Below are positions 1-64,000 of a stretch of DNA of 64,000 nt, piece by piece. The position numbers and the translations under genes were made by a program. The notes under the pieces are model-generated. The model saw nothing but the letters and a program-made list of their open reading frames with translations. It did not search any database and was not told the DNA's origin. Location: the NCBI GenBank assembly GCA_050943055.1, contig JBMNOL010000003.1, positions 3,982 through 67,981 on the forward strand, in the 5' to 3' direction. This DNA comes from Patescibacteria group bacterium. Lineage in GTDB: Bacteria; Patescibacteriota; Patescibacteriia; Patescibacteriales; UBA12465. The stretch's first letter is position 1; each line of letters opens with the position of its first letter.

Positions 1-141
1 GTTATTAATGCCTTTCTAGTCTGGTTTGTTTCCAGTTTTATTCAGGGCTTCGCTCTAGGTGGTTTCTGGCCAGCGCTCCTGCTCGCGCTCTGGCTCGCCT
101 TAGGAGGGTTTATTACTAATCTATTATTAACCGACGACTAA
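1..141 (+). CDS. 3' end of a small membrane protein entering from upstream of the window (possibly DUF360/holin-like family; tentative)
   Basis: Frame +1 is open from base 1 to TAA at 139-141. The translation VINAFLVWFVSSFIQGFALGGFWPALLLALWLALGGFITNLLLTDD is strongly hydrophobic. The family guess is from memory only. Confidence 0.35.
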   Translation, partial: VINAFLVWFVSSFIQGFALGGFWPALLLALWLALGGFITNLLLTDD

Positions 142-181
142 ACGTCAGTTAGCGATAATATCTATCCATCAAAAATATTGT

Positions 182-1528
182 ATGACTTATCAAGAGGCTT
201 ACGAATACCTAGATTCGCTCCATAATTTGCCGCGCGTTTATCGTGGTAAAAGTAATTGGCAAAATACCCCGACGATTCTAAAAGGCATGAATGCCATGCT
301 TAAGTTGGACGGTAATCCCCATTTAAAAATCCCCCACTATATTCACGTAACCGGTACTAGTGGCAAGGGGTCAGTTTCACTGATGATCAGCCAGATGTTA
401 ATCGCCCAAGGTTTTAAGGTGGGCACAATTACTTCGCCGCATCCGACAAAAATTACCGAGCGCTGGCAGGTTAATGGCCGCTCGATGTCGGATGAAGATT
501 TTGTTAAAACCATTGAGGAACTTAAGGTCGTTTGGGATACTTATGCTAACGAAGTAAAGTTTACTTTCCCGGGGATGGCCAGTCTAAATACGGTTATTGC
601 TTTACATTATTTTGCTAAGCAAAAAGTGGACTTCGCGGTTATGGAAGTTGTTTGTGGTGGTAAAAACGATAGCACTAACATTATTCCTCATAAAGAGGTG
701 GCGATTATTACCAATATCGGTTTAGATCATTTAGGAGTTTTAGGAACTAATAAAGAAGTAATTGCGCTTAATAAATCGGGGATTATTAAAAAAGGTTGTG
801 ATGTCATTACTGCTGAGGGCAATCCGAAAATTATCCATATTTTAAAATTAGCCGCTCTTAAAAAGAAGGCGCGGTCTTTTGAAGAGGTGGATGCCAGTCG
901 TTATGATTTTTTAATTAATGGTGAAGTCTTAAAGCATGGTTGGGATGGCTTAGATTTTCGCCTTCATGGTGAAGAGTATCACATCAACAATCTTGGCTAT
1001 CACCAAGTCGCCAATGCCCGGGTAGCTATTGCGGCCGCCAAGAAATTAGGTTTAAGTCAGAAGGCTATTAAAGCCGGTTTAGAAAACACCACTTTCCCTA
1101 TTCGTTTTGAAGTTGTTTCTCAGAAACCTTATATTATTTTAGATGGTGCTCATAATCCTGATAAAGTACGAGCCACTGTTGCGAGCTTAAAGAGTTTAAA
1201 GGGTAAATATAAGAATTTGCACTTATTGGTCGGTTTTTCTGATAATAAAAATCACAGTTCTTTTTTAGAGGAGTTAATCGCTCTAAAGCCTAAGAGTTTG
1301 GCCTGTACTCGTTTTACCCAAAATATTTTTCGCCGCGTCGCTGATCCAAAAAAATTAAAAAATGCGGCGTTAAAAATTAAACCACGTTTAAAGGCGAATA
1401 GCTTTTTAGATCCGCGGGCGGCTTTAGCTTGGAGTCAAGCGCAATTAGGTCCTGAAGATTTATTGTTAGTAACGGGGTCAATGTTTTTATCCGGAGAGCT
1501 ACGACCGATCTTCAAGAAAATTAAATAA
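182..1528 (+). CDS. folC: Folylpolyglutamate synthase-type Mur ligase family protein
   Basis: 448-aa ORF. P-loop HVTGTSGKGS, ITSPHPTKITERWQVNG and ILDGAHNPDK match the FolC branch of the Mur ligases. Confidence 0.75.
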   Translation: MTYQEAYEYLDSLHNLPRVYRGKSNWQNTPTILKGMNAMLKLDGNPHLKIPHYIHVTGTSGKGSVSLMISQMLIAQGFKVGTITSPHPTKITERWQVNGRSMSDEDFVKTIEELKVVWDTYANEVKFTFPGMASLNTVIALHYFAKQKVDFAVMEVVCGGKNDSTNIIPHKEVAIITNIGLDHLGVLGTNKEVIALNKSGIIKKGCDVITAEGNPKIIHILKLAALKKKARSFEEVDASRYDFLINGEVLKHGWDGLDFRLHGEEYHINNLGYHQVANARVAIAAAKKLGLSQKAIKAGLENTTFPIRFEVVSQKPYIILDGAHNPDKVRATVASLKSLKGKYKNLHLLVGFSDNKNHSSFLEELIALKPKSLACTRFTQNIFRRVADPKKLKNAALKIKPRLKANSFLDPRAALAWSQAQLGPEDLLLVTGSMFLSGELRPIFKKIK

Positions 1529-1542
1529 GCAGTTACTTTTAT

Positions 1543-1570
1543 AAAAAAGCCGGTTTTGCCGGCTTTTTTG
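1543..1570 (+). terminator. Rho-independent terminator after folC
   Basis: AAAAAAGCCGG-TTTTG-CCGGCTTTTTT: a GC stem flanked by an A-run and a T-run, 15 nt after the stop. Confidence 0.7.
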
Positions 1571-1596
1571 TTTTTATCGTTTATTTATTTTATAAT
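1568..1596 (+). promoter_or_regulatory. Candidate sigma-70 promoter for the 1617 gene
   Basis: TTGTTT (1568-1573), 17-nt spacer, TATAAT (1591-1596), 20 nt before the ATG. Confidence 0.35.
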
Positions 1597-1616
1597 TGAG
1601 AAATAGTTATTAGTTT

Positions 1617-2231
1617 ATGGCAATCAAGGAAAATTCCAATAAAAATTGGCGATGGTTTCTCCTGGCGCTGATTCCGGTGGCGGCAATTTTTGTCAGAATT
1701 TTTTTGCCGACCGGTACTTGGGAGTGCTATAACGGTGAATGGGTCAAAAGAGGTCGCCCCGGAACTGTTCAACCGACAACCGCTTGCCGGCCAGTTACTA
1801 GCTCTTTGGGAGAATTAATTGCGAGCGCCGAATCGGTTTTAGAAAATTTTAATTCGGAAACGATAACTGCTGAGGCGAATAAGTTTGCCGCTTCCGAAAA
1901 AGAAACCGCGGCGATTATTTTACAAACACCAAAGACGGGTGATCTTATTTCTAGCCCTTTGGCGGTGACCGGGCTCGCTCCGGCTGATTGGTTTTATCAG
2001 GGTGAACTGTTAATTACCTTGGAAGATTCCGAGCGGCAAGTTATTGCCAAACATTTTGGCTCCAAGCAGCCGGGAAATACGACTGTTCCCAATTATAATT
2101 CTTTTTCGGCGTGGATAGACTTTGAAACGGACGCTAGTATTGGCTACCTTGTCGTTCATAAAAATAATTTAAGTGCTACGGCGGCCGAGACTGGAGATCA
2201 AAGTCAGCGTTGGCCGATAATTTTTGACTAA
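1617..2231 (+). CDS. Membrane-anchored hypothetical protein, C-terminal Gmad2-like Ig-fold domain (tentative)
   Basis: 204-aa ORF. N-terminal TM helix WRWFLLALIPVAAIFVRIFL. The C-terminal segment LAVTGLAPADWFYQGELLITLEDSERQVIAKHFG resembles Gmad2-type domains from memory. Confidence 0.55.
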   Translation: MAIKENSNKNWRWFLLALIPVAAIFVRIFLPTGTWECYNGEWVKRGRPGTVQPTTACRPVTSSLGELIASAESVLENFNSETITAEANKFAASEKETAAIILQTPKTGDLISSPLAVTGLAPADWFYQGELLITLEDSERQVIAKHFGSKQPGNTTVPNYNSFSAWIDFETDASIGYLVVHKNNLSATAAETGDQSQRWPIIFD

Positions 2232-2246
2232 AAAATTTACAAGAAT

Positions 2247-3656
2247 ATGAGAACCCTAAAATTTTATAACACCCGCTCACGATCAGTGGAAGAATTTAAA
2301 GCCGTGGCTGCCCCTCGGGTTGGTCTCTACACTTGTGGGCCGACTGTTTATAATTATGCTCATTTAGGCAACTTGCGCACTTACTTATTTGAAGATTGGC
2401 TAAAACGAGTTTTGGTTTACGCTGGTTATGAAGTTAAACATGTGATGAATGTTACTGATGTCGGCCACTTGGTTGGCGATGGTGACTTAGGGGAAGATAA
2501 AATGGAGCTAGGTGCGGCTAGAGAGGGGCGAAGTGCTTGGGAGATTGCTGATTATTATTGGCAGTCTTTTCGCGATGATTTAAAAGTTTTAAATATTATT
2601 GAGCCTACACAATGGGTTAAGGCGACTGACCACATCCCTGAACAAATTGCTTTAATTGAGCTTTTAGAAAAAAAAGGTTTTACTTACAAAACTCCCGATG
2701 GAATCTACTTTGATACCGAAAAATTTCCTCACTACAATCAGCTCTCGCATTTACGCCTTGAAGATTTAAAGGAGGGCGCGCGGGTGGAAAAAAATGCGGC
2801 CAAAAAAAATCCCACTGATTTTGCACTCTGGAAATTTTCACCGGCGGGGTCCAAAAGACAAATGGAGTGGGATTCGCCTTGGGGGCTTGGTTTTCCGGGC
2901 TGGCACATTGAGTGTTCGGCGATGGCCCTTAAGTATTTAGCGGGCAACCGCGATATTCATTGTGGCGGCATTGATCATATTAATGTTCATCACACTAATG
3001 AAATTGCCCAGAGTGAAGCGGCTACGGGCGAGAAGTTTTTTAATTATTGGCTTCACGGCGCTTTTCTAAATGTGGCCGGCGGTAAAAAAATGGCTAAAAG
3101 CGCGGATAATTTTTTAACCGTCAAGAAGGCTTTAATCGATAAAAAGATTAATCCGCTTGCTTTTCGCTTAGCCGCGGCTTCGGTTCATTATCGTAAGCCG
3201 ATGGAATATTCGGAATCCTCCTTGCGACAAGCCGAAAACACCTGGCGGAATTTAGTGCGTCAAGTGGCGGCGTTACCGGAAGCCCCGGGAAAAATTAATG
3301 CCGCTTGGCAAGAAAGTTTTTGGGAAGCCGTGGCTGATGACTTGAATTTACCGCAAGCGCTGGCCGTTACTCAAGATTTATTAAAAGCTAATTTAGATGA
3401 AGCTGATAAATTGGCAACGGTGTTAGATTTTGATCGAGTTCTCGGTTTAAGTTTAGATCGAGCTAAAGAGTTGGCGGACCGAGAAGTGCTGTTAGAAGAA
3501 TTGGCGCCGGAAATAAAAGCTTTAGTTTTGGCGCGTGAAGCGGCGCGGGCAGAACATGATTTTGCTGCTGCCGATAGGTTACGCGCCGAATTACGCGAGC
3601 GTGGTTACGCGATTGAAGATTCCAAACAAGGAATGAAAGTAATTCTATTAGATTAA
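2247..3656 (+). CDS. cysS: Cysteinyl-tRNA synthetase
   Basis: 469 aa. HIGH-type motif AHLGNLRTY, GWHIECS, and KMSKS-type motif KMAKS. C-terminal anticodon-binding helical region present. Confidence 0.9.
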   Translation: MRTLKFYNTRSRSVEEFKAVAAPRVGLYTCGPTVYNYAHLGNLRTYLFEDWLKRVLVYAGYEVKHVMNVTDVGHLVGDGDLGEDKMELGAAREGRSAWEIADYYWQSFRDDLKVLNIIEPTQWVKATDHIPEQIALIELLEKKGFTYKTPDGIYFDTEKFPHYNQLSHLRLEDLKEGARVEKNAAKKNPTDFALWKFSPAGSKRQMEWDSPWGLGFPGWHIECSAMALKYLAGNRDIHCGGIDHINVHHTNEIAQSEAATGEKFFNYWLHGAFLNVAGGKKMAKSADNFLTVKKALIDKKINPLAFRLAAASVHYRKPMEYSESSLRQAENTWRNLVRQVAALPEAPGKINAAWQESFWEAVADDLNLPQALAVTQDLLKANLDEADKLATVLDFDRVLGLSLDRAKELADREVLLEELAPEIKALVLAREAARAEHDFAAADRLRAELRERGYAIEDSKQGMKVILLD

Positions 3657-3659
3657 GTC

Positions 3660-4652
3660 ATGATTAAAAATAAGCAAAACAAGGCTACCCGTCTGGCGGC
3701 CGCTAATAATTTTTGGGCGCATTTGCCGCGTCCAATTTTAGCGCAGGCGCCGTTAGCAGGTTTTACCGATTCTCCGTTTCGGCAACTGGTGACCATTTTT
3801 GGCGCGGCGGTGACTTATAGCGAGATGATTTCGGCGGCCGCTATTTTTTATGATTCGGCTGAAACTTATCAACTCTTAAAATTTTCCCCTAAAGCCGAGG
3901 AGCACTATGTTGTGCAATTATTTGGGTCCGAACCGGAACATTTTGCGGTCGCGGCGCGTCTGGTTACTGAAAAAATAAAACCGGCGGGGATTGATATTAA
4001 TTTTGGTTGCCCAGTCCCGAAAGTTACTAAGCAGGGCGCGGGAGCGGCCTTAATGGCGGATCTTAAACGGTCGCGAGCGGTCGTAGAAGCGGTGTTAGCC
4101 AATACCGATTTGCCTGTTTCCCTTAAAATTAGAAGTGCTTCCGGCTTGATAAGCGCTCAAGAATTTTTAGCAAATCTTCAAGACTTACCGATTGCGGCGC
4201 TCATGATTCATGGTCGTACTTACAAACAAGGTTTTAGTGGACCGGTGTCAGCGGCGGTTATTAAAGAAGTACGAGCGGTTTTTAAAGGAGTCATTCTTGC
4301 TAATGGCGGGGTTAATTCCTTAAGCGATGCCCAGAAACTTTTAACTGCTAGCGGCGCCGATGGTCTTGGTTTGGGTCGTGGCTCTTTGGGACGCCCGTGG
4401 TTATTTAGGGAAATTATTAATCAACAAGAGGAGTCCTGGTCATGGCCGGAGATCGCCGCTTTAATGTTAAGGCAAGGACAATTAACCGCTACTTTAAAAG
4501 GGGAGGGTGCTTTTGTCGAGTTGCGTAAACAGTTGTGTTATTATGTTCAGGGTTTGCCGGGGGCGAGCAGAGTGCGAGCGGCCCTGGTCAAAATAAATAA
4601 TTATTCCGACTTAGAAAAAATTCTCGAGCCGATTATTAAAACTAAATCTTAA
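3660..4652 (+). CDS. dus: tRNA-dihydrouridine synthase
   Basis: 330 aa. APLAGFTDSPFR, DINFGCP and HGRT motifs of the Dus TIM-barrel flavoenzymes. Confidence 0.85.
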   Translation: MIKNKQNKATRLAAANNFWAHLPRPILAQAPLAGFTDSPFRQLVTIFGAAVTYSEMISAAAIFYDSAETYQLLKFSPKAEEHYVVQLFGSEPEHFAVAARLVTEKIKPAGIDINFGCPVPKVTKQGAGAALMADLKRSRAVVEAVLANTDLPVSLKIRSASGLISAQEFLANLQDLPIAALMIHGRTYKQGFSGPVSAAVIKEVRAVFKGVILANGGVNSLSDAQKLLTASGADGLGLGRGSLGRPWLFREIINQQEESWSWPEIAALMLRQGQLTATLKGEGAFVELRKQLCYYVQGLPGASRVRAALVKINNYSDLEKILEPIIKTKS

Positions 4653-4653
4653 T

Positions 4654-5064
4654 ATGATTTTAAAGATTGATACGACAATCAGCGATACGATAAAAATAAC
4701 TCTTTCAAAAAAAGAAGAAATTTTTTTAACGAAAGAAATTTTAGCGCCCCGCGCTCAATCAGAAAAATTATTACCGACAATTTTTCGCTTTCTTGAAGAC
4801 GCCAAAATCACCTGGTCGGATTTAAGCGGCCTGGAAGTGGTGGTTACCGGCGGATCTTTTACTAGTTTAAGAGTTGGCATTTTAACGGCTAATGCTTTAG
4901 CTTATGCGCTGAAATTACCATTGCAAGCCATCTCTGCCGAGGGTGAAAATATTTCTAAAAATAATTTAAAAAAATTTTTAAATTATAAAATTGCGGTTCC
5001 GGAATATAACAGCGAGCCTAATATCGGTCAGACCAAAAAGAGAAGCAAAGAGGTCCCCTCTTAG
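4654..5064 (+). CDS. tsaB: TsaB-like protein (t6A biosynthesis, N-terminal half only)
   Basis: 136 aa. MILKIDTT start and the GGSFTSLRVGILTANALAYAL motif match the TsaB/YeaZ N-domain. It ends where the second ASKHA subdomain would begin. Confidence 0.6.
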   Translation: MILKIDTTISDTIKITLSKKEEIFLTKEILAPRAQSEKLLPTIFRFLEDAKITWSDLSGLEVVVTGGSFTSLRVGILTANALAYALKLPLQAISAEGENISKNNLKKFLNYKIAVPEYNSEPNIGQTKKRSKEVPS

Positions 5065-5073
5065 TTATCCACA
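5065..5073 (+). promoter_or_regulatory. Perfect DnaA box
   Basis: TTATCCACA, an exact match to the consensus DnaA box, starting 1 nt after the tsaB-like stop codon. Confidence 0.6.
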
Positions 5074-5101
5074 GATAAAAAATAGTAATTTTTTCAATCA
5101 C

Positions 5102-5110
5102 TTATCCACA
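5102..5110 (+). promoter_or_regulatory. Perfect DnaA box (second copy, same orientation)
   Basis: TTATCCACA again, 37 bp downstream of the first. Both copies extend to TTATCCACAG. A roughly 60-bp very AT-rich tract follows. Confidence 0.6.
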
Positions 5111-5169
5111 GTGATTTTTTTTATTCTAAAGTTAGTAAAAAAATAATGAAAAATTTTTTTGTTTTTGTG

Positions 5170-5198
5170 TTGACCGGGGTAGCACGCTGGTGTATAAT
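5170..5198 (+). promoter_or_regulatory. Sigma-70 promoter of the mraZ (dcw) operon
   Basis: TTGACC (5170-5175), 17-nt spacer, TATAAT (5193-5198), 68 nt upstream of the mraZ ATG. Confidence 0.6.
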
Positions 5199-5265
5199 TG
5201 GGGTATAACGTCCAAAAGTGGGGAAGTGAGGTGAATTTTCTTAGCCTCTCAAAAAAGAAAATTTT

Positions 5266-5697
5266 ATGTTTATCGGTGAGTATCAACACAATTTAGATGA
5301 TAAAGGGCGCTTAGCAATTCCCGCAAAATTTAGAAGTGCTTTTAAAAAAGGGGCAGTGGTTACTAAAGGTTTAGACAACTGCCTGGTTTTGTATTCTCCA
5401 GAACAGTTTACCGTGATTGCGAAAAAATTTGCCGCTCTACCTTTAAGTCAAGCACGGGCGCGGGCTTTTTCTCGTCATATGTTAGCGGGCGCTATGGATG
5501 TAGAGTTTGATGTTCAAGGAAGAATTACTTTGCCGGAGTATTTACGTCAGTTTGCCGGCGTCAAAAAAAATGTCATCATTGCCGGTTTATATAATCATTT
5601 AGAAATTTGGGATGAAGCTGCCTGGCAGAAATATAAAGCAGAGGCGGATGAGCACAGCAGTGAGATCGCTGAGCAGCTAGGAGATCTAGGTATTTAA
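5266..5697 (+). CDS. mraZ: Transcriptional regulator MraZ
   Basis: 143 aa. Duplicated SpoVT/AbrB-like halves with DDKGRLAIPAKFR and DVQGRITLPEYLR. First gene of the dcw-type cluster. Confidence 0.9.
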   Translation: MFIGEYQHNLDDKGRLAIPAKFRSAFKKGAVVTKGLDNCLVLYSPEQFTVIAKKFAALPLSQARARAFSRHMLAGAMDVEFDVQGRITLPEYLRQFAGVKKNVIIAGLYNHLEIWDEAAWQKYKAEADEHSSEIAEQLGDLGI

Positions 5698-5701
5698 AAA
5701 C

Positions 5702-6643
5702 ATGAGTTATTCGCACCAAGCAGTTTTACTGGAGGCGGCCCTGTCTTTTCTCAAACCGCAAGCCGGTGAGGCCTTTATTGATGGAACTTTAGGTGGCGCC
5801 GGTTATACTTTGGCCTTAGCCCAAGCGGTTGGCCCGACCGGTCAAGTTTTAGCTGTTGATTTAGATGACTTAGCTTTAGAAAATGCTCGTCAAAAAATTG
5901 CCACCGCCGGTCTCAGTAATATTTCTTTAGTTAAAGGTAATTTTCGTAACTTACTAAATATTGTTCAGACAGAATTTGGTGCCGAGAAAAAGTGGTCCGG
6001 TCTGGTTTTAGATCTAGGTTTATCTTCAGCTCAATTAGCAGATAAGAATCGGAGCTTTTCCTTTAAAGATGATCGTCCTCTGGATATGGCTTTTGGTGGG
6101 GTGGAGACAGCAGCTATTAAGACGACAACAATTGTTAATCGTTATCCGCTCGCTAAGCTAGCTGCTGTGATTTCTAAATATGGCGATGAACCCCAGGCTT
6201 TCAGTATTGCGCAAAAAATTGTTCGCGCGCGGAAGAATAATAAAATAAAAACCACCGGCCAACTTTTAGAAATTACCGGCTTAAATCAGTCCACCAAGAC
6301 GCGACTTCATCCGGCCACTAAATTGTTTCAAGCGCTACGAATGGAAACTAATCAGGAACTGGCCGCATTGGAAGAAGTTTTAGCCGCGAGTTTAGAACTG
6401 TTGGCTCCGGGTGGAAGATTAGTAGTCGTTTCTTTCCATAGCGGTGAGGATCGAATCGTTAAAGAGTTTATTAAAAGGGAAAGTCAGGATTGTATTTGCT
6501 CTCCAGCCGCACCTGTTTGCGTCTGTAGTCACCGAAAACAATTTATCCCCTTAACCAAAAAACCGGTTATTGCTGATGAGGTAGAAAATAGTCGTAATCC
6601 ACGTGCCCGCAGTGCCAAACTCCGAGCAGCACTAAAGATTTAA
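5702..6643 (+). CDS. rsmH: 16S rRNA (cytosine1402-N4)-methyltransferase RsmH
   Basis: 313 aa. HQAVLLEAAL, GTLGGAGYT and SFHSGEDRIVK motifs. Sits directly after mraZ. Confidence 0.9.
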   Translation: MSYSHQAVLLEAALSFLKPQAGEAFIDGTLGGAGYTLALAQAVGPTGQVLAVDLDDLALENARQKIATAGLSNISLVKGNFRNLLNIVQTEFGAEKKWSGLVLDLGLSSAQLADKNRSFSFKDDRPLDMAFGGVETAAIKTTTIVNRYPLAKLAAVISKYGDEPQAFSIAQKIVRARKNNKIKTTGQLLEITGLNQSTKTRLHPATKLFQALRMETNQELAALEEVLAASLELLAPGGRLVVVSFHSGEDRIVKEFIKRESQDCICSPAAPVCVCSHRKQFIPLTKKPVIADEVENSRNPRARSAKLRAALKI

Positions 6644-6675
6644 TAATTTTTAAATTTCAATAGGCTAAAAAATTT

Positions 6676-7026
6676 ATGACGGCTTTTATCATCACCAAAA
6701 AATCAAATTATTTGACCGGGCAAGTTAAGACCGAACGTCACCTCAACCTCCGCTTCGTTAATGCTATTTTACTATCCCTAATTTTAGCGGTCGTGACGAT
6801 TCAACTGGTGACTGTTAATGACTTGGCTGTTAAGGGTTTTACTATTAAAGAATTAAAAACTGAGGGCGCCAAGTTAGAGAGTCAGCTTTTAGACAGCGAA
6901 GCTCAGGTGATGAAACTGCAAGCTTATCAAGAGTTAAACAATCAAGTTAATCATTTAAATATGGTTGCGGTCGGCGAAGTGGAATATCTGACGGTTAACG
7001 ATAATAACATTTTAGCCAAAAAATAA
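6676..7026 (+). CDS. FtsL-like cell-division protein (assigned by position and topology)
   Basis: 116 aa. Short cytoplasmic N-terminus, one TM (AILLSLILAVVTIQLVTV), then a coiled-coil-like segment. Located between rsmH and the PBP gene, as ftsL normally is. Confidence 0.5.
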   Translation: MTAFIITKKSNYLTGQVKTERHLNLRFVNAILLSLILAVVTIQLVTVNDLAVKGFTIKELKTEGAKLESQLLDSEAQVMKLQAYQELNNQVNHLNMVAVGEVEYLTVNDNNILAKK

Positions 7027-7074
7027 AAGAGGAAAAGCAGAAGAGCGGCAGTTTTTGGCGGAGACAAGCTTAAC

Positions 7075-9189
7075 ATGTGGCGCAAAGAGGACAGAAAACA
7101 GAAAAAAAAGCAGGAGTCTAAAGACAATAATCGCCTAAATTTAGTGGTTGCGATTATTTTTTTATTGGCCGCCTCTTTAATTGGCCGCCTTTTTTATTTA
7201 CAAGTTATTAAGCATGATAGTTATTTGGCTTTAGCCGCTAATCAGCATGAAGCTTCCGGAGAATTAGCGGCCGAGCGTGGAAAAATTTTAATTAGTGATT
7301 CTCTTAATCAGGCCGAGGGCACTTATGCTTTGGCGACTAACAAAGATTTTTATTTAATTTTTGGCATCCCCAAAGATGTTGGTGATCCGGCTTTAGCTGC
7401 CGAACATCTTTATGAATTTTTTGACGCGGCTACGGTTTTAGAAGAAGTGGAGACGGCTCTGGGCACGAGTACCTCAGTAATTGAAACCGAGAGTTTAGCC
7501 GATAAGATTCAGCGCTTAAATAATGATGATAGTTTGGATGCCGAAACGCGACGTTTAGAAATTGATGAGGCGATTCGTTATGAGTATCATCGTCAGGAAA
7601 CGGCCGAACGTTTAGGCGAAGCAGCGACGGCTAAAGAGCAATTAATAGCTACTAAAAAAGCGGCGATTATTGAAAAATACCAAACCAAGCTTAGTCGTCC
7701 GGGCGGGCAGTATACGGTTATTCGCAATAAAGTCGATAATGAAACTTTGCTTGATTTTTATGCCTTCATGAATAATCGCCAGGCCTCCTCAACCGCGTCT
7801 GCCACCGCGCTGGTTAAGGCTGAAGATTTAATGATTTCGGTCGGGGAGGTTATTAAGCGAGAAACCAAGGAGCCTTTAAAAATAAAAGGCTTTGGTTTTG
7901 AAACAAAAAAATTTCGTTATTATCCTGAAGACACTCTCGGCTCGCAAGTTCTTGGTTTTGTTAGTTATGCCGATAGCAATGCCTCCGGCCGTTACGGTTT
8001 AGAACAATATTTTAATAAAGAGTTATCAGGCACACCGGGGTATTACAAAGGGGAATATGGTAATAATAATTCGGTAATTGTTAATAATCGTGAATATGTG
8101 GCCCCTGTTCCGGGTGCCGACATCGTTTTAACTCTTGATCGCAGTGTCCAATTTTTTGCTTGTAAAGAGTTGGATAAGACGGTGAAAAAATTTAATGCCA
8201 AAGGGGGAACAGTTTTAGCCATGGATGTAAAAACTGGAGCCATCTTAGCGATGTGTTCCGTTCCGAATTTTAATCCCAATAATTATGGGGAAGTAAAAGA
8301 TTTATCAATTTTTAAGAATCCAGCAATTACTGATCAATATGAACCCGGCTCGGTTTTTAAAGCGGTGACAATGGCGATTGCTTTAGATCAAGGCAAAGTG
8401 ACGCCTAATACTATCTATCACGATACCGGGGAAATTTATATTAAGGGTTGGCCCAAGCCGATTCGCAATTCCGATTTTTCCACCAAAGGTGCTCACGGCG
8501 ATGTCGATATGAATTATGTTTTAGAAAACTCTTTAAATACCGGTGCTATTTATGCGATGCGCCAAGTGGGCCCCTCAGTCTTTGCTGATTATGTGGCCGC
8601 TTTCGGCTTTGGGTCGAGAACCGGTATTGAATTAAGCGGTGAGGCTTTCGGTGATATTAATAATTTGAAACAAAAAAAGATTAAAGATATTGATGCGGCC
8701 GTTGCCTCTTTTGGTCAAGGTTTATCAGTCACCCCTCTGCAAATGTTATCTTCTTATCAGGTTTTTGCTAACGATGGTTATCTGATGAAACCTTATATTG
8801 TTAAGGAGATTCGTCGTCCGGATGGCAAAGTAGAAGTTACCAGTCCGGTTCGTCAGCGCCAAGTAATTTCCGCGAAAACCGCGACCACTATTTTGGGCAT
8901 GCTCGGCAATGTGGTGGTTACAGGGCACTCTAAAAAAGCGGATATCCCCGGTTATTATATCGGCGGCAAAACCGGAACCGCGCAAATTGCGGTTAATGGT
9001 CAGTATGTAACCGGGCGCTATAATCACACTTTTGTCGGCATTGCGCCGATTGATGAACCTCGTTTTGTCTTATTAACCAGAATTGACAGCCCCGAAGGAG
9101 TACAGTACGCTGAAGGTTCGGCTTTACCGTTGTGGACGGATGTGGCCAAATTCATGCTTCAATATTATGAAGTCCCTAAAAGCAAATAA
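7075..9189 (+). CDS. ftsI: Class B penicillin-binding protein (FtsI/PBP2-type transpeptidase) with N-terminal insertions
   Basis: 704 aa. N-terminal TM. Transpeptidase motifs SVFK (SxxK), SLN (SxN) and KTGTA (KTG). dcw context. Confidence 0.85.
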   Translation: MWRKEDRKQKKKQESKDNNRLNLVVAIIFLLAASLIGRLFYLQVIKHDSYLALAANQHEASGELAAERGKILISDSLNQAEGTYALATNKDFYLIFGIPKDVGDPALAAEHLYEFFDAATVLEEVETALGTSTSVIETESLADKIQRLNNDDSLDAETRRLEIDEAIRYEYHRQETAERLGEAATAKEQLIATKKAAIIEKYQTKLSRPGGQYTVIRNKVDNETLLDFYAFMNNRQASSTASATALVKAEDLMISVGEVIKRETKEPLKIKGFGFETKKFRYYPEDTLGSQVLGFVSYADSNASGRYGLEQYFNKELSGTPGYYKGEYGNNNSVIVNNREYVAPVPGADIVLTLDRSVQFFACKELDKTVKKFNAKGGTVLAMDVKTGAILAMCSVPNFNPNNYGEVKDLSIFKNPAITDQYEPGSVFKAVTMAIALDQGKVTPNTIYHDTGEIYIKGWPKPIRNSDFSTKGAHGDVDMNYVLENSLNTGAIYAMRQVGPSVFADYVAAFGFGSRTGIELSGEAFGDINNLKQKKIKDIDAAVASFGQGLSVTPLQMLSSYQVFANDGYLMKPYIVKEIRRPDGKVEVTSPVRQRQVISAKTATTILGMLGNVVVTGHSKKADIPGYYIGGKTGTAQIAVNGQYVTGRYNHTFVGIAPIDEPRFVLLTRIDSPEGVQYAEGSALPLWTDVAKFMLQYYEVPKSK

Positions 9190-9203
9190 TAATAATTAAT
9201 TAT

Positions 9204-10490
9204 ATGCGGACGCTAGTGAAGAAAAGTTTAAAGTTTTTAGCCAAGCGGATTTTAGCGAAATATCGTCCTCAGGTGGTTGGGATTACTGGCAGTATCGGCA
9301 AAAGTAGCGCTAAAGAAGCGGTCTACCAGGTCTTGGCGACCGAGTTTAAGGTACGAGCGACTGCGAAAAATTATAATAATGAGTTGGGTGTCCCTCTAAC
9401 AATTATTGGTCGGGAGTCAGGCGGACGTTCCGCTAAGGAATGGTTGGGAATCTTTTTCTATGCCTTAGGCTTGCTATTAAGACGGCGGTCGGATTACCCG
9501 GAAATTTTAATTTTAGAATTAGGAGTGGATCGCCCCGGTGATATGGCTTATCTCTGTTCTATTGTTAGTCCGGAGGTGGGTCTAGTAACCGCCGTTTCTT
9601 ACGCGCACCTGGAGTTTTTTGGCACTATTAATAACATTAAAAAAGAGAAGCAGGTTTTGATTGAGCGGGTTAATAATAAAGGTTTATCAATTCTGAACTA
9701 CGATAATGAACTGACTAGAGAAATGATGTCCGCTAGCCGGGCACGCGTGCTTACTTATGGTTTAAACGAGAAGGCTGATTTACGCGCTCAAGATATTGTT
9801 TATAATTTTGAAAAAGGTAATTATGATTTGTCTGGGATCCATTTTAAATTAAGTTATGACGGAGCGATTGTGCCGGTGTTTATGAAAAATGTTTTATCGG
9901 AGCCCGCGCTTTATGCGGCTCTGGCAGGGGCGGCCGTCGGCTTACATTTTAAACTTAATTTAGTTAATATCGCCGCTGCTTTAAATGATTTTAATTTACC
10001 GCCCGGGCGCATGAATCTACTGGCGGGCCTTAATCATAGCTTTGTCATTGATGATACTTATAATGCCTCTCCGGATGCGGCGGTGGCCGCTTTAGATATT
10101 TTAGGACGTTTACAGGTGGCGCCGACTAGTAAAAAATATGCGATCTTAGGCGACATGCGTGAAATTGGCGACTTCACTGAAGATGGTCATCGCTTAGTTG
10201 GTAAAAAAGCGGCTGCCGTTGGTCTCCATCAATTACTAGTGGTAGGTGATTGTACTCAGTTTATTCAAGAAGGTGCTTTAGAGGCCGGCTTGGCCGCCGA
10301 AAAAATTAAGCACTTTGCTAACAATCAGGAGTTAATAGATTTTATTAGCCCTCTAATTACTTTTGGCGATGTTATTTTAGTTAAAGGTTCACAGGCGATG
10401 CGTCTCGAGGAAATCGTCAAAGCTATTATGGCCGAACCCGAGCGGGCCGGCGAATTATTAGTGCGCCAAGGACCAGAGTGGCGTCAATAA
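9204..10490 (+). CDS. murF: UDP-N-acetylmuramoyl-tripeptide--D-alanyl-D-alanine ligase
   Basis: 428 aa. GITGSIGKSS P-loop and DDTYNASPDAAVAALDIL typical of MurF. Follows the PBP gene. Confidence 0.85.
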   Translation: MRTLVKKSLKFLAKRILAKYRPQVVGITGSIGKSSAKEAVYQVLATEFKVRATAKNYNNELGVPLTIIGRESGGRSAKEWLGIFFYALGLLLRRRSDYPEILILELGVDRPGDMAYLCSIVSPEVGLVTAVSYAHLEFFGTINNIKKEKQVLIERVNNKGLSILNYDNELTREMMSASRARVLTYGLNEKADLRAQDIVYNFEKGNYDLSGIHFKLSYDGAIVPVFMKNVLSEPALYAALAGAAVGLHFKLNLVNIAAALNDFNLPPGRMNLLAGLNHSFVIDDTYNASPDAAVAALDILGRLQVAPTSKKYAILGDMREIGDFTEDGHRLVGKKAAAVGLHQLLVVGDCTQFIQEGALEAGLAAEKIKHFANNQELIDFISPLITFGDVILVKGSQAMRLEEIVKAIMAEPERAGELLVRQGPEWRQ

Positions 10491-10510
10491 ATTTTTAATT
10501 ACTTTCTTTT

Positions 10511-10536
10511 AAAAACCGTCACTAAAGGCGGTTTTT
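10511..10536 (+). terminator. Rho-independent terminator after murF
   Basis: AAAAACCGTC-ACTAAA-GGCGGTTTTT hairpin with an A-run and a T-run. Confidence 0.6.
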
Positions 10537-10549
10537 AAAGGTTTTTAGC

Positions 10550-10578
10550 TTGCTTATTGAAAAAGTCTGACTTATAAT
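10550..10578 (+). promoter_or_regulatory. Candidate sigma-70 promoter for rfbD-rfbA-GT2
   Basis: TTGCTT (10550-10555), 17-nt spacer, TATAAT (10573-10578). Confidence 0.5.
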
Positions 10579-10606
10579 AAATCCAGTTGATTGTTAATAA
10601 TTATTT

Positions 10607-11464
10607 ATGAAAATTTTGATTATCGGAAGTCGGGGCGCGCTTGGACAGCAGTTAAGTAGGGCTTTGTCTGAGGGGCACGAATTGGTGGGTTGGGACTTTC
10701 CGGAAGTAAGCTTGACTGATCTAAAATCTTTATCAAAAAAATTAGAAATTTTAAAACCCAATTTAATTATAAACGCGGCGGCGTATAATGCAGTTGATAA
10801 ATGTGAAGAGGATGAAGCAGAGAAAGAATTAGCTTTTATCTTAAATGAATCTTTACCTAAAACTTTAGCGACTTTTTGCGCGACCAATAAGCTTCCTTTA
10901 ATTCACTATTCAACAGATTATGTTTTTAGTGGCGCCGGTGAGCAAGAATTAAATGAGACCGCTCAACCGGCGCCAATTAATGTTTATGGGGCCAGTAAGG
11001 CGGCGGGGGAGCAAGCGGTTATTAGTACTCCCGGCCTAGATTATTATTTAATCCGAACTTCCAAATTGTTCGGGCCTAAAAGTGATAGCCCTTTTGCTAA
11101 AAATTCTTTTTTTGCGACCATGAAAAAATTGGCCGCTGAAAAAACCGTTTTAGAAGTGGTTGATGATGAGCGGAGTTGCTTTACTTATACACCTGATTTA
11201 GCGGCCGCCACGGTCACCCTCCTGGCCGAAAAATATCCAGTCGGTATTTATCACTTGATCAATCCTCCGGCTGTGACCTGGTATGAAGGAGTTTTGGCGT
11301 TAAAAGAACTAGCGTCTTTAACGGTAGAAGTTTTGCCAGTCGCCGGGGCAAACTTAGAGCGTCCTGCGAAACGGCCGCCGGACTCCACTTTGATTAATAC
11401 AAAATTTCCGCCCCTGCGAGATTATCGGGAGGCCTTAAAAGAGTATTTAAATAATTTTCTATGA
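10607..11464 (+). CDS. rfbD: dTDP-4-dehydrorhamnose reductase
   Basis: 285 aa. N-terminal Rossmann motif MKILIIGSRGALG, and the STDYVFSG and YGASKAAGE (YxxxK) motifs of RmlD. Confidence 0.8.
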   Translation: MKILIIGSRGALGQQLSRALSEGHELVGWDFPEVSLTDLKSLSKKLEILKPNLIINAAAYNAVDKCEEDEAEKELAFILNESLPKTLATFCATNKLPLIHYSTDYVFSGAGEQELNETAQPAPINVYGASKAAGEQAVISTPGLDYYLIRTSKLFGPKSDSPFAKNSFFATMKKLAAEKTVLEVVDDERSCFTYTPDLAAATVTLLAEKYPVGIYHLINPPAVTWYEGVLALKELASLTVEVLPVAGANLERPAKRPPDSTLINTKFPPLRDYREALKEYLNNFL

Positions 11465-12186
11465 AAGGAATAATCTTGTCTGGCGGTAACGGCACTCGTC
11501 TCCGCCCCTTAACAAAAATAACGAGTAAGCAATTATTACCGATTTATGATCGGCCAATGATTTATTACCCTCTGAATACTTTAATTAAAGCCGGGATTAA
11601 AGAAATTTTAATTATTGTTGCTCCCGAGCGGGCCGGCGATTATTTAAATCTTTTAGGTAGCGGCCAGCAATGGGGAGTGAAACTGACTTATGAAATTCAG
11701 GATGAGCCTCAAGGTTTAGCGCAAGCCTTTTTAATTGGCGAGAATTTTATTGACGATGATAATGTCGCGCTTATTTTAGGCGATAATATTTTTGAAGATG
11801 ATTTGGCGACCGAAATAAAAAATTTCTCCGGCGGCGCCAAAATATTTGCCAAGTCCGTTCCTGATCCAGAACGCTTTGGCGTAGTTAAATTTAATGATCG
11901 TCAGGAAGCGGAAAAACTTGTGGAAAAACCAAAAGAATTTTTAAGCTCTTATGCGGTCACCGGTTTATATGTTTGCGATTCGCGCGCGGTCGAATTTGCT
12001 AAAGAAATAAAGCCGAGCGACCGTGGAGAATTAGAGATTGTTGATGTCTTGAATAAATATTTAGAAAAAAATGAATTAACAGTGGCGTTGGTTAGCGGCG
12101 AATGGTTGGACGCCGGCACTTTTGATAGTCTACTCAAAGCCCAAATTTTGGCTAAAGACCATTTAACAAAAAACATGATTATCTAA
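11461..12186 (+). CDS. rfbA: Glucose-1-phosphate thymidylyltransferase (short form)
   Basis: 241 aa. The GGNGTRLRPLT nucleotidyltransferase signature and QDEPQGLAQAF. ATGA start/stop overlap with rfbD. Confidence 0.8.
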   Translation: MKGIILSGGNGTRLRPLTKITSKQLLPIYDRPMIYYPLNTLIKAGIKEILIIVAPERAGDYLNLLGSGQQWGVKLTYEIQDEPQGLAQAFLIGENFIDDDNVALILGDNIFEDDLATEIKNFSGGAKIFAKSVPDPERFGVVKFNDRQEAEKLVEKPKEFLSSYAVTGLYVCDSRAVEFAKEIKPSDRGELEIVDVLNKYLEKNELTVALVSGEWLDAGTFDSLLKAQILAKDHLTKNMII

Positions 12187-12188
12187 TT

Positions 12189-13160
12189 ATGAAACTAGCG
12201 GTTGGGTTTATCACTTTTAATAGCGGGACGGCCATTTATTTACCCTATTTTTTAGATAGCTTGTTTAAGGCGTTAGCTACTTGGCCCGCAGAAAAATTAA
12301 AGATTTTGGCAATTGATAATAGTGACGAGGAAGATAATCACAACCAAGATTATGTGGTCGAGTTTATTAACCGCACTCAAGTGCTAGTTGATTTTGAGTG
12401 GTCGGGAGGAAATCTCGGTTTTTCTAAAAGTTATAATTGGATGATTAGTAAGGCTGCCGATTGGGGTGCCGATTATTTTTTAATGATTAATCCCGACACA
12501 GTGATTGATCCGCAAGCCATTAATTTATTAGTGGCTGCTTTAGAGGCTAATCAGGGTTGGGGGTCAGTCGCCCCGAAGATTAAGCGCTGGGACTTTGAAA
12601 AATTACAACTTACTAATTATCTTGACAGCTGTGGTTTGAAAATGGCGACCGGTTTACATTTTTTTGATTTAGGCCAAGGCGAGTTAGATGAAAAACAATA
12701 CGATCAAGCCGAAATTTTGGGCCCCTCGGGGGCGGCGGCCTTATTTAGACTGACGGCGTTAACCGCCGTCAGAGAAGCGACCGGTTATTTGGATGAGCGT
12801 TTTTTTATGTATAAAGAAGATTGTGATTTGGCTTATCGTTTAAATAAAGCCGGTTACCCCTGTCATCTTGTGCCGGAAGCCCTTGTTTATCATGACCGGA
12901 CAGTAGCGACTCCCGGCCGAGGTTTTAAAAAAAGACTGGCTTCGCGTCGCGCGCGCAGCCGGAAGGTGCGCTCCTGGTCTTTTATAAATCAGCATTTATT
13001 ATTTTTTAAACATTGGTCAGATCAGGGGCCAAAAGACAAACTAATTATCATTTCTAAGGTCTTAAAAATGGCGCTTTGGGTTCTCATTTTAGAGCCTTTT
13101 TTGCTTAAAGATTACAAGAAAATTAATGAGTTACGCCGGGTGCCGACTAGCTTCCGCTAA
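12189..13160 (+). CDS. Family 2 glycosyltransferase (rhamnosyltransferase-like)
   Basis: 323 aa. N-terminal GT-A fold (VGFITFNS, AIDNSD, INPDT). The YKEDCDLAYRL segment is typical of this GT2 subgroup. Confidence 0.7.
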   Translation: MKLAVGFITFNSGTAIYLPYFLDSLFKALATWPAEKLKILAIDNSDEEDNHNQDYVVEFINRTQVLVDFEWSGGNLGFSKSYNWMISKAADWGADYFLMINPDTVIDPQAINLLVAALEANQGWGSVAPKIKRWDFEKLQLTNYLDSCGLKMATGLHFFDLGQGELDEKQYDQAEILGPSGAAALFRLTALTAVREATGYLDERFFMYKEDCDLAYRLNKAGYPCHLVPEALVYHDRTVATPGRGFKKRLASRRARSRKVRSWSFINQHLLFFKHWSDQGPKDKLIIISKVLKMALWVLILEPFLLKDYKKINELRRVPTSFR

Positions 13161-13215
13161 GCACTTGACTAATGTAATATAATATGCTAAATTGGGGTTG
13201 ATATTTATTGAATTA

Positions 13216-13236
13216 AAGTCTTAAAAAGACTTTTTT
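13216..13236 (+). terminator. Weak AT-rich terminator hairpin after the GT2 gene
   Basis: AAGTCTT-AAA-AAGACTT followed by TTTT. The 7-bp stem is mostly A/T. Confidence 0.4.
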
Positions 13237-13313
13237 AAAAGACGTTTTTTTAGACCATTTTTGGTCTTAGAGGACGGACCGATAGCTGTAATTAAGGAAT
13301 AATTTTTTTTAGT

Positions 13314-14366
13314 ATGGAAAATATTCTCGAAAAAATCGTTAAAGAGCAAAAACAAGAAGAACTGGAAAAACTGAATGCGATTAAAATCGTTGACAGTTTG
13401 TTTGGCGAATTACCGGAGCGAGAATCTGATGTTTTGTCACGGCGCTATGGTTTGCGTGGTGGCCGCGGTGAAACTTTGGAAAAAATTGGACAATCACACC
13501 ATCTAACCCGCGAGCGGGTTAGACAAATTGAATCAGCGAGCGTGAAAAAAATTAAAAAACTAGAAAAGCTTGATTCTTGTTTAGGCTCGTTTAAAGAGGC
13601 GGTTTCAGAATTAATTAAACGTCACGGCGGCCTACTTAATCGCGAGTATTTACTAGATATTCTAACGGTTTATGCTTTAGAGTTAGGCAGCGAAAATCGT
13701 CAGGAACTTGATCCCGAGACTAAAGAAATTTATCGCAACCATGCGGACTTTTTGATTTCTAAACTTTTGGAAGATGAGATTGAAATTGTTAAAAAATCCG
13801 ATCGCTTTGTCGTCTCTTATAAATTGAAATCTGCAGAAACCAGGACTTTGGAAGAATTGGCTGATGATTTATTAAGTAAAGTTTCTCATTTAAGCGAGAC
13901 GATGACGACGGCTGATTTATTAGAATTAATTAAGAGTCTAGACGCCTATAATCGTTATCAAGAAGAAATTCGTCGAGAAGAAGATTTGGATGTGACACCC
14001 ATCTTTAAAAGTAAGATTTTCCCTGATAAGGGCGAGTTGATTAATTCCAATAAAGTTTTGTATGGCTTGCTGCGGGCGGTTCGCGGCGTGGCCCGGAATA
14101 ATTTCGGCTATTGGGGACCAACATCTTCACATGAAATCCGACCAAAGACGGTGAATGATAAAATTTATTTAATTTTAAAAAATGCCGGTCACCCCTTACA
14201 CTTTACCGAAATTGCTCAAAAAATTAACGAAGTGAAGTTTGATAAAAAAACCGCTAACCCGGCGACCGTCCACAATGAATTAATTTTAGACAGTCGTTAC
14301 GTTTTAACTGGTCGGGGCCGATATGGTTTAAAGGAGTGGCAAGAAGTTCCTGTTGAGAAAAGATAA
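13314..14366 (+). CDS. Sigma-70 region-4-like HTH protein with C-terminal HARE-HTH domain
   Basis: 350 aa. Residues about 30-83 (LPERESDVLSRRYGL...TLEKIGQSHHLTRERVRQIESASVKKIKKL) look like sigma-70 region 4. The last roughly 70 aa (HFTEIAQKI...LILDSRYVLTGRGRYGLKEW) match the HARE-HTH pattern of RNAP delta. No region 2 is visible. Confidence 0.7.
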   Translation: MENILEKIVKEQKQEELEKLNAIKIVDSLFGELPERESDVLSRRYGLRGGRGETLEKIGQSHHLTRERVRQIESASVKKIKKLEKLDSCLGSFKEAVSELIKRHGGLLNREYLLDILTVYALELGSENRQELDPETKEIYRNHADFLISKLLEDEIEIVKKSDRFVVSYKLKSAETRTLEELADDLLSKVSHLSETMTTADLLELIKSLDAYNRYQEEIRREEDLDVTPIFKSKIFPDKGELINSNKVLYGLLRAVRGVARNNFGYWGPTSSHEIRPKTVNDKIYLILKNAGHPLHFTEIAQKINEVKFDKKTANPATVHNELILDSRYVLTGRGRYGLKEWQEVPVEKR

Positions 14367-14394
14367 AACAAAATTTAGCTTAAAAATAAAAGTG

Positions 14395-14418
14395 AAAACG
14401 CCTTTAGGAGGCGTTTTT
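14395..14418 (+). terminator. Rho-independent terminator
   Basis: AAAACGCC-TTTAGGA-GGCGTTTTT hairpin with a T-run, 29 nt after the stop. Confidence 0.6.
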
Positions 14419-14448
14419 ATTTTTGGGGAGATATGGTAAAATAGGGCT

Positions 14449-15984
14449 ATGAATATCGAGCTTGATACCTCACGTTTAGATTATTTTTTTGCGGCCGATT
14501 TTGGTGAAATGATGTGGCTTTTTTTTGCCAACGTTGGTTGGATTGTTTTAGCAATCTTTTTTCTTTTCGGGGTTCGGGAAATTTATCTTTTTTACATTCA
14601 AACTAAATTTGCTAAAGGTTTGAAGTATGTCTTATTGGCTATTGATGTCCCTCGGGGTAATACCCAGTCGCCAAAGGCCGTGGAAAATCTTTTTACTTAT
14701 TTAGGTGGTGCTCATGGATCGGTAAGTTTTTACGAGAAATGGTTTGAGGGGCGCTTCCAACAAGCGTTTAGTTTTGAAATTGTCGGTATTGATGGCTACA
14801 CTCAATTTGTTATTCGCACTCCAGTCGAGCAACGTTTTCTTTTGGAATCGGCAATTTATTCACAATATCCCGATGCGGAAATAAGTGAGATTGATGATTA
14901 TACTTCAAATGTTCCCAATCGTTTTCCTGATGATGAGTGGGACCTTTGGGGTGGCGAATTTATTTTAAGTGCTCCTGACGCTTATCCGATTAAACTCTAC
15001 TCGGAGTTTGAGTCCATGCAAGGTGAGCCGGAAGAGCGGTTTAAAGATCCGATGGCCACCTTAATGGATTTAACTAGCTCCTTAAATAAGGGAGAGCAAC
15101 TGTGGTTACAATTTATTGTAATTCCTATGGATTTTGCTTGGGTAAAGCGTTCGGATGCGGAGGTTGATAAAATTTTAGGGAAGACACCAAAGACTAAACA
15201 AGGTCTATTTATTAGTTTTTTGGTTTGGCTAGGTGAGCTCAGTGAGCACGTTTTTGCTATTTGGAAGGATATCAAACCGAAAGAGGAAAAAAAGGCGCTT
15301 TCCATGATGGAATTAACGCCCAAGAAAATAAAACAAATTGAAGGTATTCAGAATAAAGCTTCAAAGCTCGGGTTTGGCTTTAAAATGCGGGCGATTTGTA
15401 TTGGCCGTAAAGGTGTTTTTAATAAGGGGAAAATGGTTTCCGGTCTAGTTGGCTGGGTGAAGCAATTTACCGCTTTGGATTTAAATGGTTTTAAACCGGA
15501 TATGAAAGTAACGGCGACTAAAACGGCTTATTTTAGAAAAGATGCGCGTCTGGTAACCAAGAAGAATATTATCATGCAAAATTATGTTAACCGTTCTTTA
15601 GCTGGTCGTCCACCGTCAATTTTAAATATTGAAGAGTTGGCGACACTTTGGCATTTTCCTTTAGACGCAGTGGTTAAGGCGCCGCTCATTCAAAAGGCTC
15701 CAGGGCGAAAATCCGATGCTCCGGCCGAACTGCCAATCGCTGATGATATCTCTAACACCCAAGCGCCGCCGCCCGATATTTTTAGTGGCTTAACCAGGAA
15801 GGAAGAGAAGCCGACTCCGAAAAAAACAGTTATTGAAGATAGTTCTCCGGTGGTTGAAGATGATCGTTTTTGGTTGGAACCTAGCGGTTCGGTGAAAAAT
15901 AATTTTTATCAGCCGGCTCCAAAAACAGCGGCTGGAAAATTGAGCGATACAGCTGAACCACCGGCCGATTTACCTTTTGTTTAA
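14449..15984 (+). CDS. Conserved-looking membrane protein of unknown function (TM + globular module ending in EELATLWHFP + Pro-rich tail)
   Basis: 511 aa. TM helix at about aa 21-48, then LLAIDVPRGNTQSPKAVENLF, SFEIVG..FVIRTP and YSQYPDAEI. No Walker A is seen. The C-terminal roughly 100 aa are Pro/Asp/Lys-rich. Confidence 0.6.
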   Translation: MNIELDTSRLDYFFAADFGEMMWLFFANVGWIVLAIFFLFGVREIYLFYIQTKFAKGLKYVLLAIDVPRGNTQSPKAVENLFTYLGGAHGSVSFYEKWFEGRFQQAFSFEIVGIDGYTQFVIRTPVEQRFLLESAIYSQYPDAEISEIDDYTSNVPNRFPDDEWDLWGGEFILSAPDAYPIKLYSEFESMQGEPEERFKDPMATLMDLTSSLNKGEQLWLQFIVIPMDFAWVKRSDAEVDKILGKTPKTKQGLFISFLVWLGELSEHVFAIWKDIKPKEEKKALSMMELTPKKIKQIEGIQNKASKLGFGFKMRAICIGRKGVFNKGKMVSGLVGWVKQFTALDLNGFKPDMKVTATKTAYFRKDARLVTKKNIIMQNYVNRSLAGRPPSILNIEELATLWHFPLDAVVKAPLIQKAPGRKSDAPAELPIADDISNTQAPPPDIFSGLTRKEEKPTPKKTVIEDSSPVVEDDRFWLEPSGSVKNNFYQPAPKTAAGKLSDTAEPPADLPFV

Positions 15985-15988
15985 AAGT

Positions 15989-17188
15989 ATGAAAAAAAAA
16001 CCTACTCTCCGGCGCATTATTGGTGTTGATGCTCGTTTTTATGGCCCCTTAGGAAAAGGGCTGGGGCGTTACACTCAAGAAGTGGTTGATAACGTTATTA
16101 GAATTAATCAAGATGAACCGCTAGATTTTGTAATTTTTTTATCGCCGGATAATTTTGATGAATTTGTTTGCCCCAATGAAAATGTGCGCAAGGAATTAAT
16201 TAAGGCGCGTTGGTATTCCTTGGCGGAACAATTTGAGGTGCCTTATAAGTGGTGGCGGGCGAAAATTGACTTGATGCATTTTCCGCATTTTAATGTTCCT
16301 TTAATTAAAAGGGGGGCCTTTGTCGTTACTATTCATGATCTTATTTTAACGAAGTTCCCAACGGTGCGAGCCACCACCAGAGCCCCTTTTATTTATTGGT
16401 TAAAAGATAAAGCTTATCGACTGGTGATCCGATTGGCGATTAAAAAAGCTAAACAGGTGATTACTGTTTCTGAATTTACGAAAAAAGATTTGATAACTCA
16501 ATTTAAAACTCCTCCAGACAAAATCGTTGTTACTTATGAAGGGGTGGCGAATTTAAGTAAGGGGGGGGACTCTCTTTTTGTGGCCAAGCTTGATCATCAG
16601 CGTACCTTGGAGCTTTATAATATTCGCAGTCCTTACTTGTTATATGTGGGCAATGCTTATCCGCATAAAAATTTAGAAGGTTTAATTAGAATTTTTGCTG
16701 AACTGCGAAAGGAGTATCCGGATTTACGTTTAGTATTAGTGGGGAAAGAAGATTTTTTCTATGAGCGGGTGCGTTTTTACGCCCAGCAATTAAATTTATG
16801 GCAAAAAGAAAATCATAATACCCCGGTCGTTTTTCCCGGCTATGTGCCGGATATTGATTTGGAGGCTTTATTCCAAGAAGCGGCTCTTTATGTTTTTCCT
16901 TCTCTCTATGAAGGTTTTGGCCTGCCGCCACTTGAAGCGATGGCTTACGGTTGTCCGGTGGCTAGCTCTAATTGTGCCAGTATGCCAGAAATATTGGGCA
17001 GCGCCGCCGTTTATTTTAATCCCGAAAATGAAGAGGAAATGCGAACGGTAATTAGTGATCTTCTAAAAAATAAAGATGCTCGGGAAGAATTAAAAGTTTT
17101 AGGAAAACAGCAAGTAAAAAAATATAATTGGTGGGAGTGCGCTCGCCTAACCTCCGAAATCTACAAACGTTTACTAATTAAAAGTTAA
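15989..17188 (+). CDS. Family 4 (GT-B) glycosyltransferase
   Basis: The ORF-track start at 15977 is TTG. ATG at 15989 (MKKKPTLRRIIGVDARF) is preferred. C-terminal EGFGLPPLEAMAYGCPV motif of GT4 enzymes. Confidence 0.8.
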   Translation: MKKKPTLRRIIGVDARFYGPLGKGLGRYTQEVVDNVIRINQDEPLDFVIFLSPDNFDEFVCPNENVRKELIKARWYSLAEQFEVPYKWWRAKIDLMHFPHFNVPLIKRGAFVVTIHDLILTKFPTVRATTRAPFIYWLKDKAYRLVIRLAIKKAKQVITVSEFTKKDLITQFKTPPDKIVVTYEGVANLSKGGDSLFVAKLDHQRTLELYNIRSPYLLYVGNAYPHKNLEGLIRIFAELRKEYPDLRLVLVGKEDFFYERVRFYAQQLNLWQKENHNTPVVFPGYVPDIDLEALFQEAALYVFPSLYEGFGLPPLEAMAYGCPVASSNCASMPEILGSAAVYFNPENEEEMRTVISDLLKNKDAREELKVLGKQQVKKYNWWECARLTSEIYKRLLIKS

Positions 17189-19627
17189 ATGTTTAAGAGC
17201 AGAAAAGCAAAAAAATCTTTATTGATGGGGGAGACCTCGACGGCCCCAGATTTTTTGCGCGGTCTTGATGGCGCGTTGCTTAAGGGCGCTAAAAAAAATA
17301 AAGAAAATCGTCAGCGACAGACGCGTCGACAATTAGAAAAACAAGCGCGGCGTGATTTAAAATTATTAACCAAAAATATAAAAACCGTTCAACGGGAGGT
17401 AGAAAAAATAGACCGCGAGCCGCTGCCTAAAAAATGGACTTTAAGTTATTTTGGTCGTCGCTTCCGCGAACGACAAACACAGCGTCGCTTGAGATTTTAT
17501 GAAAAAAAACTTGATGCTCAGCTTAGGATTGGTGAAAAAAAACTATCTTCCTGGCGTCGGAAGAATTTTAAAAAACCTTCAAACTCTCGCCGTCCTTGGT
17601 TTTTGCGCATTATTATTTTTGCCGGGGTTCTTTTTTTAATGATCATTCCTTTTCAAATTTTGGTGCAATTCAGCGACCGGGATAACTATTCTTTCAAAGA
17701 CTATTTTTTAAACGTCACCAAAAGTGCTTGGGCTAATTTAACCAGTGGCGGCGAAGCCCTGGCTAATCAAGATTGGAATCGGGCTGAAAAAAGTTTTAAT
17801 CAGGCTGGTGACCAATTTTATCAAGCGGCGGCCGGTTTAAAGATTATTAATGATCGACTCTTATCTTTAGCGGCTTACACTAGTAATCCAGAATTAAAAT
17901 TGGTGGCCGAGAGTAAGAAATTATTAAAGATTGGTTCTTTAGGTTCGGAGCTGGCCGCGGAAATCACTGCCACTCTTAACAGCTGGGAGCGTGCGGATGG
18001 TGATTGGTTGGTGCTACTAACTCAATTGGAAGCCCGGGCGACAACGGCTCAGTCTTTAGCCAACAATCTCGTTTCCGAATTAGAAACAGTGAGGGTGGAA
18101 AATTTGCCCGCCGCCTACCAAGCGGATTTTCAAGAAATAGTCGACCAGGCTGCCGCTCTGCCAACGGCTTTAAGTTTGATCGGTGACAATGCCGGTCGCT
18201 TTAAAAAATTATTAGGTAGCGGTCAGGACAAACGGTATTTGTTAGTTTTTCAGAATAATAATGAAATTAGAGGTTCGGGTGGCTTTTTAGGAAGTTATGC
18301 CTTAATTGATTTTCGTGACGGACAGATAACTAATTTAGAAGTTCCTGGTGGTGGTTCTTACGATACTGAGGCCGGACTTAATTTAAATATTATTGCGCCT
18401 GAGCCTTTGTGGTTGGTTAATCCGAAGTGGCATTTTTGGGACGCTAACTGGTGGCCAGATTGGCCGACAACGGCCCGCAACCTCGGGTGGTTTTTAGAAA
18501 AAAGTGCTGGTCCGACTGTCGATGGCGTGATTTCTTTTACCCCCAGCGTGATTGAAGAATTATTAAAAATTACCGGTCCGATTGATTTAAGTGCCGAGTA
18601 TGGTGTGGTGGTAACCGCTGAAAATTTTTGGCAGGAGGTGCAATTAACGGCTGAGCGATATAATTTGGTAGGCACCAATCCCGATTTGGTCGCGCACTTG
18701 CCGGCGGGGGAGGAGAATAAACCAAAAAAAATTATTGGCACTTTGGCGGAAGAAATTTTAGAGATTTTACCGGAAAAAATGAATCAAGATAATTTTCTTA
18801 AACTCGCTTCTTTAGTCGAAGAAAGCTTGGCCACGAAACAGGTGCTACTTTATTTTTCTGATCCCGATTTGCAGGCGATGGTTTCTCAGTGGGGCTGGAG
18901 CGGGGAAGTAGTTGCGGCGCCTTACGATTATTTAATGGTGGTTAATACTAATATTGCGGGCGCTAAAACTGACCGGATGATTAAAGAAACAATTAATCAG
19001 CAGGTGAATATTAAAGAGGATGGCCGGGTGGTTGTTGATTTAAAAATAAAACGTGAGCACACGGCGTCACCACATACCCCTTTGGTGGGAGTACGAAATG
19101 TTAATTGGCTTAGAGTTTATGTGCCTGAGGGTGCTAAACTCTTAAAAGCCGGAGGCTTTAAAGCTCCGGACGCCGAGTATTTTTCTTATCCAGAACCTGA
19201 TTGGCAAGAAAATGAACTTCTAGCAACTACCGAAGGGCAGGCTTTAGTTGAACCTGTTAGCGGTACCAAAGTTTATTCCGATTCCGGTAAGACGGTCTTT
19301 GCTAATTGGAGTATGATTGATCCGGGCGAGACAGCGGAGTTATGGTTTGAATACGAATTACCTCAACCGGTGCCCGAATTAAAAGTTGCCGATAATTTAT
19401 TTCAGCGCTTAAATAACTGGCTTAACCCGGAAAACATAAGTCGCTACAATTATTCTTTACTGGTTCAAAAGCAACCGGGAGTGATTAATGATAATTATCA
19501 GCTCCAGGTTAAGTGGCCAGATAATTATCATTTGAATTGGCAAGGTCCAGGTTTAATTGGTGGTCAAGCGCCACTCACGCCCTTAACTCGGGATCGCTTT
19601 TTTTCTTTAGCTTTTAGTAATTATTAA
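17189..19627 (+). CDS. DUF4012 domain membrane protein
   Basis: 812 aa. A roughly 130-aa Arg/Lys-rich N-tail, one TM (WFLRIIIFAGVLFLMIIPFQILV), and DKRYLLVFQNNNEIRGSGGFLGSYALIDF, which I recognise as the DUF4012 core. Confidence 0.75.
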   Translation: MFKSRKAKKSLLMGETSTAPDFLRGLDGALLKGAKKNKENRQRQTRRQLEKQARRDLKLLTKNIKTVQREVEKIDREPLPKKWTLSYFGRRFRERQTQRRLRFYEKKLDAQLRIGEKKLSSWRRKNFKKPSNSRRPWFLRIIIFAGVLFLMIIPFQILVQFSDRDNYSFKDYFLNVTKSAWANLTSGGEALANQDWNRAEKSFNQAGDQFYQAAAGLKIINDRLLSLAAYTSNPELKLVAESKKLLKIGSLGSELAAEITATLNSWERADGDWLVLLTQLEARATTAQSLANNLVSELETVRVENLPAAYQADFQEIVDQAAALPTALSLIGDNAGRFKKLLGSGQDKRYLLVFQNNNEIRGSGGFLGSYALIDFRDGQITNLEVPGGGSYDTEAGLNLNIIAPEPLWLVNPKWHFWDANWWPDWPTTARNLGWFLEKSAGPTVDGVISFTPSVIEELLKITGPIDLSAEYGVVVTAENFWQEVQLTAERYNLVGTNPDLVAHLPAGEENKPKKIIGTLAEEILEILPEKMNQDNFLKLASLVEESLATKQVLLYFSDPDLQAMVSQWGWSGEVVAAPYDYLMVVNTNIAGAKTDRMIKETINQQVNIKEDGRVVVDLKIKREHTASPHTPLVGVRNVNWLRVYVPEGAKLLKAGGFKAPDAEYFSYPEPDWQENELLATTEGQALVEPVSGTKVYSDSGKTVFANWSMIDPGETAELWFEYELPQPVPELKVADNLFQRLNNWLNPENISRYNYSLLVQKQPGVINDNYQLQVKWPDNYHLNWQGPGLIGGQAPLTPLTRDRFFSLAFSNY

Positions 19628-19630
19628 TAT

Positions 19631-21679
19631 ATGTCTATTAAAAAAAATATTCCGGTCACGGCCGGTCCAGCAAAAAATAAGCCCACACCTAAAGATTCTA
19701 ATCAGAGGGGGGCAGAAAATTCTGAGCTTAAGTCTGGAGCGATATCTGAACCGCAGCCAACGCGGCGGCCAGTTTTTAGCGCTCATCCAGTACCCACCAA
19801 AGAGCAGGTCAAAAAATTTGAACAGGCGGTTCGTCGGGAGGCTCGCGAAGAAGAAATTGAGGATAATCTCTCGGAAATTTATCGTGATAAAAAGGGTGAA
19901 TTAGTTAATGTTTCAGAATTTAAGGCGCGCAAAAAACCAGTTTTAGTTTTGTTTTTAAAGAATATTTTTGTCTTAGCGGTAATTGCTTCATTAGCTTATG
20001 CCGCCTTCACTTATTTTTTCAGCCCCAACGCTAACGAGGCTAGAGTTAATCTAGAAATCACCGCTCCTGATGAAGTTAAAGCCGGCGAACCTTTTAGTTA
20101 TTCGGTTGTTTACGAAAACCGGAGTGAGTTCGTTTTAAAAAATTTACGTCTTGAACTCAAATATCCAGAAAGATTCATTCGCGAGGAGGTGAGCGGAGAG
20201 CTAACACCGCTAGGCAGCGCCGGTAATTATTTTGAATTACCAGACTTGCCGATTGGTGGTCGGGCGGAAATAAAAATTTCCGGTCGATTAATTGGTAAAC
20301 AAGATTCTACGAATATTTTAACAGCCGGTTTAAGTTTCGCACCCCAAGATTTTTCTAGTCAATTTAAAGAAGAGGCCGTTTCGGCAATTACGATTAGTAG
20401 TCTCGGTTTTGATTTGGGTTTTGAATATAGTAATGCCGTCTTAGTTGGCCAGGAAAATGAAATAGAGCTTAACTTTGGTCGGCCCGATGGCACCTTCTTA
20501 GAAAATTTTGATTTGTCTTTTTCCTTTCCGGAAAATATTTCTTTGGTGAACGCCACTACTACCGCTACCAATACGGAGGTAACCGTTGATAAAAGTAATT
20601 TAGTTTGGCGAATAGAAAATTTTGCCTCTTCAACCGAGGATTATCGTTTGCCGGTTCGCTATAAAGTTAACCGCAAGGTTGCTGACAGTCAGGATTTAAT
20701 TATCCGCCTTAGCCAAAGAGATGATAAGGGGCAAGAATATGTCTTTTTAGAAAAAGTTATCAATCTCTCAATAATGACTAGTAATTTGAATTTAGTTTTA
20801 AGTGTTAATGGTAACAAAACTGAGGGGGCGGCTAGCTTCGGTGAGACGCTTAAATATTCTTTAAGTTATGTTAATAAAAGTGATAATGATTTACAGGATA
20901 TAGTTTTGATGGCCGTTTTAGATGGTGATTGGCTGGACTGGAAATCAATTAAGGAAACGGCTGGCGGAAAAATAAAAAACAATACGATTGTTTGGACTAA
21001 GGAGGAATTACCCGCTTTGGCGACTTTAGAGCCGGGTGCTAGTGGGGAACTAAACTTTGAGATTGCTATTCAAGATTATACCCCTGATAAGCTGGGTGAT
21101 AAGACAATCATTACCAGCTATGCTTACTTTACTTTAGGCAGTCAAAGCACCGGTCTTAATGATAGTAAGAGTAATACGGTGATAACTAAAATAAATAGCG
21201 ACTTCCAATTTACAGAGCAGGTCCTATATTTTGATGAAAACAATCTGCCTGTCGGTAGTGGCCCTTTACCGCCGGTAGTTGGTCAAGAAACTGGGGTGCG
21301 CGTTTATTGGCACTTGGAAAATAACCTCAATGAATTAAAAGGCGCTCGCGTGATGGCTGTTTTACCGGAGTATGTTAATTTTGCTGGTGCTCGTAATACT
21401 TCTTGGGGAAGCCTTAGCTTTGATCCGGGTACGAGATTTGTTACCTGGGAGCTCGGTGACTTGCCGCTTACAACTTATCAAGCGCAAGCTCAATTTGATT
21501 TAACATTGACGCCGACTGAAGATCAACGCAATACTTTATTGGTTCTTTTGCCGGGGAGCACCGCCCAAGCTTTAGACGCGGAAACGGGAATTATGCTGAC
21601 CGCTTCGGCTCAAGCAAAGACAACAAAACTAGAAGATGACAGTATTGCCGCTTTAAGTAATTCCGGCTTGGTTCAATAA
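19631..21679 (+). CDS. Single-pass membrane protein with repeated beta-sandwich (DUF11/CARDB-like) ectodomains
   Basis: 682 aa. Disordered N-tail and TM VLVLFLKNIFVLAVIASLAYAAFTYFF. Repeated pattern of the type VKAGEPFSYSVVYENRS..LKNLRL and SFGETLKYSLSYVNKSDNDLQDIVL. Confidence 0.6.
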   Translation: MSIKKNIPVTAGPAKNKPTPKDSNQRGAENSELKSGAISEPQPTRRPVFSAHPVPTKEQVKKFEQAVRREAREEEIEDNLSEIYRDKKGELVNVSEFKARKKPVLVLFLKNIFVLAVIASLAYAAFTYFFSPNANEARVNLEITAPDEVKAGEPFSYSVVYENRSEFVLKNLRLELKYPERFIREEVSGELTPLGSAGNYFELPDLPIGGRAEIKISGRLIGKQDSTNILTAGLSFAPQDFSSQFKEEAVSAITISSLGFDLGFEYSNAVLVGQENEIELNFGRPDGTFLENFDLSFSFPENISLVNATTTATNTEVTVDKSNLVWRIENFASSTEDYRLPVRYKVNRKVADSQDLIIRLSQRDDKGQEYVFLEKVINLSIMTSNLNLVLSVNGNKTEGAASFGETLKYSLSYVNKSDNDLQDIVLMAVLDGDWLDWKSIKETAGGKIKNNTIVWTKEELPALATLEPGASGELNFEIAIQDYTPDKLGDKTIITSYAYFTLGSQSTGLNDSKSNTVITKINSDFQFTEQVLYFDENNLPVGSGPLPPVVGQETGVRVYWHLENNLNELKGARVMAVLPEYVNFAGARNTSWGSLSFDPGTRFVTWELGDLPLTTYQAQAQFDLTLTPTEDQRNTLLVLLPGSTAQALDAETGIMLTASAQAKTTKLEDDSIAALSNSGLVQ

Positions 21680-21690
21680 AGTTAATTTTT

Positions 21691-22842
21691 ATGATTGTTT
21701 GGAAAAATAAAAATGGCTATCGTCAAGGAAAAATAAAAACGTCCCACGGATTACTCACCACGCCATTTTTTATGCCGGATGCCACTCGCGGGGTGGTTAA
21801 GCATTTAACAACCACTGATCTTAAGCGGGCGGGAACAAAAGCTTTAGTAGTTAATACTTTCCATCTTTATCTGCGGCCGGGGATAAAAACAATTGAAAAA
21901 GCCGGTAGCTTACATCAATTTATGAGTTATCCGGGCCCCTTATTATCGGATAGCGGCGGTTTTCAGGTATTTTCTTTGATTCATCGCCGGCCGGGACACG
22001 GCGATATTAATGATGAGCGGGCTCGTTTTAAGTCACCGTTAGACGGTAGTTTCCACGAGCTTACTCCGGAAAAATCGATTCAAATTCAATTCTCTTTGGG
22101 AGTTGATTTTATGATTTGTTTAGATGATTGTCCGCCCAATGAGTTTTCCCGACCGGATTTAGAGGTGGCGGTGGCGCGAACTATTGCTTGGGCGCGTCGA
22201 GCTAAAGCGGAGTATACACGACAAGTTAAAAAAAGAGGTTTAAGCGAGGCCGCGCGACCGCGCTTATTGGCGGTTATTCAAGGAGGGGCGGAGATCGATT
22301 TGCGTCAAGCTTGTGCCGCTGCTTTAGTAGAAATTGGTTTTGATGGTTATGGTTTTGGGGCTCGTCCGGTTGATGAAGAAGGTAATTTTTTAGCGGGCGT
22401 GATGGCGGCGACGGCGACGGCAATCCCGGAAGCTAGTTTGCGTTTTGCGCTCGGAGTTGGTTTGCCGGAAGATATTTATCGCGCTTATCTGATGGGCTGG
22501 GATATGTTTGATTGTGTGATTCCCACTAGAGAAGGGCGACACGGAAAACTATTTTTCTTTAAACCGGACTTTAAGGGATTTAAGAAACTAAAAACCCGTG
22601 TTCAGGTAGTTAAGCGGGCGCCGGATTTTTACCAAACGACTAATATTTTACGAGCCGAATACGCTCATGACCAGCGACCGATTAATCCTGATAGTAATTT
22701 TTTGGAATTAAGAACTTATAGTCGCGCTTACTTACATCATCTTTTTAAGAGCGGCGAACCTTTAGGTCAACGTTTGGCGAGCTTAAATAATTTAGAATTT
22801 TTTAATGAATTATTGATGAAACTTAAAGGTTTAGCTGATTAA
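21691..22842 (+). CDS. tgt: tRNA-guanine transglycosylase family protein (divergent; zinc ligands absent)
   Basis: 383 aa. TPFFMPDATRG, LSDSGGFQ, VIQGG, GVGLPEDI and GWDMFDCVIPTR match TGT. The CxCxxC...H zinc site positions read S-x-F-x-x-L...N. Confidence 0.75.
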   Translation: MIVWKNKNGYRQGKIKTSHGLLTTPFFMPDATRGVVKHLTTTDLKRAGTKALVVNTFHLYLRPGIKTIEKAGSLHQFMSYPGPLLSDSGGFQVFSLIHRRPGHGDINDERARFKSPLDGSFHELTPEKSIQIQFSLGVDFMICLDDCPPNEFSRPDLEVAVARTIAWARRAKAEYTRQVKKRGLSEAARPRLLAVIQGGAEIDLRQACAAALVEIGFDGYGFGARPVDEEGNFLAGVMAATATAIPEASLRFALGVGLPEDIYRAYLMGWDMFDCVIPTREGRHGKLFFFKPDFKGFKKLKTRVQVVKRAPDFYQTTNILRAEYAHDQRPINPDSNFLELRTYSRAYLHHLFKSGEPLGQRLASLNNLEFFNELLMKLKGLAD

Positions 22843-22862
22843 AAATTGAAGATTAGCGAGGC

Positions 22863-22891
22863 TTGGCAAAACCCGAACTTTTTTCTATACT
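22863..22891 (+). promoter_or_regulatory. Candidate sigma-70 promoter for pyk-eno
   Basis: TTGGCA (22863-22868), 17-nt spacer, TATACT (22886-22891). Confidence 0.45.
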
Positions 22892-22954
22892 GGAAGCTGA
22901 GCCGATAGCGGCCTTTTTTTTGCCGCCGGTTAAAATTTATTATTTACGATATTT

Positions 22955-23977
22955 ATGATGAAAACTAAAATTATTGCGACGGTTGGTCCTAAAACAGAAA
23001 CCGCTGAAACTTTAGAACCGCTTTTAAAAAACGGTGTTGACATGGTGCGTTTAAACTTTTCTCATGCCACCGAGGAACAGTATCGGCGCGTTCAAAAAAT
23101 TGTTAAAAATTTTAATAAAAAAAATGAACGGTCGGTGCTGATGATGTTGGATTTACAGGGGCCGAGAATTCGGGTGGGGGTCATTCCGGAAGATAATTTA
23201 GTTATGCGTTTGGGGGAAGAATTTGTTTTTGAATATTCCACTAAACCTTACACGCCCGGCGGCTCAATTCCGATTGATTCTAAGGAGTTGCCCGACAATA
23301 TAAAAAAAGGACATCAATTATTTTTGGCTAATGGCGCGATCGAATTAGTTGTTAAAAAAGTTAAAGACGGTAAGGTAACCGCTCAAGTAATTAATAGTGG
23401 TGTTTTAAGCTCCCATAAGGGTGTTAATGTTCCTAACACCGATTTAAAAGATTTTGGTTTAACCGCTAAAGATAAGCGGGATCTTAAAATCGGTTTGCAG
23501 GCGGGGGTTGATTTTGTTGCGCTTTCTTTTGTGCAGACCGCCGCTGATGTTTTACGTTTGCGTAAACTGATTGGCAAGAAGCCAATTAAAATTATTTCTA
23601 AAATTGAACGCGGTATCGCTTTGGAAAACATCAGCGATATTATTGAGGTTTCCGATGCGATTATGGTGGCTCGCGGAGATTTAGGAATTGAGGTTCCGGC
23701 CGAGCGCTTGCCGATAATTCAAAAAAATTTAATTAGCCAGGCTCACTGGCACAAGAAGCCGGCGATTTTAGCGACTCAGGTGATGACGTCAATGATTCAA
23801 AACCCTCATCCAACCAGAGCGGAGGTGAGTGATATTGCTAACGCCGTGATTGATGGTGCCGACATGATTATGCTTTCGGATGAGACGGCCATTGGCGATT
23901 ACCCCTTAGAGGCTGTTAAAATGTTAAAGAAGGTGATTACTTATACCGAAGAAAGTTTGACTAAAAAGTATTTCTAA
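22955..23977 (+). CDS. pyk: Pyruvate kinase lacking the C-terminal regulatory domain
   Basis: 340 aa. [15 protein letters not shown] and [12 protein letters not shown] motifs. The ORF ends right after the A-domain barrel. Confidence 0.85.
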
Positions 23978-23981
23978 AAAT

Positions 23982-25265
23982 ATGAAAATAAAAACAATTA
24001 AAGCGAGTCAGATTTTAGACTCCCGAGGGAATCCGACCGTGGCCGCGACCGTAGTCTTAGAAAGCGGCGCTTCCGGTTGGGCGGCCGTTCCTAGCGGCGC
24101 TTCCACTGGCAGTTATGAAGCGGTGGAATTGCGTGATGGTGGTGAAGCTTATGGTGGCTTAGGTGTTAGCGAAGCCGTAAAAAATGTTAATGAAAAAATC
24201 GCCCCCGCTTTAATTGGCCAGCTAGTGACCGAGCAAGTAGCTATTGATAAGTTAATGATTGAGTTAGACGGTACTCCCAATAAGGCTAATTTAGGGGCGA
24301 ATGCGATTTTAGCCGTCTCTTTAGCGGTGGCGCGCGCCGCCGCCGCCAGTTTAAATCAACCGCTGTATAAATATTTGACTCAGTTTAATCCGCGTTTTGA
24401 TGGCACTTATAAACTACCCCTACCGATGTTAAATATTTTAAATGGTGGTAAACACGCGGATTGGGCAACGGACATTCAGGAATATATGATTTTGCCAGTG
24501 GGTGCCAAAAATATGGCGACCGCGATAAAAATGGGTGCCGAGATATATCAGTCTTTAAAAAAGACTCTGAAGAAAAAAGGTTATCAGATTACGGTTGGCG
24601 ACGAGGGCGGTTTTGCGCCGGCGGTTAAAACTAACGCCGAGGCTTTTGACTTGCTTACTGAAGCGGTTATTAGTGCCGGGTACAAACCGGGCGAAGAAGT
24701 CGTTTTTGGGATTGATGCGGCCGCCACTGAGTTTTACCATGATGAGAAGTATCAATTAAAAAAGGAAGGTAAAACTTTGACTGCTAGTGAATTGGTGAAA
24801 TTTTACCAAGGCTTAGCGGCCAAATATCCATTAGTTTCTTTTGAGGATATTTTAGCGGAAGATGACTGGTCCGGTTGGGCGGAGTTTATGGCGGTTTTCA
24901 ATAATCAGGTTCAGGTTGTGGGCGATGATTTATATGTTACTAACGTTGAACGTTTAAAGAAGGGGATTGAAGCTAAGGCTAGTAATTCTATTTTGATTAA
25001 ACTTAATCAAATTGGTACTCTAAGTGAAACGGTGGCGGCTATTAACTTAGCTTTAGAAAATAATTTTACGGCGGTGATCTCACACCGCAGCGGCGAGACT
25101 GAAGACGCTTTTATTGCTGATTTAGCGGTCGCTTTAGGCACGGGGCAAATTAAGACTGGTGCTCCAGCGCGTTCAGAGAGAACCGCCAAGTATAACCGTT
25201 TACTAGCGATTGCCGAAGAGTTGGGTGAAGCTGGCGAATTAGCACCGTTTCCTTTCCGGGCCTAA
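23982..25265 (+). CDS. eno: Enolase
   Basis: 427 aa. [38 protein letters not shown] and SHRSGETED motifs. Confidence 0.95.
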
Positions 25266-25302
25266 ATAAAAAGGGTCGTCAATTTTTTTGCCCGTTTTTT
25301 CT

Positions 25303-26406
25303 ATGAGAGTTTTTAAATATCTCAATTGGACAATTTTTATTGGCGGCTATATATTAGCATGGATTTTAAGCAGCTGGCTTTTTGCTTGGTCATCTTTAGG
25401 CGCCAAAGCTATTTCGGCCGCTGCTTTTCTTTTGCTGGCGGTTTTAACAATTATTGTTTTTAAGCATACCAATAAAAAAGATTCGCCTTGGTGGCGTTTC
25501 CTCTATCAGCTTGTTTTTGGAATTCTCGGGGTGGGTTTTATTTTTTTATTAGTTACTCTTTTGGCTTGGCTAGGTTATTTAATTCTTGGTCTTTTAGAGA
25601 TTCCTTTATCTTTAGATGTTTTAAGACCTTTAATTTTAGTGCTGGTAGCAGTCTTAACTTTAATTTCTATCTACCAGGCCCGAGAACCAAAGGTTAAATC
25701 TTATGAAGTGAAGATTAATAAGTTACCAGACTCTTGGGTGGATAAAAAAATTGTTCATCTTTCCGATTTACATTTAGGACCGATCTGGCGGGAAAAATTT
25801 TTAAAAAGAGTTTTGAAGAAGGTTCAGTCTCTGGCGCCAGAAGCAATTTTTATTAGCGGTGATTTATTTGATGGCAGTCAGGACGATTTCTCGTGGCTTG
25901 GTAATTTATTAAATGAATTTCAGCCGCCGCGCGGAGTTTATTATTCTTTTGGCAATCATGATTTAGATTTAGGCAGTGAGAAGATTCATGAATTATTAGA
26001 TCCTTGGTCGATAGAGATTCTAGAAAATCGTTTAATCCAAGATTCTGGTTTACAAATTATCGGTCTTAATTTTCAAGATAAAAATAATTATTTAAGTCCG
26101 GGTGAGCAATTAGCCAAGATTCCTTATCAACCCGATAAGCCTAGCATTCTTCTCTATCACGAGCCTAAGGACCCATTGGCTTTTAAAATTGCCGGAATTG
26201 ATTTACAGTTATCGGGGCATACTCACGGCGGCCAAATCTTTCCTTTTAATCTAGTGGCTGCTAATCTTTATGACTGGCGCGCGCATGGCTTGTACCAAGA
26301 CGGTCATTATCATTTATCGGTTAGCAGTGGCGTCGGAACTTGGGGGCCACCCTTGCGTTTGGGGACGCGCTCCGAAATTGTTTTAATTACTTTAAAGAAC
26401 GCATAA
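25303..26406 (+). CDS. Membrane-bound metallophosphoesterase
   Basis: The track start at 25288 is TTG. ATG at 25303 is preferred. Several N-terminal TM helices, then DLHLG, GDLFDG, GNHD and GHTHGGQ calcineurin-like motifs. Confidence 0.8.
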   Translation: MRVFKYLNWTIFIGGYILAWILSSWLFAWSSLGAKAISAAAFLLLAVLTIIVFKHTNKKDSPWWRFLYQLVFGILGVGFIFLLVTLLAWLGYLILGLLEIPLSLDVLRPLILVLVAVLTLISIYQAREPKVKSYEVKINKLPDSWVDKKIVHLSDLHLGPIWREKFLKRVLKKVQSLAPEAIFISGDLFDGSQDDFSWLGNLLNEFQPPRGVYYSFGNHDLDLGSEKIHELLDPWSIEILENRLIQDSGLQIIGLNFQDKNNYLSPGEQLAKIPYQPDKPSILLYHEPKDPLAFKIAGIDLQLSGHTHGGQIFPFNLVAANLYDWRAHGLYQDGHYHLSVSSGVGTWGPPLRLGTRSEIVLITLKNA

Positions 26407-26412
26407 ATATAT

Positions 26413-27408
26413 ATGAATTTATCTAAAGTCCACGAGAGTTTGGTTGGCGAGACTAAATTCCGCCATACTCAAGCCGAGCAGGCTATTTTTAAGGATTTGG
26501 TGACGAGCTGGCAAGAAGTCACTAATTTCCCTAAAGATTTACGCGCCCGTTTAGAAATTGCTTGTCCACTCGCAATTGAAGCGGAATTATTTAGCAGTGC
26601 TGATAAAACCACCCAAAAAGCGCTAATCACTCTTGAAGACGGTTTAAAAATTGAAACAGTTTTGATTGGTCAAAATGATGGCCGGCAAACAGTCTGTGTT
26701 TCTTCGCAAGTCGGTTGTCCTCTGGCCTGCGAATTCTGTGCCACCGGACAAAGTGGCTTTAGTCGTAATCTAACGGCTGCGGAAATTGTGGAACAGGTTT
26801 TATTTTGGCAACGTCAATTAAAAGCCAGTGATAATAAGGTTGATAATGTGGTTTTGATGGGCATGGGCGAGCCGTTGTTAAATTATGATCAGGTAATTAA
26901 AGCTTTAAAGTGGCTCAATGACCCGGAAACCTTTAACTTAGGGGCCAGGCGTCTGTCTGTTTCCACGGCCGGGATTCCCGCCGAGATTAAGCGCTTAGCC
27001 GGTGAACCTTTACAAGTAAATTTAGCAATTTCACTTCACTTCGCGACTGATTTACAAAGGGGACGCTACATGCCGATTGCGCGACGTTATTCTTTGGAAG
27101 AATTAATGGGTGCCGTAGAGGTTTACCAGAAAAAGGCGGGCCGTCAGGTGATGTTTGAGTACTTAATGATTAAGGGAATCAATGATAGCGATAATGACGT
27201 CCAGTTATTGATTCGCTTGCTGAGCGGGCGGCCGCTGAGTGTTATTAATCTCATCCCTTATAACCCGACGGGTCGATTTTTGCCGAGTTCAGCAGAACGA
27301 GTTAGAGAATTTAGAAAAAAATTAGAAGACGCCGGTCTAAAAGTGACGACTCGTCGTTCTTATGGTGGTGATATTGCCGCCGCTTGCGGGCAGTTAGCTA
27401 AAAAATAA
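26413..27408 (+). CDS. rlmN: 23S rRNA/tRNA (adenine-C2)-methyltransferase RlmN (radical SAM)
   Basis: 331 aa. Radical-SAM cluster CPLACEFCATG, the MGMGEPLLN motif and a C-terminal Cys (DIAAACGQL). Confidence 0.9.
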   Translation: MNLSKVHESLVGETKFRHTQAEQAIFKDLVTSWQEVTNFPKDLRARLEIACPLAIEAELFSSADKTTQKALITLEDGLKIETVLIGQNDGRQTVCVSSQVGCPLACEFCATGQSGFSRNLTAAEIVEQVLFWQRQLKASDNKVDNVVLMGMGEPLLNYDQVIKALKWLNDPETFNLGARRLSVSTAGIPAEIKRLAGEPLQVNLAISLHFATDLQRGRYMPIARRYSLEELMGAVEVYQKKAGRQVMFEYLMIKGINDSDNDVQLLIRLLSGRPLSVINLIPYNPTGRFLPSSAERVREFRKKLEDAGLKVTTRRSYGGDIAAACGQLAKK

Positions 27409-27460
27409 GGCCTTTGCCCAACAATTTCATTCCTTGGTCAAACAATTACTTACTAAGATA

Positions 27461-27488
27461 AAAAATCCCGCGCTGACGGGATTTTTTT
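27461..27488 (+). terminator. Rho-independent terminator after rlmN
   Basis: ATCCCG-CGCTGA-CGGGAT followed by TTTTTT. Confidence 0.7.
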
Positions 27489-27558
27489 AGGTCTATTTTA
27501 AAAGGAGTCTGACATCTGCTATACTAAAGGGAACGTTAATAAATTAATATTTAATACT

Positions 27559-28155
27559 ATGTTTACTTTAAAAGAATTGCCTTTTGCCCCGACAGATTTA
27601 GAGCCGCATATTTCGGCTAAAACTCTTGAATTTCACCATGGTAAACACCATCAAGCTTATGTTGATAATCTCAATAAGCTAATTGCCGGTACCCCTTGGG
27701 AAAAAGATAGTTTAGCCGGTTTACTGGTGAAGAGTTATGCTCGCGAAGGGAAGGAGGGTATTTTTAATAATGCCGCCCAGGTTTATAATCATGATTTCTT
27801 TTGGAATTGTTTGCGACCAGCGCGCCAGGAAATGGTAATCCCGGTAGAATTAAAGAATGCCGTTATTCATTCTTTTGGCTCTTGGGAGAAAATGATTGAA
27901 GAGTTAAAAGGAGCAGCGTTGTCGCAGTTTGGTAGCGGTTGGGCGTGGCTAGTTAAAGAAGATGATCGGGTGCGTGTTTTAAAAACTGCTAACGCTGACA
28001 CGCCTTTAGCTCATGGCCAAACGCCTTTGTTTGTGATTGATGTCTGGGAACATGCTTATTATTTAGATTACCAAAATAAACGCGCGGCTTATGTTGATGC
28101 CGTCATTGATAATTTGGCTAATTGGGAATTTGCTTTAGAGAACTTAAAGGATTAA
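27559..28155 (+). CDS. Fe/Mn superoxide dismutase
   Basis: 198 aa. HHGKHHQAYV and DVWEHAYYLDYQNKR signatures. Confidence 0.9.
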   Translation: MFTLKELPFAPTDLEPHISAKTLEFHHGKHHQAYVDNLNKLIAGTPWEKDSLAGLLVKSYAREGKEGIFNNAAQVYNHDFFWNCLRPARQEMVIPVELKNAVIHSFGSWEKMIEELKGAALSQFGSGWAWLVKEDDRVRVLKTANADTPLAHGQTPLFVIDVWEHAYYLDYQNKRAAYVDAVIDNLANWEFALENLKD

Positions 28156-28168
28156 GCGTCAGATATTT

Positions 28169-29665
28169 ATGACTTTTTGGCGGCGACGAAGCCTAATAGT
28201 CGGATTCTTATTTTTAAGTGGTGTTTTCTTTTTCTTGTTGCCCGCTCAAGCGCAATCGCTGCCGGAGCGCTTAGCGGGGCGAATTTTGCTGCAAGTAGAA
28301 AGCCACGGTGAAGCTTGGTATGTTAATCCGACTAATTTAAAGCGTTATTATTTAGGGCGCCCTAGCGACGCCTTAGTTTTAATGAGGCAGCTCAGCCTTG
28401 GCATTTCCGAGGCTGAGTTTGCGACTTGGAATAAAGAGGCACCAGCCTGGGCACGCGGTCGTTTATTTTTGCGACCCGAGAGCCACGGTGAAGCTTACTA
28501 CGTCGACTTAAATCAACGTTGGCATTATTTAGGTCGTCCTGATGACGCTTGGCAACTCTTACGCCAACAAGGGCTCGGGATTACTAACACTGATTTAAAT
28601 AAAATCCCGGCGGCGACTAGCGCTCCTCTCAGCGCGACAATCGCTCCACCGCCACCGACCAGTTCGCTAAATTTAGACCAGGTAAGCTCTTTAACTTGGA
28701 AATATAAACAAGAAAATTATCAACAAAATTTTTCTTTATCAAGTCAGTTGTATAAAGATTACGCCGCCAGTCTAAAAATTTTTTATTATAATGATCAAGC
28801 TGATGTTCAAGCGGTGCGAGAAAGTTTTTATGGTTTATTTTTAAAGCCTAAAGAGGGCGATACTTTAGTCAGCGATTTAGCAGCCTATGCGCGGCGCACG
28901 GGTCGCAGCCGTGCTTGGAGTAGTGATCAGATCGCGGAATTTGTTTTGGCGCTAGTGCAGTATATTCCTTATGATCAGAGCAAGCTCACGCAATCGCCAA
29001 TTATTCCTAATTACCCTTATGAAACCGTTTATAAAAATTCCGGCGTTTGTTCCGATAAGACTTTTTTGGCAGTCAGTCTTTTACGAGAACTTGGCTATGG
29101 GGCGGCTATTTTAGACTTTCCCGAAAATAATCATTCGGCGGTCGGTATTGCTTGCCCCCGAGAGGATTCAATTGCCGGCAGTGGCTATTGTTTTGTTGAA
29201 ACGACTAATTATTTTCCGCCTGGAGTTGTCCCCGGAGCGATTTCTTCCGGGCAAGCTGTGGGCGGTTCGGAGGCGACTGTGGCATTATTTACCGCTGATC
29301 ATTTAGGCCGTTTAGAGATTTATCAAAAAACATCAGGGTCTCTTTATGAGGGAGTGAGAGCAACTAAAGAATGGGCAGAGTCTTTAAAAAATCTTTATCA
29401 GCGCTTAGCCGCCGAAAAGCAGTTATTAGACGCGGCCGGAAAAGAGTTGAGCGCCGAACAGGAGCGCTTAAGCGTCCAGCGCGCTAAGCTTGATGCCTAT
29501 TTAGCCGCTGGCGATTTATTGGCCTATAACAAGGAGGTAAATGTCTATAATCAGGCGGTTAACGAATATAATAGTGATTTAGAAGGCTACCGCGAGCAGC
29601 AGCAAGAATATAATAATTTAGTGATTACGTTCAATCAGGGTTTGGCTGATTTTTACCAAAAATAA
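28169..29665 (+). CDS. Secreted transglutaminase-like (Cys-His) protein with tandem N-terminal repeats and C-terminal coiled coil
   Basis: 498 aa. Signal-like N-terminus ending AQAQS and two roughly 50-aa repeats (ESHGEAWYVNP.../ESHGEAYYVDL...). Putative catalytic SGVCSDKTF (Cys) and ENNHSAVGI (His). Heptad-rich C-terminus. Confidence 0.6.
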   Translation: MTFWRRRSLIVGFLFLSGVFFFLLPAQAQSLPERLAGRILLQVESHGEAWYVNPTNLKRYYLGRPSDALVLMRQLSLGISEAEFATWNKEAPAWARGRLFLRPESHGEAYYVDLNQRWHYLGRPDDAWQLLRQQGLGITNTDLNKIPAATSAPLSATIAPPPPTSSLNLDQVSSLTWKYKQENYQQNFSLSSQLYKDYAASLKIFYYNDQADVQAVRESFYGLFLKPKEGDTLVSDLAAYARRTGRSRAWSSDQIAEFVLALVQYIPYDQSKLTQSPIIPNYPYETVYKNSGVCSDKTFLAVSLLRELGYGAAILDFPENNHSAVGIACPREDSIAGSGYCFVETTNYFPPGVVPGAISSGQAVGGSEATVALFTADHLGRLEIYQKTSGSLYEGVRATKEWAESLKNLYQRLAAEKQLLDAAGKELSAEQERLSVQRAKLDAYLAAGDLLAYNKEVNVYNQAVNEYNSDLEGYREQQQEYNNLVITFNQGLADFYQK

Positions 29666-29688
29666 TTGTTTTTTAGTGCTAAAAAGCG

Positions 29689-29717
29689 TTGACAAGAAGG
29701 CTGGTTTCGGTTAAGAT
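29689..29717 (+). promoter_or_regulatory. Candidate sigma-70 promoter for rpsB-tsf
   Basis: TTGACA (29689-29694), 17-nt spacer, TAAGAT (29712-29717). Leaves a roughly 113-nt leader. Confidence 0.5.
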
Positions 29718-29836
29718 GAGTCCGTGATTGACGTCTAGCGTCTAGTCATTTTTATTAAATAACACATCGCCATTTTTTTCTGGTCTAAAGACCTGGGCGA
29801 TGGACGCCTCCATTCGGGGGATAAAAGAAAAATCAT

Positions 29837-30556
29837 ATGGAAAACAAAAAACTACCTAGTGTAGAAGAAATGATGATGGCCGGGATGCATTTTGGCCATC
29901 GCACCAATCGCTGGCATCCAAAAATGAAACCCTTTATCTTTGCTGATAAAAAAGGGGTTTATATTATTGATTTAAGAAAGAGCCAAGAGCAATTAGCGAC
30001 TGCTTTGGATTTTATGGCTCAACTGATTTCTGAAAACAAGACGATTTTATTTGTCGGTACCAAGAATCAAGTTAAAGGTCCCTTAAAGGCCATGTCTAAG
30101 GCAATTAATCAGCCTTATATTGTTGGTAAATGGTTGGGTGGATTCTTGACTAATTTCTCCATGGTGAAGAAATCAGTGCAAAAATACAAAGAGTTAGTTG
30201 CTGATAAGGAGAGCGGCCGTTTAGATCGTTATACTAAAAAGGAGCGTTCCGATTTTGATCGAGAAATTAAAAAGTTAGAAGAACGGGTCGGTGGTTTAAC
30301 TAACGTTTCTAAACTGCCAGACGCTTTATTTGTTTGGGATATTAAAGAAGAGGAAACGGCTGTTAAGGAAGCCCGGGTTAAAAATATTCCGGTCATCGCT
30401 ATTTGTGATACCAATGTTGACCCGAGTTTAGTTAACTATCCGATTGCCGGCAATGATGATTCGACCAAAACAATTTCTTTAATTACGGAAACTATCCGTC
30501 AGAATTTAAGCCAAATTAAGCCGGTGGCAAAAGATGAGGAAAAGAAAGAGGCTTAA
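29837..30556 (+). CDS. rpsB: 30S ribosomal protein S2
   Basis: 239 aa. AGMHFGHRTNRWHPKM and VGTK motifs. Followed by tsf, as in most bacteria. Confidence 0.95.
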   Translation: MENKKLPSVEEMMMAGMHFGHRTNRWHPKMKPFIFADKKGVYIIDLRKSQEQLATALDFMAQLISENKTILFVGTKNQVKGPLKAMSKAINQPYIVGKWLGGFLTNFSMVKKSVQKYKELVADKESGRLDRYTKKERSDFDREIKKLEERVGGLTNVSKLPDALFVWDIKEEETAVKEARVKNIPVIAICDTNVDPSLVNYPIAGNDDSTKTISLITETIRQNLSQIKPVAKDEEKKEA

Positions 30557-30591
30557 AAAAATTAAGTTATTAATAATTAAGTAATAAGTAT

Positions 30592-31386
30592 ATGGAGAAT
30601 ATTAAAAAATTAAGAGAAATGACCGGCGCCGGAATGGTTGATTGCAAGAAGGCTTTGGATGAGGCCGGTGGCGATCTAGAAAAAGCGGTAGAAATTTTGC
30701 GCAAGAAAGGTATTGCCAAGGCCGCCAAGAGAACGGATCGTGAAGCTAATGAGGGGTTAGTAGCGGTAAGGGTAAATGCTGAGGCGACCGAGGGGTATAT
30801 GGTGGAAGTCAATTCCGAAACTGATTTTGTCGCTCGCAACAAGAAGTTCCAAGAATTTGCGGAGCAAGTTCTAAACTTGCTTGTTGATAAGCAACCGGAA
30901 AATCTCGAGGCTTTATTAGCTTTAGAATTAAATGGCAATAAGGTTCAAGAAGCTCTCGATCAGCTCTCAGGAGTGATCGGTGAAAAACTGGCAATTAACC
31001 GCTTTGCTGTTTTAAAAGGCGCTAGCGTGGCGGCGTATTCTCATTTAGGTGGCCGCATTGGTGTTTTAGTTGCCTTAGATAAGCCTGGAAAAAGCGACTT
31101 AGCCTTGGACATTGCCATGCAGGTGGCGGCGGCTAATCCGAAATATATTAGTTCAGATGAAGTTAGTGCCGAGGAATTAGCTAAGGAAAAAGAGATTGCT
31201 CGCGAAATTCTAATCAAAGAAGGAAAGCCGGAGGAAATGGTAGAAAAGATTTTAGCTGGAAAAATGAGCAAATATTACTCCGAGGTTTGTTTAATAGAAC
31301 AGGAGTACATCAAGGATGATAAGAAAAAAGTAAAAGATATTCTTGGTGATTCGGCGGTGCTCGGCTTCGCTCGTTTTAGTCTTTAA
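30592..31386 (+). CDS. tsf: Elongation factor Ts
   Basis: 264 aa. N-terminal UBA-like KKLREMTGAGMVDCKKALDEAGGDLEKAVEILRKKG. Confidence 0.9.
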   Translation: MENIKKLREMTGAGMVDCKKALDEAGGDLEKAVEILRKKGIAKAAKRTDREANEGLVAVRVNAEATEGYMVEVNSETDFVARNKKFQEFAEQVLNLLVDKQPENLEALLALELNGNKVQEALDQLSGVIGEKLAINRFAVLKGASVAAYSHLGGRIGVLVALDKPGKSDLALDIAMQVAAANPKYISSDEVSAEELAKEKEIAREILIKEGKPEEMVEKILAGKMSKYYSEVCLIEQEYIKDDKKKVKDILGDSAVLGFARFSL

Positions 31387-31394
31387 ATCTGACC

Positions 31395-31425
31395 AAGCCG
31401 CGCCCCGTAAAGGGCGCGGCTTTTG
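31395..31425 (+). terminator. Rho-independent terminator after tsf
   Basis: 9-bp GC-rich stem GCCGCGCCC/GGGCGCGGC with a 6-nt loop, followed by TTTT. Confidence 0.8.
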
Positions 31426-31432
31426 TCTCTAT

Positions 31433-32365
31433 ATGAACTTAGTGCAAATAAAATTTTCTCCTTGGGATAAGAGTTATACTTTTGAAACCAATGACCCTAC
31501 TTTAGCGGTTGGTGATTATGTGGTTTTAGAAACGGAAATTGGCGAGGATTTAGGTCGGGTTTTTAAGGTCTTAGAAGACACCACTTTAGATTCGGAGGCG
31601 CCGCCTTTAAAAATGGTTAAAAGGCGAGCCCAAAAAAATGATTTAAGTCGTTTACCTAGTCTTACCGAGAAAGAAGCGGCCTTAGAGATTTGCCAGGAGC
31701 GCGCCGATTTTTACCAGTTAGATTTAAAATTAGTTGATGTTAGTTTTTCTTTGAGTGGCAATCGTTTGAATTTTGCCTTTACGGCGGGCGGCCGAATTGA
31801 CTTTCGCGAACTGGTTAAAGATTTAACCGTTCGGTTCGGTAAAAGTATTCGTCTCACTCAGATTGGTGCTCGCGACGAAGCCCGGTTTTCCGGGGATTGC
31901 GGTGCTTGTGGTAAGCCCTTATGTTGTCGGACTTTTGTGAAAGATTTTTTTTCAGTGACCTCGGAGATGGCCGAGGTGCAGCAAGTTGTTCATCGCGGGA
32001 GCGAACGAATTTCCGGAATGTGTGGTCGTTTAATGTGTTGCCTGTCTTTTGAATATGAAGGTTATCAAGAGTTAAATGCTAAATTGCCGCCACTCGGAAC
32101 GCGGGTTAATGTTGATGGACAGCGCGGCGTTGTTATTGGTCATCACCCCTTAAAACAGGCCGTGGACGTGAAGTTTCCAGGGAATCGAGAAGGGGAGCGC
32201 GATTTAATTATCCAGGTCGACTTAAATCGCCACCAGAAAAAGGAAACGGCTAAGAAAAAAACGGCCCCCGAAAAAAAGGCGGTTCAAGAGAGAGTGGATA
32301 ATCATCAAAAAAATCCAACCCGTCAACGCTTGGCCCGAAGTTGGTCTCCCAAAAAGAAACATTAA
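31433..32365 (+). CDS. PSP1 domain protein (RicT/YaaT-like)
   Basis: The track ORF starts at TTG 31343, inside tsf and across its terminator. The in-frame ATG at 31433 (MNLVQIKFSPWDKSY) is preferred. Cys clusters CGACGKPLCC and CGRLMCC are typical of PSP1/RicT. Lys-rich tail. Confidence 0.8.
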   Translation: MNLVQIKFSPWDKSYTFETNDPTLAVGDYVVLETEIGEDLGRVFKVLEDTTLDSEAPPLKMVKRRAQKNDLSRLPSLTEKEAALEICQERADFYQLDLKLVDVSFSLSGNRLNFAFTAGGRIDFRELVKDLTVRFGKSIRLTQIGARDEARFSGDCGACGKPLCCRTFVKDFFSVTSEMAEVQQVVHRGSERISGMCGRLMCCLSFEYEGYQELNAKLPPLGTRVNVDGQRGVVIGHHPLKQAVDVKFPGNREGERDLIIQVDLNRHQKKETAKKKTAPEKKAVQERVDNHQKNPTRQRLARSWSPKKKH

Positions 32366-32369
32366 TTAT

Positions 32370-32396
32370 AGAGAACCCGAAAAGGGTTCTCTTTTT
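32370..32396 (+). terminator. Rho-independent terminator
   Basis: AGAGAACCC-GAAAA-GGGTTCTCT followed by TTTT. Confidence 0.75.
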
Positions 32397-32457
32397 GGAA
32401 CTTTATGATTTTTTATGTTATTATTAACAGATAAATAAGTTTAATAATTAATAATTT

Positions 32458-33474
32458 ATGGCACAAAAAAAGTTAAAAATCGCAATTAACGGCTTTGGCC
32501 GTATTGGCCGCGCCGCCTTTAGAATTATTTTAGATGAACATCCAGAGCTAGAGGTGGTGGCCATTAATGATTTGGTGGGGGCCGAAGATTTAGCTAAACT
32601 TTTACAATTTGATACTTGTTATGGTCGTTTTAATAAAACCGTCGGAGTTAAAGGGAAAAATTTAGTTATTAAAGGTAAAAATTATCCGGTTTTTTCCGAG
32701 AAAGATCCCGCTAACTTGCCCTGGGCTAAATTGGGAGTTGATATTGTTTTAGAATGTACGGGTCGCTTCCGCGGTGCCGATGATGCGGCCGTTCATTTAA
32801 ATAGTGGCGCTAAAAAAGTAATTATTTCTGCGCCGGGAAAAAATTGTAAAACTATCGTTTTGGGCGTCAACGAAAAGAACGTTAAAAAAAATGACCAGAT
32901 AATTTCTTGCGCCTCTTGTACGACGAACTGTTTAGCGCCGGTGACGGCAGTGATTGCTAAAGAGTTTGGCATCAAAAAAGCCTTGATGTCTACCGTTCAT
33001 GCTTATACCGGTGATCAAAATTTAGTTGATGGCCCACATCCTAAGGATTACAGGCGGGCTCGCGCCGCCGCGGTCAATATTGTCCCCACAACTACCGGTG
33101 CGGCGGTGGCGGTTACGGAAACAATTCCGACCTTAGCGGGGAAATTTGATGGTTTGGCTTTTAGGGTTCCGGTTCCGGTCGGCTCTCTCTGTGATGTAAC
33201 TTTCTTATTAAATAAAAAGACAACTGCGTCCGAGGTTAATAAGAAATTTCAACAAGCGGCCAAAGGGCGTCTAAAAAATATTTTGGAAGCGAGCACTGGT
33301 GAATTGGTTTCTTCAGACATCATTGGCAATCCTCATAGCAGTATCGTTGATTTACCTTTAACGAGAGTGGTCGATGGCGATTTATTAAAGGTGGTGGCTT
33401 GGTATGATAATGAATGGGGTTATTCCCAACGTTTAGTGGAGTTAGCCACTTATTTAAAAAAATATCTTAACTAA
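32458..33474 (+). CDS. gap: Glyceraldehyde-3-phosphate dehydrogenase
   Basis: 338 aa. INGFGRIGR and the active-site motif SCTTNCLAP. Confidence 0.95.
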
Positions 33475-33480
33475 AAAATT

Positions 33481-34209
33481 ATGAGAATGTCAGGAAAAGT
33501 AGCGATTGTTACCGGTGCCACTTCGGGGATTGGCCGGGCGATTGCTGAGCGCTTCTTAAAAGAAGGCGCCCAAGTAGTTTTTTCCAGTTTGTCTAAGAGC
33601 ATGGAATTAAACAATCCTAATGCTATCTATGTAAAATGCGATGTTTCTAAAAGCGCTGAGGTTGATAATTTGGTCCAAGCGGCCGTTGATAAATTTGGTC
33701 GCTTAGATGTGATGGTTAATAATGCCGGAGTTGGCGATTCTCATTCGCTTATTGAAACTACTGATGAGGATTGGGATAAAATTATTTCTATTAATTTAAC
33801 GGGTGTTTTCTATGGTGCTCGTGCCGCCGCCCGAAAAATGAAGGAGTTAAAGATTGCCGGCAACATTATTAATATGAGCTCGATTTTGGGAAAAGTTGGT
33901 TTCTTTGGAGCGATAAGTTATTGCAGCGCTAAAGGTGGTGTAGTCCAGCTCACCAGAACGGCCGCTTTAGAATTAGCTCCTCTGGGAATTAGGGTTAATG
34001 CCATTGCTCCCGGTTTTATTAACACGAAAATGACCGAAGGTATTTTAGAGAACGAGCAATTTAATAAAATAATTATTGATAGCACTCCTCTGGGGCATCT
34101 TGGCGGTACGGATGATATTGCTTCTGCGGCCGTTTTCTTAGCTAGCGATGAAGCTAAATATATCACTGGTGAGATGTTGTATGTTGATGGCGGTTGGACC
34201 TCGAAATAA
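33481..34209 (+). CDS. Short-chain dehydrogenase/reductase (FabG/glucose-1-dehydrogenase-like)
   Basis: 242 aa. [14 protein letters not shown] and YCSAK (YxxxK) motifs. Confidence 0.8.
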
Positions 34210-34220
34210 TAATAATTTTT

Positions 34221-34979
34221 ATGAAAATCTTAAAAAAACTATTTGTTAAGAAAGAAAGCAAATTAGAGCCAGTGGGCTCCTTGCTAAAAAGTACTTGGTC
34301 TGATTATAAAAGACAAGCCTTTAAGTTTATCGAATTACTGGTTTACGCTTTAACTGGCTCCTTGCCTTTTTTGTTGCTGCTTTTCATTTTTATTAGAGTG
34401 CTGATGGTCGGTGGCGGGGCTTGGCCCGGTTTTGGCGTTTTAGGAATTTTTATTGTCCTTTTCTTAGGCTCTTTAGTTTTAATGATCGTTTGGAATTTAC
34501 GAGCACAAATAGGCGGTATTCTTCTTTTAAAAGAGAATTATCAGTTATCGCCGCGAGAAAGTTTTAAGAGAGCCGATAAGTATCTGGTTCCTTTTATTGG
34601 CGTCACCGCTTTGCTTTCGGTCTTAATCTTTGCTTGGGGCTTACTATTCTTATTGCCGGCTTTAATTTTTGGTATTTATTACGGCTTTTCTCAATATGTT
34701 CAGGTCGCCGAGGACGAACGCCCGTTTCGATCCGTTGAGCGCAGCTATGACTTAGTTAGAGGGTACTGGTGGCCGGTCTTTGGTCGCTTTCTTTTGTTAA
34801 TTTTAGTCGGTTTTCTTGTCTACGGTGTCCTCAGTATTCCTCTTTTCTGGATTAGCACCGGCAGCTGGTTCTTTGAGGCTTATAACCTCCTGATTAACTT
34901 AATTTGGATTTTGCTTTCTCCCTTTTTCACAATTTATCCTTATAAGGTTTATCGCAACCTAGTGATAATAAAAGGCTAA
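34221..34979 (+). CDS. Polytopic membrane protein of unknown function
   Basis: The track start at 34194 is TTG, overlapping the SDR gene. ATG at 34221 (MKILKKLF) is preferred. About 5-6 hydrophobic helices. Confidence 0.5.
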   Translation: MKILKKLFVKKESKLEPVGSLLKSTWSDYKRQAFKFIELLVYALTGSLPFLLLLFIFIRVLMVGGGAWPGFGVLGIFIVLFLGSLVLMIVWNLRAQIGGILLLKENYQLSPRESFKRADKYLVPFIGVTALLSVLIFAWGLLFLLPALIFGIYYGFSQYVQVAEDERPFRSVERSYDLVRGYWWPVFGRFLLLILVGFLVYGVLSIPLFWISTGSWFFEAYNLLINLIWILLSPFFTIYPYKVYRNLVIIKG

Positions 34980-35003
34980 GAAAAGAAGAGAAATAGTTTT
35001 ACT

Positions 35004-35036
35004 AAGAAAACGGCATGAGCCGTTTTCTTTTTTTTG
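35004..35036 (+). terminator. Rho-independent terminator
   Basis: AAGAAAACGG-CATGAG-CCGTTTTCTT followed by TTTTTTT. Confidence 0.75.
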
Positions 35037-35142
35037 TTGAACTTGAGGCGCTCTTTAGATTAAGACGGAAAATAATTGATAAAAGTTTCAGTGGTTCTCA
35101 ATGGGGGAGTTGCTAGACTGGGGGTAGCTTAAAATATCTTTT

Positions 35143-36057
35143 ATGTCTAAGAAAAACTGGTTTCCGCTTACCCTCCGAATTAAAATTAGAAAATTTTGGC
35201 ACTCTTATCAGCGACCGCTACTTATTGGCGTGCCGCTGTTAATTTTATTTTTAGTGCTCTTACCGATTTTAAAGAAGAGTTGGTTGGATTATCCGGCTCC
35301 TCTGCGGGCCAAGATTGCACTTAATTATTTATTGGCGGATAAATCAACCGGTGTTGCTTGTCGGGAGACTTGCCAAAAACAACGTCAACAATATCTTAAT
35401 CTAATATTTAATGGTGGGCAGCAGGTGCGCTCGGAAACGGAAAAGGCCTTAGTTAGTTCTAGTACCAGCTCAGAAATTAGATCGTTATTGATTAGGGGGT
35501 GGCAGTCTGTTGGTTGGGTGGCTCCCGAACCAGATATTTTGACTAGCGCTCCTTCTTTGGCGGTGCAAACCTCCTTAATTGAGGCTTGGCCCGAACTCGC
35601 TCCCGCTAATTGGTGGGCAGAAATTAGTAATCGTTTTTATACTAGTCAAGAAGATGAGGAGCGGTTATTAATTTTAAAAAATTTATTAGGGCGCCAAGAT
35701 TCAGTAGCGGAGGAATTAGTGGTGACGGTTTTAAAAGATTCTAGCTATTCAGAATCGCTTCAAGGACAGGCTTATTTTTTGTGGGCAAACTTGCCTGATA
35801 GAGAGCGGGCTCAAGCCTTGATGCCGCTAACTGCTTGGCGTGAAATTTTGTTGCGTCCTGATTATTCGGAGACATTTAAAGAGATGATAATTTGGGGCTT
35901 AACGCCCGTTCCCGGGTTAATAAGTGATGGTGAAGAAATAAAAGAATTATTAAAAATAATCTTAACTAAGCCGGGAGAGGTTAATCTACATTTGCGGTTA
36001 GCGGCAGAGTCGGTTTTAGATGAATGGTTATTAATAATCCCCGATCCCACTTCTTAA
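35143..36057 (+). CDS. Single-pass membrane protein, helical-repeat ectodomain, unknown function
   Basis: 304 aa. TM PLLIGVPLLILFLVLLPIL. The rest is predicted helical by composition. No motif recognised. Confidence 0.45.
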   Translation: MSKKNWFPLTLRIKIRKFWHSYQRPLLIGVPLLILFLVLLPILKKSWLDYPAPLRAKIALNYLLADKSTGVACRETCQKQRQQYLNLIFNGGQQVRSETEKALVSSSTSSEIRSLLIRGWQSVGWVAPEPDILTSAPSLAVQTSLIEAWPELAPANWWAEISNRFYTSQEDEERLLILKNLLGRQDSVAEELVVTVLKDSSYSESLQGQAYFLWANLPDRERAQALMPLTAWREILLRPDYSETFKEMIIWGLTPVPGLISDGEEIKELLKIILTKPGEVNLHLRLAAESVLDEWLLIIPDPTS

Positions 36058-36078
36058 TTTAGCGGTCTTAAAAAATAT

Positions 36079-39000
36079 ATGAAAAATTTAAAAATTAAAA
36101 TTTTATTTTTTTCCCTCAGTCTGGTTTGGACTTTAAGCGCCGTCCCTGCCCACGCTCTACCAGTCGGAACTTTACTATTTAGAACTTCGGGTAGTGGCCT
36201 TTCTTATGGTTACAACACTAATATCTTAGTAATCATAGAGAATGGTTTTCCAAAAGATTTTTATTCCGGACATACCGGTATTTATGTTGGCCAGGAGGAC
36301 GGGGTTGACTATGTGGTGGAAATGCAACCGCAAGGAGCAATTAAAATACCTGCCAATCAGTTTGTAAATACCGCTTTAGGAGAGAAATTAATTAGTGCTA
36401 AAATTCCGAAAAACTCTACAGCGGCACAACGGGCGCGAGCGGCGGCTTTGGCCAAAAATTTAGCGCGGGCAGGGGTTGATTACGACTTTGATTTTAAATA
36501 TCAGAAGGGGCCAGGGTCAGCGGCATGGACTTGTGTTGGTTTGGCGGAAAAAGTTTATGAAAGTGCCAATACCAACAACCCTGCTGATTTAACTACGCTT
36601 GTTTATAACACCCAAGATTATGCGGTTGATATTACTCCCGACGGTTTTGATAATGTTAGCGTTTATAATCAAGACGGTGATTGTTTTTCCGAAACTAAAG
36701 AGTTTTCTAAAATTGCTCGTAAAACGGAACTCACCTTACCATTACCGGAAAAAATTGGTTATGATTTTGGCCTGGAAAATGGTGCCGATCGCTTTATTTT
36801 TTTTCCGCAAACTCAGGAAAAGCAAAACTCTTTAATATCGGTACCAGTTGATATTGATCTAGATTCCGAATTTAGAGCCGATCCGGTGCGCGGACGAATT
36901 CCCGTTATCAAGGTGGCTCTTAAATGGAGCTTGATTAATAATCCTGTTTCTACGGTTAAGCAGATTGGTTATCAGGCGGCTAGTATTGCTCAGAAGATAA
37001 AAGATTTTATTTCACCCACTGATGATAATTTAGTTTATCTTGAAGAAAAAGAGGTAGAGCCGCTTCCATCTAAAAAAGTTAGCAGCGGTAAAGAGACCAC
37101 CTCGCCAACGGTGGTTAAAACTGCCCCCAAAACCAGCACCCCGGCACCAACGCTAACTAAGGTTGTTCCGGCGTCAGTACCGACGGTAAACCCACCGGCA
37201 AAAACGACACCTAGCCAAACCTCAAAAACCGAGATAAAAACAGAACCAATTAAAGTTTTATCGCCGGCTCCTAAAAAAGAAACCCCACCGCCTAGCGCGG
37301 AAAGCTATCGTCCCGCAACAACAGTTTTGCCTAGTACCACCCCGGCGCAACCAAAAACTGATTATGTGCCGATTAAAGTCGCCACTCCCAAAGAATCAGT
37401 AACCAATCAATTAAAAAAGCTGGCTTCTGACGAGGCGGAAAATGAAAATAATAAAAATACCGTTCCTACTAATACCAATACGGAAGAAGAATTAGTCTCA
37501 GTGCCTCAGGCTTTAATCTCTAAAGTTTATAGTAATGGCACCGATGATTGGTTAGAGATTGTTAATGCTTCGGATCAGGATTTAGATTTAGTGGCGCACG
37601 ATTATCGTTTAGTTAAATTAAAAGGGGGAAGTCCGGTTTTGATTATGGATTTTGGCAACGAAAATCATGGCACCTATCCGGGCGGAACGGTCATTGCCCC
37701 GCACAGTAGTTATTTAGTGGTACGTTCTTCGGCGGCCGAGAATGTTAAGGCTTTAGCGGATGCAATTTCTACTCGTGATAATTTTTCTTGGACTGAAGAT
37801 GGTTACACCTTGTATCTAGGCACCGGCGCTATTTCCTCTGATGAGGATGTTGATATTGTTGATCGCCTGGGCTATGGCGAAGCCTTATATTATTCGGGCG
37901 CGCCCGCGCCCGCGCTTGTTCCTGGTTACGCGTTGGAGCGGAAGGCGAGCGCCAGTTCAACGATAGAATCCTTATCCTCCGGTGGTCTAGAGGAATTATG
38001 GGCGCGTTTATATGATAGTCGTGATAATAGTCGTGATTTTTTACTGATTCCTTATGATTATGAATTAATTAAAGCTAACGAAGAAAAGGATAATCCTCCC
38101 GCCGAAGAGGAAGTGGAAGAGGAGGAAACGGAGACGGAGGTTCTTCCTCCCGAATTAATTGATACCGCTGAAGGCCTGTTTGTTAATCCCGCCAGTCTAG
38201 AGTCGGAAGCCTTGACGCAGCTTTGGCATTTTGATGAGTGTTTTGGTGACGAGCATAGTAATGCTTTAGCGACGGTCAGTGACTATCCGCAGGAGTTAGT
38301 GGCGGCCGATTTGTGGGGAATTGGTAAGTGGGGCTGTGCTCTTAAATTAGATTTAGAAAATCGCGGCCTAAAAAGCGATTTGCCGCCAGATTTTGATAGC
38401 AATAATTTTACGATTGCTTTTTACTACCGCAAAGATATTCATGGAAACTTTTTTATTGATTGGCGTTTAAATAATCGCCAGCCGGAGACACAACAATTTT
38501 CTCTTAACTTGAATGAATATCGGAGCGAAATTCACGGTTTTCCCGGACCGAATGGTTATTTTTTTGATCTGGCCTGGCCGGCGGATGATAATTGGCATCA
38601 GGTAGCGCTAGTTGTTAATCAAGCAGCTGGATATTGGGGGCTTTATCTTGACGGTGAAGAGAAGTATCTTTACGAAAATAGTTGGATTATTCCGGAGTTT
38701 ACGGATTGGGAAATTGAATTAAGACCAAATACGCCGGCCGTTTTAATTGATGAGTTGAGCCTGTGGTTACGCCCTTTATCAGAAGCCGAATTAAAGGAGA
38801 TTTTTGATTATAATTTACCCTTTAACCCTTATACTTGGCCCGATCCGCAACGGGCGCCGGAGTTGGAGCATTATTGGCGCTTTGATGAAAATAACGAGGA
38901 AATTGCCAGAGATGAGATTGGCGGTGATGACCTAGCGGTTAAAGTGAGCGATTGGAATATGGAAGGCTTTATTGATAGCAGTTTAAAGGCGATCGGTGAT

Positions 39001-39465
39001 TTTTCCTGGGATCTTACGGAAATGCCCTTAAAGGATAGTTCTTTTGCTTTTTGGTGGCGAAACACTTCTCATCCTAATGAAGGCCGTTTCAATTTTAAAT
39101 TACGAGGCAACGATAAAGATATTTTTACTTTAATGCCGACAATCTATAATCCCAGTTTTTCTTTTAATGGGAGCGGCGGGTTTTTAGGGGAATACGGTAA
39201 AGATTATTTTCCGATGGATAAGGATTGGCACCATTTGGCGGTTACCTATGACTCCTATCGTTACCGTTGGCGTTTTTTCTTTGATGGTGAGCTATGGAAA
39301 GAGGTGCCGGCCATGAAATTGAAGCCCGGGACTGTTTTGGATCAGCTTGTTATTGATACCGAAAATTATCCTTCCGATATTGATGAGCTTAAAATTTGGA
39401 GTGGCGTCTTAAATAAAGAGGCAATCTTAGCGGAATATGAGAGTTATCAGGAGTATTTGCCTTAA
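36079..39465 (+). CDS. Large secreted multidomain protein: permuted papain-like (YiiX/C92-type) domain, Thr/Pro-rich linker, lamin-tail domain, two LamG-like domains
   Basis: 1128 aa. Signal peptide ending AHA. His-before-Cys pair (SGHTGIYVG at aa 65, AWTCVGLAEKVY at aa 152). TP-rich aa about 330-445. LTD-like ISKVYSNGTDDWLEIVNASDQDLDL. Two WHFDE/WRFDE...DELSLW/DELKIW concanavalin-like modules. Confidence 0.8.
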   Translation: MKNLKIKILFFSLSLVWTLSAVPAHALPVGTLLFRTSGSGLSYGYNTNILVIIENGFPKDFYSGHTGIYVGQEDGVDYVVEMQPQGAIKIPANQFVNTALGEKLISAKIPKNSTAAQRARAAALAKNLARAGVDYDFDFKYQKGPGSAAWTCVGLAEKVYESANTNNPADLTTLVYNTQDYAVDITPDGFDNVSVYNQDGDCFSETKEFSKIARKTELTLPLPEKIGYDFGLENGADRFIFFPQTQEKQNSLISVPVDIDLDSEFRADPVRGRIPVIKVALKWSLINNPVSTVKQIGYQAASIAQKIKDFISPTDDNLVYLEEKEVEPLPSKKVSSGKETTSPTVVKTAPKTSTPAPTLTKVVPASVPTVNPPAKTTPSQTSKTEIKTEPIKVLSPAPKKETPPPSAESYRPATTVLPSTTPAQPKTDYVPIKVATPKESVTNQLKKLASDEAENENNKNTVPTNTNTEEELVSVPQALISKVYSNGTDDWLEIVNASDQDLDLVAHDYRLVKLKGGSPVLIMDFGNENHGTYPGGTVIAPHSSYLVVRSSAAENVKALADAISTRDNFSWTEDGYTLYLGTGAISSDEDVDIVDRLGYGEALYYSGAPAPALVPGYALERKASASSTIESLSSGGLEELWARLYDSRDNSRDFLLIPYDYELIKANEEKDNPPAEEEVEEEETETEVLPPELIDTAEGLFVNPASLESEALTQLWHFDECFGDEHSNALATVSDYPQELVAADLWGIGKWGCALKLDLENRGLKSDLPPDFDSNNFTIAFYYRKDIHGNFFIDWRLNNRQPETQQFSLNLNEYRSEIHGFPGPNGYFFDLAWPADDNWHQVALVVNQAAGYWGLYLDGEEKYLYENSWIIPEFTDWEIELRPNTPAVLIDELSLWLRPLSEAELKEIFDYNLPFNPYTWPDPQRAPELEHYWRFDENNEEIARDEIGGDDLAVKVSDWNMEGFIDSSLKAIGDFSWDLTEMPLKDSSFAFWWRNTSHPNEGRFNFKLRGNDKDIFTLMPTIYNPSFSFNGSGGFLGEYGKDYFPMDKDWHHLAVTYDSYRYRWRFFFDGELWKEVPAMKLKPGTVLDQLVIDTENYPSDIDELKIWSGVLNKEAILAEYESYQEYLP

Positions 39466-39534
39466 AATATTTTTTGAGTAAGCGCTTATTTAAATAATGT
39501 TTGCCAACGCCAGATCGAGAGATGGTGGTGGCCA

Positions 39535-39574
39535 CCCCGACTATTTGTTAAAAATAGTCGGGGTTTGTCTTTTT
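39535..39574 (+). terminator. Rho-independent terminator after the 1128-aa gene
   Basis: 12-bp stem CCCCGACTATTT/AAATAGTCGGGG followed by TTTGTCTTTTT. Confidence 0.75.
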
Positions 39575-39619
39575 AACTTGATTTTTACCCAATTTTTTTG
39601 TAATCTATAAGTATTATCC

Positions 39620-39972
39620 GGGGGTAAGCAGATGGTTGCTCGGTTCGCCGAGAGGAAAGTCCGGACTCCTTAAAAGGGCAGTGGATAACGTCCACCAGGG
39701 GTAACCCTAGGGAAAGTGCCACAGAGACAATACTAGTTCGCCAGTTGGTTCTACCAGCAGGCGGATGAAAGGTGAAAAGAAAAAGGGTGTCGCAAGGCTA
39801 CCTTTTTCGCTTAGCGGTGACGCTAAGATTGCGGTAAACCCTGCCTGGAGCAAGGACAAACTCTGTTGCTTTTTAAGTAACAGAAGAAAAGTGGTCCGCT
39901 TGATCGGTTTGGCAACAAATCGGCTTAGATAAATAATCATCCTAGACAGAATCCGGCTTATCGCTTACCCCC
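39620..39972 (+). ncRNA. rnpB: RNase P RNA, bacterial type A
   Basis: P1 pairing GGGGGTAAGC (39620-39629) with GCTTACCCCC (39963-39972). Conserved GAGGAAAGTCCGG (39652-39664), GCGGTAAACCC (39831-39841) and ACAGAATCCGGCTTA (39946-39960). Confidence 0.88.
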
Positions 39973-39996
39973 AAAATAACTTTTTTAAGACTTTTT

Positions 39997-41418
39997 ATGA
40001 AACACAAGCGCGCAGAACTATTTTTTACGACCATTTTGGTACCTTTAGATTTCATTCTTATTTTTCTCGCCGGAATTTCCGCTTACTACCTTCGTTTTTC
40101 TGATTACTATCGTCAAGTGCGTCCGGTTGTTTTTGATTTACCAATTAGTGAATACTGGCCGGGCTTACTGATAATTAGCGCTCTCATGATTCCGGTAATG
40201 TTTTTTTCCGGCGCTTATATCCCTAAGCGCGACAAACAGCCGGCTAAAGAGGTGGTTAGAGTGGTCACCGGCGCTTCAGTTGGCTTAGCACTAGTAACTT
40301 TAATTATTTTCTTACAACGAGATTTATTTGATTCTCGTTTTATCGTCTTAGCGACTTGGGTCTTCACTATTCTTTATTTGAGTATTGCTCATCCCCTAGT
40401 TAATTGGCTTCAGAAAAAAATGTATGCTCGCGGAATTGGTGTTAGTCAGGCCATTCTAGTGGGAAATAGTAAAACGGTTGATAATCTAATTGCGGAGTTT
40501 TCGACCAATAAATACTCCGGCTATGAAGTTGTACGCCGACTACGCGATTTTTCTTTAGAAACCGCTCAAGAATTAAGAGAATTTATTAAAGACCACCCAG
40601 TTGATGAGGTTATTCAGGCTGATCCTAATTTAAGTAAGGCGGAAACTTTAAGGCTTTATGATTTTGCTAACGAAAATCAGCTCACTTTTAAGTATGTCGC
40701 CGATTTATTAGAGATTAAAGTTTTACGTCACGAGGTCCAAGAAATTATTGGTATCCCGGTAGTAGAAGTGAAGAGAACAACTTTAGAGGGTTGGGGGCGA
40801 GTGGCGAAACGTATTATGGATTTAATTTTTTCCTCCTTATTAATTATTATTCTATCGCCGGTTTTTTTAATTACCGCTTTAGCAATTAAATTAGATTCCC
40901 GGGGGCCGGTTTTCTTTTCTCGTCGCGATGATGGTACGCCGGTGACTAGAGTCGGTGAAGGTGGTCGTCCGTTTCGTTATTTTAAATTTCGATCCATGCG
41001 CGATAAGGTTGATAGTATGCGCTATAACGAATTGGCCGATAGAAATGTCCGCAGTGACGGGCCGATGGTAAAAATTAAAGACGACCCGCGCGTTACTAGA
41101 GTCGGCAAGTTTATTCGTCGCTTTTCCATTGATGAGTTACCGGAATTATTTTTAGTCTTTGTCGGCAAGATGAGTCTTGTTGGTCCCCGGCCACATTTGC
41201 CGGAAGAGGTGGCAAAATATCAACATCATCATAAGAAGACTTTAACGATTAAGCCGGGGATTACCGGTTTGGCACAAGTCTCCGGACGTAGTGATTTATT
41301 GTTTGAGGAGGAGGTTAAATTAGATGTCTACTATATTGAAAACTGGACTTTAGTTTTAGATTTTGCCATTTTACTAAAAACGCCAGCCGCTGTTTTTAAA
41401 AAAAGACAAGCTGATTAA
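39997..41418 (+). CDS. Polyprenyl-phosphate sugar phosphotransferase (WbaP/EpsB-type initiating transferase)
   Basis: 473 aa. N-terminal TM bundle. C-terminal bacterial sugar transferase domain (KRIMDLIFSSLLIIILSPVFL, DELPELFLVFVGKMSLVGPRP). Confidence 0.85.
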   Translation: MKHKRAELFFTTILVPLDFILIFLAGISAYYLRFSDYYRQVRPVVFDLPISEYWPGLLIISALMIPVMFFSGAYIPKRDKQPAKEVVRVVTGASVGLALVTLIIFLQRDLFDSRFIVLATWVFTILYLSIAHPLVNWLQKKMYARGIGVSQAILVGNSKTVDNLIAEFSTNKYSGYEVVRRLRDFSLETAQELREFIKDHPVDEVIQADPNLSKAETLRLYDFANENQLTFKYVADLLEIKVLRHEVQEIIGIPVVEVKRTTLEGWGRVAKRIMDLIFSSLLIIILSPVFLITALAIKLDSRGPVFFSRRDDGTPVTRVGEGGRPFRYFKFRSMRDKVDSMRYNELADRNVRSDGPMVKIKDDPRVTRVGKFIRRFSIDELPELFLVFVGKMSLVGPRPHLPEEVAKYQHHHKKTLTIKPGITGLAQVSGRSDLLFEEEVKLDVYYIENWTLVLDFAILLKTPAAVFKKRQAD

Positions 41419-41422
41419 CTTT

Positions 41423-42556
41423 ATGAAAGTTGCTTTAATTCATGATCATTTAGCGCAGACGGGCGGGGCGGAAAAAGTTTTAAAAGTTTTTGCCGATATT
41501 TTTCCGGAGGCCACTATCTACACTTTGTTGGCCGATAAAGTCAAGACCGATACTTATCTTGAAGGTCGTCGCATTGATACCTCTGTTATCCAAAGATTGC
41601 CCGGGGGTGTTAAGCATTACAAATGGTACTTACCCCTAATGCCGATGGCGGTGGAATTTTTTGATTTAAGTGAATATGATTTAGTTATCTCTGATACCAG
41701 TTCTTTTGCTAAAGGAGTCATCACCTTACCCGATGTGCCTCATATTTGTTATTGCCATACCCCGACGCGCTATTTATGGAGCGATGCGCACAGTTATTTA
41801 AACGAGCTTAAGTATAATAAATGGTTCAAAAAAATTATTGCGCGAATGTTAGTGAGGTTGCGCCAGTGGGATTTTTTGGCGGCCAGTCGGGTTGATTATT
41901 TTATCGCTAACTCAAAAACAGTTGCCAAAAGAATTAGTAAATATTATCGCCGTGAAGCACAAGTTATTTATCCGCCGGTAGAAACCGATAATTTTTTTAT
42001 AAGCGATTTAAGCGCCCAGGCTCCGGAAGAACGTTATTTTTTAGCCGGTTGCCGCTTAGTTCCTTACAAACGGATTGACTTAGTAGTTGAAGCTTTTAAA
42101 GAATTGGGACCGGATTATCGCCTTAAAGTTTTTGGTGATGGATTGGACTTGTCGCGTCTTAAAAAAATTGCTGGCGAAGCGGGAAATATTGAATTTTTGG
42201 GGCGCGTGAGCGATGATCAAAAAGCCGTTTATTATAGTCGGGCCCAAGCTTTTATTAATCCTCAAGAAGAAGATTTTGGTATTACCCCCTTGGAGTCAAT
42301 GGCTTCGGGACGCCCAGTGATTGCTTACCGCAAGGGGGGAGCCACTGAAACCGTTAGAGAAGGGGAGACCGGAATATTTTTTGACGAGCAAACCCCGGCT
42401 TCTTTGGTGACGGCGATAAAATCTTTCCGAAGTGAAAATTTTTCGTCAACGCGGATTCGAGCTTATGCGGAAACTTTTTCCGTCGCCCGTTTTAGTGAAG
42501 AAATTAAAAAATTGGTCGCTGCGGTAATGTCTAAAAATAATGAAAATAGCCGTTGA
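41423..42556 (+). CDS. Family 4 glycosyltransferase
   Basis: 377 aa. GT-B fold features, including the EDFGITPLESMASGRPVIA motif. Confidence 0.8.
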   Translation: MKVALIHDHLAQTGGAEKVLKVFADIFPEATIYTLLADKVKTDTYLEGRRIDTSVIQRLPGGVKHYKWYLPLMPMAVEFFDLSEYDLVISDTSSFAKGVITLPDVPHICYCHTPTRYLWSDAHSYLNELKYNKWFKKIIARMLVRLRQWDFLAASRVDYFIANSKTVAKRISKYYRREAQVIYPPVETDNFFISDLSAQAPEERYFLAGCRLVPYKRIDLVVEAFKELGPDYRLKVFGDGLDLSRLKKIAGEAGNIEFLGRVSDDQKAVYYSRAQAFINPQEEDFGITPLESMASGRPVIAYRKGGATETVREGETGIFFDEQTPASLVTAIKSFRSENFSSTRIRAYAETFSVARFSEEIKKLVAAVMSKNNENSR

Positions 42557-43709
42557 TATTCGAGTTTTAATGGACCAGCAATATAGCGGAATTTCCGAGT
42601 ATGTTTATTATTTGCTGCGTTCTTGGCTTGATGATCATCCCGAGCATGAATATATTTTTTATTATAATTCCTGGCGGCCCTTACCGCGAGAAATTTTTTC
42701 TTGGGTCAAGGGGCGAGCGACTTTTAAAAAAACGCGCTGGCCTAATAAAATATTTAATTATTTTTTCCAGTTTCTCTGCCGACGGCCGAAATTAGATCGG
42801 CTTGTCGGCCCGGTGGATATTTTTTGGTCGCCGCATCTTAATTTTTCTAATTTTGGGGAACCGGCAACGCTTAAAGTTTTAACTGTCCATGATTTATCCT
42901 TCTTACGCTATCCGGAGTTTTTTACTTGGCGGAAGAATTTTTGGCACCGCTTTTTAAGATTAAAAAAATTGGTGGCCCAATATGATTTTATCGTGGCTAT
43001 TTCCGAGAATACCAAGCAAGATTTAATTGAGCTTTTGGGGGTGCCAGCCGAAAAAATTAAAGTAATTTATTCTGGAGTAAATAAAGATTCAGTCACTCTA
43101 ACGCCAGAAGAAATTAGAAATTTTCGGGTTAAGAATGATTTAAATAGTCACTTTATTCTTTATTTAGGAGCGATTGAGCCGCGAAAAAATGTTCAAGGCT
43201 TAATTGAGGCCTATGAACGTTTGCGTGACAAACGCTTAGATTTATCTAACTATCATTTGGTTTTGGCCGGTGCTAAGGGCTGGAAAAATCGGGCTATCTA
43301 TCGGCAAGCGAGCGACTCGCTCTATAAAGATGATATTAAGTTTTTGGGCTATGTCAGTCGGGAGGAGCGTAATTGGCTCTATGATCAGGCGACGATTTTT
43401 GTTTATCCTTCTTATTATGAAGGCTTTGGTTTTCCGCCTCTGGAGGCGATGAGTCATGGTCAGCCGACAATCACCTCTGATGCCTCCGCCATTCCCGAAG
43501 TTGTCGGTGATGCCGCTATAACCGTTAATCCTTATTCGGTAATTGACTTGGCGCACGCGCTGGAAACTTTATTAGAGGATGAATCTTTGCGCCGTTATTT
43601 TTCCGAGCGCGGGCGCGCTCGGGCCGCCTGGTTTTCCTGGTCTGAGACCGCTAAAAATTATTTCTTTTTATTTCAAGAACTTTATGCGCGCCGTAATGCA
43701 AGTCGTTAG
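42540..43709 (+). CDS. Family 4 glycosyltransferase
   Basis: 389 aa. The EGFGFPPLEAMSHGQPTI motif. 17-nt overlap with the preceding GT4 gene. Confidence 0.8.
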   Translation: MKIAVDIRVLMDQQYSGISEYVYYLLRSWLDDHPEHEYIFYYNSWRPLPREIFSWVKGRATFKKTRWPNKIFNYFFQFLCRRPKLDRLVGPVDIFWSPHLNFSNFGEPATLKVLTVHDLSFLRYPEFFTWRKNFWHRFLRLKKLVAQYDFIVAISENTKQDLIELLGVPAEKIKVIYSGVNKDSVTLTPEEIRNFRVKNDLNSHFILYLGAIEPRKNVQGLIEAYERLRDKRLDLSNYHLVLAGAKGWKNRAIYRQASDSLYKDDIKFLGYVSREERNWLYDQATIFVYPSYYEGFGFPPLEAMSHGQPTITSDASAIPEVVGDAAITVNPYSVIDLAHALETLLEDESLRRYFSERGRARAAWFSWSETAKNYFFLFQELYARRNASR

Positions 43710-44130
43710 CGAGGCTCAGGTTGAAGTCGGTGGCCAGGTAGTGGGAGCAATTAAAAAAGGCTTAGTTATTCTCCTGGCAATCTCCCAAGCAGATCAAAAT
43801 GAGGAGGCGGTTAAACTCGCTAAAAAAATTAGTCAGTTGCGAATTTTTCCGGACGCTCAAGGGAAAATCAATTTAGATTTAGCGGCCGCTGGTGGCGAGA
43901 CGCTGGTTATTTCTCAATTTACTCTATACGGTAAAGTAGATCGGGGCCAGCGACCAAATTTTTTAGAGGCCGCGCCCGCTTCTTTAGCGGTGCCGCTCTA
44001 TGAAAAATTTATCAGCACTTTACGAGGTTTAGGTTTTAAAGTAGCGACCGGCCATTTTGGTGCTCTTATGACCGTCTCTCTAAAAAACGAAGGGCCACTA
44101 ACCTTAATAGTGGATACTAATAATCAATAA
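43684..44130 (+). CDS. dtd: D-aminoacyl-tRNA deacylase
   Basis: The track ORF (43579) carries a non-homologous extension. ATG at 43684 gives MRAVMQVVSEAQVEV. SQFTLYG and NEGPLTL motifs of Dtd. Confidence 0.85.
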   Translation: MRAVMQVVSEAQVEVGGQVVGAIKKGLVILLAISQADQNEEAVKLAKKISQLRIFPDAQGKINLDLAAAGGETLVISQFTLYGKVDRGQRPNFLEAAPASLAVPLYEKFISTLRGLGFKVATGHFGALMTVSLKNEGPLTLIVDTNNQ

Positions 44131-45194
44131 TGTTTGTGAAAAATAGTCAGCAGAAAAAAAAAGTTCTCGTCGCTCTTTCCGGTGGCGTTGATTCGGCGGT
44201 CACCGCCAAGATTTTATTAAGTCAGGGTTATCAGGTAACCGCGGTTTATTGTCTTTTTTGGAAAGAAGGTGCGGCTGATTCTGGTTTGGCATCTGCTCAA
44301 GCGGTGGCGGCGCAGTTAAAGATTCCTTTTCTCACTTTAGATTTGCATCAAGTTTTTAAAGAGAAAGTGGTTGATTATTTTCTAGCTGAATATGCGGCCG
44401 GGCTCACCCCTAATCCTTGTGTACGTTGCAATAAGCAGGTTAAACTGGGTGAATTGCTAAAATATGCGGCGGCTGAGGGCTTTGATTATTTGGCGACCGG
44501 CCATTATTTAGAAGTAAAGGGGCGTCCCGGTAAGCGTTATTTACTTAAGGGGCGCGATCCTAAAAAAGATCAGAGTTATTTTTTATATTCCCTTAACGCT
44601 CAAGAATTAGATCATTTACTTTTTCCTTTAGGAAAGTATAAAAAAACTAGAACTCGCCAAGAAGCCAGAAAAGAGCATTTAGTAAATGCTGAGCAAGCGG
44701 AAAGTCAGGATATTTGTTTCTTGTCCGGGCCGCATAATAATTTCTTAAAGCGTCATTTAAAACTACAGCCGGGGCCAATTATTTTAGAGGAAACGGGCGA
44801 AAATATTGGTACGCATCAGGGGCTGCCTCTCTATACCATTGGCCAACGGCGTGGCTTAGAGGTGGGTGGCACCGGACCTTATTATGTCGTGGGTTTTGAT
44901 TATGATAAAAATATTTTAAAAGTGGCGGCGACTTGGAATGATACTCGTCTTTATCGCCAAGACCTTTTAGCCAAAAATATAAATTGGAATTACCCTCGTC
45001 AACCGCGGAAAAATTTTTCTTGTCGGGCGGTAATTCGTTACGGCCACCCAGCCGAATCTTGCCGTCTTAGTCTGACTCCGGAAGGCGAAATAAAAGTAAT
45101 CTTTAAAAAGCCGCAACGGGCGATTACTGCTGGTCAAAGTATCGTCTTTTATCGGGGCCGTCGTCTTTTAGGGGGCGGGATTATTGCCTCGTAG
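44130..45194 (+). CDS. mnmA: tRNA 2-thiouridine(34) synthase MnmA
   Basis: 354 aa. PP-loop ALSGGVDSAV, NPCVRCN and ATGHY motifs. ATG overlaps the dtd stop. Confidence 0.9.
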   Translation: MFVKNSQQKKKVLVALSGGVDSAVTAKILLSQGYQVTAVYCLFWKEGAADSGLASAQAVAAQLKIPFLTLDLHQVFKEKVVDYFLAEYAAGLTPNPCVRCNKQVKLGELLKYAAAEGFDYLATGHYLEVKGRPGKRYLLKGRDPKKDQSYFLYSLNAQELDHLLFPLGKYKKTRTRQEARKEHLVNAEQAESQDICFLSGPHNNFLKRHLKLQPGPIILEETGENIGTHQGLPLYTIGQRRGLEVGGTGPYYVVGFDYDKNILKVAATWNDTRLYRQDLLAKNINWNYPRQPRKNFSCRAVIRYGHPAESCRLSLTPEGEIKVIFKKPQRAITAGQSIVFYRGRRLLGGGIIAS

Positions 45195-45200
45195 TTTACA

Positions 45201-45227
45201 AAAAAGAAGCCGATTAAGCTTCTTTTT
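45201..45227. terminator. Bidirectional terminator between mnmA (+) and tRNA-Leu (-)
   Basis: AAAAAGAAGC-CGATTAA-GCTTCTTTTT: a symmetric hairpin with A/T runs on both sides. Confidence 0.65.
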
Positions 45228-45230
45228 TTG

Positions 45231-45314
45231 TGCCGCGAGAGGGAATCGAACCCTCATGGGATTGCTCCCACACGAGTTTGAGTCGTGCGCGTCTACCAGT
45301 TCCGCCATCACGGC
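45231..45314 (-). tRNA. tRNA-Leu (anticodon CAA)
   Basis: The reverse complement folds as a cloverleaf. Acceptor GCCGTGA/TCGCGGC, anticodon stem CACGA/TCGTG with loop CTCAAAC, a 15-nt variable arm, and T-arm GAGGG-TTCGATT-CCCTC. No encoded CCA. Confidence 0.9.
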
Positions 45315-45325
45315 GTAGCTTTTAA

Positions 45326-45353
45326 ATTATAGTATAAAAGCTTTAATTGTCAA
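45326..45353 (-). promoter_or_regulatory. Sigma-70 promoter for tRNA-Leu
   Basis: On the minus strand: TTGACA (45353-45348), 16-nt spacer, TATAAT (45331-45326), 11 nt upstream of the tRNA 5' end. Confidence 0.6.
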
Positions 45354-45365
45354 ACCAAGGCTAAC

Positions 45366-45394
45366 TTGTTCTTGCGCTCTATTTTCGCTATAAT
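45366..45394 (+). promoter_or_regulatory. Candidate promoter for parA-parB
   Basis: TTGTTC (45366-45371), 17-nt spacer, TATAAT (45389-45394). Confidence 0.4.
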
Positions 45395-45414
45395 TAAATT
45401 ATAAAAAACGACTT

Positions 45415-46182
45415 ATGGGAAAAATCCTTGCTGTTGTCAACCAAAAAGGTGGGGTGGGGAAAACCACCACCGCTGTTAATTTGGGTGCTTATTTAGCCGC
45501 GGCCGGTAAGCGGGTTTTATTGGTAGACTTAGATCCGCAAGCAAATGCTAGTTCTGGTTTAGGGCTTGATCCGGATAAGTTGGAAATGGGAATTTATGAG
45601 GCTTTAATTGGTGCGAAGTCAATTTATCAGGTAATTAAAAGAACCAAGCAAGATAATTTTTTAGTCGCCCCAGCCACCGTTTCTTTAGCGGGCGCAGGAG
45701 TGGAATTAGTCTCTTTAGAGAATCGAGAGTTCCGTTTACAGGCAATTTTACAAGCAATTCAGGCGGAGTATGATTATATTATTATTGACGGACCGCCCTC
45801 TTTAGGACTGCTCACTATCAATAGTTTAGTTGCCGCTGATGAAGTTTTGATTCCGATTCAAAGCGAGTATTATGCCCTTGAAGGTTTGGGGCAACTGCTA
45901 CAAACAATTAATTTAATTCAAGAAAATCTTAAGCCGGAGTTAAAAATCATGGGTGCCGTGGTGACGATGTTTGATTGTCGCAATAAATTATCCGCTTTAG
46001 TTTTAGAAGATTTAAAGAAAAATTTTCCCGGCCGAGTTTTTGAAACAGTTATTCCCCGCAGTGTTCGTCTAGCGGAAGCCCCTAGTTTTGGCCGCAGTAT
46101 TTTACAATATGAGCCGCGTGGTCGGGGCGGAAAAGCTTATCAAGATTTAGCGGCGGAAGTAATTTCTTTAGAGACTAAATAA
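45415..46182 (+). CDS. parA: Chromosome partitioning ATPase ParA/Soj
   Basis: 255 aa. Deviant Walker A NQKGGVGKTTT. Followed by parB. Confidence 0.9.
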   Translation: MGKILAVVNQKGGVGKTTTAVNLGAYLAAAGKRVLLVDLDPQANASSGLGLDPDKLEMGIYEALIGAKSIYQVIKRTKQDNFLVAPATVSLAGAGVELVSLENREFRLQAILQAIQAEYDYIIIDGPPSLGLLTINSLVAADEVLIPIQSEYYALEGLGQLLQTINLIQENLKPELKIMGAVVTMFDCRNKLSALVLEDLKKNFPGRVFETVIPRSVRLAEAPSFGRSILQYEPRGRGGKAYQDLAAEVISLETK

Positions 46183-46194
46183 TTTAGACAGCTT

Positions 46195-47073
46195 ATGGCC
46201 AGCAATTTAGGAAGAGGATTAGAGTCTTTAATCCCCAAAAAAAACTCGCAGCATTTACCTAGTTCCGCTTTAAGTGAGGCCGGAGCGCCGCTTTTGGCAC
46301 CAACAGGCGAGCAAGTTTTAGAGCTTGATCCGGAACTAATTGCTATTAATCCTTGGCAGCCCCGGCAAGAATTTGCGCCGGGAGCACTAGACGATTTAAT
46401 GAATTCTATAAAGGAGCATGGCATTATCCAGCCCCTAATTGTAACTAAAAAAGGCCAGTCTTATGAATTGATTGCCGGGGAGCGTCGTTTACGGAGCGCC
46501 CGGAACTTAGGTTTAAAGACGGTGCCGGTTCTAGTTCGTAAAGCTGATGCGCAAAAAAAATTAGAATTAGCGTTAATTGAAAATTTACAACGTGAGAATT
46601 TGAATCCGGTTGAAACCTCCTGGGCTTACGATAAGTTAATGACAGAATTTAATCTATCACAAGAGGAGGTGGCCAAAAGAGTGGGAAAGGCCAGATCAAC
46701 AGTGGCTAATTCTTTACGCCTTTTAAATTTACCGGAGGAAATTAAGACGGCTTTGGCCCAGAAACGTTTAAGTGAAGCGCATGCCAAATATTTATTGGGT
46801 CTGGAGAGTGAGGCGCAACAGTTGAATGTTTTTCGAAAAATTATCCGCCAAAACCTAACCGTTGCCGACACTAATCAGTTAATTCGCCGCCTGGGTGGCA
46901 CGAAAGAGGCTCGGGTTAAAGAAGCTTCTTTACTAGATAAAGAGCAGCGTCTAATTAAGGCTTTAGGAACGAAGGTAACGATTGAGCGAAAAGTGAAGGG
47001 CGGCCGGATAGTTATTAATTTTTATAGCGACGAAGAGTTGGGAGGACTGATAAAACGTTTAAGTGCTGAATAA
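46195..47073 (+). CDS. parB: Chromosome partitioning protein ParB/Spo0J
   Basis: 292 aa. IQPLIV and the GERRLRSA box. HTH LSQEEVAKRVGKARSTVANSLRLL. Confidence 0.9.
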   Translation: MASNLGRGLESLIPKKNSQHLPSSALSEAGAPLLAPTGEQVLELDPELIAINPWQPRQEFAPGALDDLMNSIKEHGIIQPLIVTKKGQSYELIAGERRLRSARNLGLKTVPVLVRKADAQKKLELALIENLQRENLNPVETSWAYDKLMTEFNLSQEEVAKRVGKARSTVANSLRLLNLPEEIKTALAQKRLSEAHAKYLLGLESEAQQLNVFRKIIRQNLTVADTNQLIRRLGGTKEARVKEASLLDKEQRLIKALGTKVTIERKVKGGRIVINFYSDEELGGLIKRLSAE

Positions 47074-47085
47074 TTTTTTTTCGTT

Positions 47086-47111
47086 AAGCCCGTTAAAATC
47101 GGGCTTTTTTT
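47086..47111 (+). terminator. Rho-independent terminator after parB
   Basis: AAGCCCG-TTAAAAT-CGGGCTT followed by TTTTT. Confidence 0.75.
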
Positions 47112-47126
47112 GAATTTTAAAAAGAT

Positions 47127-47155
47127 TTGAAAAGAGTGGTTTAAGTTGGTATATT
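47127..47155 (+). promoter_or_regulatory. Candidate promoter for dnaE
   Basis: TTGAAA (47127-47132), 17-nt spacer, TATATT (47150-47155). Confidence 0.45.
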
Positions 47156-47188
47156 AGAAGGGATAGTTTTTATTTTTTATATTTTTAC

Positions 47189-50100
47189 ATGTCTTTTGTC
47201 CACCTCCACAATCATACTCATTTTTCGCTCTTAGACGGTTTAACTAAGATTGATGAATTAATAGAAAAAGCTAAAAGTGAGGGGTCTCCAGCCGTCGCCA
47301 TTACCGATCATGGCGTTCTCTATGGCGCGATTGAGTTTTATCAGAAGTGTAAAAAAGCCGGCATCAAGCCGATTATTGGCGTTGAGACCTACGTTGCCCC
47401 GCGGAGTCGCTTTGATAAATTGGGTCGGACTGATGCCAAAAATTATCACTTAATACTTTGGGCGGAGAATAATACCGGTTATCATAATTTAATTGAACTA
47501 ATCTCGGCGGCCCACCTTGAGGGTTATTATTATAAACCGCGCGTTGACTGGGATTTGTTAAGTCGTTATCACGAGGGGATAATCGCGGCTTCTGCTTGTT
47601 TGGGCGGAGAATTGGCGCAGATGATTTTAGCCGGCGATGAGGCGGGGGCGAAAAAAAGAGCACAAGAATACAATGAGCTTTTTGGGCAAGGGAATTATTA
47701 TCTAGAAATCATGGACCACCCCGAACTGGAGGGGCAGACTAAGGTCAATGAAACTTTAATTCGCTTCTCTAAAGAATTAAACATCCCTTTGGTGGCGACC
47801 AATGATGTTCATTATTTAAAAAAGGAAGATGCGGAAGCCCAAGATATTTTATTGTGTTTGCAGAACAAAAAGAAATTGGCGGACAAAGATCGTATGTCCA
47901 TGCTTGGTATGGGCGATTATTCCTTCCGTTCCGTCGCTTCAATGAAAGAGGCTTTTAAGGAGACTCCGGAAGCAATTTTAAATACCTTAAAAATCGCGGA
48001 CCGGTGTAATGTGGAAATTGATCTCGGACATACACAGTTGCCGCATTTTGAGGTGCCGGCCGGTTTTGATGGTGATTCTTACCTGCGCCACTTGGCTGAA
48101 GAAGGTATTGCCGAACGTTATCCGAATCTGAAGTTGGATTCGGACGCCGCCCAGCCAATTTTGGAGCGCATGAATTACGAGTTATCGGTGATTGTGAAGA
48201 TGGGCTGGCCGGATTATTTTTTAATTGTCGCCGACTTTGTTAATTGGGCTAAGGACAATGGCATTGTGGTTGGGCCGGGTCGTGGTAGTGCGGCCGGGTC
48301 TTTGGTTTGTTTTTTAATCGGGATTACCAATATTGATCCTTTAAAATACAATTTAATTTTTGAACGCTTCTTAAACCCGGATCGTATTTCGATGCCGGAT
48401 ATTGATATGGATTTTTCTGACGTTCGTCGCAACGATGTTTTGGCCTATGTTTCCAATAAGTATGGCGCTGATCATGTGGCTCAAATTATTACTTTCGGAA
48501 CGATGGCGGCGCGGGCGGCGGTGCGTGATGTCGGACGAGTTTTGGATTACCCCTATGATTTTTGTGACGGCCTTTCAAAAGCGATTCCGATGTTTACCAA
48601 ACTTCCGGAGGCTATTAAAAATGTACCGGAATTAAAAGAGCGCTATAATACCGAACCAGATGTGCGGAAAGTTTTGGATTACGCTTTGCGTCTGGAGGGG
48701 ATTTCACGACATTCATCCACGCATGCTTGCGGGGTGGTGATTACTCGCGACAAATTAACTGATTACACGCCAATTCAATATGTTTCGGCGAGCGACAAAT
48801 CAATTGTGTCGCAATACTCCGCTAACCCCTTAGAGTCTTTAGGTTTATTAAAAATGGATTTTTTGGGTTTAAAAAACCTGACGATTATTGAATCGGCTTT
48901 AAAAATTATTAAAAATACGCGCGGTCTCAAGATTGATATTGAGACGATTCCTCTTGATGACGAGGCCACTTACAAATTATTTCAGAACGGGGAAACGACC
49001 GGCGTTTTTCAATTTGAATCCTCGGGGATGAAGCGGTATTTAAAAGAATTAAAGCCGACTGAATTTGAGGATATTATTGCGATGGTGGCCCTTTATCGTC
49101 CGGGGCCGATGGAGTGGATTCCTGATTTTATTAAAGGCAAGCATGGTGAAAAGAAAGTTACTTATTTGTATCCCAAATTAGAGCCAATTTTAAAAAATAC
49201 TCATGGTGTTGCGATTTATCAGGAGCAGGTAATGCAGATTGCTCGTGATTTGGCCGGTTTTTCGATGGGGCAGGCCGATGTACTTCGCAAAGCGATGGGG
49301 AAAAAGATTCCGGCGCTTTTAGCAGAGCAGAAAGAAAAGTTTATTGATGGCTGTGTAAAAAATGGCGTTTACCAGGAGCTGGCGGAAAAAATTTTTTCTT
49401 TTATTGAGCCTTTTGCCGGTTACGGTTTTAATCGTTCCCATGCCGCTTGTTATGCTTTAATTGGTTATCAAACCGCTTATTTAAAAGCGCACTGGCCAGT
49501 GGAGTTTATGGCCGCCCTGCTAACTTCCGATCAACATGACAATGATCGAATTGCGATTGAGATTGAGGAGTGTCGCAATATGGGTATTAAAATTATGCCG
49601 CCGGACGTTAATCAATCTTTCGCTTCTTTTACGGTGGTAACGCCCAATACGGCCACTAATCAGGTGGTCACTCCGAGTGAAGTTTTGGATACGATTCGCT
49701 TTGGTTTGAATGCTGTTAAGAATGTTGGCGAGCATATTGTGGAGGTGATTATTTCCGAGCGTAAAGAAAAAGGTCCTTACCGTGATTTGTTTGATTTTTT
49801 AGAACGAATCACTGATAAAGATTTAAATAAAAAATCTTTAGAAAGTTTGATTAAGTGTGGCGCCTTAGAAAGCTGGGGCGAGCGCGGTTATCTATTGTCT
49901 AATATCGAAAAACTTTTAAATTTTAATAAGGAGATTATTAAAGAGAAGGCTAGTCGGCAAGATAGTTTATTTGTTTCTTTAGGGGCTGAGAGTTTTAGTG
50001 CGCGGATTACTTTAGATAATTATCCGCCGGCGCGCCAAGAAGAAAAGTTAGCTTGGGAAAAAGAACTGCTCGGGTTGTATGTCAGTGAACATCCTTTTAA

Positions 50101-50821
50101 TTTATATAAAAATCGTTTATTGGGTTATGCTGTACCTTTAGTTAATTTGTCTGGTCATCGTGGTGAACGTTCGGTGGTGACGGCCGGGGTTATCAATACG
50201 ATTAAAAAAATTATCACCAAGAATAACGAGTCGATGTTGTTTGTAAAAATTGAAGATGCGGTGGCGTCAGTGGAGTTGTTAATTTTTCCTCGTCTCTTGA
50301 AAGGGACTGAGACGCTTTGGGTGTCCGGACGACCGATTATTTGTGAGGCGACAGTTTCGGAAAAAGATCAGGATATAAAATTATTAGTTAATACTGTAGC
50401 GGCTTTAGATCCGGATAATCTAGATGCCAGTATTGATAATTTTAAGCGGGCTGTTTTAGCGCAGCGAGAAAATAATAGCAATGGTTCTTGGCGGCGCAAT
50501 AACTATCAACACGGTGATAATAAGGCTTCCGCCACTTCGGTCAAACCCATTCCGGCGCTAACCGTTCCGGTCGCGCCCGTTGTCGCTGAGGCGGATAACG
50601 AAACGCCTCTAAAAATTCTTTTTGAGCAAATGCCGGTGGCCGAAGAGCTGGAAGATTTAAAAAAGATTTTAGCGGCTTATCCCGGAACAACAGAAACCTT
50701 GTTTAAAATTAAGCAGCCAACTAAAGATATCGTAATTAAAACCGGCTTAACGGTTAATATTTCTCCTGATCTGGAAAAGGCCGTTATCGAAAAATTTAAG
50801 GGTCGCTTAAAAATTGTTTAA
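47189..50821 (+). CDS. dnaE: DNA polymerase III alpha subunit
   Basis: 1210 aa. N-terminal PHP domain (FVHLHNHTHFSLLDG), a palm with PDIDMDF, and the fingers and OB regions. Confidence 0.95.
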   Translation: MSFVHLHNHTHFSLLDGLTKIDELIEKAKSEGSPAVAITDHGVLYGAIEFYQKCKKAGIKPIIGVETYVAPRSRFDKLGRTDAKNYHLILWAENNTGYHNLIELISAAHLEGYYYKPRVDWDLLSRYHEGIIAASACLGGELAQMILAGDEAGAKKRAQEYNELFGQGNYYLEIMDHPELEGQTKVNETLIRFSKELNIPLVATNDVHYLKKEDAEAQDILLCLQNKKKLADKDRMSMLGMGDYSFRSVASMKEAFKETPEAILNTLKIADRCNVEIDLGHTQLPHFEVPAGFDGDSYLRHLAEEGIAERYPNLKLDSDAAQPILERMNYELSVIVKMGWPDYFLIVADFVNWAKDNGIVVGPGRGSAAGSLVCFLIGITNIDPLKYNLIFERFLNPDRISMPDIDMDFSDVRRNDVLAYVSNKYGADHVAQIITFGTMAARAAVRDVGRVLDYPYDFCDGLSKAIPMFTKLPEAIKNVPELKERYNTEPDVRKVLDYALRLEGISRHSSTHACGVVITRDKLTDYTPIQYVSASDKSIVSQYSANPLESLGLLKMDFLGLKNLTIIESALKIIKNTRGLKIDIETIPLDDEATYKLFQNGETTGVFQFESSGMKRYLKELKPTEFEDIIAMVALYRPGPMEWIPDFIKGKHGEKKVTYLYPKLEPILKNTHGVAIYQEQVMQIARDLAGFSMGQADVLRKAMGKKIPALLAEQKEKFIDGCVKNGVYQELAEKIFSFIEPFAGYGFNRSHAACYALIGYQTAYLKAHWPVEFMAALLTSDQHDNDRIAIEIEECRNMGIKIMPPDVNQSFASFTVVTPNTATNQVVTPSEVLDTIRFGLNAVKNVGEHIVEVIISERKEKGPYRDLFDFLERITDKDLNKKSLESLIKCGALESWGERGYLLSNIEKLLNFNKEIIKEKASRQDSLFVSLGAESFSARITLDNYPPARQEEKLAWEKELLGLYVSEHPFNLYKNRLLGYAVPLVNLSGHRGERSVVTAGVINTIKKIITKNNESMLFVKIEDAVASVELLIFPRLLKGTETLWVSGRPIICEATVSEKDQDIKLLVNTVAALDPDNLDASIDNFKRAVLAQRENNSNGSWRRNNYQHGDNKASATSVKPIPALTVPVAPVVAEADNETPLKILFEQMPVAEELEDLKKILAAYPGTTETLFKIKQPTKDIVIKTGLTVNISPDLEKAVIEKFKGRLKIV

Positions 50822-50842
50822 GCAGTAGCTTTTTGTTATAAT
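50814..50842 (+). promoter_or_regulatory. Candidate promoter for the 50938 gene
   Basis: TTGTTT (50814-50819), 17-nt spacer, TATAAT (50837-50842), with a TG at the extended -10 position. Confidence 0.4.
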
Positions 50843-50937
50843 CTAAAGACGAAATAATTTTCTTTAGAAAATAATTAGTGACTCAATTCATTCTTCAAAT
50901 ATATTTCAAGATTTTTTTCTTGAGTAAGTTTAATTTT

Positions 50938-52509
50938 ATGCCTAAAGAGAGCCCTAGTGCTAAAAAGAAAAATACGGCGAAAACTTCTAAGCCGGTTTCC
51001 AAAAAAACCACTGCTTCTAAAAAAACTGCTACTTCTAAAAAAACACCGGCGAAAAAAGCGATCGTTAAAAAGTCGGCGGCTAAAAAACCAGTCGCCAAAA
51101 AGCCAGTTGAAACCAAAGCTTCCAAGGTGAAGCCAGTTTTTGTTGATGTCATTGCCGATCAAGAAACGGAGGCAATCTTTGACAGCCCGGTTTATCGTCC
51201 TGATTATTTAGAGAAAAATGAAAGTGAGGAAAATTTTTACAATAACCAAGCGGGCACTTTAGATTTTGAACCGACTGACAACACTACTTTTGATAAACAA
51301 AAAAACTTTTTTTCTGAGTTAATCGAAGAAAGCGAAGACTGGGATAACGCTGAGGAAACGGTCCCGGCTCCGGTAATCAGAAAAAAACCGGTCAAACTTT
51401 ATCATCGTCAGGCTTGGGGCTATATCGCCGCGACAATGGTTTTATTGGTAGCGGTTTTTTATATTTTCTCCGTTAAATTAACGGTACGTGTTTATCCGCA
51501 GGGAGCAGAAATAATTAACGATAACATCGAATTTACGGTGAGTTCAGCTTCGGAGTTAGATTCCGATAAACCCTTAGTGCGCGGTGAAGCTAAAATTGTA
51601 GAACAGGTCGCTGAAAAAATTTATCAAGTCGAGACCGATGACGAAGTGGATGATTTAAGTGGCCGCGTTCGCGGTACCGTCACTTTAATTAATAAGCTGA
51701 ATCGTAATCAACGTTTAGTAGCGACGACTCGTTTACTGGCTGCTGATGGGCGTCTTTATCGTTTAGATGAAGCGGTTAATATTCCGGCCGGCGGGGAACT
51801 GGAAACAACAGTTTATGCCGATGAGTTAGGCCGAGATAAATTGTTAAGCAGTTCGGAAAAATTAACCATTCCCGGTTTATGGGAGGGGTTACAAAATAGT
51901 GTTTATGCCGAGAGTGGAGAATTTTTCTATCAAGCTGATAAGCGGACGGTTATAACGCAAAAAGATTTAGATAAGGCCGCGGCTGATTTAGAAGCGGTTT
52001 TAGACGAAAAGGCTAAAAATGAATTTAAGCCGGCCGCCGGACAAGCGACGGCCTACAAGGAAGTTCCCGATTCTTTTACAGTTGAGTTTAGCGCTGAGGC
52101 GGGTGATATCGGAACGGAGTTTACAGCGACCGGCAAGAAGAGTTATGGCTTAGCCCGTTTTGCGAAAGAAGATGCCATTAATCTCGCTAAAAATAAACTT
52201 GCCCTAATTATTTCCGATGATCGGCGGCTCACCGCCTTTAATCCGGAATCTGTTGTCTTTACTTTAGGTAAATACGAAAATAATCCCGCTCAGGCGACCG
52301 TAACGGCCTCCTTTTCTGGACAGATGGCGGCCACTGGTCAAAATATTCCCGTTGATCCGCAGAAGCTAACAGGTTTAAAGGAGGCACAAATTAAAGATCA
52401 TCTTGATACCATTCCGGAATTGCGTAAATATGAATTAGAATTTTGGCCGCCCTTTATTAAAAGAGCCCCCTATTTACCGGATAGAATTAGTGTGGAACTA
52501 GCTGAGTAA
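50938..52509 (+). CDS. Single-pass membrane protein with Lys/Ala/Pro-rich (histone H1-like) cytoplasmic tail and large ectodomain
   Basis: The track start at 50878 is GTG. ATG at 50938 (MPKESPSAKKK) is preferred. aa 1-66 are KK(T/P/A)-rich repeats. TM at about aa 161-179 (GYIAATMVLLVAVFYIFSV). A roughly 340-aa C-terminal domain is unassigned. Confidence 0.6.
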   Translation: MPKESPSAKKKNTAKTSKPVSKKTTASKKTATSKKTPAKKAIVKKSAAKKPVAKKPVETKASKVKPVFVDVIADQETEAIFDSPVYRPDYLEKNESEENFYNNQAGTLDFEPTDNTTFDKQKNFFSELIEESEDWDNAEETVPAPVIRKKPVKLYHRQAWGYIAATMVLLVAVFYIFSVKLTVRVYPQGAEIINDNIEFTVSSASELDSDKPLVRGEAKIVEQVAEKIYQVETDDEVDDLSGRVRGTVTLINKLNRNQRLVATTRLLAADGRLYRLDEAVNIPAGGELETTVYADELGRDKLLSSSEKLTIPGLWEGLQNSVYAESGEFFYQADKRTVITQKDLDKAAADLEAVLDEKAKNEFKPAAGQATAYKEVPDSFTVEFSAEAGDIGTEFTATGKKSYGLARFAKEDAINLAKNKLALIISDDRRLTAFNPESVVFTLGKYENNPAQATVTASFSGQMAATGQNIPVDPQKLTGLKEAQIKDHLDTIPELRKYELEFWPPFIKRAPYLPDRISVELAE

Positions 52510-52521
52510 ATATTTACTAAT

Positions 52522-52552
52522 AAAAAAAGCGCCTCTTAAGAGGCGCTTTTTT
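52522..52552. terminator. Bidirectional terminator between convergent genes
   Basis: AAAAAAA-GCGCCTC-TTAA-GAGGCGC-TTTTTT, symmetric. Lies between the 50938 gene (+) and the aldolase gene (-). Confidence 0.8.
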
Positions 52553-52564
52553 GTTGCCAATAAT

Positions 52565-53521
52565 TTAAAATAATCCCAGGAATTTAGAGTTCCTATTCTT
52601 TCGGGTCTTAACTTTCTTTTCTCCTCGGTAGACGGCCAAGGCTTCCGCTAAAGTCGCTTCATGGTTAATGATTAGGGCGAGAGCGGTGGCGAGTCGGACC
52701 GCTTCGTCTAGAGGACGCTGATGGAGATTACGACCTACAGCCATACCCCCGGCCTGAGCGGTGTTGATTTGTTCCCAAGCTTGTTTTAATAAATCTTCGG
52801 CTTTTTGTTGACTACCACCGACGCAAATAATTTTAGTTTCCCCAGCAGCTAAAACTGCTTCCTTAAATTTTTTCGCGCTGGCCGCTGGTGTTTTAGTGTA
52901 GGGGTATTTAGTTTTGACAAAGTCGGCCCCCAAAGCGGCCGCTACCCCGGCCCCTCCGGCAATTATTTTGATGGTGTTTTCATTTATTTTTTCACCCCGC
53001 GGATACATCCAGATCACGGCTAGAAGTCCTTGAGCATGAGCAGCTTTTATTACCTGTGCTGCTTCTTTTAACATTTGATCTTCATCTTGGCCACCTAAAT
53101 ATACCGTGTAACCGACACCTAAAATATTTAAACCACTTTGTTCTTTAAAATTAACGACATCAGCGACTGACCACCAGGCTTCATTACTAACCGCACTATA
53201 ATTTTTGTAAAGATTGGAACGTCCATTTATTTTTACTAAGTAAGGAATTTTCGGATATTTAGCGCCATAGCGAGCAATTAAGCCTAATTGAGTCGCAAAG
53301 ACGCCAATTGGAGCGGCGGCGGCAATTTGAAAAAGATGTTCGGGGGAGGCATCGGCGGCCGCGACGCCAGCGCCCACAAAATCTTCGTTTAAATGCTCTA
53401 CTTTTTGGTCGCCAGCAAAGAGAAGAAGGCGTCCACTGCCTAGGGTAGCGCGTTGTAAATTTTTACGGTAATCCGCTCGTTTTTTTAAGGGCACGGATAA
53501 AGGAACAATTGCTTGATTCAT
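52565..53521 (-). CDS. Class I fructose-bisphosphate aldolase, DhnA/archaeal type
   Basis: 318 aa. LLFAGDQKVEH, YLVKINGRS and ADFVKTKYP (putative Schiff-base Lys region) resemble the FbaB/DhnA family. Confidence 0.7.
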   Translation of the reverse strand: MNQAIVPLSVPLKKRADYRKNLQRATLGSGRLLLFAGDQKVEHLNEDFVGAGVAAADASPEHLFQIAAAAPIGVFATQLGLIARYGAKYPKIPYLVKINGRSNLYKNYSAVSNEAWWSVADVVNFKEQSGLNILGVGYTVYLGGQDEDQMLKEAAQVIKAAHAQGLLAVIWMYPRGEKINENTIKIIAGGAGVAAALGADFVKTKYPYTKTPAASAKKFKEAVLAAGETKIICVGGSQQKAEDLLKQAWEQINTAQAGGMAVGRNLHQRPLDEAVRLATALALIINHEATLAEALAVYRGEKKVKTRKNRNSKFLGLF

Positions 53522-53613
53522 AAAAAATAAGTGATAATGATTTTAAAACAGTTTAAAAACTTGGTTGAATATGATATTATTAAACCAGTTAAGCGCCTCA
53601 ATTATATCATTTT

Positions 53614-54504
53614 ATGACTCAAGATAAAAGGAAGATTTCTGATGAGCAAATCAATGCTTATCAGGATCCCGTCAATATTGCCCCCAAGAATTTAAAATTA
53701 GGCCTCTGGATTGCTAATAATAGCCGTCGTCTTTACCGACTGTTGGTTGTTTTTTTAGGAGTAATCGCTTTAGCTTCCGTCGCTTATGCTCTCTATGGTT
53801 TTATTGAATATAATACCATTGGCCGGGAGCGAGAAAAAACGCTTCTTTATTCTAGTGGTGGCGTCGATATTTCTGATTATCGCGAACAGAATCGTCCGGA
53901 AGATTTAAGAATTAGTACGCCGCGAGCACTGGCCAGCACTGACGGTACCGACTTAACGGTTCGTCTGGGTAATAGTAATGATAAGCAGTACGCTTTATTT
54001 GATTTTTGTTTTGTTAGTGGCGAAGATGAAGCCTGCGGACAAGATTTTATTTTACCGCAAGAACAAAAAGATATTTTTCTTTTAAATACTGACCTAGAAG
54101 CGAGTGCCGATCTCCGCTTTGTGATTAATCGTATTCTCTGGCAAAAAATAAAAGCTTATGAAATTCCCGATTGGCCTACTTTCAGGGCGGAGCGACTTAA
54201 TTTTGAGATTAAGGACGCTAAGTTTACTACCTACAGTAACGATGTTTCTTATTTGGAATTTACTATAGAAAATAATACTGCCTTCGGTTATTTTTCTGTT
54301 CCCCTAGATATTACGATTCGCCAGGGCGATAGAATTATGGCTGTCAACCGCTACGTAATCTATGATTTTTTGAGTCGCAGCACTCGCGAGATTCGTCTCT
54401 TGTGGCCGGAAGGAGAGGCTCGAGGTGGTAGTATTGAGATTGTACCCGTCTTAAATATCTTAAGTGACGATATTTACAAACCCTACTCGGCCACGGATAA
54501 TTAG
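53614..54504 (+). CDS. Single-pass membrane protein of unknown function immediately upstream of the SEDS gene
   Basis: 296 aa. TM LYRLLVVFLGVIALASVAYALYGFI. The ectodomain is unassigned. The stop lies 1 nt before the next ATG. Confidence 0.5.
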   Translation: MTQDKRKISDEQINAYQDPVNIAPKNLKLGLWIANNSRRLYRLLVVFLGVIALASVAYALYGFIEYNTIGREREKTLLYSSGGVDISDYREQNRPEDLRISTPRALASTDGTDLTVRLGNSNDKQYALFDFCFVSGEDEACGQDFILPQEQKDIFLLNTDLEASADLRFVINRILWQKIKAYEIPDWPTFRAERLNFEIKDAKFTTYSNDVSYLEFTIENNTAFGYFSVPLDITIRQGDRIMAVNRYVIYDFLSRSTREIRLLWPEGEARGGSIEIVPVLNILSDDIYKPYSATDN

Positions 54505-54505
54505 T

Positions 54506-55615
54506 ATGAAAAGCAGTTTTCGGAATTATTTTAAGAATTTTGATTGGATTTTATTTTTTGCCGTTTTCTTATTGGCCATTTTTGGTGTTTTAGAAATTTA
54601 TAGTGTGGCTCTCGGCGTCGGCGGCGAGGCAATTAACAATTTTTATAAACAATTGCTTTTTATCGGTCTTAGTTTGACAGCAATGTTCGCGATGACTTTT
54701 TTTGATCATCGCTTTTTAAGGAGTTTAAGAATTTATCTTTATTGGTTGGCGGTACTCCTTTTAATTCTCGTTTTAATTTTTGGTAAAACGGTTAACAATA
54801 CGACTGGTTGGTTTGAGATCTTTAATTTTAGGATCCAACCGGTGGAATTCGTTAAAATAATTTTACTCATTTATTTAGCTGGTTATTTTTCTAATTTAGC
54901 GACACGAGTCAAAAACTCTCGTCATTTTTTAACTTCTTTAGGAGCAACTTTAGTGCTCTTTGCCCTGGTGAGTTTACAGCCGGATTTTGGCTCCTCTTTA
55001 GTTTTGCTGGCGATTTGGTTTATTGTCGCTTTAATGGCTGGCTTTAATAAAAAATATTGGCTGCTTACTTTTTTAGTGGCTTTAATAGGCCTTATTCCGC
55101 TCTGGTTTAATTTAAGTCCCTATCAAAAGCAAAGGGTAACAACCGTTTTTAGCAGTGCTCAAGAAGTTTGTCGCGAAGAAGAGTGTTATAATAAACAACA
55201 GGCTTTAATTGCGATTGGTGCGGGTGGTCTTGCCGGGCGCGGTTTAGGTTTTGGTTCGCAATCGCAGCTAAAATTTTTGCCGGCGGCGCAAACAGACTTT
55301 ATTTTTTCGGTGGTTGCGGAAGAATTGGGGTTTTTTGGCATCTTGATTATTCTCGGTCTCTTTACCATTTTCTTTTATCGCGGTCTCGTAGCCGTTCGGA
55401 AAGTAAAAGATGATTTTGGGATTTATTTTATTCTTGGCTACTTGGGGCTTGTTTTTACTCACATGTTTGTTAATATCGGTATGAACCTAGGTCTTCTGCC
55501 GATTGTCGGTATTCCGCTGCCTTTTGTCAGTTACGGCGGCAGTGCCTTAATTGCGATGTTTCTTGGTTTAGGAATTGTTCAAAATATTATCATTAAATCT
55601 AAAATAAATTATTAA
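54506..55615 (+). CDS. SEDS-family peptidoglycan glycosyltransferase (FtsW/RodA)
   Basis: The track start at 54464 is GTG inside the upstream gene. ATG at 54506 (MKSSFRNYFKNFDW) is preferred. QPVEFVKI, QPDFGS, TDFIFSVVAEELGF and PLPFVSYGGS motifs. Confidence 0.85.
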   Translation: MKSSFRNYFKNFDWILFFAVFLLAIFGVLEIYSVALGVGGEAINNFYKQLLFIGLSLTAMFAMTFFDHRFLRSLRIYLYWLAVLLLILVLIFGKTVNNTTGWFEIFNFRIQPVEFVKIILLIYLAGYFSNLATRVKNSRHFLTSLGATLVLFALVSLQPDFGSSLVLLAIWFIVALMAGFNKKYWLLTFLVALIGLIPLWFNLSPYQKQRVTTVFSSAQEVCREEECYNKQQALIAIGAGGLAGRGLGFGSQSQLKFLPAAQTDFIFSVVAEELGFFGILIILGLFTIFFYRGLVAVRKVKDDFGIYFILGYLGLVFTHMFVNIGMNLGLLPIVGIPLPFVSYGGSALIAMFLGLGIVQNIIIKSKINY

Positions 55616-55631
55616 ATAATAGCTAAAAATT

Positions 55632-56258
55632 ATGGAAATGAAATTGAACGGGGCAATTCGTGACCCCAAAGAAAGATTAGACGATAGCCTGGTTCCGGCC
55701 ATTTTATATGGTAGAGAAGTGGACAATGTCAGTCTAAAAATAAAAAGAACGGATTTAGATCGGCTGGTAAAAGAGGCGGGCGAATCCAACTTAATTGATT
55801 TAAGTTATGGCGACGCCAATGTCAAAGTTTTAATTAAAGAAAGCCAACGTCATCCGGTCAGCAACCGTTTGCAACATGTTGATTTTTTCCAAGTAAACAT
55901 GAAAGAGAAAATTAATACGGAGATTCCTTTAGAGTTTATTGGTGAGTCAAGAGCAATTCGTGAGTTATCCGGCTCGCTGATTAGAAATGTAAATGCTTTA
56001 GAGATTGAATGTTTGCCTAAAGATTTAGTCGATCATATTGATGTTGATATCTCAGTCTTAGATAGTTTTGAAGATGAAATTAAAGTTTCCGATATTAAGA
56101 TTCCGGCCGCTTGGGACCTTTTAAGTGATCCGGATATTATTGTGGCTTCAGTTATTCCTCCTCGTGTTGAAGCCGATGAAGAGATTACTGAAGAGACTAA
56201 AGCTGGGGACGGTGAAGAGAAAAAAGAAGAAAATAATAATGAAAAAGATAAGGCCTAA
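55632..56258 (+). CDS. rplY: 50S ribosomal protein L25 (Ctc form)
   Basis: 208 aa. N-terminal L25 fold (VPAILYGRE, LQHVDFFQV) plus the Ctc C-domain and an acidic/Lys tail. Confidence 0.85.
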   Translation: MEMKLNGAIRDPKERLDDSLVPAILYGREVDNVSLKIKRTDLDRLVKEAGESNLIDLSYGDANVKVLIKESQRHPVSNRLQHVDFFQVNMKEKINTEIPLEFIGESRAIRELSGSLIRNVNALEIECLPKDLVDHIDVDISVLDSFEDEIKVSDIKIPAAWDLLSDPDIIVASVIPPRVEADEEITEETKAGDGEEKKEENNNEKDKA

Positions 56259-57372
56259 AAAAATAAAAACTGACCAAACGGTCGCCCCGGTGGCGACCGT
56301 TAGTCTAGATCGGGTCATGATTATTGCGGGCCTGGTTTTAGTTTTTTCTTTAACGGCTTTGAGCTTATATTTATGGCAACCAACCTGGTTGTTTCCGGCC
56401 GCGGAAGTGACGCCTCCACTAGCAGCGGAAACTGTCACTGAGCCCAGCTTAGAAAAGGTTTGTTGGGATTGTGTTTCAGATCCTCTAAGCGGTATGGTCC
56501 TTCCTGAGGCAGAAACCGAGGGGCGGCCGTGGGCGGTAATGATTGATAATTATGTGGGCGCGCGGCCAACTGTGGGTGTTGGCGCGGCCACCTTAGTTTA
56601 TGAAGCGCCGGTAGAGGGTGGGGTAACTAGATTAATGGCGGTTATAAGAGCTCAAGACTTACCGGCGGCGATTGGCCCGGTGCGCTCGGCGCGGCCGTAT
56701 TTTTTAAAGTGGGCACAAGAACTGGGTGCGACCTATGTTCATGTCGGCGGGAGTCCTGACGCCCTGGCTTTAGCTAAAAAATTAGGTTCTCAAGACCTAA
56801 ATGAGTTTTACCAAGGCGCCTATTTTTGGCGGGCTAACGATCGTCCGGCCCCGCATAATGTTTTAACTTCTCAAGAAAAATTAGAATCTTATCGGCAGAG
56901 CTTAAGTCAAGAAAAGGATGACTTTTTTTTAGCGCAAGAAAGTTATTTTGAACCTTATCAATTTAAGGAGAGTCTAGTTAATCAGTTGAGATTAGCCTCG
57001 GAGATTAGAGTTAAATATAGTGAGGGGTATAATGTTTCGTGGCGTTATTTGCCGGCGACTAATAGTTATCAGCGTTATTTAGAAACCGGTCCTCACCAAG
57101 AGGCGGATGGTGGCTTAATAATCGTGGATAATCTAATTTTTCCTTTACGCACTTTTAAGGTTGTTGATGACGATTTGCGTTTAGAGTTGATTCCGCAAAA
57201 CAGTGGCACCGCTTTGCTTTGTCAGGACGGTGCTTGCGAGTGGGGATCTTGGAAGCAAACGGATTCGTCTCGCCGCTGGCGTTTTTACAAAAAAGACGGC
57301 ACGGAGTTCGTCTTTAATATCGGAAAAACTTGGATTTCGCTTATTTCTCGTTTGGATGATGTGCAGTATTAG
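56239..57372 (+). CDS. DUF3048 domain protein (YerB-like), membrane anchored
   Basis: The track start at 56125 is GTG inside rplY. ATG at 56239 (MKKIRPKKIK) is preferred. TM IIAGLVLVFSLTALSLYLW. RPWAVMIDNYVGARP...LVYEAPVEGGVTRLMAV matches DUF3048 from memory. Confidence 0.7.
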   Translation: MKKIRPKKIKTDQTVAPVATVSLDRVMIIAGLVLVFSLTALSLYLWQPTWLFPAAEVTPPLAAETVTEPSLEKVCWDCVSDPLSGMVLPEAETEGRPWAVMIDNYVGARPTVGVGAATLVYEAPVEGGVTRLMAVIRAQDLPAAIGPVRSARPYFLKWAQELGATYVHVGGSPDALALAKKLGSQDLNEFYQGAYFWRANDRPAPHNVLTSQEKLESYRQSLSQEKDDFFLAQESYFEPYQFKESLVNQLRLASEIRVKYSEGYNVSWRYLPATNSYQRYLETGPHQEADGGLIIVDNLIFPLRTFKVVDDDLRLELIPQNSGTALLCQDGACEWGSWKQTDSSRRWRFYKKDGTEFVFNIGKTWISLISRLDDVQY

Positions 57373-58219
57373 CCAGTCTAAAGAAGCGATTTTGTCCCGA
57401 ATAATCTTGATAAAAACTTAAAGATAAACTTTTAAAACTGGCATGAGCCAGTTTTTTGATGGCTGCCGTTTGGGCCGGATCGATTTCGGCAAAGAGAATA
57501 AAAGGGTGATGGTTCTTAGCTAATTGCTCCAAGAGGCGCCGATAATGACCCAGCCCATCAGGGCCGGAAACTAAAGCGGTTAAAGGTTCGCGCTTAATAG
57601 AAGGCTCAGCTAATTGTTCTGGGGTTAAGTAGGGAAGATTAGCAACAATAATTAAACGCTCCGAATTATTTAAAACTTCTTGATGTGGAGCAAGCAAGTC
57701 GCCGTGGTGCCAATTAATTTTAACTCCCCGGCGCCGACCGTTGGCTCGCGCTACTTTTAAGGCGGCGCGAGAAAGGTCGGAAGCGTGATAGTTGGCGGTT
57801 GTTTTTAACTTGTCTGCTAAAGTAAGAATAATCGCGCCGCTACCGGTGCCCAGATCAATTAGGTCCGGTTTTGGTCCTGGTTTTTTCGCTTCAGCTAAAA
57901 CTAAATCAACCAATAATTCGGTTTCCGGACGGGGAATTAAGACTTGGGAATTAACGATAAATTCGTGGCCATAAAATTCCTTTTTCTTAGTGAGCGCCGC
58001 TAGTGACCAACCGGCTAAGCGTTTTTTTAAAAAATAATTAGCCCGCCAAATATCTTTAAGTTTTAGTCTTTGGTCGAGATCAGTTAAGATTGCCACCGCT
58101 GATTTTTTTTGGGCAGCTGCCAGCGTCGCTAAAGCTTCTTTTTCGGGATCAGTAAAACCGGCGCTTTTAAAGCGCCGGGAAAAGAAGCCTAAATATTGTT
58201 TAACGGTTTTTAAGAACAT
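57341..58219 (-). CDS. prmC: Release factor glutamine N5-methyltransferase PrmC/HemK
   Basis: 292 aa. VLIPRPETELLV and DLGTGSGAI motifs. Motif IV reads ANLPY rather than NPPY. Overlaps the prfA stop by 20 nt. Confidence 0.85.
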   Translation of the reverse strand: MFLKTVKQYLGFFSRRFKSAGFTDPEKEALATLAAAQKKSAVAILTDLDQRLKLKDIWRANYFLKKRLAGWSLAALTKKKEFYGHEFIVNSQVLIPRPETELLVDLVLAEAKKPGPKPDLIDLGTGSGAIILTLADKLKTTANYHASDLSRAALKVARANGRRRGVKINWHHGDLLAPHQEVLNNSERLIIVANLPYLTPEQLAEPSIKREPLTALVSGPDGLGHYRRLLEQLAKNHHPFILFAEIDPAQTAAIKKLAHASFKSLSLSFYQDYSGQNRFFRLANTAHHPNEK

Positions 58220-59273
58220 TGTTTTGGCGTTCAGCTTTAGTCGCTTTTTTTAAGGCGTCAATAATCGGTTCTAATTCTCCCGCCATAATCAAGTTTAGAC
58301 TGTGCCAAGATTCGCCGATACGATGATCAGTGACTCGGTCTTGAGGAAAATTATAGGTGCGAATTTTATCACTGCGGTCACCACTGCCAACTTGGTCTTT
58401 GCGCGCACTAGACTCTTTGGCTTGGCGTTCTTCTTCTTCTTTGGCTAATAGGCGAGAGCGCAGAATTTGCAAAGCCTTTTCTTTGTTTTGGTGTTGTGAT
58501 TTCTGGTCTTGGCAGCTAACAGTAATCCCGGTGGGAAGGTGGACAATCCTAACGGCCGAATAAGTGGTGTTAACACTCTGGCCGCCCGGACCACTGGAGC
58601 AGAAAGTATCAATTCTTAAATCACTCATTTTAAGCTCAATATCTACCTCTTCAGCTTCCGGCAGAACGACGACCGTCGCTGTTGAAGTATGGACGCGGCC
58701 CTGCTTTTCGGTTTCCGGGACTCTTTGAACGCGGTGAGTGCCAGCTTCATACTTTAAGAGCCCATAAGCACCTCGGCCAACGACTGAGAAAATAACTTCT
58801 TTATAGCCACCCATGCCAATTAAATGAGAATCCAAAAGTTCAATCTTTAAATTATTATTTTCCGCAAATTTACTATAGGCGTGGAAGAGGTCACCGGCAA
58901 ACAAAGCGGCCTCGTCGCCGCCGGCTCCGGCTCTAATTTCCACAATCGCATTTTTAACATCATGAGGGTCAGCGGGGAAGAGTTCTGCATCAATTTCTTC
59001 TTTTAGTTGGTTTAAGTTTTTCTCAAGTTCCGGTAACTCGTTCTGCGCCAGTTCTTTAAGTTCGGGATCAGCAGCGTCCGCTTGGTTGATGATTTCTTGA
59101 TAATCAGTAACGGCGGCGCCAATTTTTTCCGCTTGGTTGATTTTTTCGATAATACCTTTAAGGGCGGAGTGCTCTTGAGAAGTCTTGATGTATTCTTTTT
59201 GGTCAGCTAAAAGCGCCGGGTCGCTGAGCCGGGTCTCAATATTTTTAAATTGTTCTTTGATTTCTTCGTACAT
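58200..59273 (-). CDS. prfA: Peptide chain release factor 1
   Basis: The track ORF extends to 59336. The internal ATG at 59273 (MYEEIKEQFKNIE) fits the RF1 N-terminus. RVQRVPETEKQGRVHTS (a PxT-type tripeptide) and SGPGGQSVNTT (GGQ). Confidence 0.9.
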   Translation of the reverse strand: MYEEIKEQFKNIETRLSDPALLADQKEYIKTSQEHSALKGIIEKINQAEKIGAAVTDYQEIINQADAADPELKELAQNELPELEKNLNQLKEEIDAELFPADPHDVKNAIVEIRAGAGGDEAALFAGDLFHAYSKFAENNNLKIELLDSHLIGMGGYKEVIFSVVGRGAYGLLKYEAGTHRVQRVPETEKQGRVHTSTATVVVLPEAEEVDIELKMSDLRIDTFCSSGPGGQSVNTTYSAVRIVHLPTGITVSCQDQKSQHQNKEKALQILRSRLLAKEEEERQAKESSARKDQVGSGDRSDKIRTYNFPQDRVTDHRIGESWHSLNLIMAGELEPIIDALKKATKAERQNNVLKNR

Positions 59274-59372
59274 ATTTTTTAGGAAAAAGATTAAAAAAAT
59301 GACCGCTATTTTAGAGGAAGAAGCGACAAAAGTCACCGCTCTCTAAGCGATCATTTTAAAAGTCTAAAATAG

Positions 59373-59711
59373 CTATTTCTTTTTTCCTAAATTGACTTGC
59401 GCAATTTTTTTAATATCTTTAGTTTTGATGACAATTTCTTTCTTGGCCCGTTCTTTAGCGCGTTCCTCGTTCTTTACTTTCTTGCCCCGACGAACAGCGG
59501 CCACTTTTTTACTAGCTTCTTTTTTGGCCGAGAATTTCTCTACCCGGCGGGCAGTGTCAACTAATTTTTGCTTACCAGTGTAGAAGGGGTGGCAAGCGGA
59601 GCAGAGCTCAACTTTAATTTCCGGTACGGTGGCGCCGGTAACAAAAGAATTGCCGCAGACACAAGTGACTTGGCAATCAGGATAATATTGTGGATGAATT
59701 CCATTTTTCAT
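59373..59711 (-). CDS. rpmE: 50S ribosomal protein L31 (Cys-containing form) with Lys-rich C-terminal extension
   Basis: 112 aa. [15 protein letters not shown] and [13 protein letters not shown]. About 40 extra Lys/Glu-rich residues after the L31 core. Confidence 0.9.
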
Positions 59712-59743
59712 ACAAAAAAAGTATTAAGCAATAAATAATTGCT

Positions 59744-59765
59744 GAAGTTATGCTATCATAACTTC
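59744..59765. repeat. Perfect 9-bp inverted repeat in the divergent rpmE/flippase promoter region
   Basis: GAAGTTATG-CTAT-CATAACTTC. Overlaps the proposed -35 of the flippase promoter. Confidence 0.6.
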
Positions 59766-59791
59766 AAAAAAGGCGCAAGAGTTGCTATAAT
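59763..59791 (+). promoter_or_regulatory. Candidate promoter producing a leaderless or near-leaderless flippase mRNA
   Basis: TTCAAA (59763-59768), 17-nt spacer, TATAAT (59786-59791). Only 7 nt separate the -10 from the ATG at 59799. Confidence 0.4.
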
Positions 59792-59798
59792 CTCTCTG

Positions 59799-61229
59799 AT
59801 GACTAAAATACCAAACATTGCCCGAAGCACCTCATATCTAACTTTAGCCTTGATTATCCAAAAGATAATCTCTTTTTCGTATTTTATTGTCTTAACGCGC
59901 GCCTTAGGTTTGGAAGCGATGGGCCAATACTACACGGCCATTTCCTTTACGACAATTTTTGGTATCTTTATTGATTTAGGCCTAGCTAACACTTTAACCA
60001 GAGAAGTAGCGAAAAAACCGGAGGAGGTGGGGAAGTGGTTGGGTAATGTAATTGGGATAAAAATTTTTTTGGCCGGGATTACTTTTATCGCCGCCCTTTT
60101 AACAGCTCAAGTTTTAGGATATGAATCTTTAGTTTTCCGTTTAATTTTAGTTTCATCTTTAAGTATGGTGCTTGATTCTTTTAGCACGACCTTTTTTGCC
60201 GTTTTGCGCGGCTTACATACTTTAAAATATGAAAGCTTAGCGTCAATTATTTTTCAAGCTTTAGTTTTTATTGCTGGCGGAATTTCCTTATCTTTTAATC
60301 AAGGCGTTTTAGTGGTGATGGCCGCTCTGGTTTTAGCCAGTAGCTTTAATTTCATTTTTAGTTTTCGCGCCATTAAACGAAAGATAAAAACTCCTTGGCG
60401 GCCTTTGTTTGATAAAGCGGCCTGGCGGGAAATTTGGCTTATTAGTTGGTCCTTCGGTCTTTTTGCGATCGCGCAAAGACTTTATCTTTATCTGGATTCC
60501 GTGCTTTTAAGCAACCTGGCGGATTTTCATCAGGTAGGCGTTTATCAGATTGCTTTTAAAATTATTAACGCTTTGCAATTTTTGCCGCTGGCTTTTGTCG
60601 CTTCACTTTATCCGGCGATGAGTACTTATTGGCTAAATAATCGCGAGCAACTAGCCATTTCTTTAGAGCGGGCTCTAAATTATTTAACCATAATTTCACT
60701 CCCCATTATGGCCGGAGTTTTAGCTCTTGATCAGACGATTCTCAATATTTTTAAGGCTGGTCCGGAAGCACTGTGGCCGCTACGAATTTCTATTCTGGCG
60801 CTTTTCTTTATTTTTGTGAATTACCCGATTGGATCATTACTTAATGCTTGCGATCGGCAAAAGAAAAACTTATTATTTATTTCCCTTGTCGCCGCGACCA
60901 GCGTATTACTTAATCTTTTCTTGATTCCGCGCGCCGGCGCTTTGGGTGCCAGCATTACTGTTTTAATAACCAACGCGCTGATGTTTATTTTAGGAGTTTT
61001 AGAAGTCAATAAAATTATTAAATATAGTTTTAAGAAAAATTTAATTATTTTAGGGAAGTCGCTTTTAGCCGCAGCGGTGATGGCCTTCATCGTTTATGGT
61101 GGTAAAGATTGGCTCTCTCTTCCGGGGGCGATTATTTTAGGGGCGGTAGTTTATTTTTTCGCTCTTTATCTGGTTGGTGGTTTCTCACGCGCCGATATTT
61201 TAAGTGTTAAACAATCTTTCAAGCACTAG
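59799..61229 (+). CDS. Polysaccharide flippase (Wzx/MOP superfamily)
   Basis: The track start at 59739 is TTG. ATG at 59799 (MTKIPNIARSTSYLTLALIIQKIISF) fits the family N-terminus. About 12-14 TM helices. Confidence 0.7.
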   Translation: MTKIPNIARSTSYLTLALIIQKIISFSYFIVLTRALGLEAMGQYYTAISFTTIFGIFIDLGLANTLTREVAKKPEEVGKWLGNVIGIKIFLAGITFIAALLTAQVLGYESLVFRLILVSSLSMVLDSFSTTFFAVLRGLHTLKYESLASIIFQALVFIAGGISLSFNQGVLVVMAALVLASSFNFIFSFRAIKRKIKTPWRPLFDKAAWREIWLISWSFGLFAIAQRLYLYLDSVLLSNLADFHQVGVYQIAFKIINALQFLPLAFVASLYPAMSTYWLNNREQLAISLERALNYLTIISLPIMAGVLALDQTILNIFKAGPEALWPLRISILALFFIFVNYPIGSLLNACDRQKKNLLFISLVAATSVLLNLFLIPRAGALGASITVLITNALMFILGVLEVNKIIKYSFKKNLIILGKSLLAAAVMAFIVYGGKDWLSLPGAIILGAVVYFFALYLVGGFSRADILSVKQSFKH

Positions 61230-61232
61230 TTT

Positions 61233-62279
61233 ATGAAAACTTTATTGATTACTTGCGAATATCCCCCGTTTAAAGGCGGTGTCGCCAACTACTACGGGCA
61301 ACTGGTCGCTCATTGGCCCGAAGTGGAGCCCCCAGAGGTTTGGGAGATAAAGAACTCTTGGTGGCGCTTGGTGCCGCGCTTGTTTAGGTATTGGCGTGAG
61401 CATCCAGAAGCGTTGGTGATTGTTGGCCATATTTTACCTTTAGGCACCGCCGCTTGGTTAGCGTCAAGGTTTGTAAAAGGGGAGTATGTTGTAGTTTTAC
61501 ACGGCATGGATTTTACTTTTGCGCATAAAAAGAAACGAAAAGCTTTTTTAAGTAAACAGATTTTAGTCGGAGCCAAAAAAATTATTAGCGCCAATTCTTA
61601 TGTGGCCGCGCTCGTGTCTGAGCGCTATCCTAGTTTAAGCTCTAAGGTGGTGGTTGTTAATCCCGGTATTAGTCAAACCAGCCATCTTGATTCTGGTAAT
61701 CAGGCGCCTTTTTTAAGAGAAAAATATCAGCTGGGTAATAAAGTAATTTTACTGACTCTGGGGCGTCTAGTGGCTCGCAAAGGTGTAGATTATACCATTA
61801 AGGCTTTAGCTGAACTGACGCCAGCGGAGCGCGAAGGCTTGGCTTATGTGGTCGTTGGTTCGGGCCCGGAAGAAGGTAATTGGCGTCTTTTAGCTGAGAA
61901 AACCGGGGTATCAGTTATTTTTACGGGTACCGCCAGTGAAAATGAAAAATGGTCGTGGTTGAATTTATGTGATATTTTAATAATGCCATCACGGGAGATT
62001 AATGGCGACTTGGAAGGGTTTGGCATTGTTTATCTGGAAGCTAACTTAAATGGTAAGCCGGTGATTGCCGGCCGCTCCGGTGGCGTCAGTGATGCGGTCG
62101 CTCACGGTGTGAGCGGTTTATTGGTAGACCCTGAAGATCCGGCTGCTATTGCCTTAGCGATTAAAACTTTAAGCTCTGACCCAGTCTTAAGAGAAAAGTT
62201 GGGGCGTCAGGGGCGAGCGCGGGCTTTGGCAAATTTTTCTTGGGAAAAAAAGGCCCAAGAATTTTATCAATACTTATGA
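61233..62279 (+). CDS. Family 4 glycosyltransferase
   Basis: 348 aa. The EGFGIVYLEANLNGKPVIA motif of GT-B enzymes. Confidence 0.8.
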   Translation: MKTLLITCEYPPFKGGVANYYGQLVAHWPEVEPPEVWEIKNSWWRLVPRLFRYWREHPEALVIVGHILPLGTAAWLASRFVKGEYVVVLHGMDFTFAHKKKRKAFLSKQILVGAKKIISANSYVAALVSERYPSLSSKVVVVNPGISQTSHLDSGNQAPFLREKYQLGNKVILLTLGRLVARKGVDYTIKALAELTPAEREGLAYVVVGSGPEEGNWRLLAEKTGVSVIFTGTASENEKWSWLNLCDILIMPSREINGDLEGFGIVYLEANLNGKPVIAGRSGGVSDAVAHGVSGLLVDPEDPAAIALAIKTLSSDPVLREKLGRQGRARALANFSWEKKAQEFYQYL

Positions 62280-62977
62280 TTTCTATTATTATTCCGGTTT
62301 ATAACCAAGCTAAAAAAATTAAGGCGACTTTAGAAAGTATCGCCAGCCAAACTCTAACTGATTGGGAAGTGATTGTGGTTAACGATGGCTCAACCGATAA
62401 TTTAGAGGCGGAATTTACCGCTTTTCTGGATAAGTTTTCTGGCCCCAATTCTTTTACCTTTTTAAATCAAGAAAATAAAGGGGCCCCGGCAGCTCGTAAT
62501 ACTGGCTTTAGTAAAGCTCGCGGTGAATATCTCTTGTTTTGTGATAGTGATGCGATTTTAGATCCTCGGGCCTTAGAGCTTTGGCAAGCGGCTTTACTTT
62601 TTGATGCTCAAGCTGCCTTTGCTTATTCACCTTTTAAATGGGGACGGCGTTTATTTAAGGTTGGCCCCTATGATTATGGGCGGTTGCGGCGCGAACCTTA
62701 TATTCATACCATCTCGCTTATCCGCCGCTCCGCTTTTCCGGCTAGTGGTTGGGATGAAAATTTAAAACGTTTTCAAGATTGGGACTTATGGCTCACTATC
62801 GCCGCTGCCGGCGGTTATGGAGTTTTTGTTGATCAAGTTCTTTTTACCGTTAGTCCCGGCGGTCATATCAGCTCTTGGCTCCCCGCCTTTTCTTATCACT
62901 TCTTAAAATTTTTACCGGCGGTAAAAAGATATCACGCCGCTAAAGAAATTATTTATAATAAACACCAAATCGCATGA
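62276..62977 (+). CDS. Family 2 glycosyltransferase
   Basis: ATG at 62276 (MISIIIPVYNQ) forms an ATGA overlap with the preceding stop. VNDGSTD and CDSDA (DxD) motifs. Confidence 0.8.
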   Translation: MISIIIPVYNQAKKIKATLESIASQTLTDWEVIVVNDGSTDNLEAEFTAFLDKFSGPNSFTFLNQENKGAPAARNTGFSKARGEYLLFCDSDAILDPRALELWQAALLFDAQAAFAYSPFKWGRRLFKVGPYDYGRLRREPYIHTISLIRRSAFPASGWDENLKRFQDWDLWLTIAAAGGYGVFVDQVLFTVSPGGHISSWLPAFSYHFLKFLPAVKRYHAAKEIIYNKHQIA

Positions 62978-64000
62978 AATTAGTTGGTAAAACAAGTGGC
63001 CTCACCTTTGCGCTTTTAGCGGTCTTAAGCGGCCTGTCAATTTTAAATTATTTTTTCCCCGGTTACAGTTGGTTAATGTTAACGGTGATTGCTCTCGTTG
63101 TTTTTGGCTTGTCTCTTTATCGTCTAGAGTATGGCGTTCTGACACTGGTAGCGGAACTAGTGATTGGCTCTAAAGGACGTTTGTTAGAAGAGGGGGCAGT
63201 CTCCTTGCGGATGGTTATTTTTGTTGCGGTTTTGGCGGCTTATTTAATAAAAATTATTAAAGAGCGATCACTGGGAAACTTGCCCGCTTTTATTAAGAAC
63301 AATAAAACGGTCCTTTTCTTTGTGGCGTTGCTCTTTTTTTTAGCGCTCGGACTGGTAAGCGGTCTTTTTCATTCTTATCCGCGCGCTACTATTTTTGCCG
63401 ATGTTAATAGTTGGTTCTTTTTAGCCCTGATTTTTCCGATTATTGCCGTCTACTATCAGGCCCCGGCTCCGATCTATCAACGTTTGGTTCAGGTTTTTAG
63501 TGGTGCGCTCTTATGGTTAATTGGGGAAACTTTTTTTATTCTTTTTGCTTTTACTCATAGCCTGTCTTTTATCTCCGACCTTTATTGGTGGCTCCGAAAA
63601 ACTGGTTTAGCGGAAGTGACGGCGGCGGCCGGTTCTTGGTCGCGGATCTTTTTTCAGTCACATCTTTATCCCGCTTTGGCGGTGGTTATTTTGCCTTTTA
63701 TCAAAACAAAACAACGTGGTGTCGCTCTTACTTTAAGTGCTTTATCTTGGTCGGCTCTAATTCTTTCGATGTCGCGTAGTTTTTGGTTAGCGGTAATTTG
63801 TGCGTCCGCAGTCGGTATTTTTATACTTTTACTCGGTAAAAAATGGAAACTAGCCAGGCAAACTCTTCTCAAAATTATCGGGCCAGCCATTTTGGGCGTT
63901 GTACTAATTTTTGGTACAGCTGCTTTTCCGTTTCCTAAGCCGGGCGTAATTTCAGTTGAAGCTTTATCGAATCGTTTAGAGGTTGACAGTTCGGAACCGG
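62974..64000 (+). CDS. O-antigen ligase/polymerase-like polytopic membrane protein (5' part; runs off the window)
   Basis: Not in the ORF track because no stop occurs before 64000. ATG at 62974 forms an ATGA overlap with the GT2 stop. The translation MKLVGKTSGLTFALLAVLSG... is multi-TM with a SMSRSFWLAV segment like Wzy_C/O-antigen ligase proteins. Confidence 0.5.
   Translation, partial: MKLVGKTSGLTFALLAVLSGLSILNYFFPGYSWLMLTVIALVVFGLSLYRLEYGVLTLVAELVIGSKGRLLEEGAVSLRMVIFVAVLAAYLIKIIKERSLGNLPAFIKNNKTVLFFVALLFFLALGLVSGLFHSYPRATIFADVNSWFFLALIFPIIAVYYQAPAPIYQRLVQVFSGALLWLIGETFFILFAFTHSLSFISDLYWWLRKTGLAEVTAAAGSWSRIFFQSHLYPALAVVILPFIKTKQRGVALTLSALSWSALILSMSRSFWLAVICASAVGIFILLLGKKWKLARQTLLKIIGPAILGVVLIFGTAAFPFPKPGVISVEALSNRLEVDSSEP

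Follow-up and report, generated by a model that had tools for sequence, protein, structure and literature searches.

The window, a 64-kb stretch of DNA, contains on its + strand an ORF (14449..15984, ATG start) that encodes a 511-aa protein of the DUF8128 (PF26449) family. The ORF is a real gene and not a chance reading frame, because it has 1994 homologues at E<=1e-3 among 8000 candidates scored, its family comprises 2118 representative clusters at 50% identity (the best 150 of which are 279–691 aa long), and the exact protein is present in two independent public assemblies. Directly upstream lies a gene (13314..14366, + strand) for a 350-aa protein with Pfam matches to Sigma70_r4 and HARE-HTH, domains which suggest that this neighbor binds DNA. 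Reading of the 82-nt gap before the ORF revealed a G+C-rich palindrome, a hairpin flanked on either side by T runs (14395..14417). It may be a bidirectional terminator, in which case the ORF would open a unit of its own; a promoter/terminator scan listed the hairpin on the − strand only, and the output of that scan, terminator-like sites included, was not above the shuffled expectation. Downstream, a GT4 glycosyltransferase gene (15989..17188, + strand) starts 5 nt past the DUF8128 stop according to public gene calls, or overlaps the ORF when a TTG at 15977 is taken as its start. The tightly packed genes that follow GT4 (17189..21679, + strand) encode envelope-type DUF4012 (812 aa) and DUF11/CLIPPER (682 aa) proteins, which are context genes of the locus.

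The order PBP-MurF-RmlD-RmlA-GT2-SigR4/HARE-DUF8128-GT4-DUF4012-DUF11 was kept in 80 of 80 species genomes of the clade to which the window belongs, and the mean column identity of the DUF8128 proteins of this clade was 63%. The Sigma70_r4/HARE-HTH gene was found directly upstream in every window-clade locus with a readable upstream flank, and GT4 was found downstream in every one that extended beyond the DUF8128 gene.

Domain organization of the window protein

The hydropathy scan detected a single strongly hydrophobic stretch, a transmembrane (TM) helix at aa ~21–50 (14509..14598, + strand), which AF2 modeled as part of a long helix (aa 18–56); a weaker hydrophobic stretch at aa 253–271 is a helix within the folded domain. 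Considering the basic residues past the TM helix (R44, K53, K56 and K59), the positive-inside rule suggests that the large domain is cytoplasmic; the short N-terminal segment, which is acidic, probably faces outward. The globular alpha/beta domain spans aa ~57–405 (14617..15663, + strand), and its AF2 model was confident (pLDDT 94, pTM 0.90). A script located LLAIDVPRGNTQSPKAVENLF at aa 62, SFEIVG at 108, FVIRTP at 120, YSQYPDAEI at 137, LWLQFIVIPMD at 218 and NIEELATLWHFP at 393–404. The last of these (15625..15660, + strand) closes the domain family-wide: residues E396–P404 were invariant in alignment A1 except for L400, and the closing xHxP motif (EELATLWHFP in the window protein) was found in 139 of 150 representatives. 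A pattern scan of the 511 aa detected neither the Walker A pattern [GA]xxxxGK[ST] nor a looser variant of it. The original prediction, made from the DNA alone, was accordingly correct in the motifs that it quoted, all of which lie in the ORF, and in its single TM helix, its globular region of about 350 aa and its lack of GxxxxGK[ST].

The same prediction had described the remainder of the protein as a Pro-rich, disordered-looking tail. The last 107 residues indeed contain 16 Pro and have pLDDT <50, but the tail is not featureless, because it carries two conserved peptides (aa 405–430 and the last eight residues). The first, LDAVVKAPLIQKAPGRKSDAPAELPI (15661..15738, + strand), includes the first PxxLP motif and has the consensus xEANVKAPxIQKAPGRKADAPSSLPI; in alignment A1, V409, Q415, G419, K421, P425, L428 and P429 were invariant, and PxxLP occurred at most 40 aa past xHxP in 134 of the 150 representatives. 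Next comes a variable, Pro-rich linker (aa 431–503; 15739..15957, + strand), which had pLDDT <50 and was unconserved in alignment A1. Across the family, the segment from xHxP to the C-terminus, linker included, ranges from 26 to 276 aa, and the long DUF8128 homologues differ in linker length only; three of them that were read among the best 150 had longer linkers and no ATPase domain. The protein ends with the peptide PPADLPFV (15958..15981, + strand; family consensus PPxNLP[FIVLT]), in which P505 and P509 were invariant and L508 and F510 were at least 90% conserved in alignment A1. Of the 150 representatives, 129 had the PPxNLP motif in their final 12 residues, as did 119 of 120 clade members, and the motif was not seen in the last 25 residues of the 55 fused ORFs that reach their own stop. 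We propose that the C-terminal PPxNLP[FIV] peptide serves, together with the linker, as a tether or docking peptide.

Family assignment came from the homologues. All of the best 120 carried PF26449 in precomputed Pfam labels; the label had E<=1e-5 for homologues 54–58% identical to the window protein and was only ‘weak’ for the exact protein. Judged by these labels, the window protein is a member of DUF8128, an uncharacterized Patescibacteria family. Sequence searches with the ORF against NCBIfam, the PDB and a copy of Pfam-A without PF26449 yielded nothing useful (for Pfam, no match at E<=1), and a literature search for ‘PF26449’ and ‘DUF8128’ found no paper.

Fused and split relatives

A set of 120 metagenome loci was collected through the motif YVDEFQNFA of TrwB/VirD4-type ATPases. 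In 53 ORFs of these loci (and 6 N-truncated ones), a DUF8128 HMM match lay in the same frame N-terminal to the ATPase, with E values down to 1e-88. The layout of the fused ORFs starts with a TM helix, continues with a DUF8128-like domain that closes with E-L-A-[ST]-x-[FWY]-H-[FL]-P, and ends in a TrwB/VirD4/TraG-type ATPase with its Walker A motif; the xHxP motif precedes Walker A by ~60–70 aa in the 59 ORFs. Residue-level alignment showed that the window protein and the fused proteins are collinear through LNIEELA[ST]xxH[FL]P...EPPxxLP. After EPPxxLP, the fused proteins proceed directly to ...TNFR...FGIKxxDRRRHMYIIGKxGxGKS, and the ATPase N-terminus begins at most ~20 aa past the post-domain segment. 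As compared with these fused ATPases, which belong to the T4CP homologues counted in a 2025 survey (PMC12102498), the window protein has the same N-terminal TM helix, ~350-aa domain, closing motif and PxxLP, but in place of their P-loop domain it has a disordered linker and, at the C-terminus, a PPxNLPFV peptide that is absent from them.

In 14 of the 120 loci, DUF8128 had a gene to itself, with the ATPase gene immediately following. Besides these 14, the two genes are tightly spaced in L005, L087, L088, L089, L090 and L091, where the ATPase start ranges from overlapping the DUF8128 stop by 4 nt to lying 7 nt past it. The ATPase was also next door in all seven of the more distant DUF8128 loci with a readable downstream gene. 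Split pairs such as these six, which come from Uhrbacteria-like and other lineages, resemble the window protein in architecture, linker and C-terminal peptide, and most of them have the same Sigma70_r4/HARE-HTH gene upstream. In the metagenome set, this gene lies directly upstream at 10 of 12 loci with the split arrangement and at 6 of 35 with the fusion, L090 and the contig of P0234 being further cases of direct adjacency. The split pairs differ from the window locus in the slot of the next gene, which is occupied by the ATPase in the other lineages and by GT4 in the window clade. The closest split-adjacent relatives were 41–44% identical to the window clade, and six ATPase-adjacent DUF8128 proteins that were looked up directly were 33–35% identical; the closest sister representatives, P0123 and P0128, are on 2–4-kb contigs that end before any downstream gene. 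In some lineages, such as Magasanikbacteria (L119), the ATPase is unlinked from DUF8128.

The partner ATPases of the relatives match PF10412, PF12696 and PF02534, and many also match PF01935/DUF87. These data agree with the statement in the original prediction that similar N-terminal modules of CPR proteins precede a VirD4/TraG-type ATPase, as 53–59 of the 120 loci are fused in this manner. Its other option, a HerA/DUF87-type ATPase, fits the partner and not the window protein, because the PF01935 match sits beside PF10412 in the ATPase of the relatives, whereas PF01935 was not detected in the ORF or in the other window ORFs scanned. The word ‘orphan’, which it had also used, is too strong, since the stand-alone form is the rule across the DUF8128 family, where the gene that follows normally encodes the ATPase.

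Structural neighbors of the domain

When the domain model was compared with the PDB by Foldseek, the best 11 matches were all TrwK/VirB4 chains (E 8e-5 to 7e-3, probability 0.80–1.0, TM 0.33–0.41, rmsd 10–12 Å). Other RecA-type ATPases (TrwB, FtsK, HerA) were not among the matches; for this reason, the match to TrwK probably falls on the VirB4 N-domain. VirB4 (TrwK of plasmid R388; PDB 7o42, 7o43, 8rtb and 8rtd) is the only significant solved structural neighbor of the domain, and the two share a logic in which a membrane-proximal N-domain is followed by an ATPase of the FtsK/HerA superfamily. They differ in that no sequence match was obtained with Pfam (PF03135 included) or hhalign, the TM score is ~0.4, and the ATPase of the relatives fits T4CP rather than VirB4 profiles. 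In hhalign comparisons of DUF8128 profiles with TrwK, TrsD, TrsE and phage PBC2_243, the best match had E=0.0037 and 9% probability; TrwK gave E=0.15–0.33, and pGO1 TrsD gave E=0.12 over 24 columns with the 151-sequence DUF8128 profile. A sequence-level link to VirB4 or TrsD was therefore dropped, and the link to VirB4 is a structural one. With respect to the coupling proteins themselves (VirD4/TrwB/TraG), the window protein has a membrane anchor but no nucleotide-binding domain, and TrwB, which was absent from the fold matches, has no counterpart of the DUF8128 N-domain.

Search for a partner ATPase

The window locus has no PF10412/PF12696 ATPase in the ORF or in the next gene, which is GT4. 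Neither an ATPase nor SecD/F, BacA or ClpB was found when six ATPases and these proteins were compared with the 64-kb window by tblastn, and BLAST across the 80 clade loci did not find the ATPase within 10 kb. Two protein searches, with the Uhrbacteria-type ATPase of L005 and the unlinked Magasanikbacteria-type ATPase of L119, returned no contig that matched a Falkowbacteria-clade contig in length, and the genes neighboring unlinked ATPase loci had no informative match in the window or the clade loci. As neither the window nor the 10-kb surroundings in 80 related genomes contain the ATPase, any partner must have its gene elsewhere, just as had been predicted for a stand-alone module whose ORF contains no P-loop. 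The 2025 survey reported VirD4-type T4CP homologues in 2,918 of 3,035 Patescibacteria genomes (96%), with only 148 of 5,713 T4CP homologues in Patescibacteria near virB4, and two or more T4CP homologues in each of the three Falkowbacteria GW2011 genomes that were checked (PMC12102498). Judging from this prevalence and from the existence of unlinked lineages, a partner ATPase is probably present in the genome of the window.

Proposed role of the window protein

The homology of the whole domain with the N-terminal domain in fused proteins is plain from the alignment, and the position of the split, the strict adjacency in other lineages and the structural match to VirB4 were likewise observed directly. 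As a whole, we consider it fairly likely that the ORF encodes, as a protein of its own, the N-terminal half of an ATPase that is specific to CPR bacteria and related to the motors of type IV secretion, and that it acts in trans. In many Patescibacteria, the TM helix, the DUF8128 domain and a TrwB/VirD4-type P-loop ATPase form one polypeptide, and in a large subgroup the gene is split right after ...WHFP...APxxLP. Its front part then specifies a single-pass membrane protein with a presumably cytoplasmic domain resembling the N-domain of VirB4, and the back part, now the next gene, a soluble ATPase; the two halves no longer adjoin in the window clade. The window protein would still be the membrane anchor and docking platform of a soluble T4CP-like ATPase encoded elsewhere, with the flexible linker and the conserved C-terminal PPxNLPFV keeping this partner tethered at the membrane. 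The VirB4 N-terminal domain probably occupies the membrane-facing side of the inner-membrane complex, and it is by analogy with this domain that we infer an anchoring and docking role in trans. A DNA-linked function is our leading guess, on the basis of the conserved Sigma70_r4/HARE-HTH neighbor and the DNA dependence of T4CP-type motors.

On this reading, the coupling-protein ATPases of Patescibacteria would gain an anatomy that includes a membrane-anchored VirB4-like N-domain, and the uncharacterized family DUF8128, with its domain in three arrangements (fused to the ATPase, split into an adjacent gene, or unlinked as in the window), a concrete and testable role. Interaction studies could take the conserved C-terminal peptide as a candidate handle, and the window clade, in which anchor and motor would be naturally separated, may be useful for asking what the anchor does alone. 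The survey noted that T4CP homologues away from type IV secretion genes may have been exapted (PMC12102498). We suggest, as a speculative and rather unlikely extension, that DUF8128 works with the soluble T4CP-like ATPase and the Sigma70_r4/HARE-HTH protein as one housekeeping machine of Patescibacteria that is independent of conjugation. Such a machine would translocate DNA or nucleoprotein while tethered to the membrane, with a VirB4-like build and a VirD4-type motor that the C-terminal PPxNLP holds in trans in the split forms, and its loose genomic coupling in the window clade, beside a division/cell-wall cluster, would point to a role in handling the chromosome or taking up DNA, not in secretion.

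Because the window clade is only 33–35% identical to ATPase-adjacent members and is tightly coupled to GT4, a changed function is possible. The protein of this clade could have been repurposed to work without an ATPase and with GT4, DUF4012 and DUF11, for example as a membrane scaffold for the assembly of an envelope glycopolymer beside the division/cell-wall cluster. The 5-nt spacing between the DUF8128 stop and the GT4 start, the PBP-to-DUF11 order kept in all 80 clade genomes, and a mean column identity of 63% within a clade so far from the ATPase-linked members are all consistent with such a change. However, common descent can by itself account for synteny in one clade, ATPase-linked loci have the same SigR4/HARE companion upstream, and the window protein has kept all of the family-invariant residues as well as EELATLWHFP, the PxxLP segment and the PPxNLPFV typical of ATPase-linked split forms. 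We regard repurposing as unlikely.

Serving a VirB4 rather than a T4CP-like ATPase is a further possibility, which we consider very improbable: the window protein would be an accessory subunit of a Patescibacteria type IV secretion system, a stand-alone protein like the N-terminus of VirB4, as TrsD is. There is precedent for this in Staphylococcus plasmid pGO1, where trsD directly precedes the VirB4-like trsE, and stand-alone TrsD, remotely homologous to the VirB4 N-terminus, has 2,272 homologues in Patescibacteria (PMC12102498); VirB4 is, moreover, the only solved fold neighbor of the domain. However, TrsD has 227 aa and lies within a conjugation gene cluster, as against a ~350-aa domain plus TM helix here, and profile comparison with TrsD, TrsE and TrwK gave nothing. 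In the relatives, the ATPase that is fused to DUF8128 or encoded next to it matches the T4CP families PF10412, PF12696 and PF02534, no gene of a type IV secretion system was seen beside it, and separate TrsD–VirB4 pairs are listed in Falkowbacteria genomes (PMC12102498). At the window locus, Pfam did not find a VirB4-like gene as the next gene, and genes for VirB3, VirB6, VirB8 and pilin were not among the 31 window ORFs scanned (those of at least 150 aa that lie before 34194), which are housekeeping or envelope genes.

A decayed Walker A in the strand-loop-helix LLAIDVPRGNTQSPKAVEN (GxxxxGK[ST] to GNTQSPKA), for which the right order of strand (60–66), loop and helix (75–87) in the models and the 90–100% conservation of G70, P75, K76 and A77 might speak, is hardly credible and was ruled out, because two fold searches gave VirB4 chains alone as significant matches and no RecA- or P-loop-type ATPase, because fused relatives have a complete, separate Walker A further downstream of VPRGNTQSPKA, and with Pro in place of the Walker A glycine and Ala in place of Ser/Thr.

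Outside bacteria, the Foldseek search of BFVD matched Bacillus phage proteins of 551–913 aa (E=1e-14 to 4e-8), and the phrog_5156 HMM matched the domain with E=3.7e-9. These jumbo-phage proteins (phage G gp156, JL, Slash and PBC2_243; phrog_5156) have the same N-domain fold, placed N-terminal to a P-loop NTPase, the P-loop of one related phage protein being at about aa 455. They differ from the window protein in that they are phage-encoded, fused and ~550–935 aa long, with an identity of only 12–20%.

A membrane-anchored member of DUF8128

The ORF at 14449–15984 (+) begins with ATG and encodes a 511-aa protein. It is a real gene, since 1994 homologues of the product were found at E ≤ 1e-3 among 8000 candidates scored, 2118 related clusters were present among 50%-identity representatives, and two unrelated public assemblies carry an identical protein. 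All motifs quoted in the original prediction were located by script (LLAIDVPRGNTQSPKAVENLF at aa 62, SFEIVG at 108, FVIRTP at 120, YSQYPDAEI at 137, LWLQFIVIPMD at 218 and NIEELATLWHFP at 393–404), and a scan of the whole ORF for [GA]xxxxGK[ST] and looser variants was empty, in agreement with the predicted lack of a P-loop (Walker A). The single strongly hydrophobic segment (aa ~21–50) has acidic residues before it and basic residues after it, so the positive-inside rule would place the large domain in the cytoplasm.

Searches of Pfam-A (in a copy without PF26449), NCBIfam and PDB sequences returned nothing. The window protein is a member of Pfam DUF8128, as PF26449 is named in context tables; this is the precomputed label on 120 of the 120 best homologues and a precomputed 'weak' match on the exact window protein. 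A literature search found no mention of PF26449 or DUF8128. Where the source is named, homologues come from Falkowbacteria and from other Patescibacteria; they span 455–514 aa among the best 120 and 279–691 aa among the best 150 representatives; the longer representatives whose sequences were read differ in disordered-linker length alone and contain no ATPase domain. A proline-rich, disordered-looking tail of roughly 100 aa had been predicted, and the final 107 residues do include 16 prolines, with pLDDT <50 in the model, but alignment of 47 clade members (63% mean column identity) revealed two conserved elements there: residues 405–430 (consensus xEANVKAPxIQKAPGRKADAPSSLPI) and PPxNLPFV at the extreme C-terminus. 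The PPxNLP motif lies within the last 12 residues of 129/150 representatives and 119/120 clade members. A variant cluster (L160, 3375–8555) comprises SigR4/HARE, DUF8128, a 219-aa protein, a 443-aa ATPase paralogue and a 624-aa ATPase; its DUF8128 protein (423 aa) is without the PPxNLP tail, and the 219-aa protein and the paralogue start with ...GGKPPSKLP and ...APPPSKLS, so that the PPxxLP peptide can sit on other cluster proteins.

Separation from a T4CP-type ATPase

Downstream of the gene for a distant DUF8128 member (P0200, 35% identity to the window protein), after a gap of 7 nt, comes the gene for an 811-aa protein with Walker A GKTGMGKT at ~aa 40, a PF10412 (TrwB_AAD_bind) match, zinc ribbons and no TM helix. 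The family of this partner ATPase is very large and very conserved: every one of 8000 candidates scored reached significance, and the best 120 of at least 8000 homologues are 75–82% identical. They are named 'type IV secretion system DNA-binding domain-containing protein' at source and match PF10412, PF12696 and PF02534. A DUF8128 gene lay directly upstream in 3/3 of those looked up on long contigs, in the order SecD-SecF-DUF8128-ATPase-...-BacA. The ATPase is also the next gene for the DUF8128 representatives L090 and L091, the former in the order SecD-SecF-x-Sigma70_r4/HARE-HTH-DUF8128-ATPase. The ATPase thus adjoins every non-clade DUF8128 locus with a readable downstream gene. Five inspected ATPases, both fused and split (L005, 6223–8658; L090, 7020–9767; fused ORFs in L203, L208 and L193), end in a conserved G[EQ][ST][VI]KF(D/N), preceded by long tails that are Lys-rich or contain zinc ribbons.

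The peptide YVDEFQNFA is invariant in the ATPase; a scan of metagenome contigs for DNA that encodes it gave 120 loci, which were sorted with a DUF8128 HMM built from 150 representatives. At 53 loci a single stop-to-stop ORF carried the DUF8128 domain followed by the ATPase, and a further 6 had this arrangement but were cut at the N-terminus, so that the suggested occurrence of such modules before VirD4/TraG-type ATPases holds for CPR bacteria. The two were split at 16 loci, with the DUF8128 gene directly upstream in 14 and non-adjacent in 2; at 8 loci the ATPase had at least 1.3 kb of upstream sequence free of DUF8128, and the arrangement was undecidable at 36. In fused ORFs, [FWY]H[FL]P precedes Walker A by ~60–70 aa and YVDEFQNFA follows ~245 aa further on. 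Aligning the window protein residue by residue with three split and six fused proteins fixed the position of the split. The alignment was collinear from the TM helix through LNIEELA[ST]xxH[FL]P...EPPxxLP, from which fused proteins pass within ~20 residues to ...TNFR...FGIKxxDRRRHMYIIGKxGxGKS, whereas split proteins have a variable linker and then the terminal PPxNLP peptide. Inspection of the last 25 residues found PPxNLP at the C-terminus of no fused ORF running to its own stop. Elsewhere in this family a T4CP-type motor is part of the same polypeptide; the window protein is the N-terminal half, detached from it. One metagenome locus (L203) carries two tandem DUF8128-containing ORFs, 218–2737 (839 aa) and 3264–6143 (959 aa), with fusion to the ATPase shown for the 959-aa ORF only; a tandem duplication is possible and would fit ~2 T4CP homologues per genome (PMC12102498).

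Unlinking in the window clade

Among species-representative genomes, 422 contained a relative of the window protein, and the best 80 were 47–82% identical to it. As far as contigs reach, 80/80 share the order PBP-MurF-RmlD-RmlA-GT2-Sigma70_r4/HARE-HTH-DUF8128-GT4-DUF4012-DUF11-TGT, and in no case does the ATPase lie within 10 kb. The module stands alone as predicted, being a PF26449 protein without an ATPase domain in a 64-kb window that holds no ATPase, SecDF, BacA or ClpB homologue and whose other 31 scanned ORFs are ordinary housekeeping/envelope genes. Since the closest relatives with an adjoining ATPase (L184 and L137) are 41–44% identical to clade members, unlinking is specific to the window clade among its relatives; it is a third arrangement of DUF8128, beside fused and split-adjacent. 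Unlinked ATPases occur in other lineages too: L119 (3308–5050, on a 506-kb contig), L102, L144 and L209, the last three forming one group (74–76% identical). Many MAGs with the syntenic locus (L007, L009, L010, L015, L037 and others) are labelled 'uncultured Gammaproteobacteria bacterium' or 'Bacillota bacterium', labels that are unreliable taxonomy for MAGs with a Patescibacteria locus.

Indirect evidence favours the presence of the partner ATPase elsewhere in the window genome. A survey found 5,713 VirD4-type T4CP homologues in 2,918/3,035 Patescibacteria genomes, only 148 of them near virB4, and its authors raise possible exaptation; in its Table S3, three Falkowbacteria GW2011 genomes checked each have at least two T4CP homologues away from virB4 (PMC12102498). 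The window protein also retains both PxxLP peptides, the closing motif and every residue that is invariant across the family. Two ATPase protein searches, the unlinked seed (L119) being from Magasanikbacteria, gave no match on any long contig known to carry clade DUF8128. Public gene calls place the GT4 start 5 nt past the DUF8128 stop, a spacing that would suit a DUF8128 repurposed together with GT4, DUF4012 and DUF11; given the retained residues, we consider this unlikely.

Genes for DUF4012 (17189–19627, +, 812 aa) and DUF11/CLIPPER-like (19631–21679, +, 682 aa) proteins come after GT4 with gaps of 0–3 nt. Wherever a clade locus reaches far enough downstream, these genes are retained as a block, which is probably envelope-related. 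Further along the window, the ORFs 28169–29665 (498 aa) and 35143–36057 (304 aa), both (+), had no Pfam match at 1e-5, and 36079–39465 (+, 1128 aa) brings together a C92 permuted-papain amidase with lamin-tail and Laminin_G_3 domains.

Fold, possible mechanism and companion gene

Full-length modelling gave a mediocre structure (pLDDT 68.5), with TrwK/VirB4 as best PDB matches. A domain-only model (aa 55–410, 143-sequence alignment) reached pLDDT 94 and pTM 0.90, and the fold search advised with the original prediction returned TrwK/VirB4 chains as all 11 best PDB matches (E 8e-5 to 7e-3, TM 0.33–0.41), the next (E=0.03) being unrelated. The tool reports matches without aligned residues; because no TrwB, FtsK, HerA or other RecA-type ATPase was among the PDB matches, the matched part is probably the VirB4-specific N-terminal domain.

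On the most likely reading, the window protein would be a single-pass membrane protein, N-terminus outside and large domain inside. A soluble hexameric ATPase would dock at the membrane on this cytoplasmic, VirB4-N-domain-like domain, and the variable linker and terminal PPxNLPFV peptide may substitute for the lost covalent link. The protein would work like the VirB4 N-domain but lies outside VirB4 by sequence and gene context. A similar split in pGO1 TrsD/TrsE could suggest a TrsD-like VirB4 accessory protein; this is quite improbable, as the window protein is not a TrsD/TrsE member by sequence or gene context and profile comparisons with TrwK, TrsD and TrsE were not significant. That the domain is a degenerate P-loop is hardly credible given its fold matches. 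The main value of the finding is a testable architecture for DUF8128 and for the enigmatic 'T4CP homologues' of Patescibacteria.

A Sigma70_r4 + HARE-HTH protein (window 13314–14366, +; L090 3830–5002; L160 2334–3371) is encoded directly upstream in all window-clade loci with upstream flank sequence, and in 10/12 split-adjacent and 6/35 fused metagenome loci with enough upstream sequence. This companion suggests a DNA-related substrate or regulator, and it may supply the system with a third component, one that binds DNA.

The domain also has matches among viral models, namely Bacillus phage proteins of 551–913 aa (E=1e-14 to 4e-8), and PHROG 5156 (824-position profile) matches aa 104–319 (E=3.7e-9). 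The N-terminal 240 residues of PBC2_243, a 935-aa 'P-loop NTPase', align weakly, and its TrwB-like P-loop region lies at ~aa 455. In large Bacillus phages, proteins of 550–935 aa join this N-domain fold to a P-loop NTPase, examples being PBC2_243 (L004, 5716–8523) and BFVD G3MBM2, S5MSQ0, U5Q0H6 and A7KUX5. In PBC2, an M23 peptidase is encoded two genes upstream, and one such phage protein carries the erroneous annotation 'Lipid A export ATP-binding/permease MsbA'.

Follow-up and report, generated by a model that had tools for sequence, protein, structure and literature searches.

The window analysed here, a 64,000-nucleotide stretch of DNA from a Patescibacteria group bacterium, carries on its forward strand a gene for a secreted multidomain protein of 1128 residues, and the coordinates of this gene were recovered exactly as an earlier note, made from the sequence alone, had given them. 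The gene is certainly real, since a protein 97% identical to its product and about 120 full-length homologs are present among the matches listed; its GC content is in line with that of the remaining window. A search of 1.84 billion representatives placed the N-terminal head (aa 27–295) in a narrow family with 130 clusters; the family occurs in 157 GTDB species, and Patescibacteria are the sole lineage repeatedly named among its members. An NCBIfam search with the 1128-aa protein returned no family. The earlier note had been unable to name a homolog with such a combination of domains, and the literature that we searched for this architecture in Patescibacteria likewise gave no relevant description and no characterised homolog. 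The product is a real, conserved and uncharacterised surface protein of ultra-small Patescibacteria. The features of the locus are as follows.

34221..34979, + strand: polytopic membrane protein of ~252 aa with weak DUF7847/UPF0259 similarity (~5–6 TM segments by hydropathy)
35143..36057, + strand: the partner, a 304-aa single-pass membrane protein ending 21 nt before the large gene (hydropathy, synteny)
36079..39465, + strand: whole gene of the secreted multidomain protein, 1128 aa (ORF, Pfam, homologs)
36079..36156, + strand: Sec signal peptide, aa 1–26, probable SPase I cut after AHA (sequence features)
36157..36618, + strand: catalytic core of the head, aa 27–180, YiiX-type circularly permuted NlpC/P60 (PF05708, hhalign, Foldseek)
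36619..36963, + strand: family-specific head extension, aa 181–295, 115 aa (conservation, model)
36964..37509, + strand: helix at ~aa 290–312, then a low-complexity Ser/Thr/Pro/Lys stalk to aa 477 (composition, identity)
37510..38091, + strand: LTD-like beta-sandwich, aa 478–671 (Pfam, AF2)
38092..38202, + strand: linker, aa 672–708 (AF2, sequence)
38203..38811, + strand: LamG/ConA-like jelly roll 1, aa 709–911 (Pfam, AF2, Foldseek, BLASTP)
38860..39441, + strand: LamG/ConA-like jelly roll 2, aa 928–1121 (Pfam, profile, AF2, Foldseek)
39534..39564, + strand: intrinsic-terminator-like hairpin, 13-bp stem and T-rich tail, which probably ends the transcription unit

Gene order and the upstream partner

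The strong terminator that the earlier note had assigned to the gene was indeed found, as the 13-bp stem and T-run listed above. The seemingly empty gap 3′ of the gene, for which the earlier note had no feature, contains a complete RNase P RNA gene (rnpB), which occupies this downstream position in 63 of 71 loci. Across the lineage the gene order is Wzy_C/TPR, partner, 1128-aa gene, rnpB, WbaP-like transferase, GT4 and GT4; the neighbours are GAPDH, SDR, rnpB, the WbaP-like transferase, the GT4s, mnmA, parAB and dnaE. The housekeeping genes mnmA, parAB and dnaE, which lie further downstream, are equally syntenic, and the presence of the glycan genes nearby may reflect no more than synteny. A single operon joining the WbaP-like transferase and the two GT4 genes to the large gene was considered and rejected, given the terminator and rnpB that lie between them.

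Of the two upstream membrane proteins that had been noticed before, both were confirmed by hydropathy, the more distal one with ~5–6 TM segments and the proximal one with a single TM segment. The distal protein fills the Wzy_C/TPR slot in the clade of the window, and its membership of the unit is uncertain: this type was seen in 6 loci only, as against 64 related loci with an adjacent Wzy_C+TPR gene, and a tblastn search of the whole window gave no Wzy_C homolog.

The co-occurrence of the large gene with the proximal protein is obligatory, a partner homolog adjoining it in 88 of 88 loci; under a strict non-overlap test the partner stands directly upstream in 73 loci, separated from the large gene by a median of 21 nt. 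That the 304-aa protein is a universal partner had escaped the earlier note. Its TM segment (aa 25–43) is followed by an ectodomain of ~260 aa, and an N-in/C-out orientation is probable, since the N-terminus is rich in Lys and Arg. Partner homologs share a median identity of 17% with the window protein, and a Cys73/Cys77 pair is invariant. Of 38 members of the partner family, 5 were matched by HEAT_2, with E 6.2e-6 at best, and 3 by Arm, which amounts to weak HEAT/ARM-like matches; the PDB matches were non-significant, with AP-1 beta and importin-alpha standing among unrelated proteins, and no CPBP match was obtained. From its sequence, the ectodomain may be HEAT/ARM-like.

The catalytic head

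The order of domains that had been read by eye (signal peptide, permuted NlpC/P60-like domain, stalk, LTD-like fold, acidic linker and two LamG-like modules) was borne out at every call, with the LTD score remaining below gathering. The predicted signal for Sec export is conserved among homologs: the signal peptide has a Lys-rich n-region and a hydrophobic core (aa 4–22), and the probable cleavage site shows Ala at −1 in 115 of 121 homologs with Cys, Ala or Val at −3.

The core of the head was matched by Peptidase_C92 (PF05708) over aa 28–180 with 37.7 bits and E 2.9e-9, which is above the gathering score of 27. The codons that had been proposed for the catalytic dyad, CAT for H65 at nt 36271 and TGT for C152 at nt 36532, were checked and found to be codons 65 and 152. 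The permuted order is clear, with H65 and E81, that is, the His and the polar third residue, preceding C152. When the head was compared with E. coli YiiX using hhalign (E 9e-6, 83%), H65, E81, Y135 and C152 were paired with H49, E64, Y115 and C128, the residues to which catalytic roles have been assigned in YiiX (PMC3142127). Foldseek matched the papain-like alpha+beta fold of the head to YiiX as well (2if6, prob 1.00, E 1.9e-3), this being its only meaningful PDB match for the head. The sequence likeness to YiiX is weak to marginal: HMMER with the family profile against the PDB at E ≤ 1 found no YiiX chain, and the single-protein and family-profile PDB sequence searches gave LamG-like chains only (a significant arabinanase domain and weak pentraxins), with neither a YiiX nor an LTD chain.

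Conservation of the dyad had been put forward as a check, and it turned out to be nearly complete, with His kept in 120 and Cys in 121 of 121 homologs; the whole tetrad H65/E81/Y135/C152 is kept in 120–121 of 121. Since His and Cys are invariant in this way, the protein is not a pure adhesin. In a subgroup of related proteins with other C-terminal architectures, a MAFFT alignment showed that the dyad has been lost, His being replaced by Gly, Ala, Glu, Ser or Asn and Cys by Ser, Pro or Gly. The fold alone therefore does not force retention of the dyad, and its preservation in the tetrad-bearing family, despite a fold that tolerates its loss, points to selection for catalysis.

The 115-residue extension matched nothing in Pfam or the PDB. 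Its conservation equals that of the core (median identity 0.56 versus 0.55); it contains invariant motifs that include DITPDGFDN and WSLINNP, and was modelled with the core as one unit (pLDDT 87.9); second-tier relatives are devoid of it. Identity falls from 0.55 in the head to 0.34 in the LamG domains and 0.12 in the stalk, so that the head is the best conserved part of the protein.

The stalk and the C-terminal domains

The helix at ~aa 290–312 has a modest amphipathic signal, with a median hydrophobic moment of 0.47 versus 0.34 for shuffled sequence, and we place no weight on it. The following stalk is a low-complexity segment of Ser, Thr, Pro and Lys, and it is somewhat longer than the ~115 aa given in the earlier note, as the unconserved region runs over ~aa 296–477. 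A stalk is present in all homologs, where it is 119 to 286 aa long with a mean Ser+Thr content of 28%.

The other domain boundaries agree with the previous estimates within a few residues, except for the end of the LTD-like domain, which had been put near aa 620 and is modelled to reach aa 671. Pfam LTD (PF00932) matched aa 479–588 with 27.8 bits, below its gathering score of 34.3; LTD is listed for most homologs, in some without a mark of weakness. In the AlphaFold2 model of aa 470–1128 (pLDDT 91.7) the sandwich 478–671 lies above 90. The best 50 Foldseek matches to the C-terminal model are all jelly rolls, and no LTD structure occurs among them. Inside the linker, the acidic run EEEVEEEETETE spans aa 676–687, and the disorder predicted by AlphaFold2 for aa 679–697 overlaps its C-terminal end.

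For the two jelly rolls, a concanavalin A-like fold in two copies was found consistently by HMM, by pLDDT above 90 and by Foldseek. Laminin_G_3 scored 52.9 bits over two stretches, one of them aa 982–1116, and thus exceeds its gathering score of 27.6; the two modules are also recognizable as an internal repeat (BLASTP E 6e-5). In jelly roll 1, Cys721 and Cys753 are each kept in 120 of 121 homologs. The family profile matched the C-terminal domain of the Geobacillus arabinanase 5hon (E 2.6e-5), and the Foldseek matches of the jelly rolls include neurotoxin Hc-N, galectin and trans-sialidase lectin domains (E ~1e-10).

Neither a TM segment nor any other anchor was seen at the C-terminus, where the second LamG domain is the last element, and the mature protein as a whole shows no evident means of attachment to membrane or wall. 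A lipoprotein anchor was ruled out, because there is no lipobox and the −3 Cys of some homologs misfits the motif. The Pfam scan of the 1128-aa protein gave no SLH or other S-layer motif.

Proposed function and its alternatives

We propose that the protein may act outside the cell on lipid-type substrates, as an acyl hydrolase or transferase working through a Cys-thioester; its partner would dock or regulate it, and its lectin modules would direct it to its target. We judge the chances of this reading being right or wrong to be even. An enzyme of ~120 kDa would be exported via Sec by a Falkowbacteria/Parcubacteria-type Patescibacterium, and cutting of the signal peptide would place the mature N-terminus directly at the 265-residue head. 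By analogy with all permuted members characterised so far, namely YiiX, LRAT/PLAAT, LnsA and Tox-Act1, Cys152 would form an acyl-thioester with a fatty-acyl group, and at the cell surface the acyl would then be hydrolysed (phospholipase-A or lipid-amidase activity) or transferred (acyltransferase activity). The Ser/Thr-rich spacer after the amphipathic helix is probably O-glycosylated. The LTD-like sandwich and the two jelly rolls would bind a glycan; this could be that of a host cell, the bacterium's own envelope being equally possible. Finally, the single-pass partner might dock or regulate the enzyme at the membrane; against such a role stands the fast evolution of the partner beside a conserved head.

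A lipid-acyl substrate for the head is suggested by its relatives. Where permuted NlpC/P60 enzymes have been characterised, the literature indicates fatty-acyl (lipid) compounds as substrates and not peptidoglycan (PMC3142127, PMC12994826, PMC13559823), and the YiiX pocket holds a fatty acid (PMC3142127). Together with Bacillus cereus BcPPNE (3kw0), YiiX (2if6) shares the His-before-Cys order with our protein, and YiiX has in addition the same H/E/Y/C residues, the fold and an N-terminal signal-like sequence. However, at ~200 aa YiiX stands alone, and its physiological substrate is unknown, whereas the 1128-aa protein adds the head extension, stalk, LTD-like domain and two LamG domains. A second likeness, by description only, is to LnsA of the Staphylococcus aureus LnsA-LnsB system for lipoprotein N-acylation. 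LnsA, also of the permuted NlpC/P60 type, is secreted with cleavage of its signal peptide and acts with a membrane partner at the membrane's outer face, using the sn-1 acyl chain of phosphatidylglycerol (PMC7387801, PMC13559823). In both cases a secreted permuted enzyme is coupled to a dedicated membrane protein, but LnsA has 189 aa and is without lectin modules, and its partner LnsB, a polytopic protein of the CPBP family, is encoded elsewhere in the genome, unlike the single-pass, weakly HEAT/ARM-like partner encoded 21 nt upstream here.

It is unlikely that the head is instead a peptidoglycan or wall-peptide amidase or endopeptidase that remodels the bacterium's own wall like the canonical NlpC/P60 autolysins. 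In that case the WbaP-like transferase and GT4s nearby would make a wall glycopolymer to which the LTD and LamG domains would tether it. The predicted extracellular location would suit such an enzyme, as would the envelope genes of the region (a PBP at 7075–9189 and the glycan genes flanking the locus) and the retention of PGT, GT4 and GT4 within the conserved synteny. However, the head belongs to the permuted YiiX/LRAT branch with a hydrophobic S1 site, which acts on acyl-lipid bonds, and not on peptidoglycan, where tested (PMC3142127; PMC12994826), and the terminator and rnpB lie between the gene and the glycan genes.

Distinctly unlikely is an effector–immunity pair, in which a contact-dependent lipase toxin or harvesting tool would be directed against a host membrane, with the partner as an immunity factor protecting the membrane of the producer itself. 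The closest parallels are the T6SS effectors Tox-Act1 and TseH, which share the permuted Cys/His core and have a membrane-associated protein encoded nearby; phospholipase activity has been demonstrated for Tox-Act1, alongside which such a protein is encoded (PMC12994826), in that case as immunity protein. The constant adjacency of the partner, lectin-type domains that could bind host glycans, and an epibiotic lifestyle relying on external lipids also agree with this idea. Tox-Act1 and TseH, however, are polymorphic, delivered by T6SS and found in conflict neighbourhoods, whereas here there is a Sec signal, and no specialised secretion system, polymorphic-toxin module or conflict-system neighbourhood was found at the locus from Pfam and the neighbours. 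The partner's weak HEAT/ARM-like matches indicate a type of scaffold not otherwise tied to immunity here. Moreover, the head is the slowest-evolving region and, in nearly all loci examined, the gene is embedded in a block of housekeeping synteny and not in a variable island, which one would not normally expect of an arms-race effector.

The neighbourhood in most relatives also resembles the S-layer O-glycosylation loci of Geobacillus (WsaP/WsaB) and Paenibacillus (WsfP/WsfB), with which it shares Wzy_C(+TPR), a WbaP-like initiating transferase, glycosyltransferases and a large secreted Ser/Thr-rich protein, but it differs from them in the lack of SLH/S-layer domains, in its active-looking enzyme, in the interruption by rnpB and in the missing Wzy_C beside the window copy. 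A mainly structural O-glycosylated surface-layer or adhesin protein, with a head that is vestigial or serves only for covalent envelope attachment by transacylation, is very unlikely: the stalk of all homologs, an upstream gene that in most relatives is built from Wzy_C+TPR like the O-oligosaccharyltransferases PglL and WsfB, the WbaP/WsaP-like transferase downstream and the lack of another evident anchor would fit it, but the tetrad is invariant whereas paralogs lose catalytic residues, the head and not the binding modules is conserved most, S-layer motifs are missing and so is the Wzy_C gene of the window.

Even if the substrate were peptidoglycan or the role mainly structural, the protein would still be a lineage marker of the Falkowbacteria-type cell envelope. 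Under the proposed acyl-enzyme reading, the exported acyl-class Cys enzyme, its flexible stalk and sugar-binding-type domains and the constant membrane partner together make the protein a candidate for surface lipid handling. The locus offers a concrete, clonable candidate: its exported enzyme is conserved and seems catalytically intact, and its membrane partner is obligatory. It also extends the poorly understood YiiX family to a multidomain surface architecture for which the pseudoenzyme paralogs are natural controls. Patescibacteria are without membrane lipid synthesis and lysolipids are enriched in CPR cells; according to a 2024 review (PMC11665869), no mechanism of lipid uptake or breakdown has been identified in them. 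It is conceivable, although doubtful, that the protein is the surface device for this missing lipid acquisition in a large Patescibacteria clade, being held by the partner while the LamG and LTD domains grip host glycans and the head strips or transfers acyl chains of host phospholipids. If true, this would be a source of the CPR lysolipids, and it would feed a bacterium incapable of lipid synthesis.

Gene, domains and export

A 1128-aa reading frame had been placed by the earlier note at 36079–39465 on the forward strand, with a His at nt 36271 and a Cys at nt 36532, and the translation agrees exactly, codon 65 being His and codon 152 Cys. The GC content of the gene (0.42–0.43) is that of the rest of the window and almost all window genes lie on the forward strand; there is no sign of a foreign insertion. 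The ATG lacks a recognisable Shine-Dalgarno sequence in 36050–36079 (TTAAAAAATAT ATG); the start is nevertheless supported, since the N-termini of the homologs are conserved. The terminator proposed after the gene lies past the stop codon as a 13-bp hairpin and T-run at 39534–39564.

All three domain types called by eye are backed by Pfam, the LTD at a score below its gathering threshold, and the AlphaFold2 model of aa 470–1128 (built on 72 sequences, pLDDT 91.7) gives boundaries almost identical to those drawn by eye, except that the LTD-like fold ends at aa 671 and not at about aa 620.

Features of the 1128-aa protein; median identities compare the query with about 116 homologs that are at most 53% identical overall
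aa 27–180, head core; median identity 0.55
aa 28–180, Peptidase_C92 (permuted papain-like YaeF/YiiX family); Pfam 37.7 bits (gathering score 27)
aa 181–295, head extension; median identity 0.56
after the head, stalk; median identity 0.12
aa 478–671, LTD-like beta-sandwich (AlphaFold2 model); median identity 0.46
aa 479–588, LTD; Pfam 27.8 bits, slightly short of the gathering score (34.3)
aa 676–687, acidic run EEEVEEEETETE
aa 679–697, disordered segment (AlphaFold2 model) overlapping the end of the acidic run
aa 709–911, jelly roll 1, LamG1 (AlphaFold2 model); median identity 0.34
aa 928–1121, jelly roll 2, LamG2 (AlphaFold2 model); median identity 0.34
two stretches, Laminin_G_3; Pfam 52.9 bits

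NCBIfam holds no model for the protein, and a PDB sequence search with it returned no close relative. By structure, the jelly rolls match ConA-like lectin domains, including clostridial neurotoxin Hc-N, tandem galectin-8 and trans-sialidase (Foldseek, E about 1e-10); the family profile matches the C-terminal domain of a Geobacillus arabinanase (5hon, E 2.6e-5), and LamG1 and LamG2 detect each other (E 6e-5).

The N-terminus of every homolog shows a hydrophobic core behind a Lys-rich n-region. Ala stands at −1 in 115 of 121 and Cys, Ala or Val at −3, and the conserved domain starts directly after the cleavage position, with (M/L)PxGTL. Judged by inspection, this is a type I signal peptide. The protein has no lipobox, no TM segment beyond the signal peptide and, by inspection, no C-terminal anchor, LamG2 forming its end. 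The LamG1 pair C721 and C753, conserved in 120/121, fits an extracytoplasmic location. Behind the head come a helix of moderate amphipathicity (its hydrophobic moment has a median of 0.47, versus 0.34 in shuffled sequence) and then the stalk, a low-complexity spacer of 119–286 aa with a mean of 28% Ser+Thr across homologs.

Catalytic head and its relatives

The only meaningful PDB match of the head model (AlphaFold2, aa 1–320, pLDDT 87.9, pTM 0.85) is E. coli YiiX (2if6; probability 1.00, target-normalised TM 0.60, E 1.9e-3). When the YiiX sequence from the MG1655 record was aligned to the family profile by hhalign (83%, E 9e-6), its catalytic residues H49, E64, Y115 and C128, as assigned by Xu et al. 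(PMC3142127), fell on H65, E81, Y135 and C152. A MAFFT alignment of query and 120 homologs does not show the loss of His or Cys that the earlier note had named as refuting its reading: H65 is kept in 120/121 sequences, with a gap in the remaining one, C152 and Y135 in all 121, and E81 in 120. Among others, D136, Q142-K143-G144 and E157-K158-x-x-E161-S162 are fixed to the same degree. Every sequence and fold test applied places the protein in the YaeF/YiiX (C92) family, as far as alignment and model can tell. The 115-aa head extension has no Pfam or PDB counterpart; judged from conservation, the enzymatic head including this extension is the functional centre of the protein.

More distant relatives have only the core in common (query aa about 27–215). 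Five were scanned; in these the core is joined to several LTDs as well as to Ig-like, PKD or fn3 domains and to DUF2341 or ConA-like modules. Three of these five belong to a subgroup (homologous proteins P0181, P0184–P0186, P0190–P0200 and P0205; up to about 2500 aa) in which His is replaced by G, A, E, S or N, Cys by S, P or G, and Tyr135 by Phe, with the QKGP and EKxYES motifs retained. These paralogs look, from their residues, like pseudoenzyme versions serving as binding modules. Since the fold evidently does not need the dyad, its invariance in the family of the 1128-aa protein indicates selection for catalysis.

When 1.84 billion cluster representatives were searched exhaustively with the head by HMMER, only 130 clusters matched at E<=1e-3, about 60 of them with the full head, in proteins of about 1070–1700 aa; in GTDB, scanned at one genome per species, 157 of 185,579 species carry a relative. 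The named records are almost all Falkowbacteria, Parcubacteria or 'Patescibacteria group'. Dozens of GTDB representative MAGs with the family (binchicken/SRP co-assemblies; for example loci L009, L011, L012, L014 and L016) are titled 'uncultured Gammaproteobacteria bacterium', and one 7.9-kb contig with the Patescibacteria-type gene order is filed under Planctomycetota. Both titles are probably wrong, the former because these MAGs share that gene order and 50–79% head identity. Members bear generic names ('LamG-like jellyroll fold domain-containing protein', 'YiiX/YebB-like NlpC/P60 family cysteine hydrolase', 'lamin tail domain-containing protein'), and full-text literature searches found no paper treating the family.

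Partner and gene neighbourhood

Window features around the gene and elsewhere; the entries at 15977–21679 and 59739–61229 are further envelope genes
7075–9189, PBP2-type transpeptidase
15977–17188 (+), GT4 glycosyltransferase
17189–19627 (+), 812-aa DUF4012 protein
19631–21679 (+), 682-aa protein with DUF11 repeat
31343–32365 (+), PSP1-domain ORF, whose listed TTG start overlaps the preceding EF-Ts gene (30592–31386); a 97%-identical contig calls a 310-aa product, which puts the probable true start about 30 codons further on
34194/34221–34979 (+), polytopic membrane protein; same slot in related loci L002–L005 and L007
35143–36057 (+), partner, a 304-aa single-pass membrane protein
39620–39976 (+), RNase P RNA, bacterial class A, complete (RF00010, 218 bits, E 1.9e-69)
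39707–39940 (−), 77-aa ORF inside rnpB, spurious
59739–61229 (+), Wzx-like Polysacc_synt flippase

Six distinct contigs around homologs, inspected by annotation, 80 GTDB loci, analysed with iterated HMMs, a second contig carrying the homolog P0052 and the window itself made up a sample of 88 loci. A partner homolog adjoins the large gene in all 88, and lies directly upstream in 73 by a strict non-overlap test (median gap 21 nt), the other 15 probably reflecting over-extended ORF starts. In one locus (L019) an extra 562-aa ORF matching the large-protein profile lies upstream of the partner gene, and another (L024) has the large gene in two pieces, ORFs of 979 and 393 aa, perhaps because of a frameshift or an assembly error. 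The partner diverges fast (median identity to the window copy 17%; only seven relatives by word-index search). It has one TM segment (aa 25–43) and an invariant C73/C77 pair, and is taken to be membrane-anchored, probably with an N-in/C-out topology. Of 38 members, 5 have a HEAT_2 match (best E 6.2e-6) and 3 an Arm match, and non-significant PDB matches include AP-1 beta, importin-alpha and unrelated proteins; the extracytoplasmic part may be an alpha-solenoid.

Upstream of the partner, most relatives (64 loci) encode a 690–765-aa Wzy_C+TPR protein, replaced in the window's clade (6 loci) by a polytopic 242–278-aa membrane protein that weakly resembles DUF7847/UPF0259; nowhere in the 64-kb window is there a Wzy_C homolog. 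The O-oligosaccharyltransferases PglL and WsfB share the Wzy_C+TPR architecture (PMC2943079); by this analogy, the Ser/Thr-rich stalk may be O-glycosylated.

Past the large gene, a seemingly empty 531-nt gap is filled by the RNase P RNA gene, and rnpB-like sequence is found there in 63 of the 71 loci with room for it. Beyond it lie a WbaP-like polyprenyl-phosphate glycosyl-phosphotransferase (Bac_transf + CoA_binding_3; 65/71 loci) and two GT4 glycosyltransferases. WsaP/WsfP are WbaP-like initiating enzymes of S-layer glycosylation loci (PMC2943079). A single operon with the large gene was ruled out, since the terminator and rnpB intervene; tRNA-modification, parAB and dnaE genes are likewise syntenic, so the glycan genes form a conserved neighbourhood. 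The tight unit consists of partner and enzyme, and possibly includes the gene upstream of them.

Proposed function

The family combines an export signal, a full and strongly constrained set of YiiX-type catalytic residues, lectin-type modules and a partner that is always encoded alongside. In crystalline YiiX the S1 site is a narrow, hydrophobic tunnel occupied by a fatty acid, and the authors of that study argued that a peptide is not the substrate (PMC3142127); LRAT and PLAAT are phospholipase A/acyltransferases (summarised in PMC7387801). S. aureus LnsA, a secreted enzyme whose signal peptide is removed, remains on the outer membrane face and needs the membrane protein LnsB, its acyl donor being the sn-1 chain of phosphatidylglycerol (PMC13559823). 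A membrane-associated immunity protein accompanies the T6SS effector Tox-Act1, itself a phospholipase (PMC12994826). Since every characterised permuted NlpC/P60 enzyme attacks fatty-acyl linkages by way of a Cys-thioester (PMC3142127, PMC7387801, PMC13559823, PMC12994826), we infer a lipid-type substrate.

By this analogy, the head would hydrolyse or transfer an acyl group of such a substrate outside the cell, the partner would dock or regulate the enzyme at the membrane, and the LTD and LamG modules would bind a glycan, the substrate coming from the bacterium's own envelope or from a host cell; for the three parts jointly, our confidence is evenly balanced. A peptidoglycan amidase has precedent in the superfamily, although from the wrong branch. 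A mainly structural glycoprotein, its head merely attaching it to the envelope, would account for the missing anchor but poorly fits a head that is the best-conserved part. An effector-immunity pair agrees with the gene adjacency and not with the conserved head, the housekeeping synteny or Sec export.

Among known systems, the protein falls outside the Tox-Act1 conflict-system class, the pair is not LnsAB-type because its partner does not belong to the CPBP proteins, and without an SLH domain the protein is not an S-layer protein. Four points are new: an architecture that joins a head bearing a private extension to a stalk, an LTD and two LamG domains; a partner that is obligatory; a distribution restricted to one Patescibacteria lineage; and pseudoenzyme paralogs.

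One among several ways of reading the acyl-enzyme proposal, and an unlikely one, is that the surface head strips or transfers host fatty-acyl chains and so feeds a bacterium unable to make lipids; if true, it would make the family of high interest.
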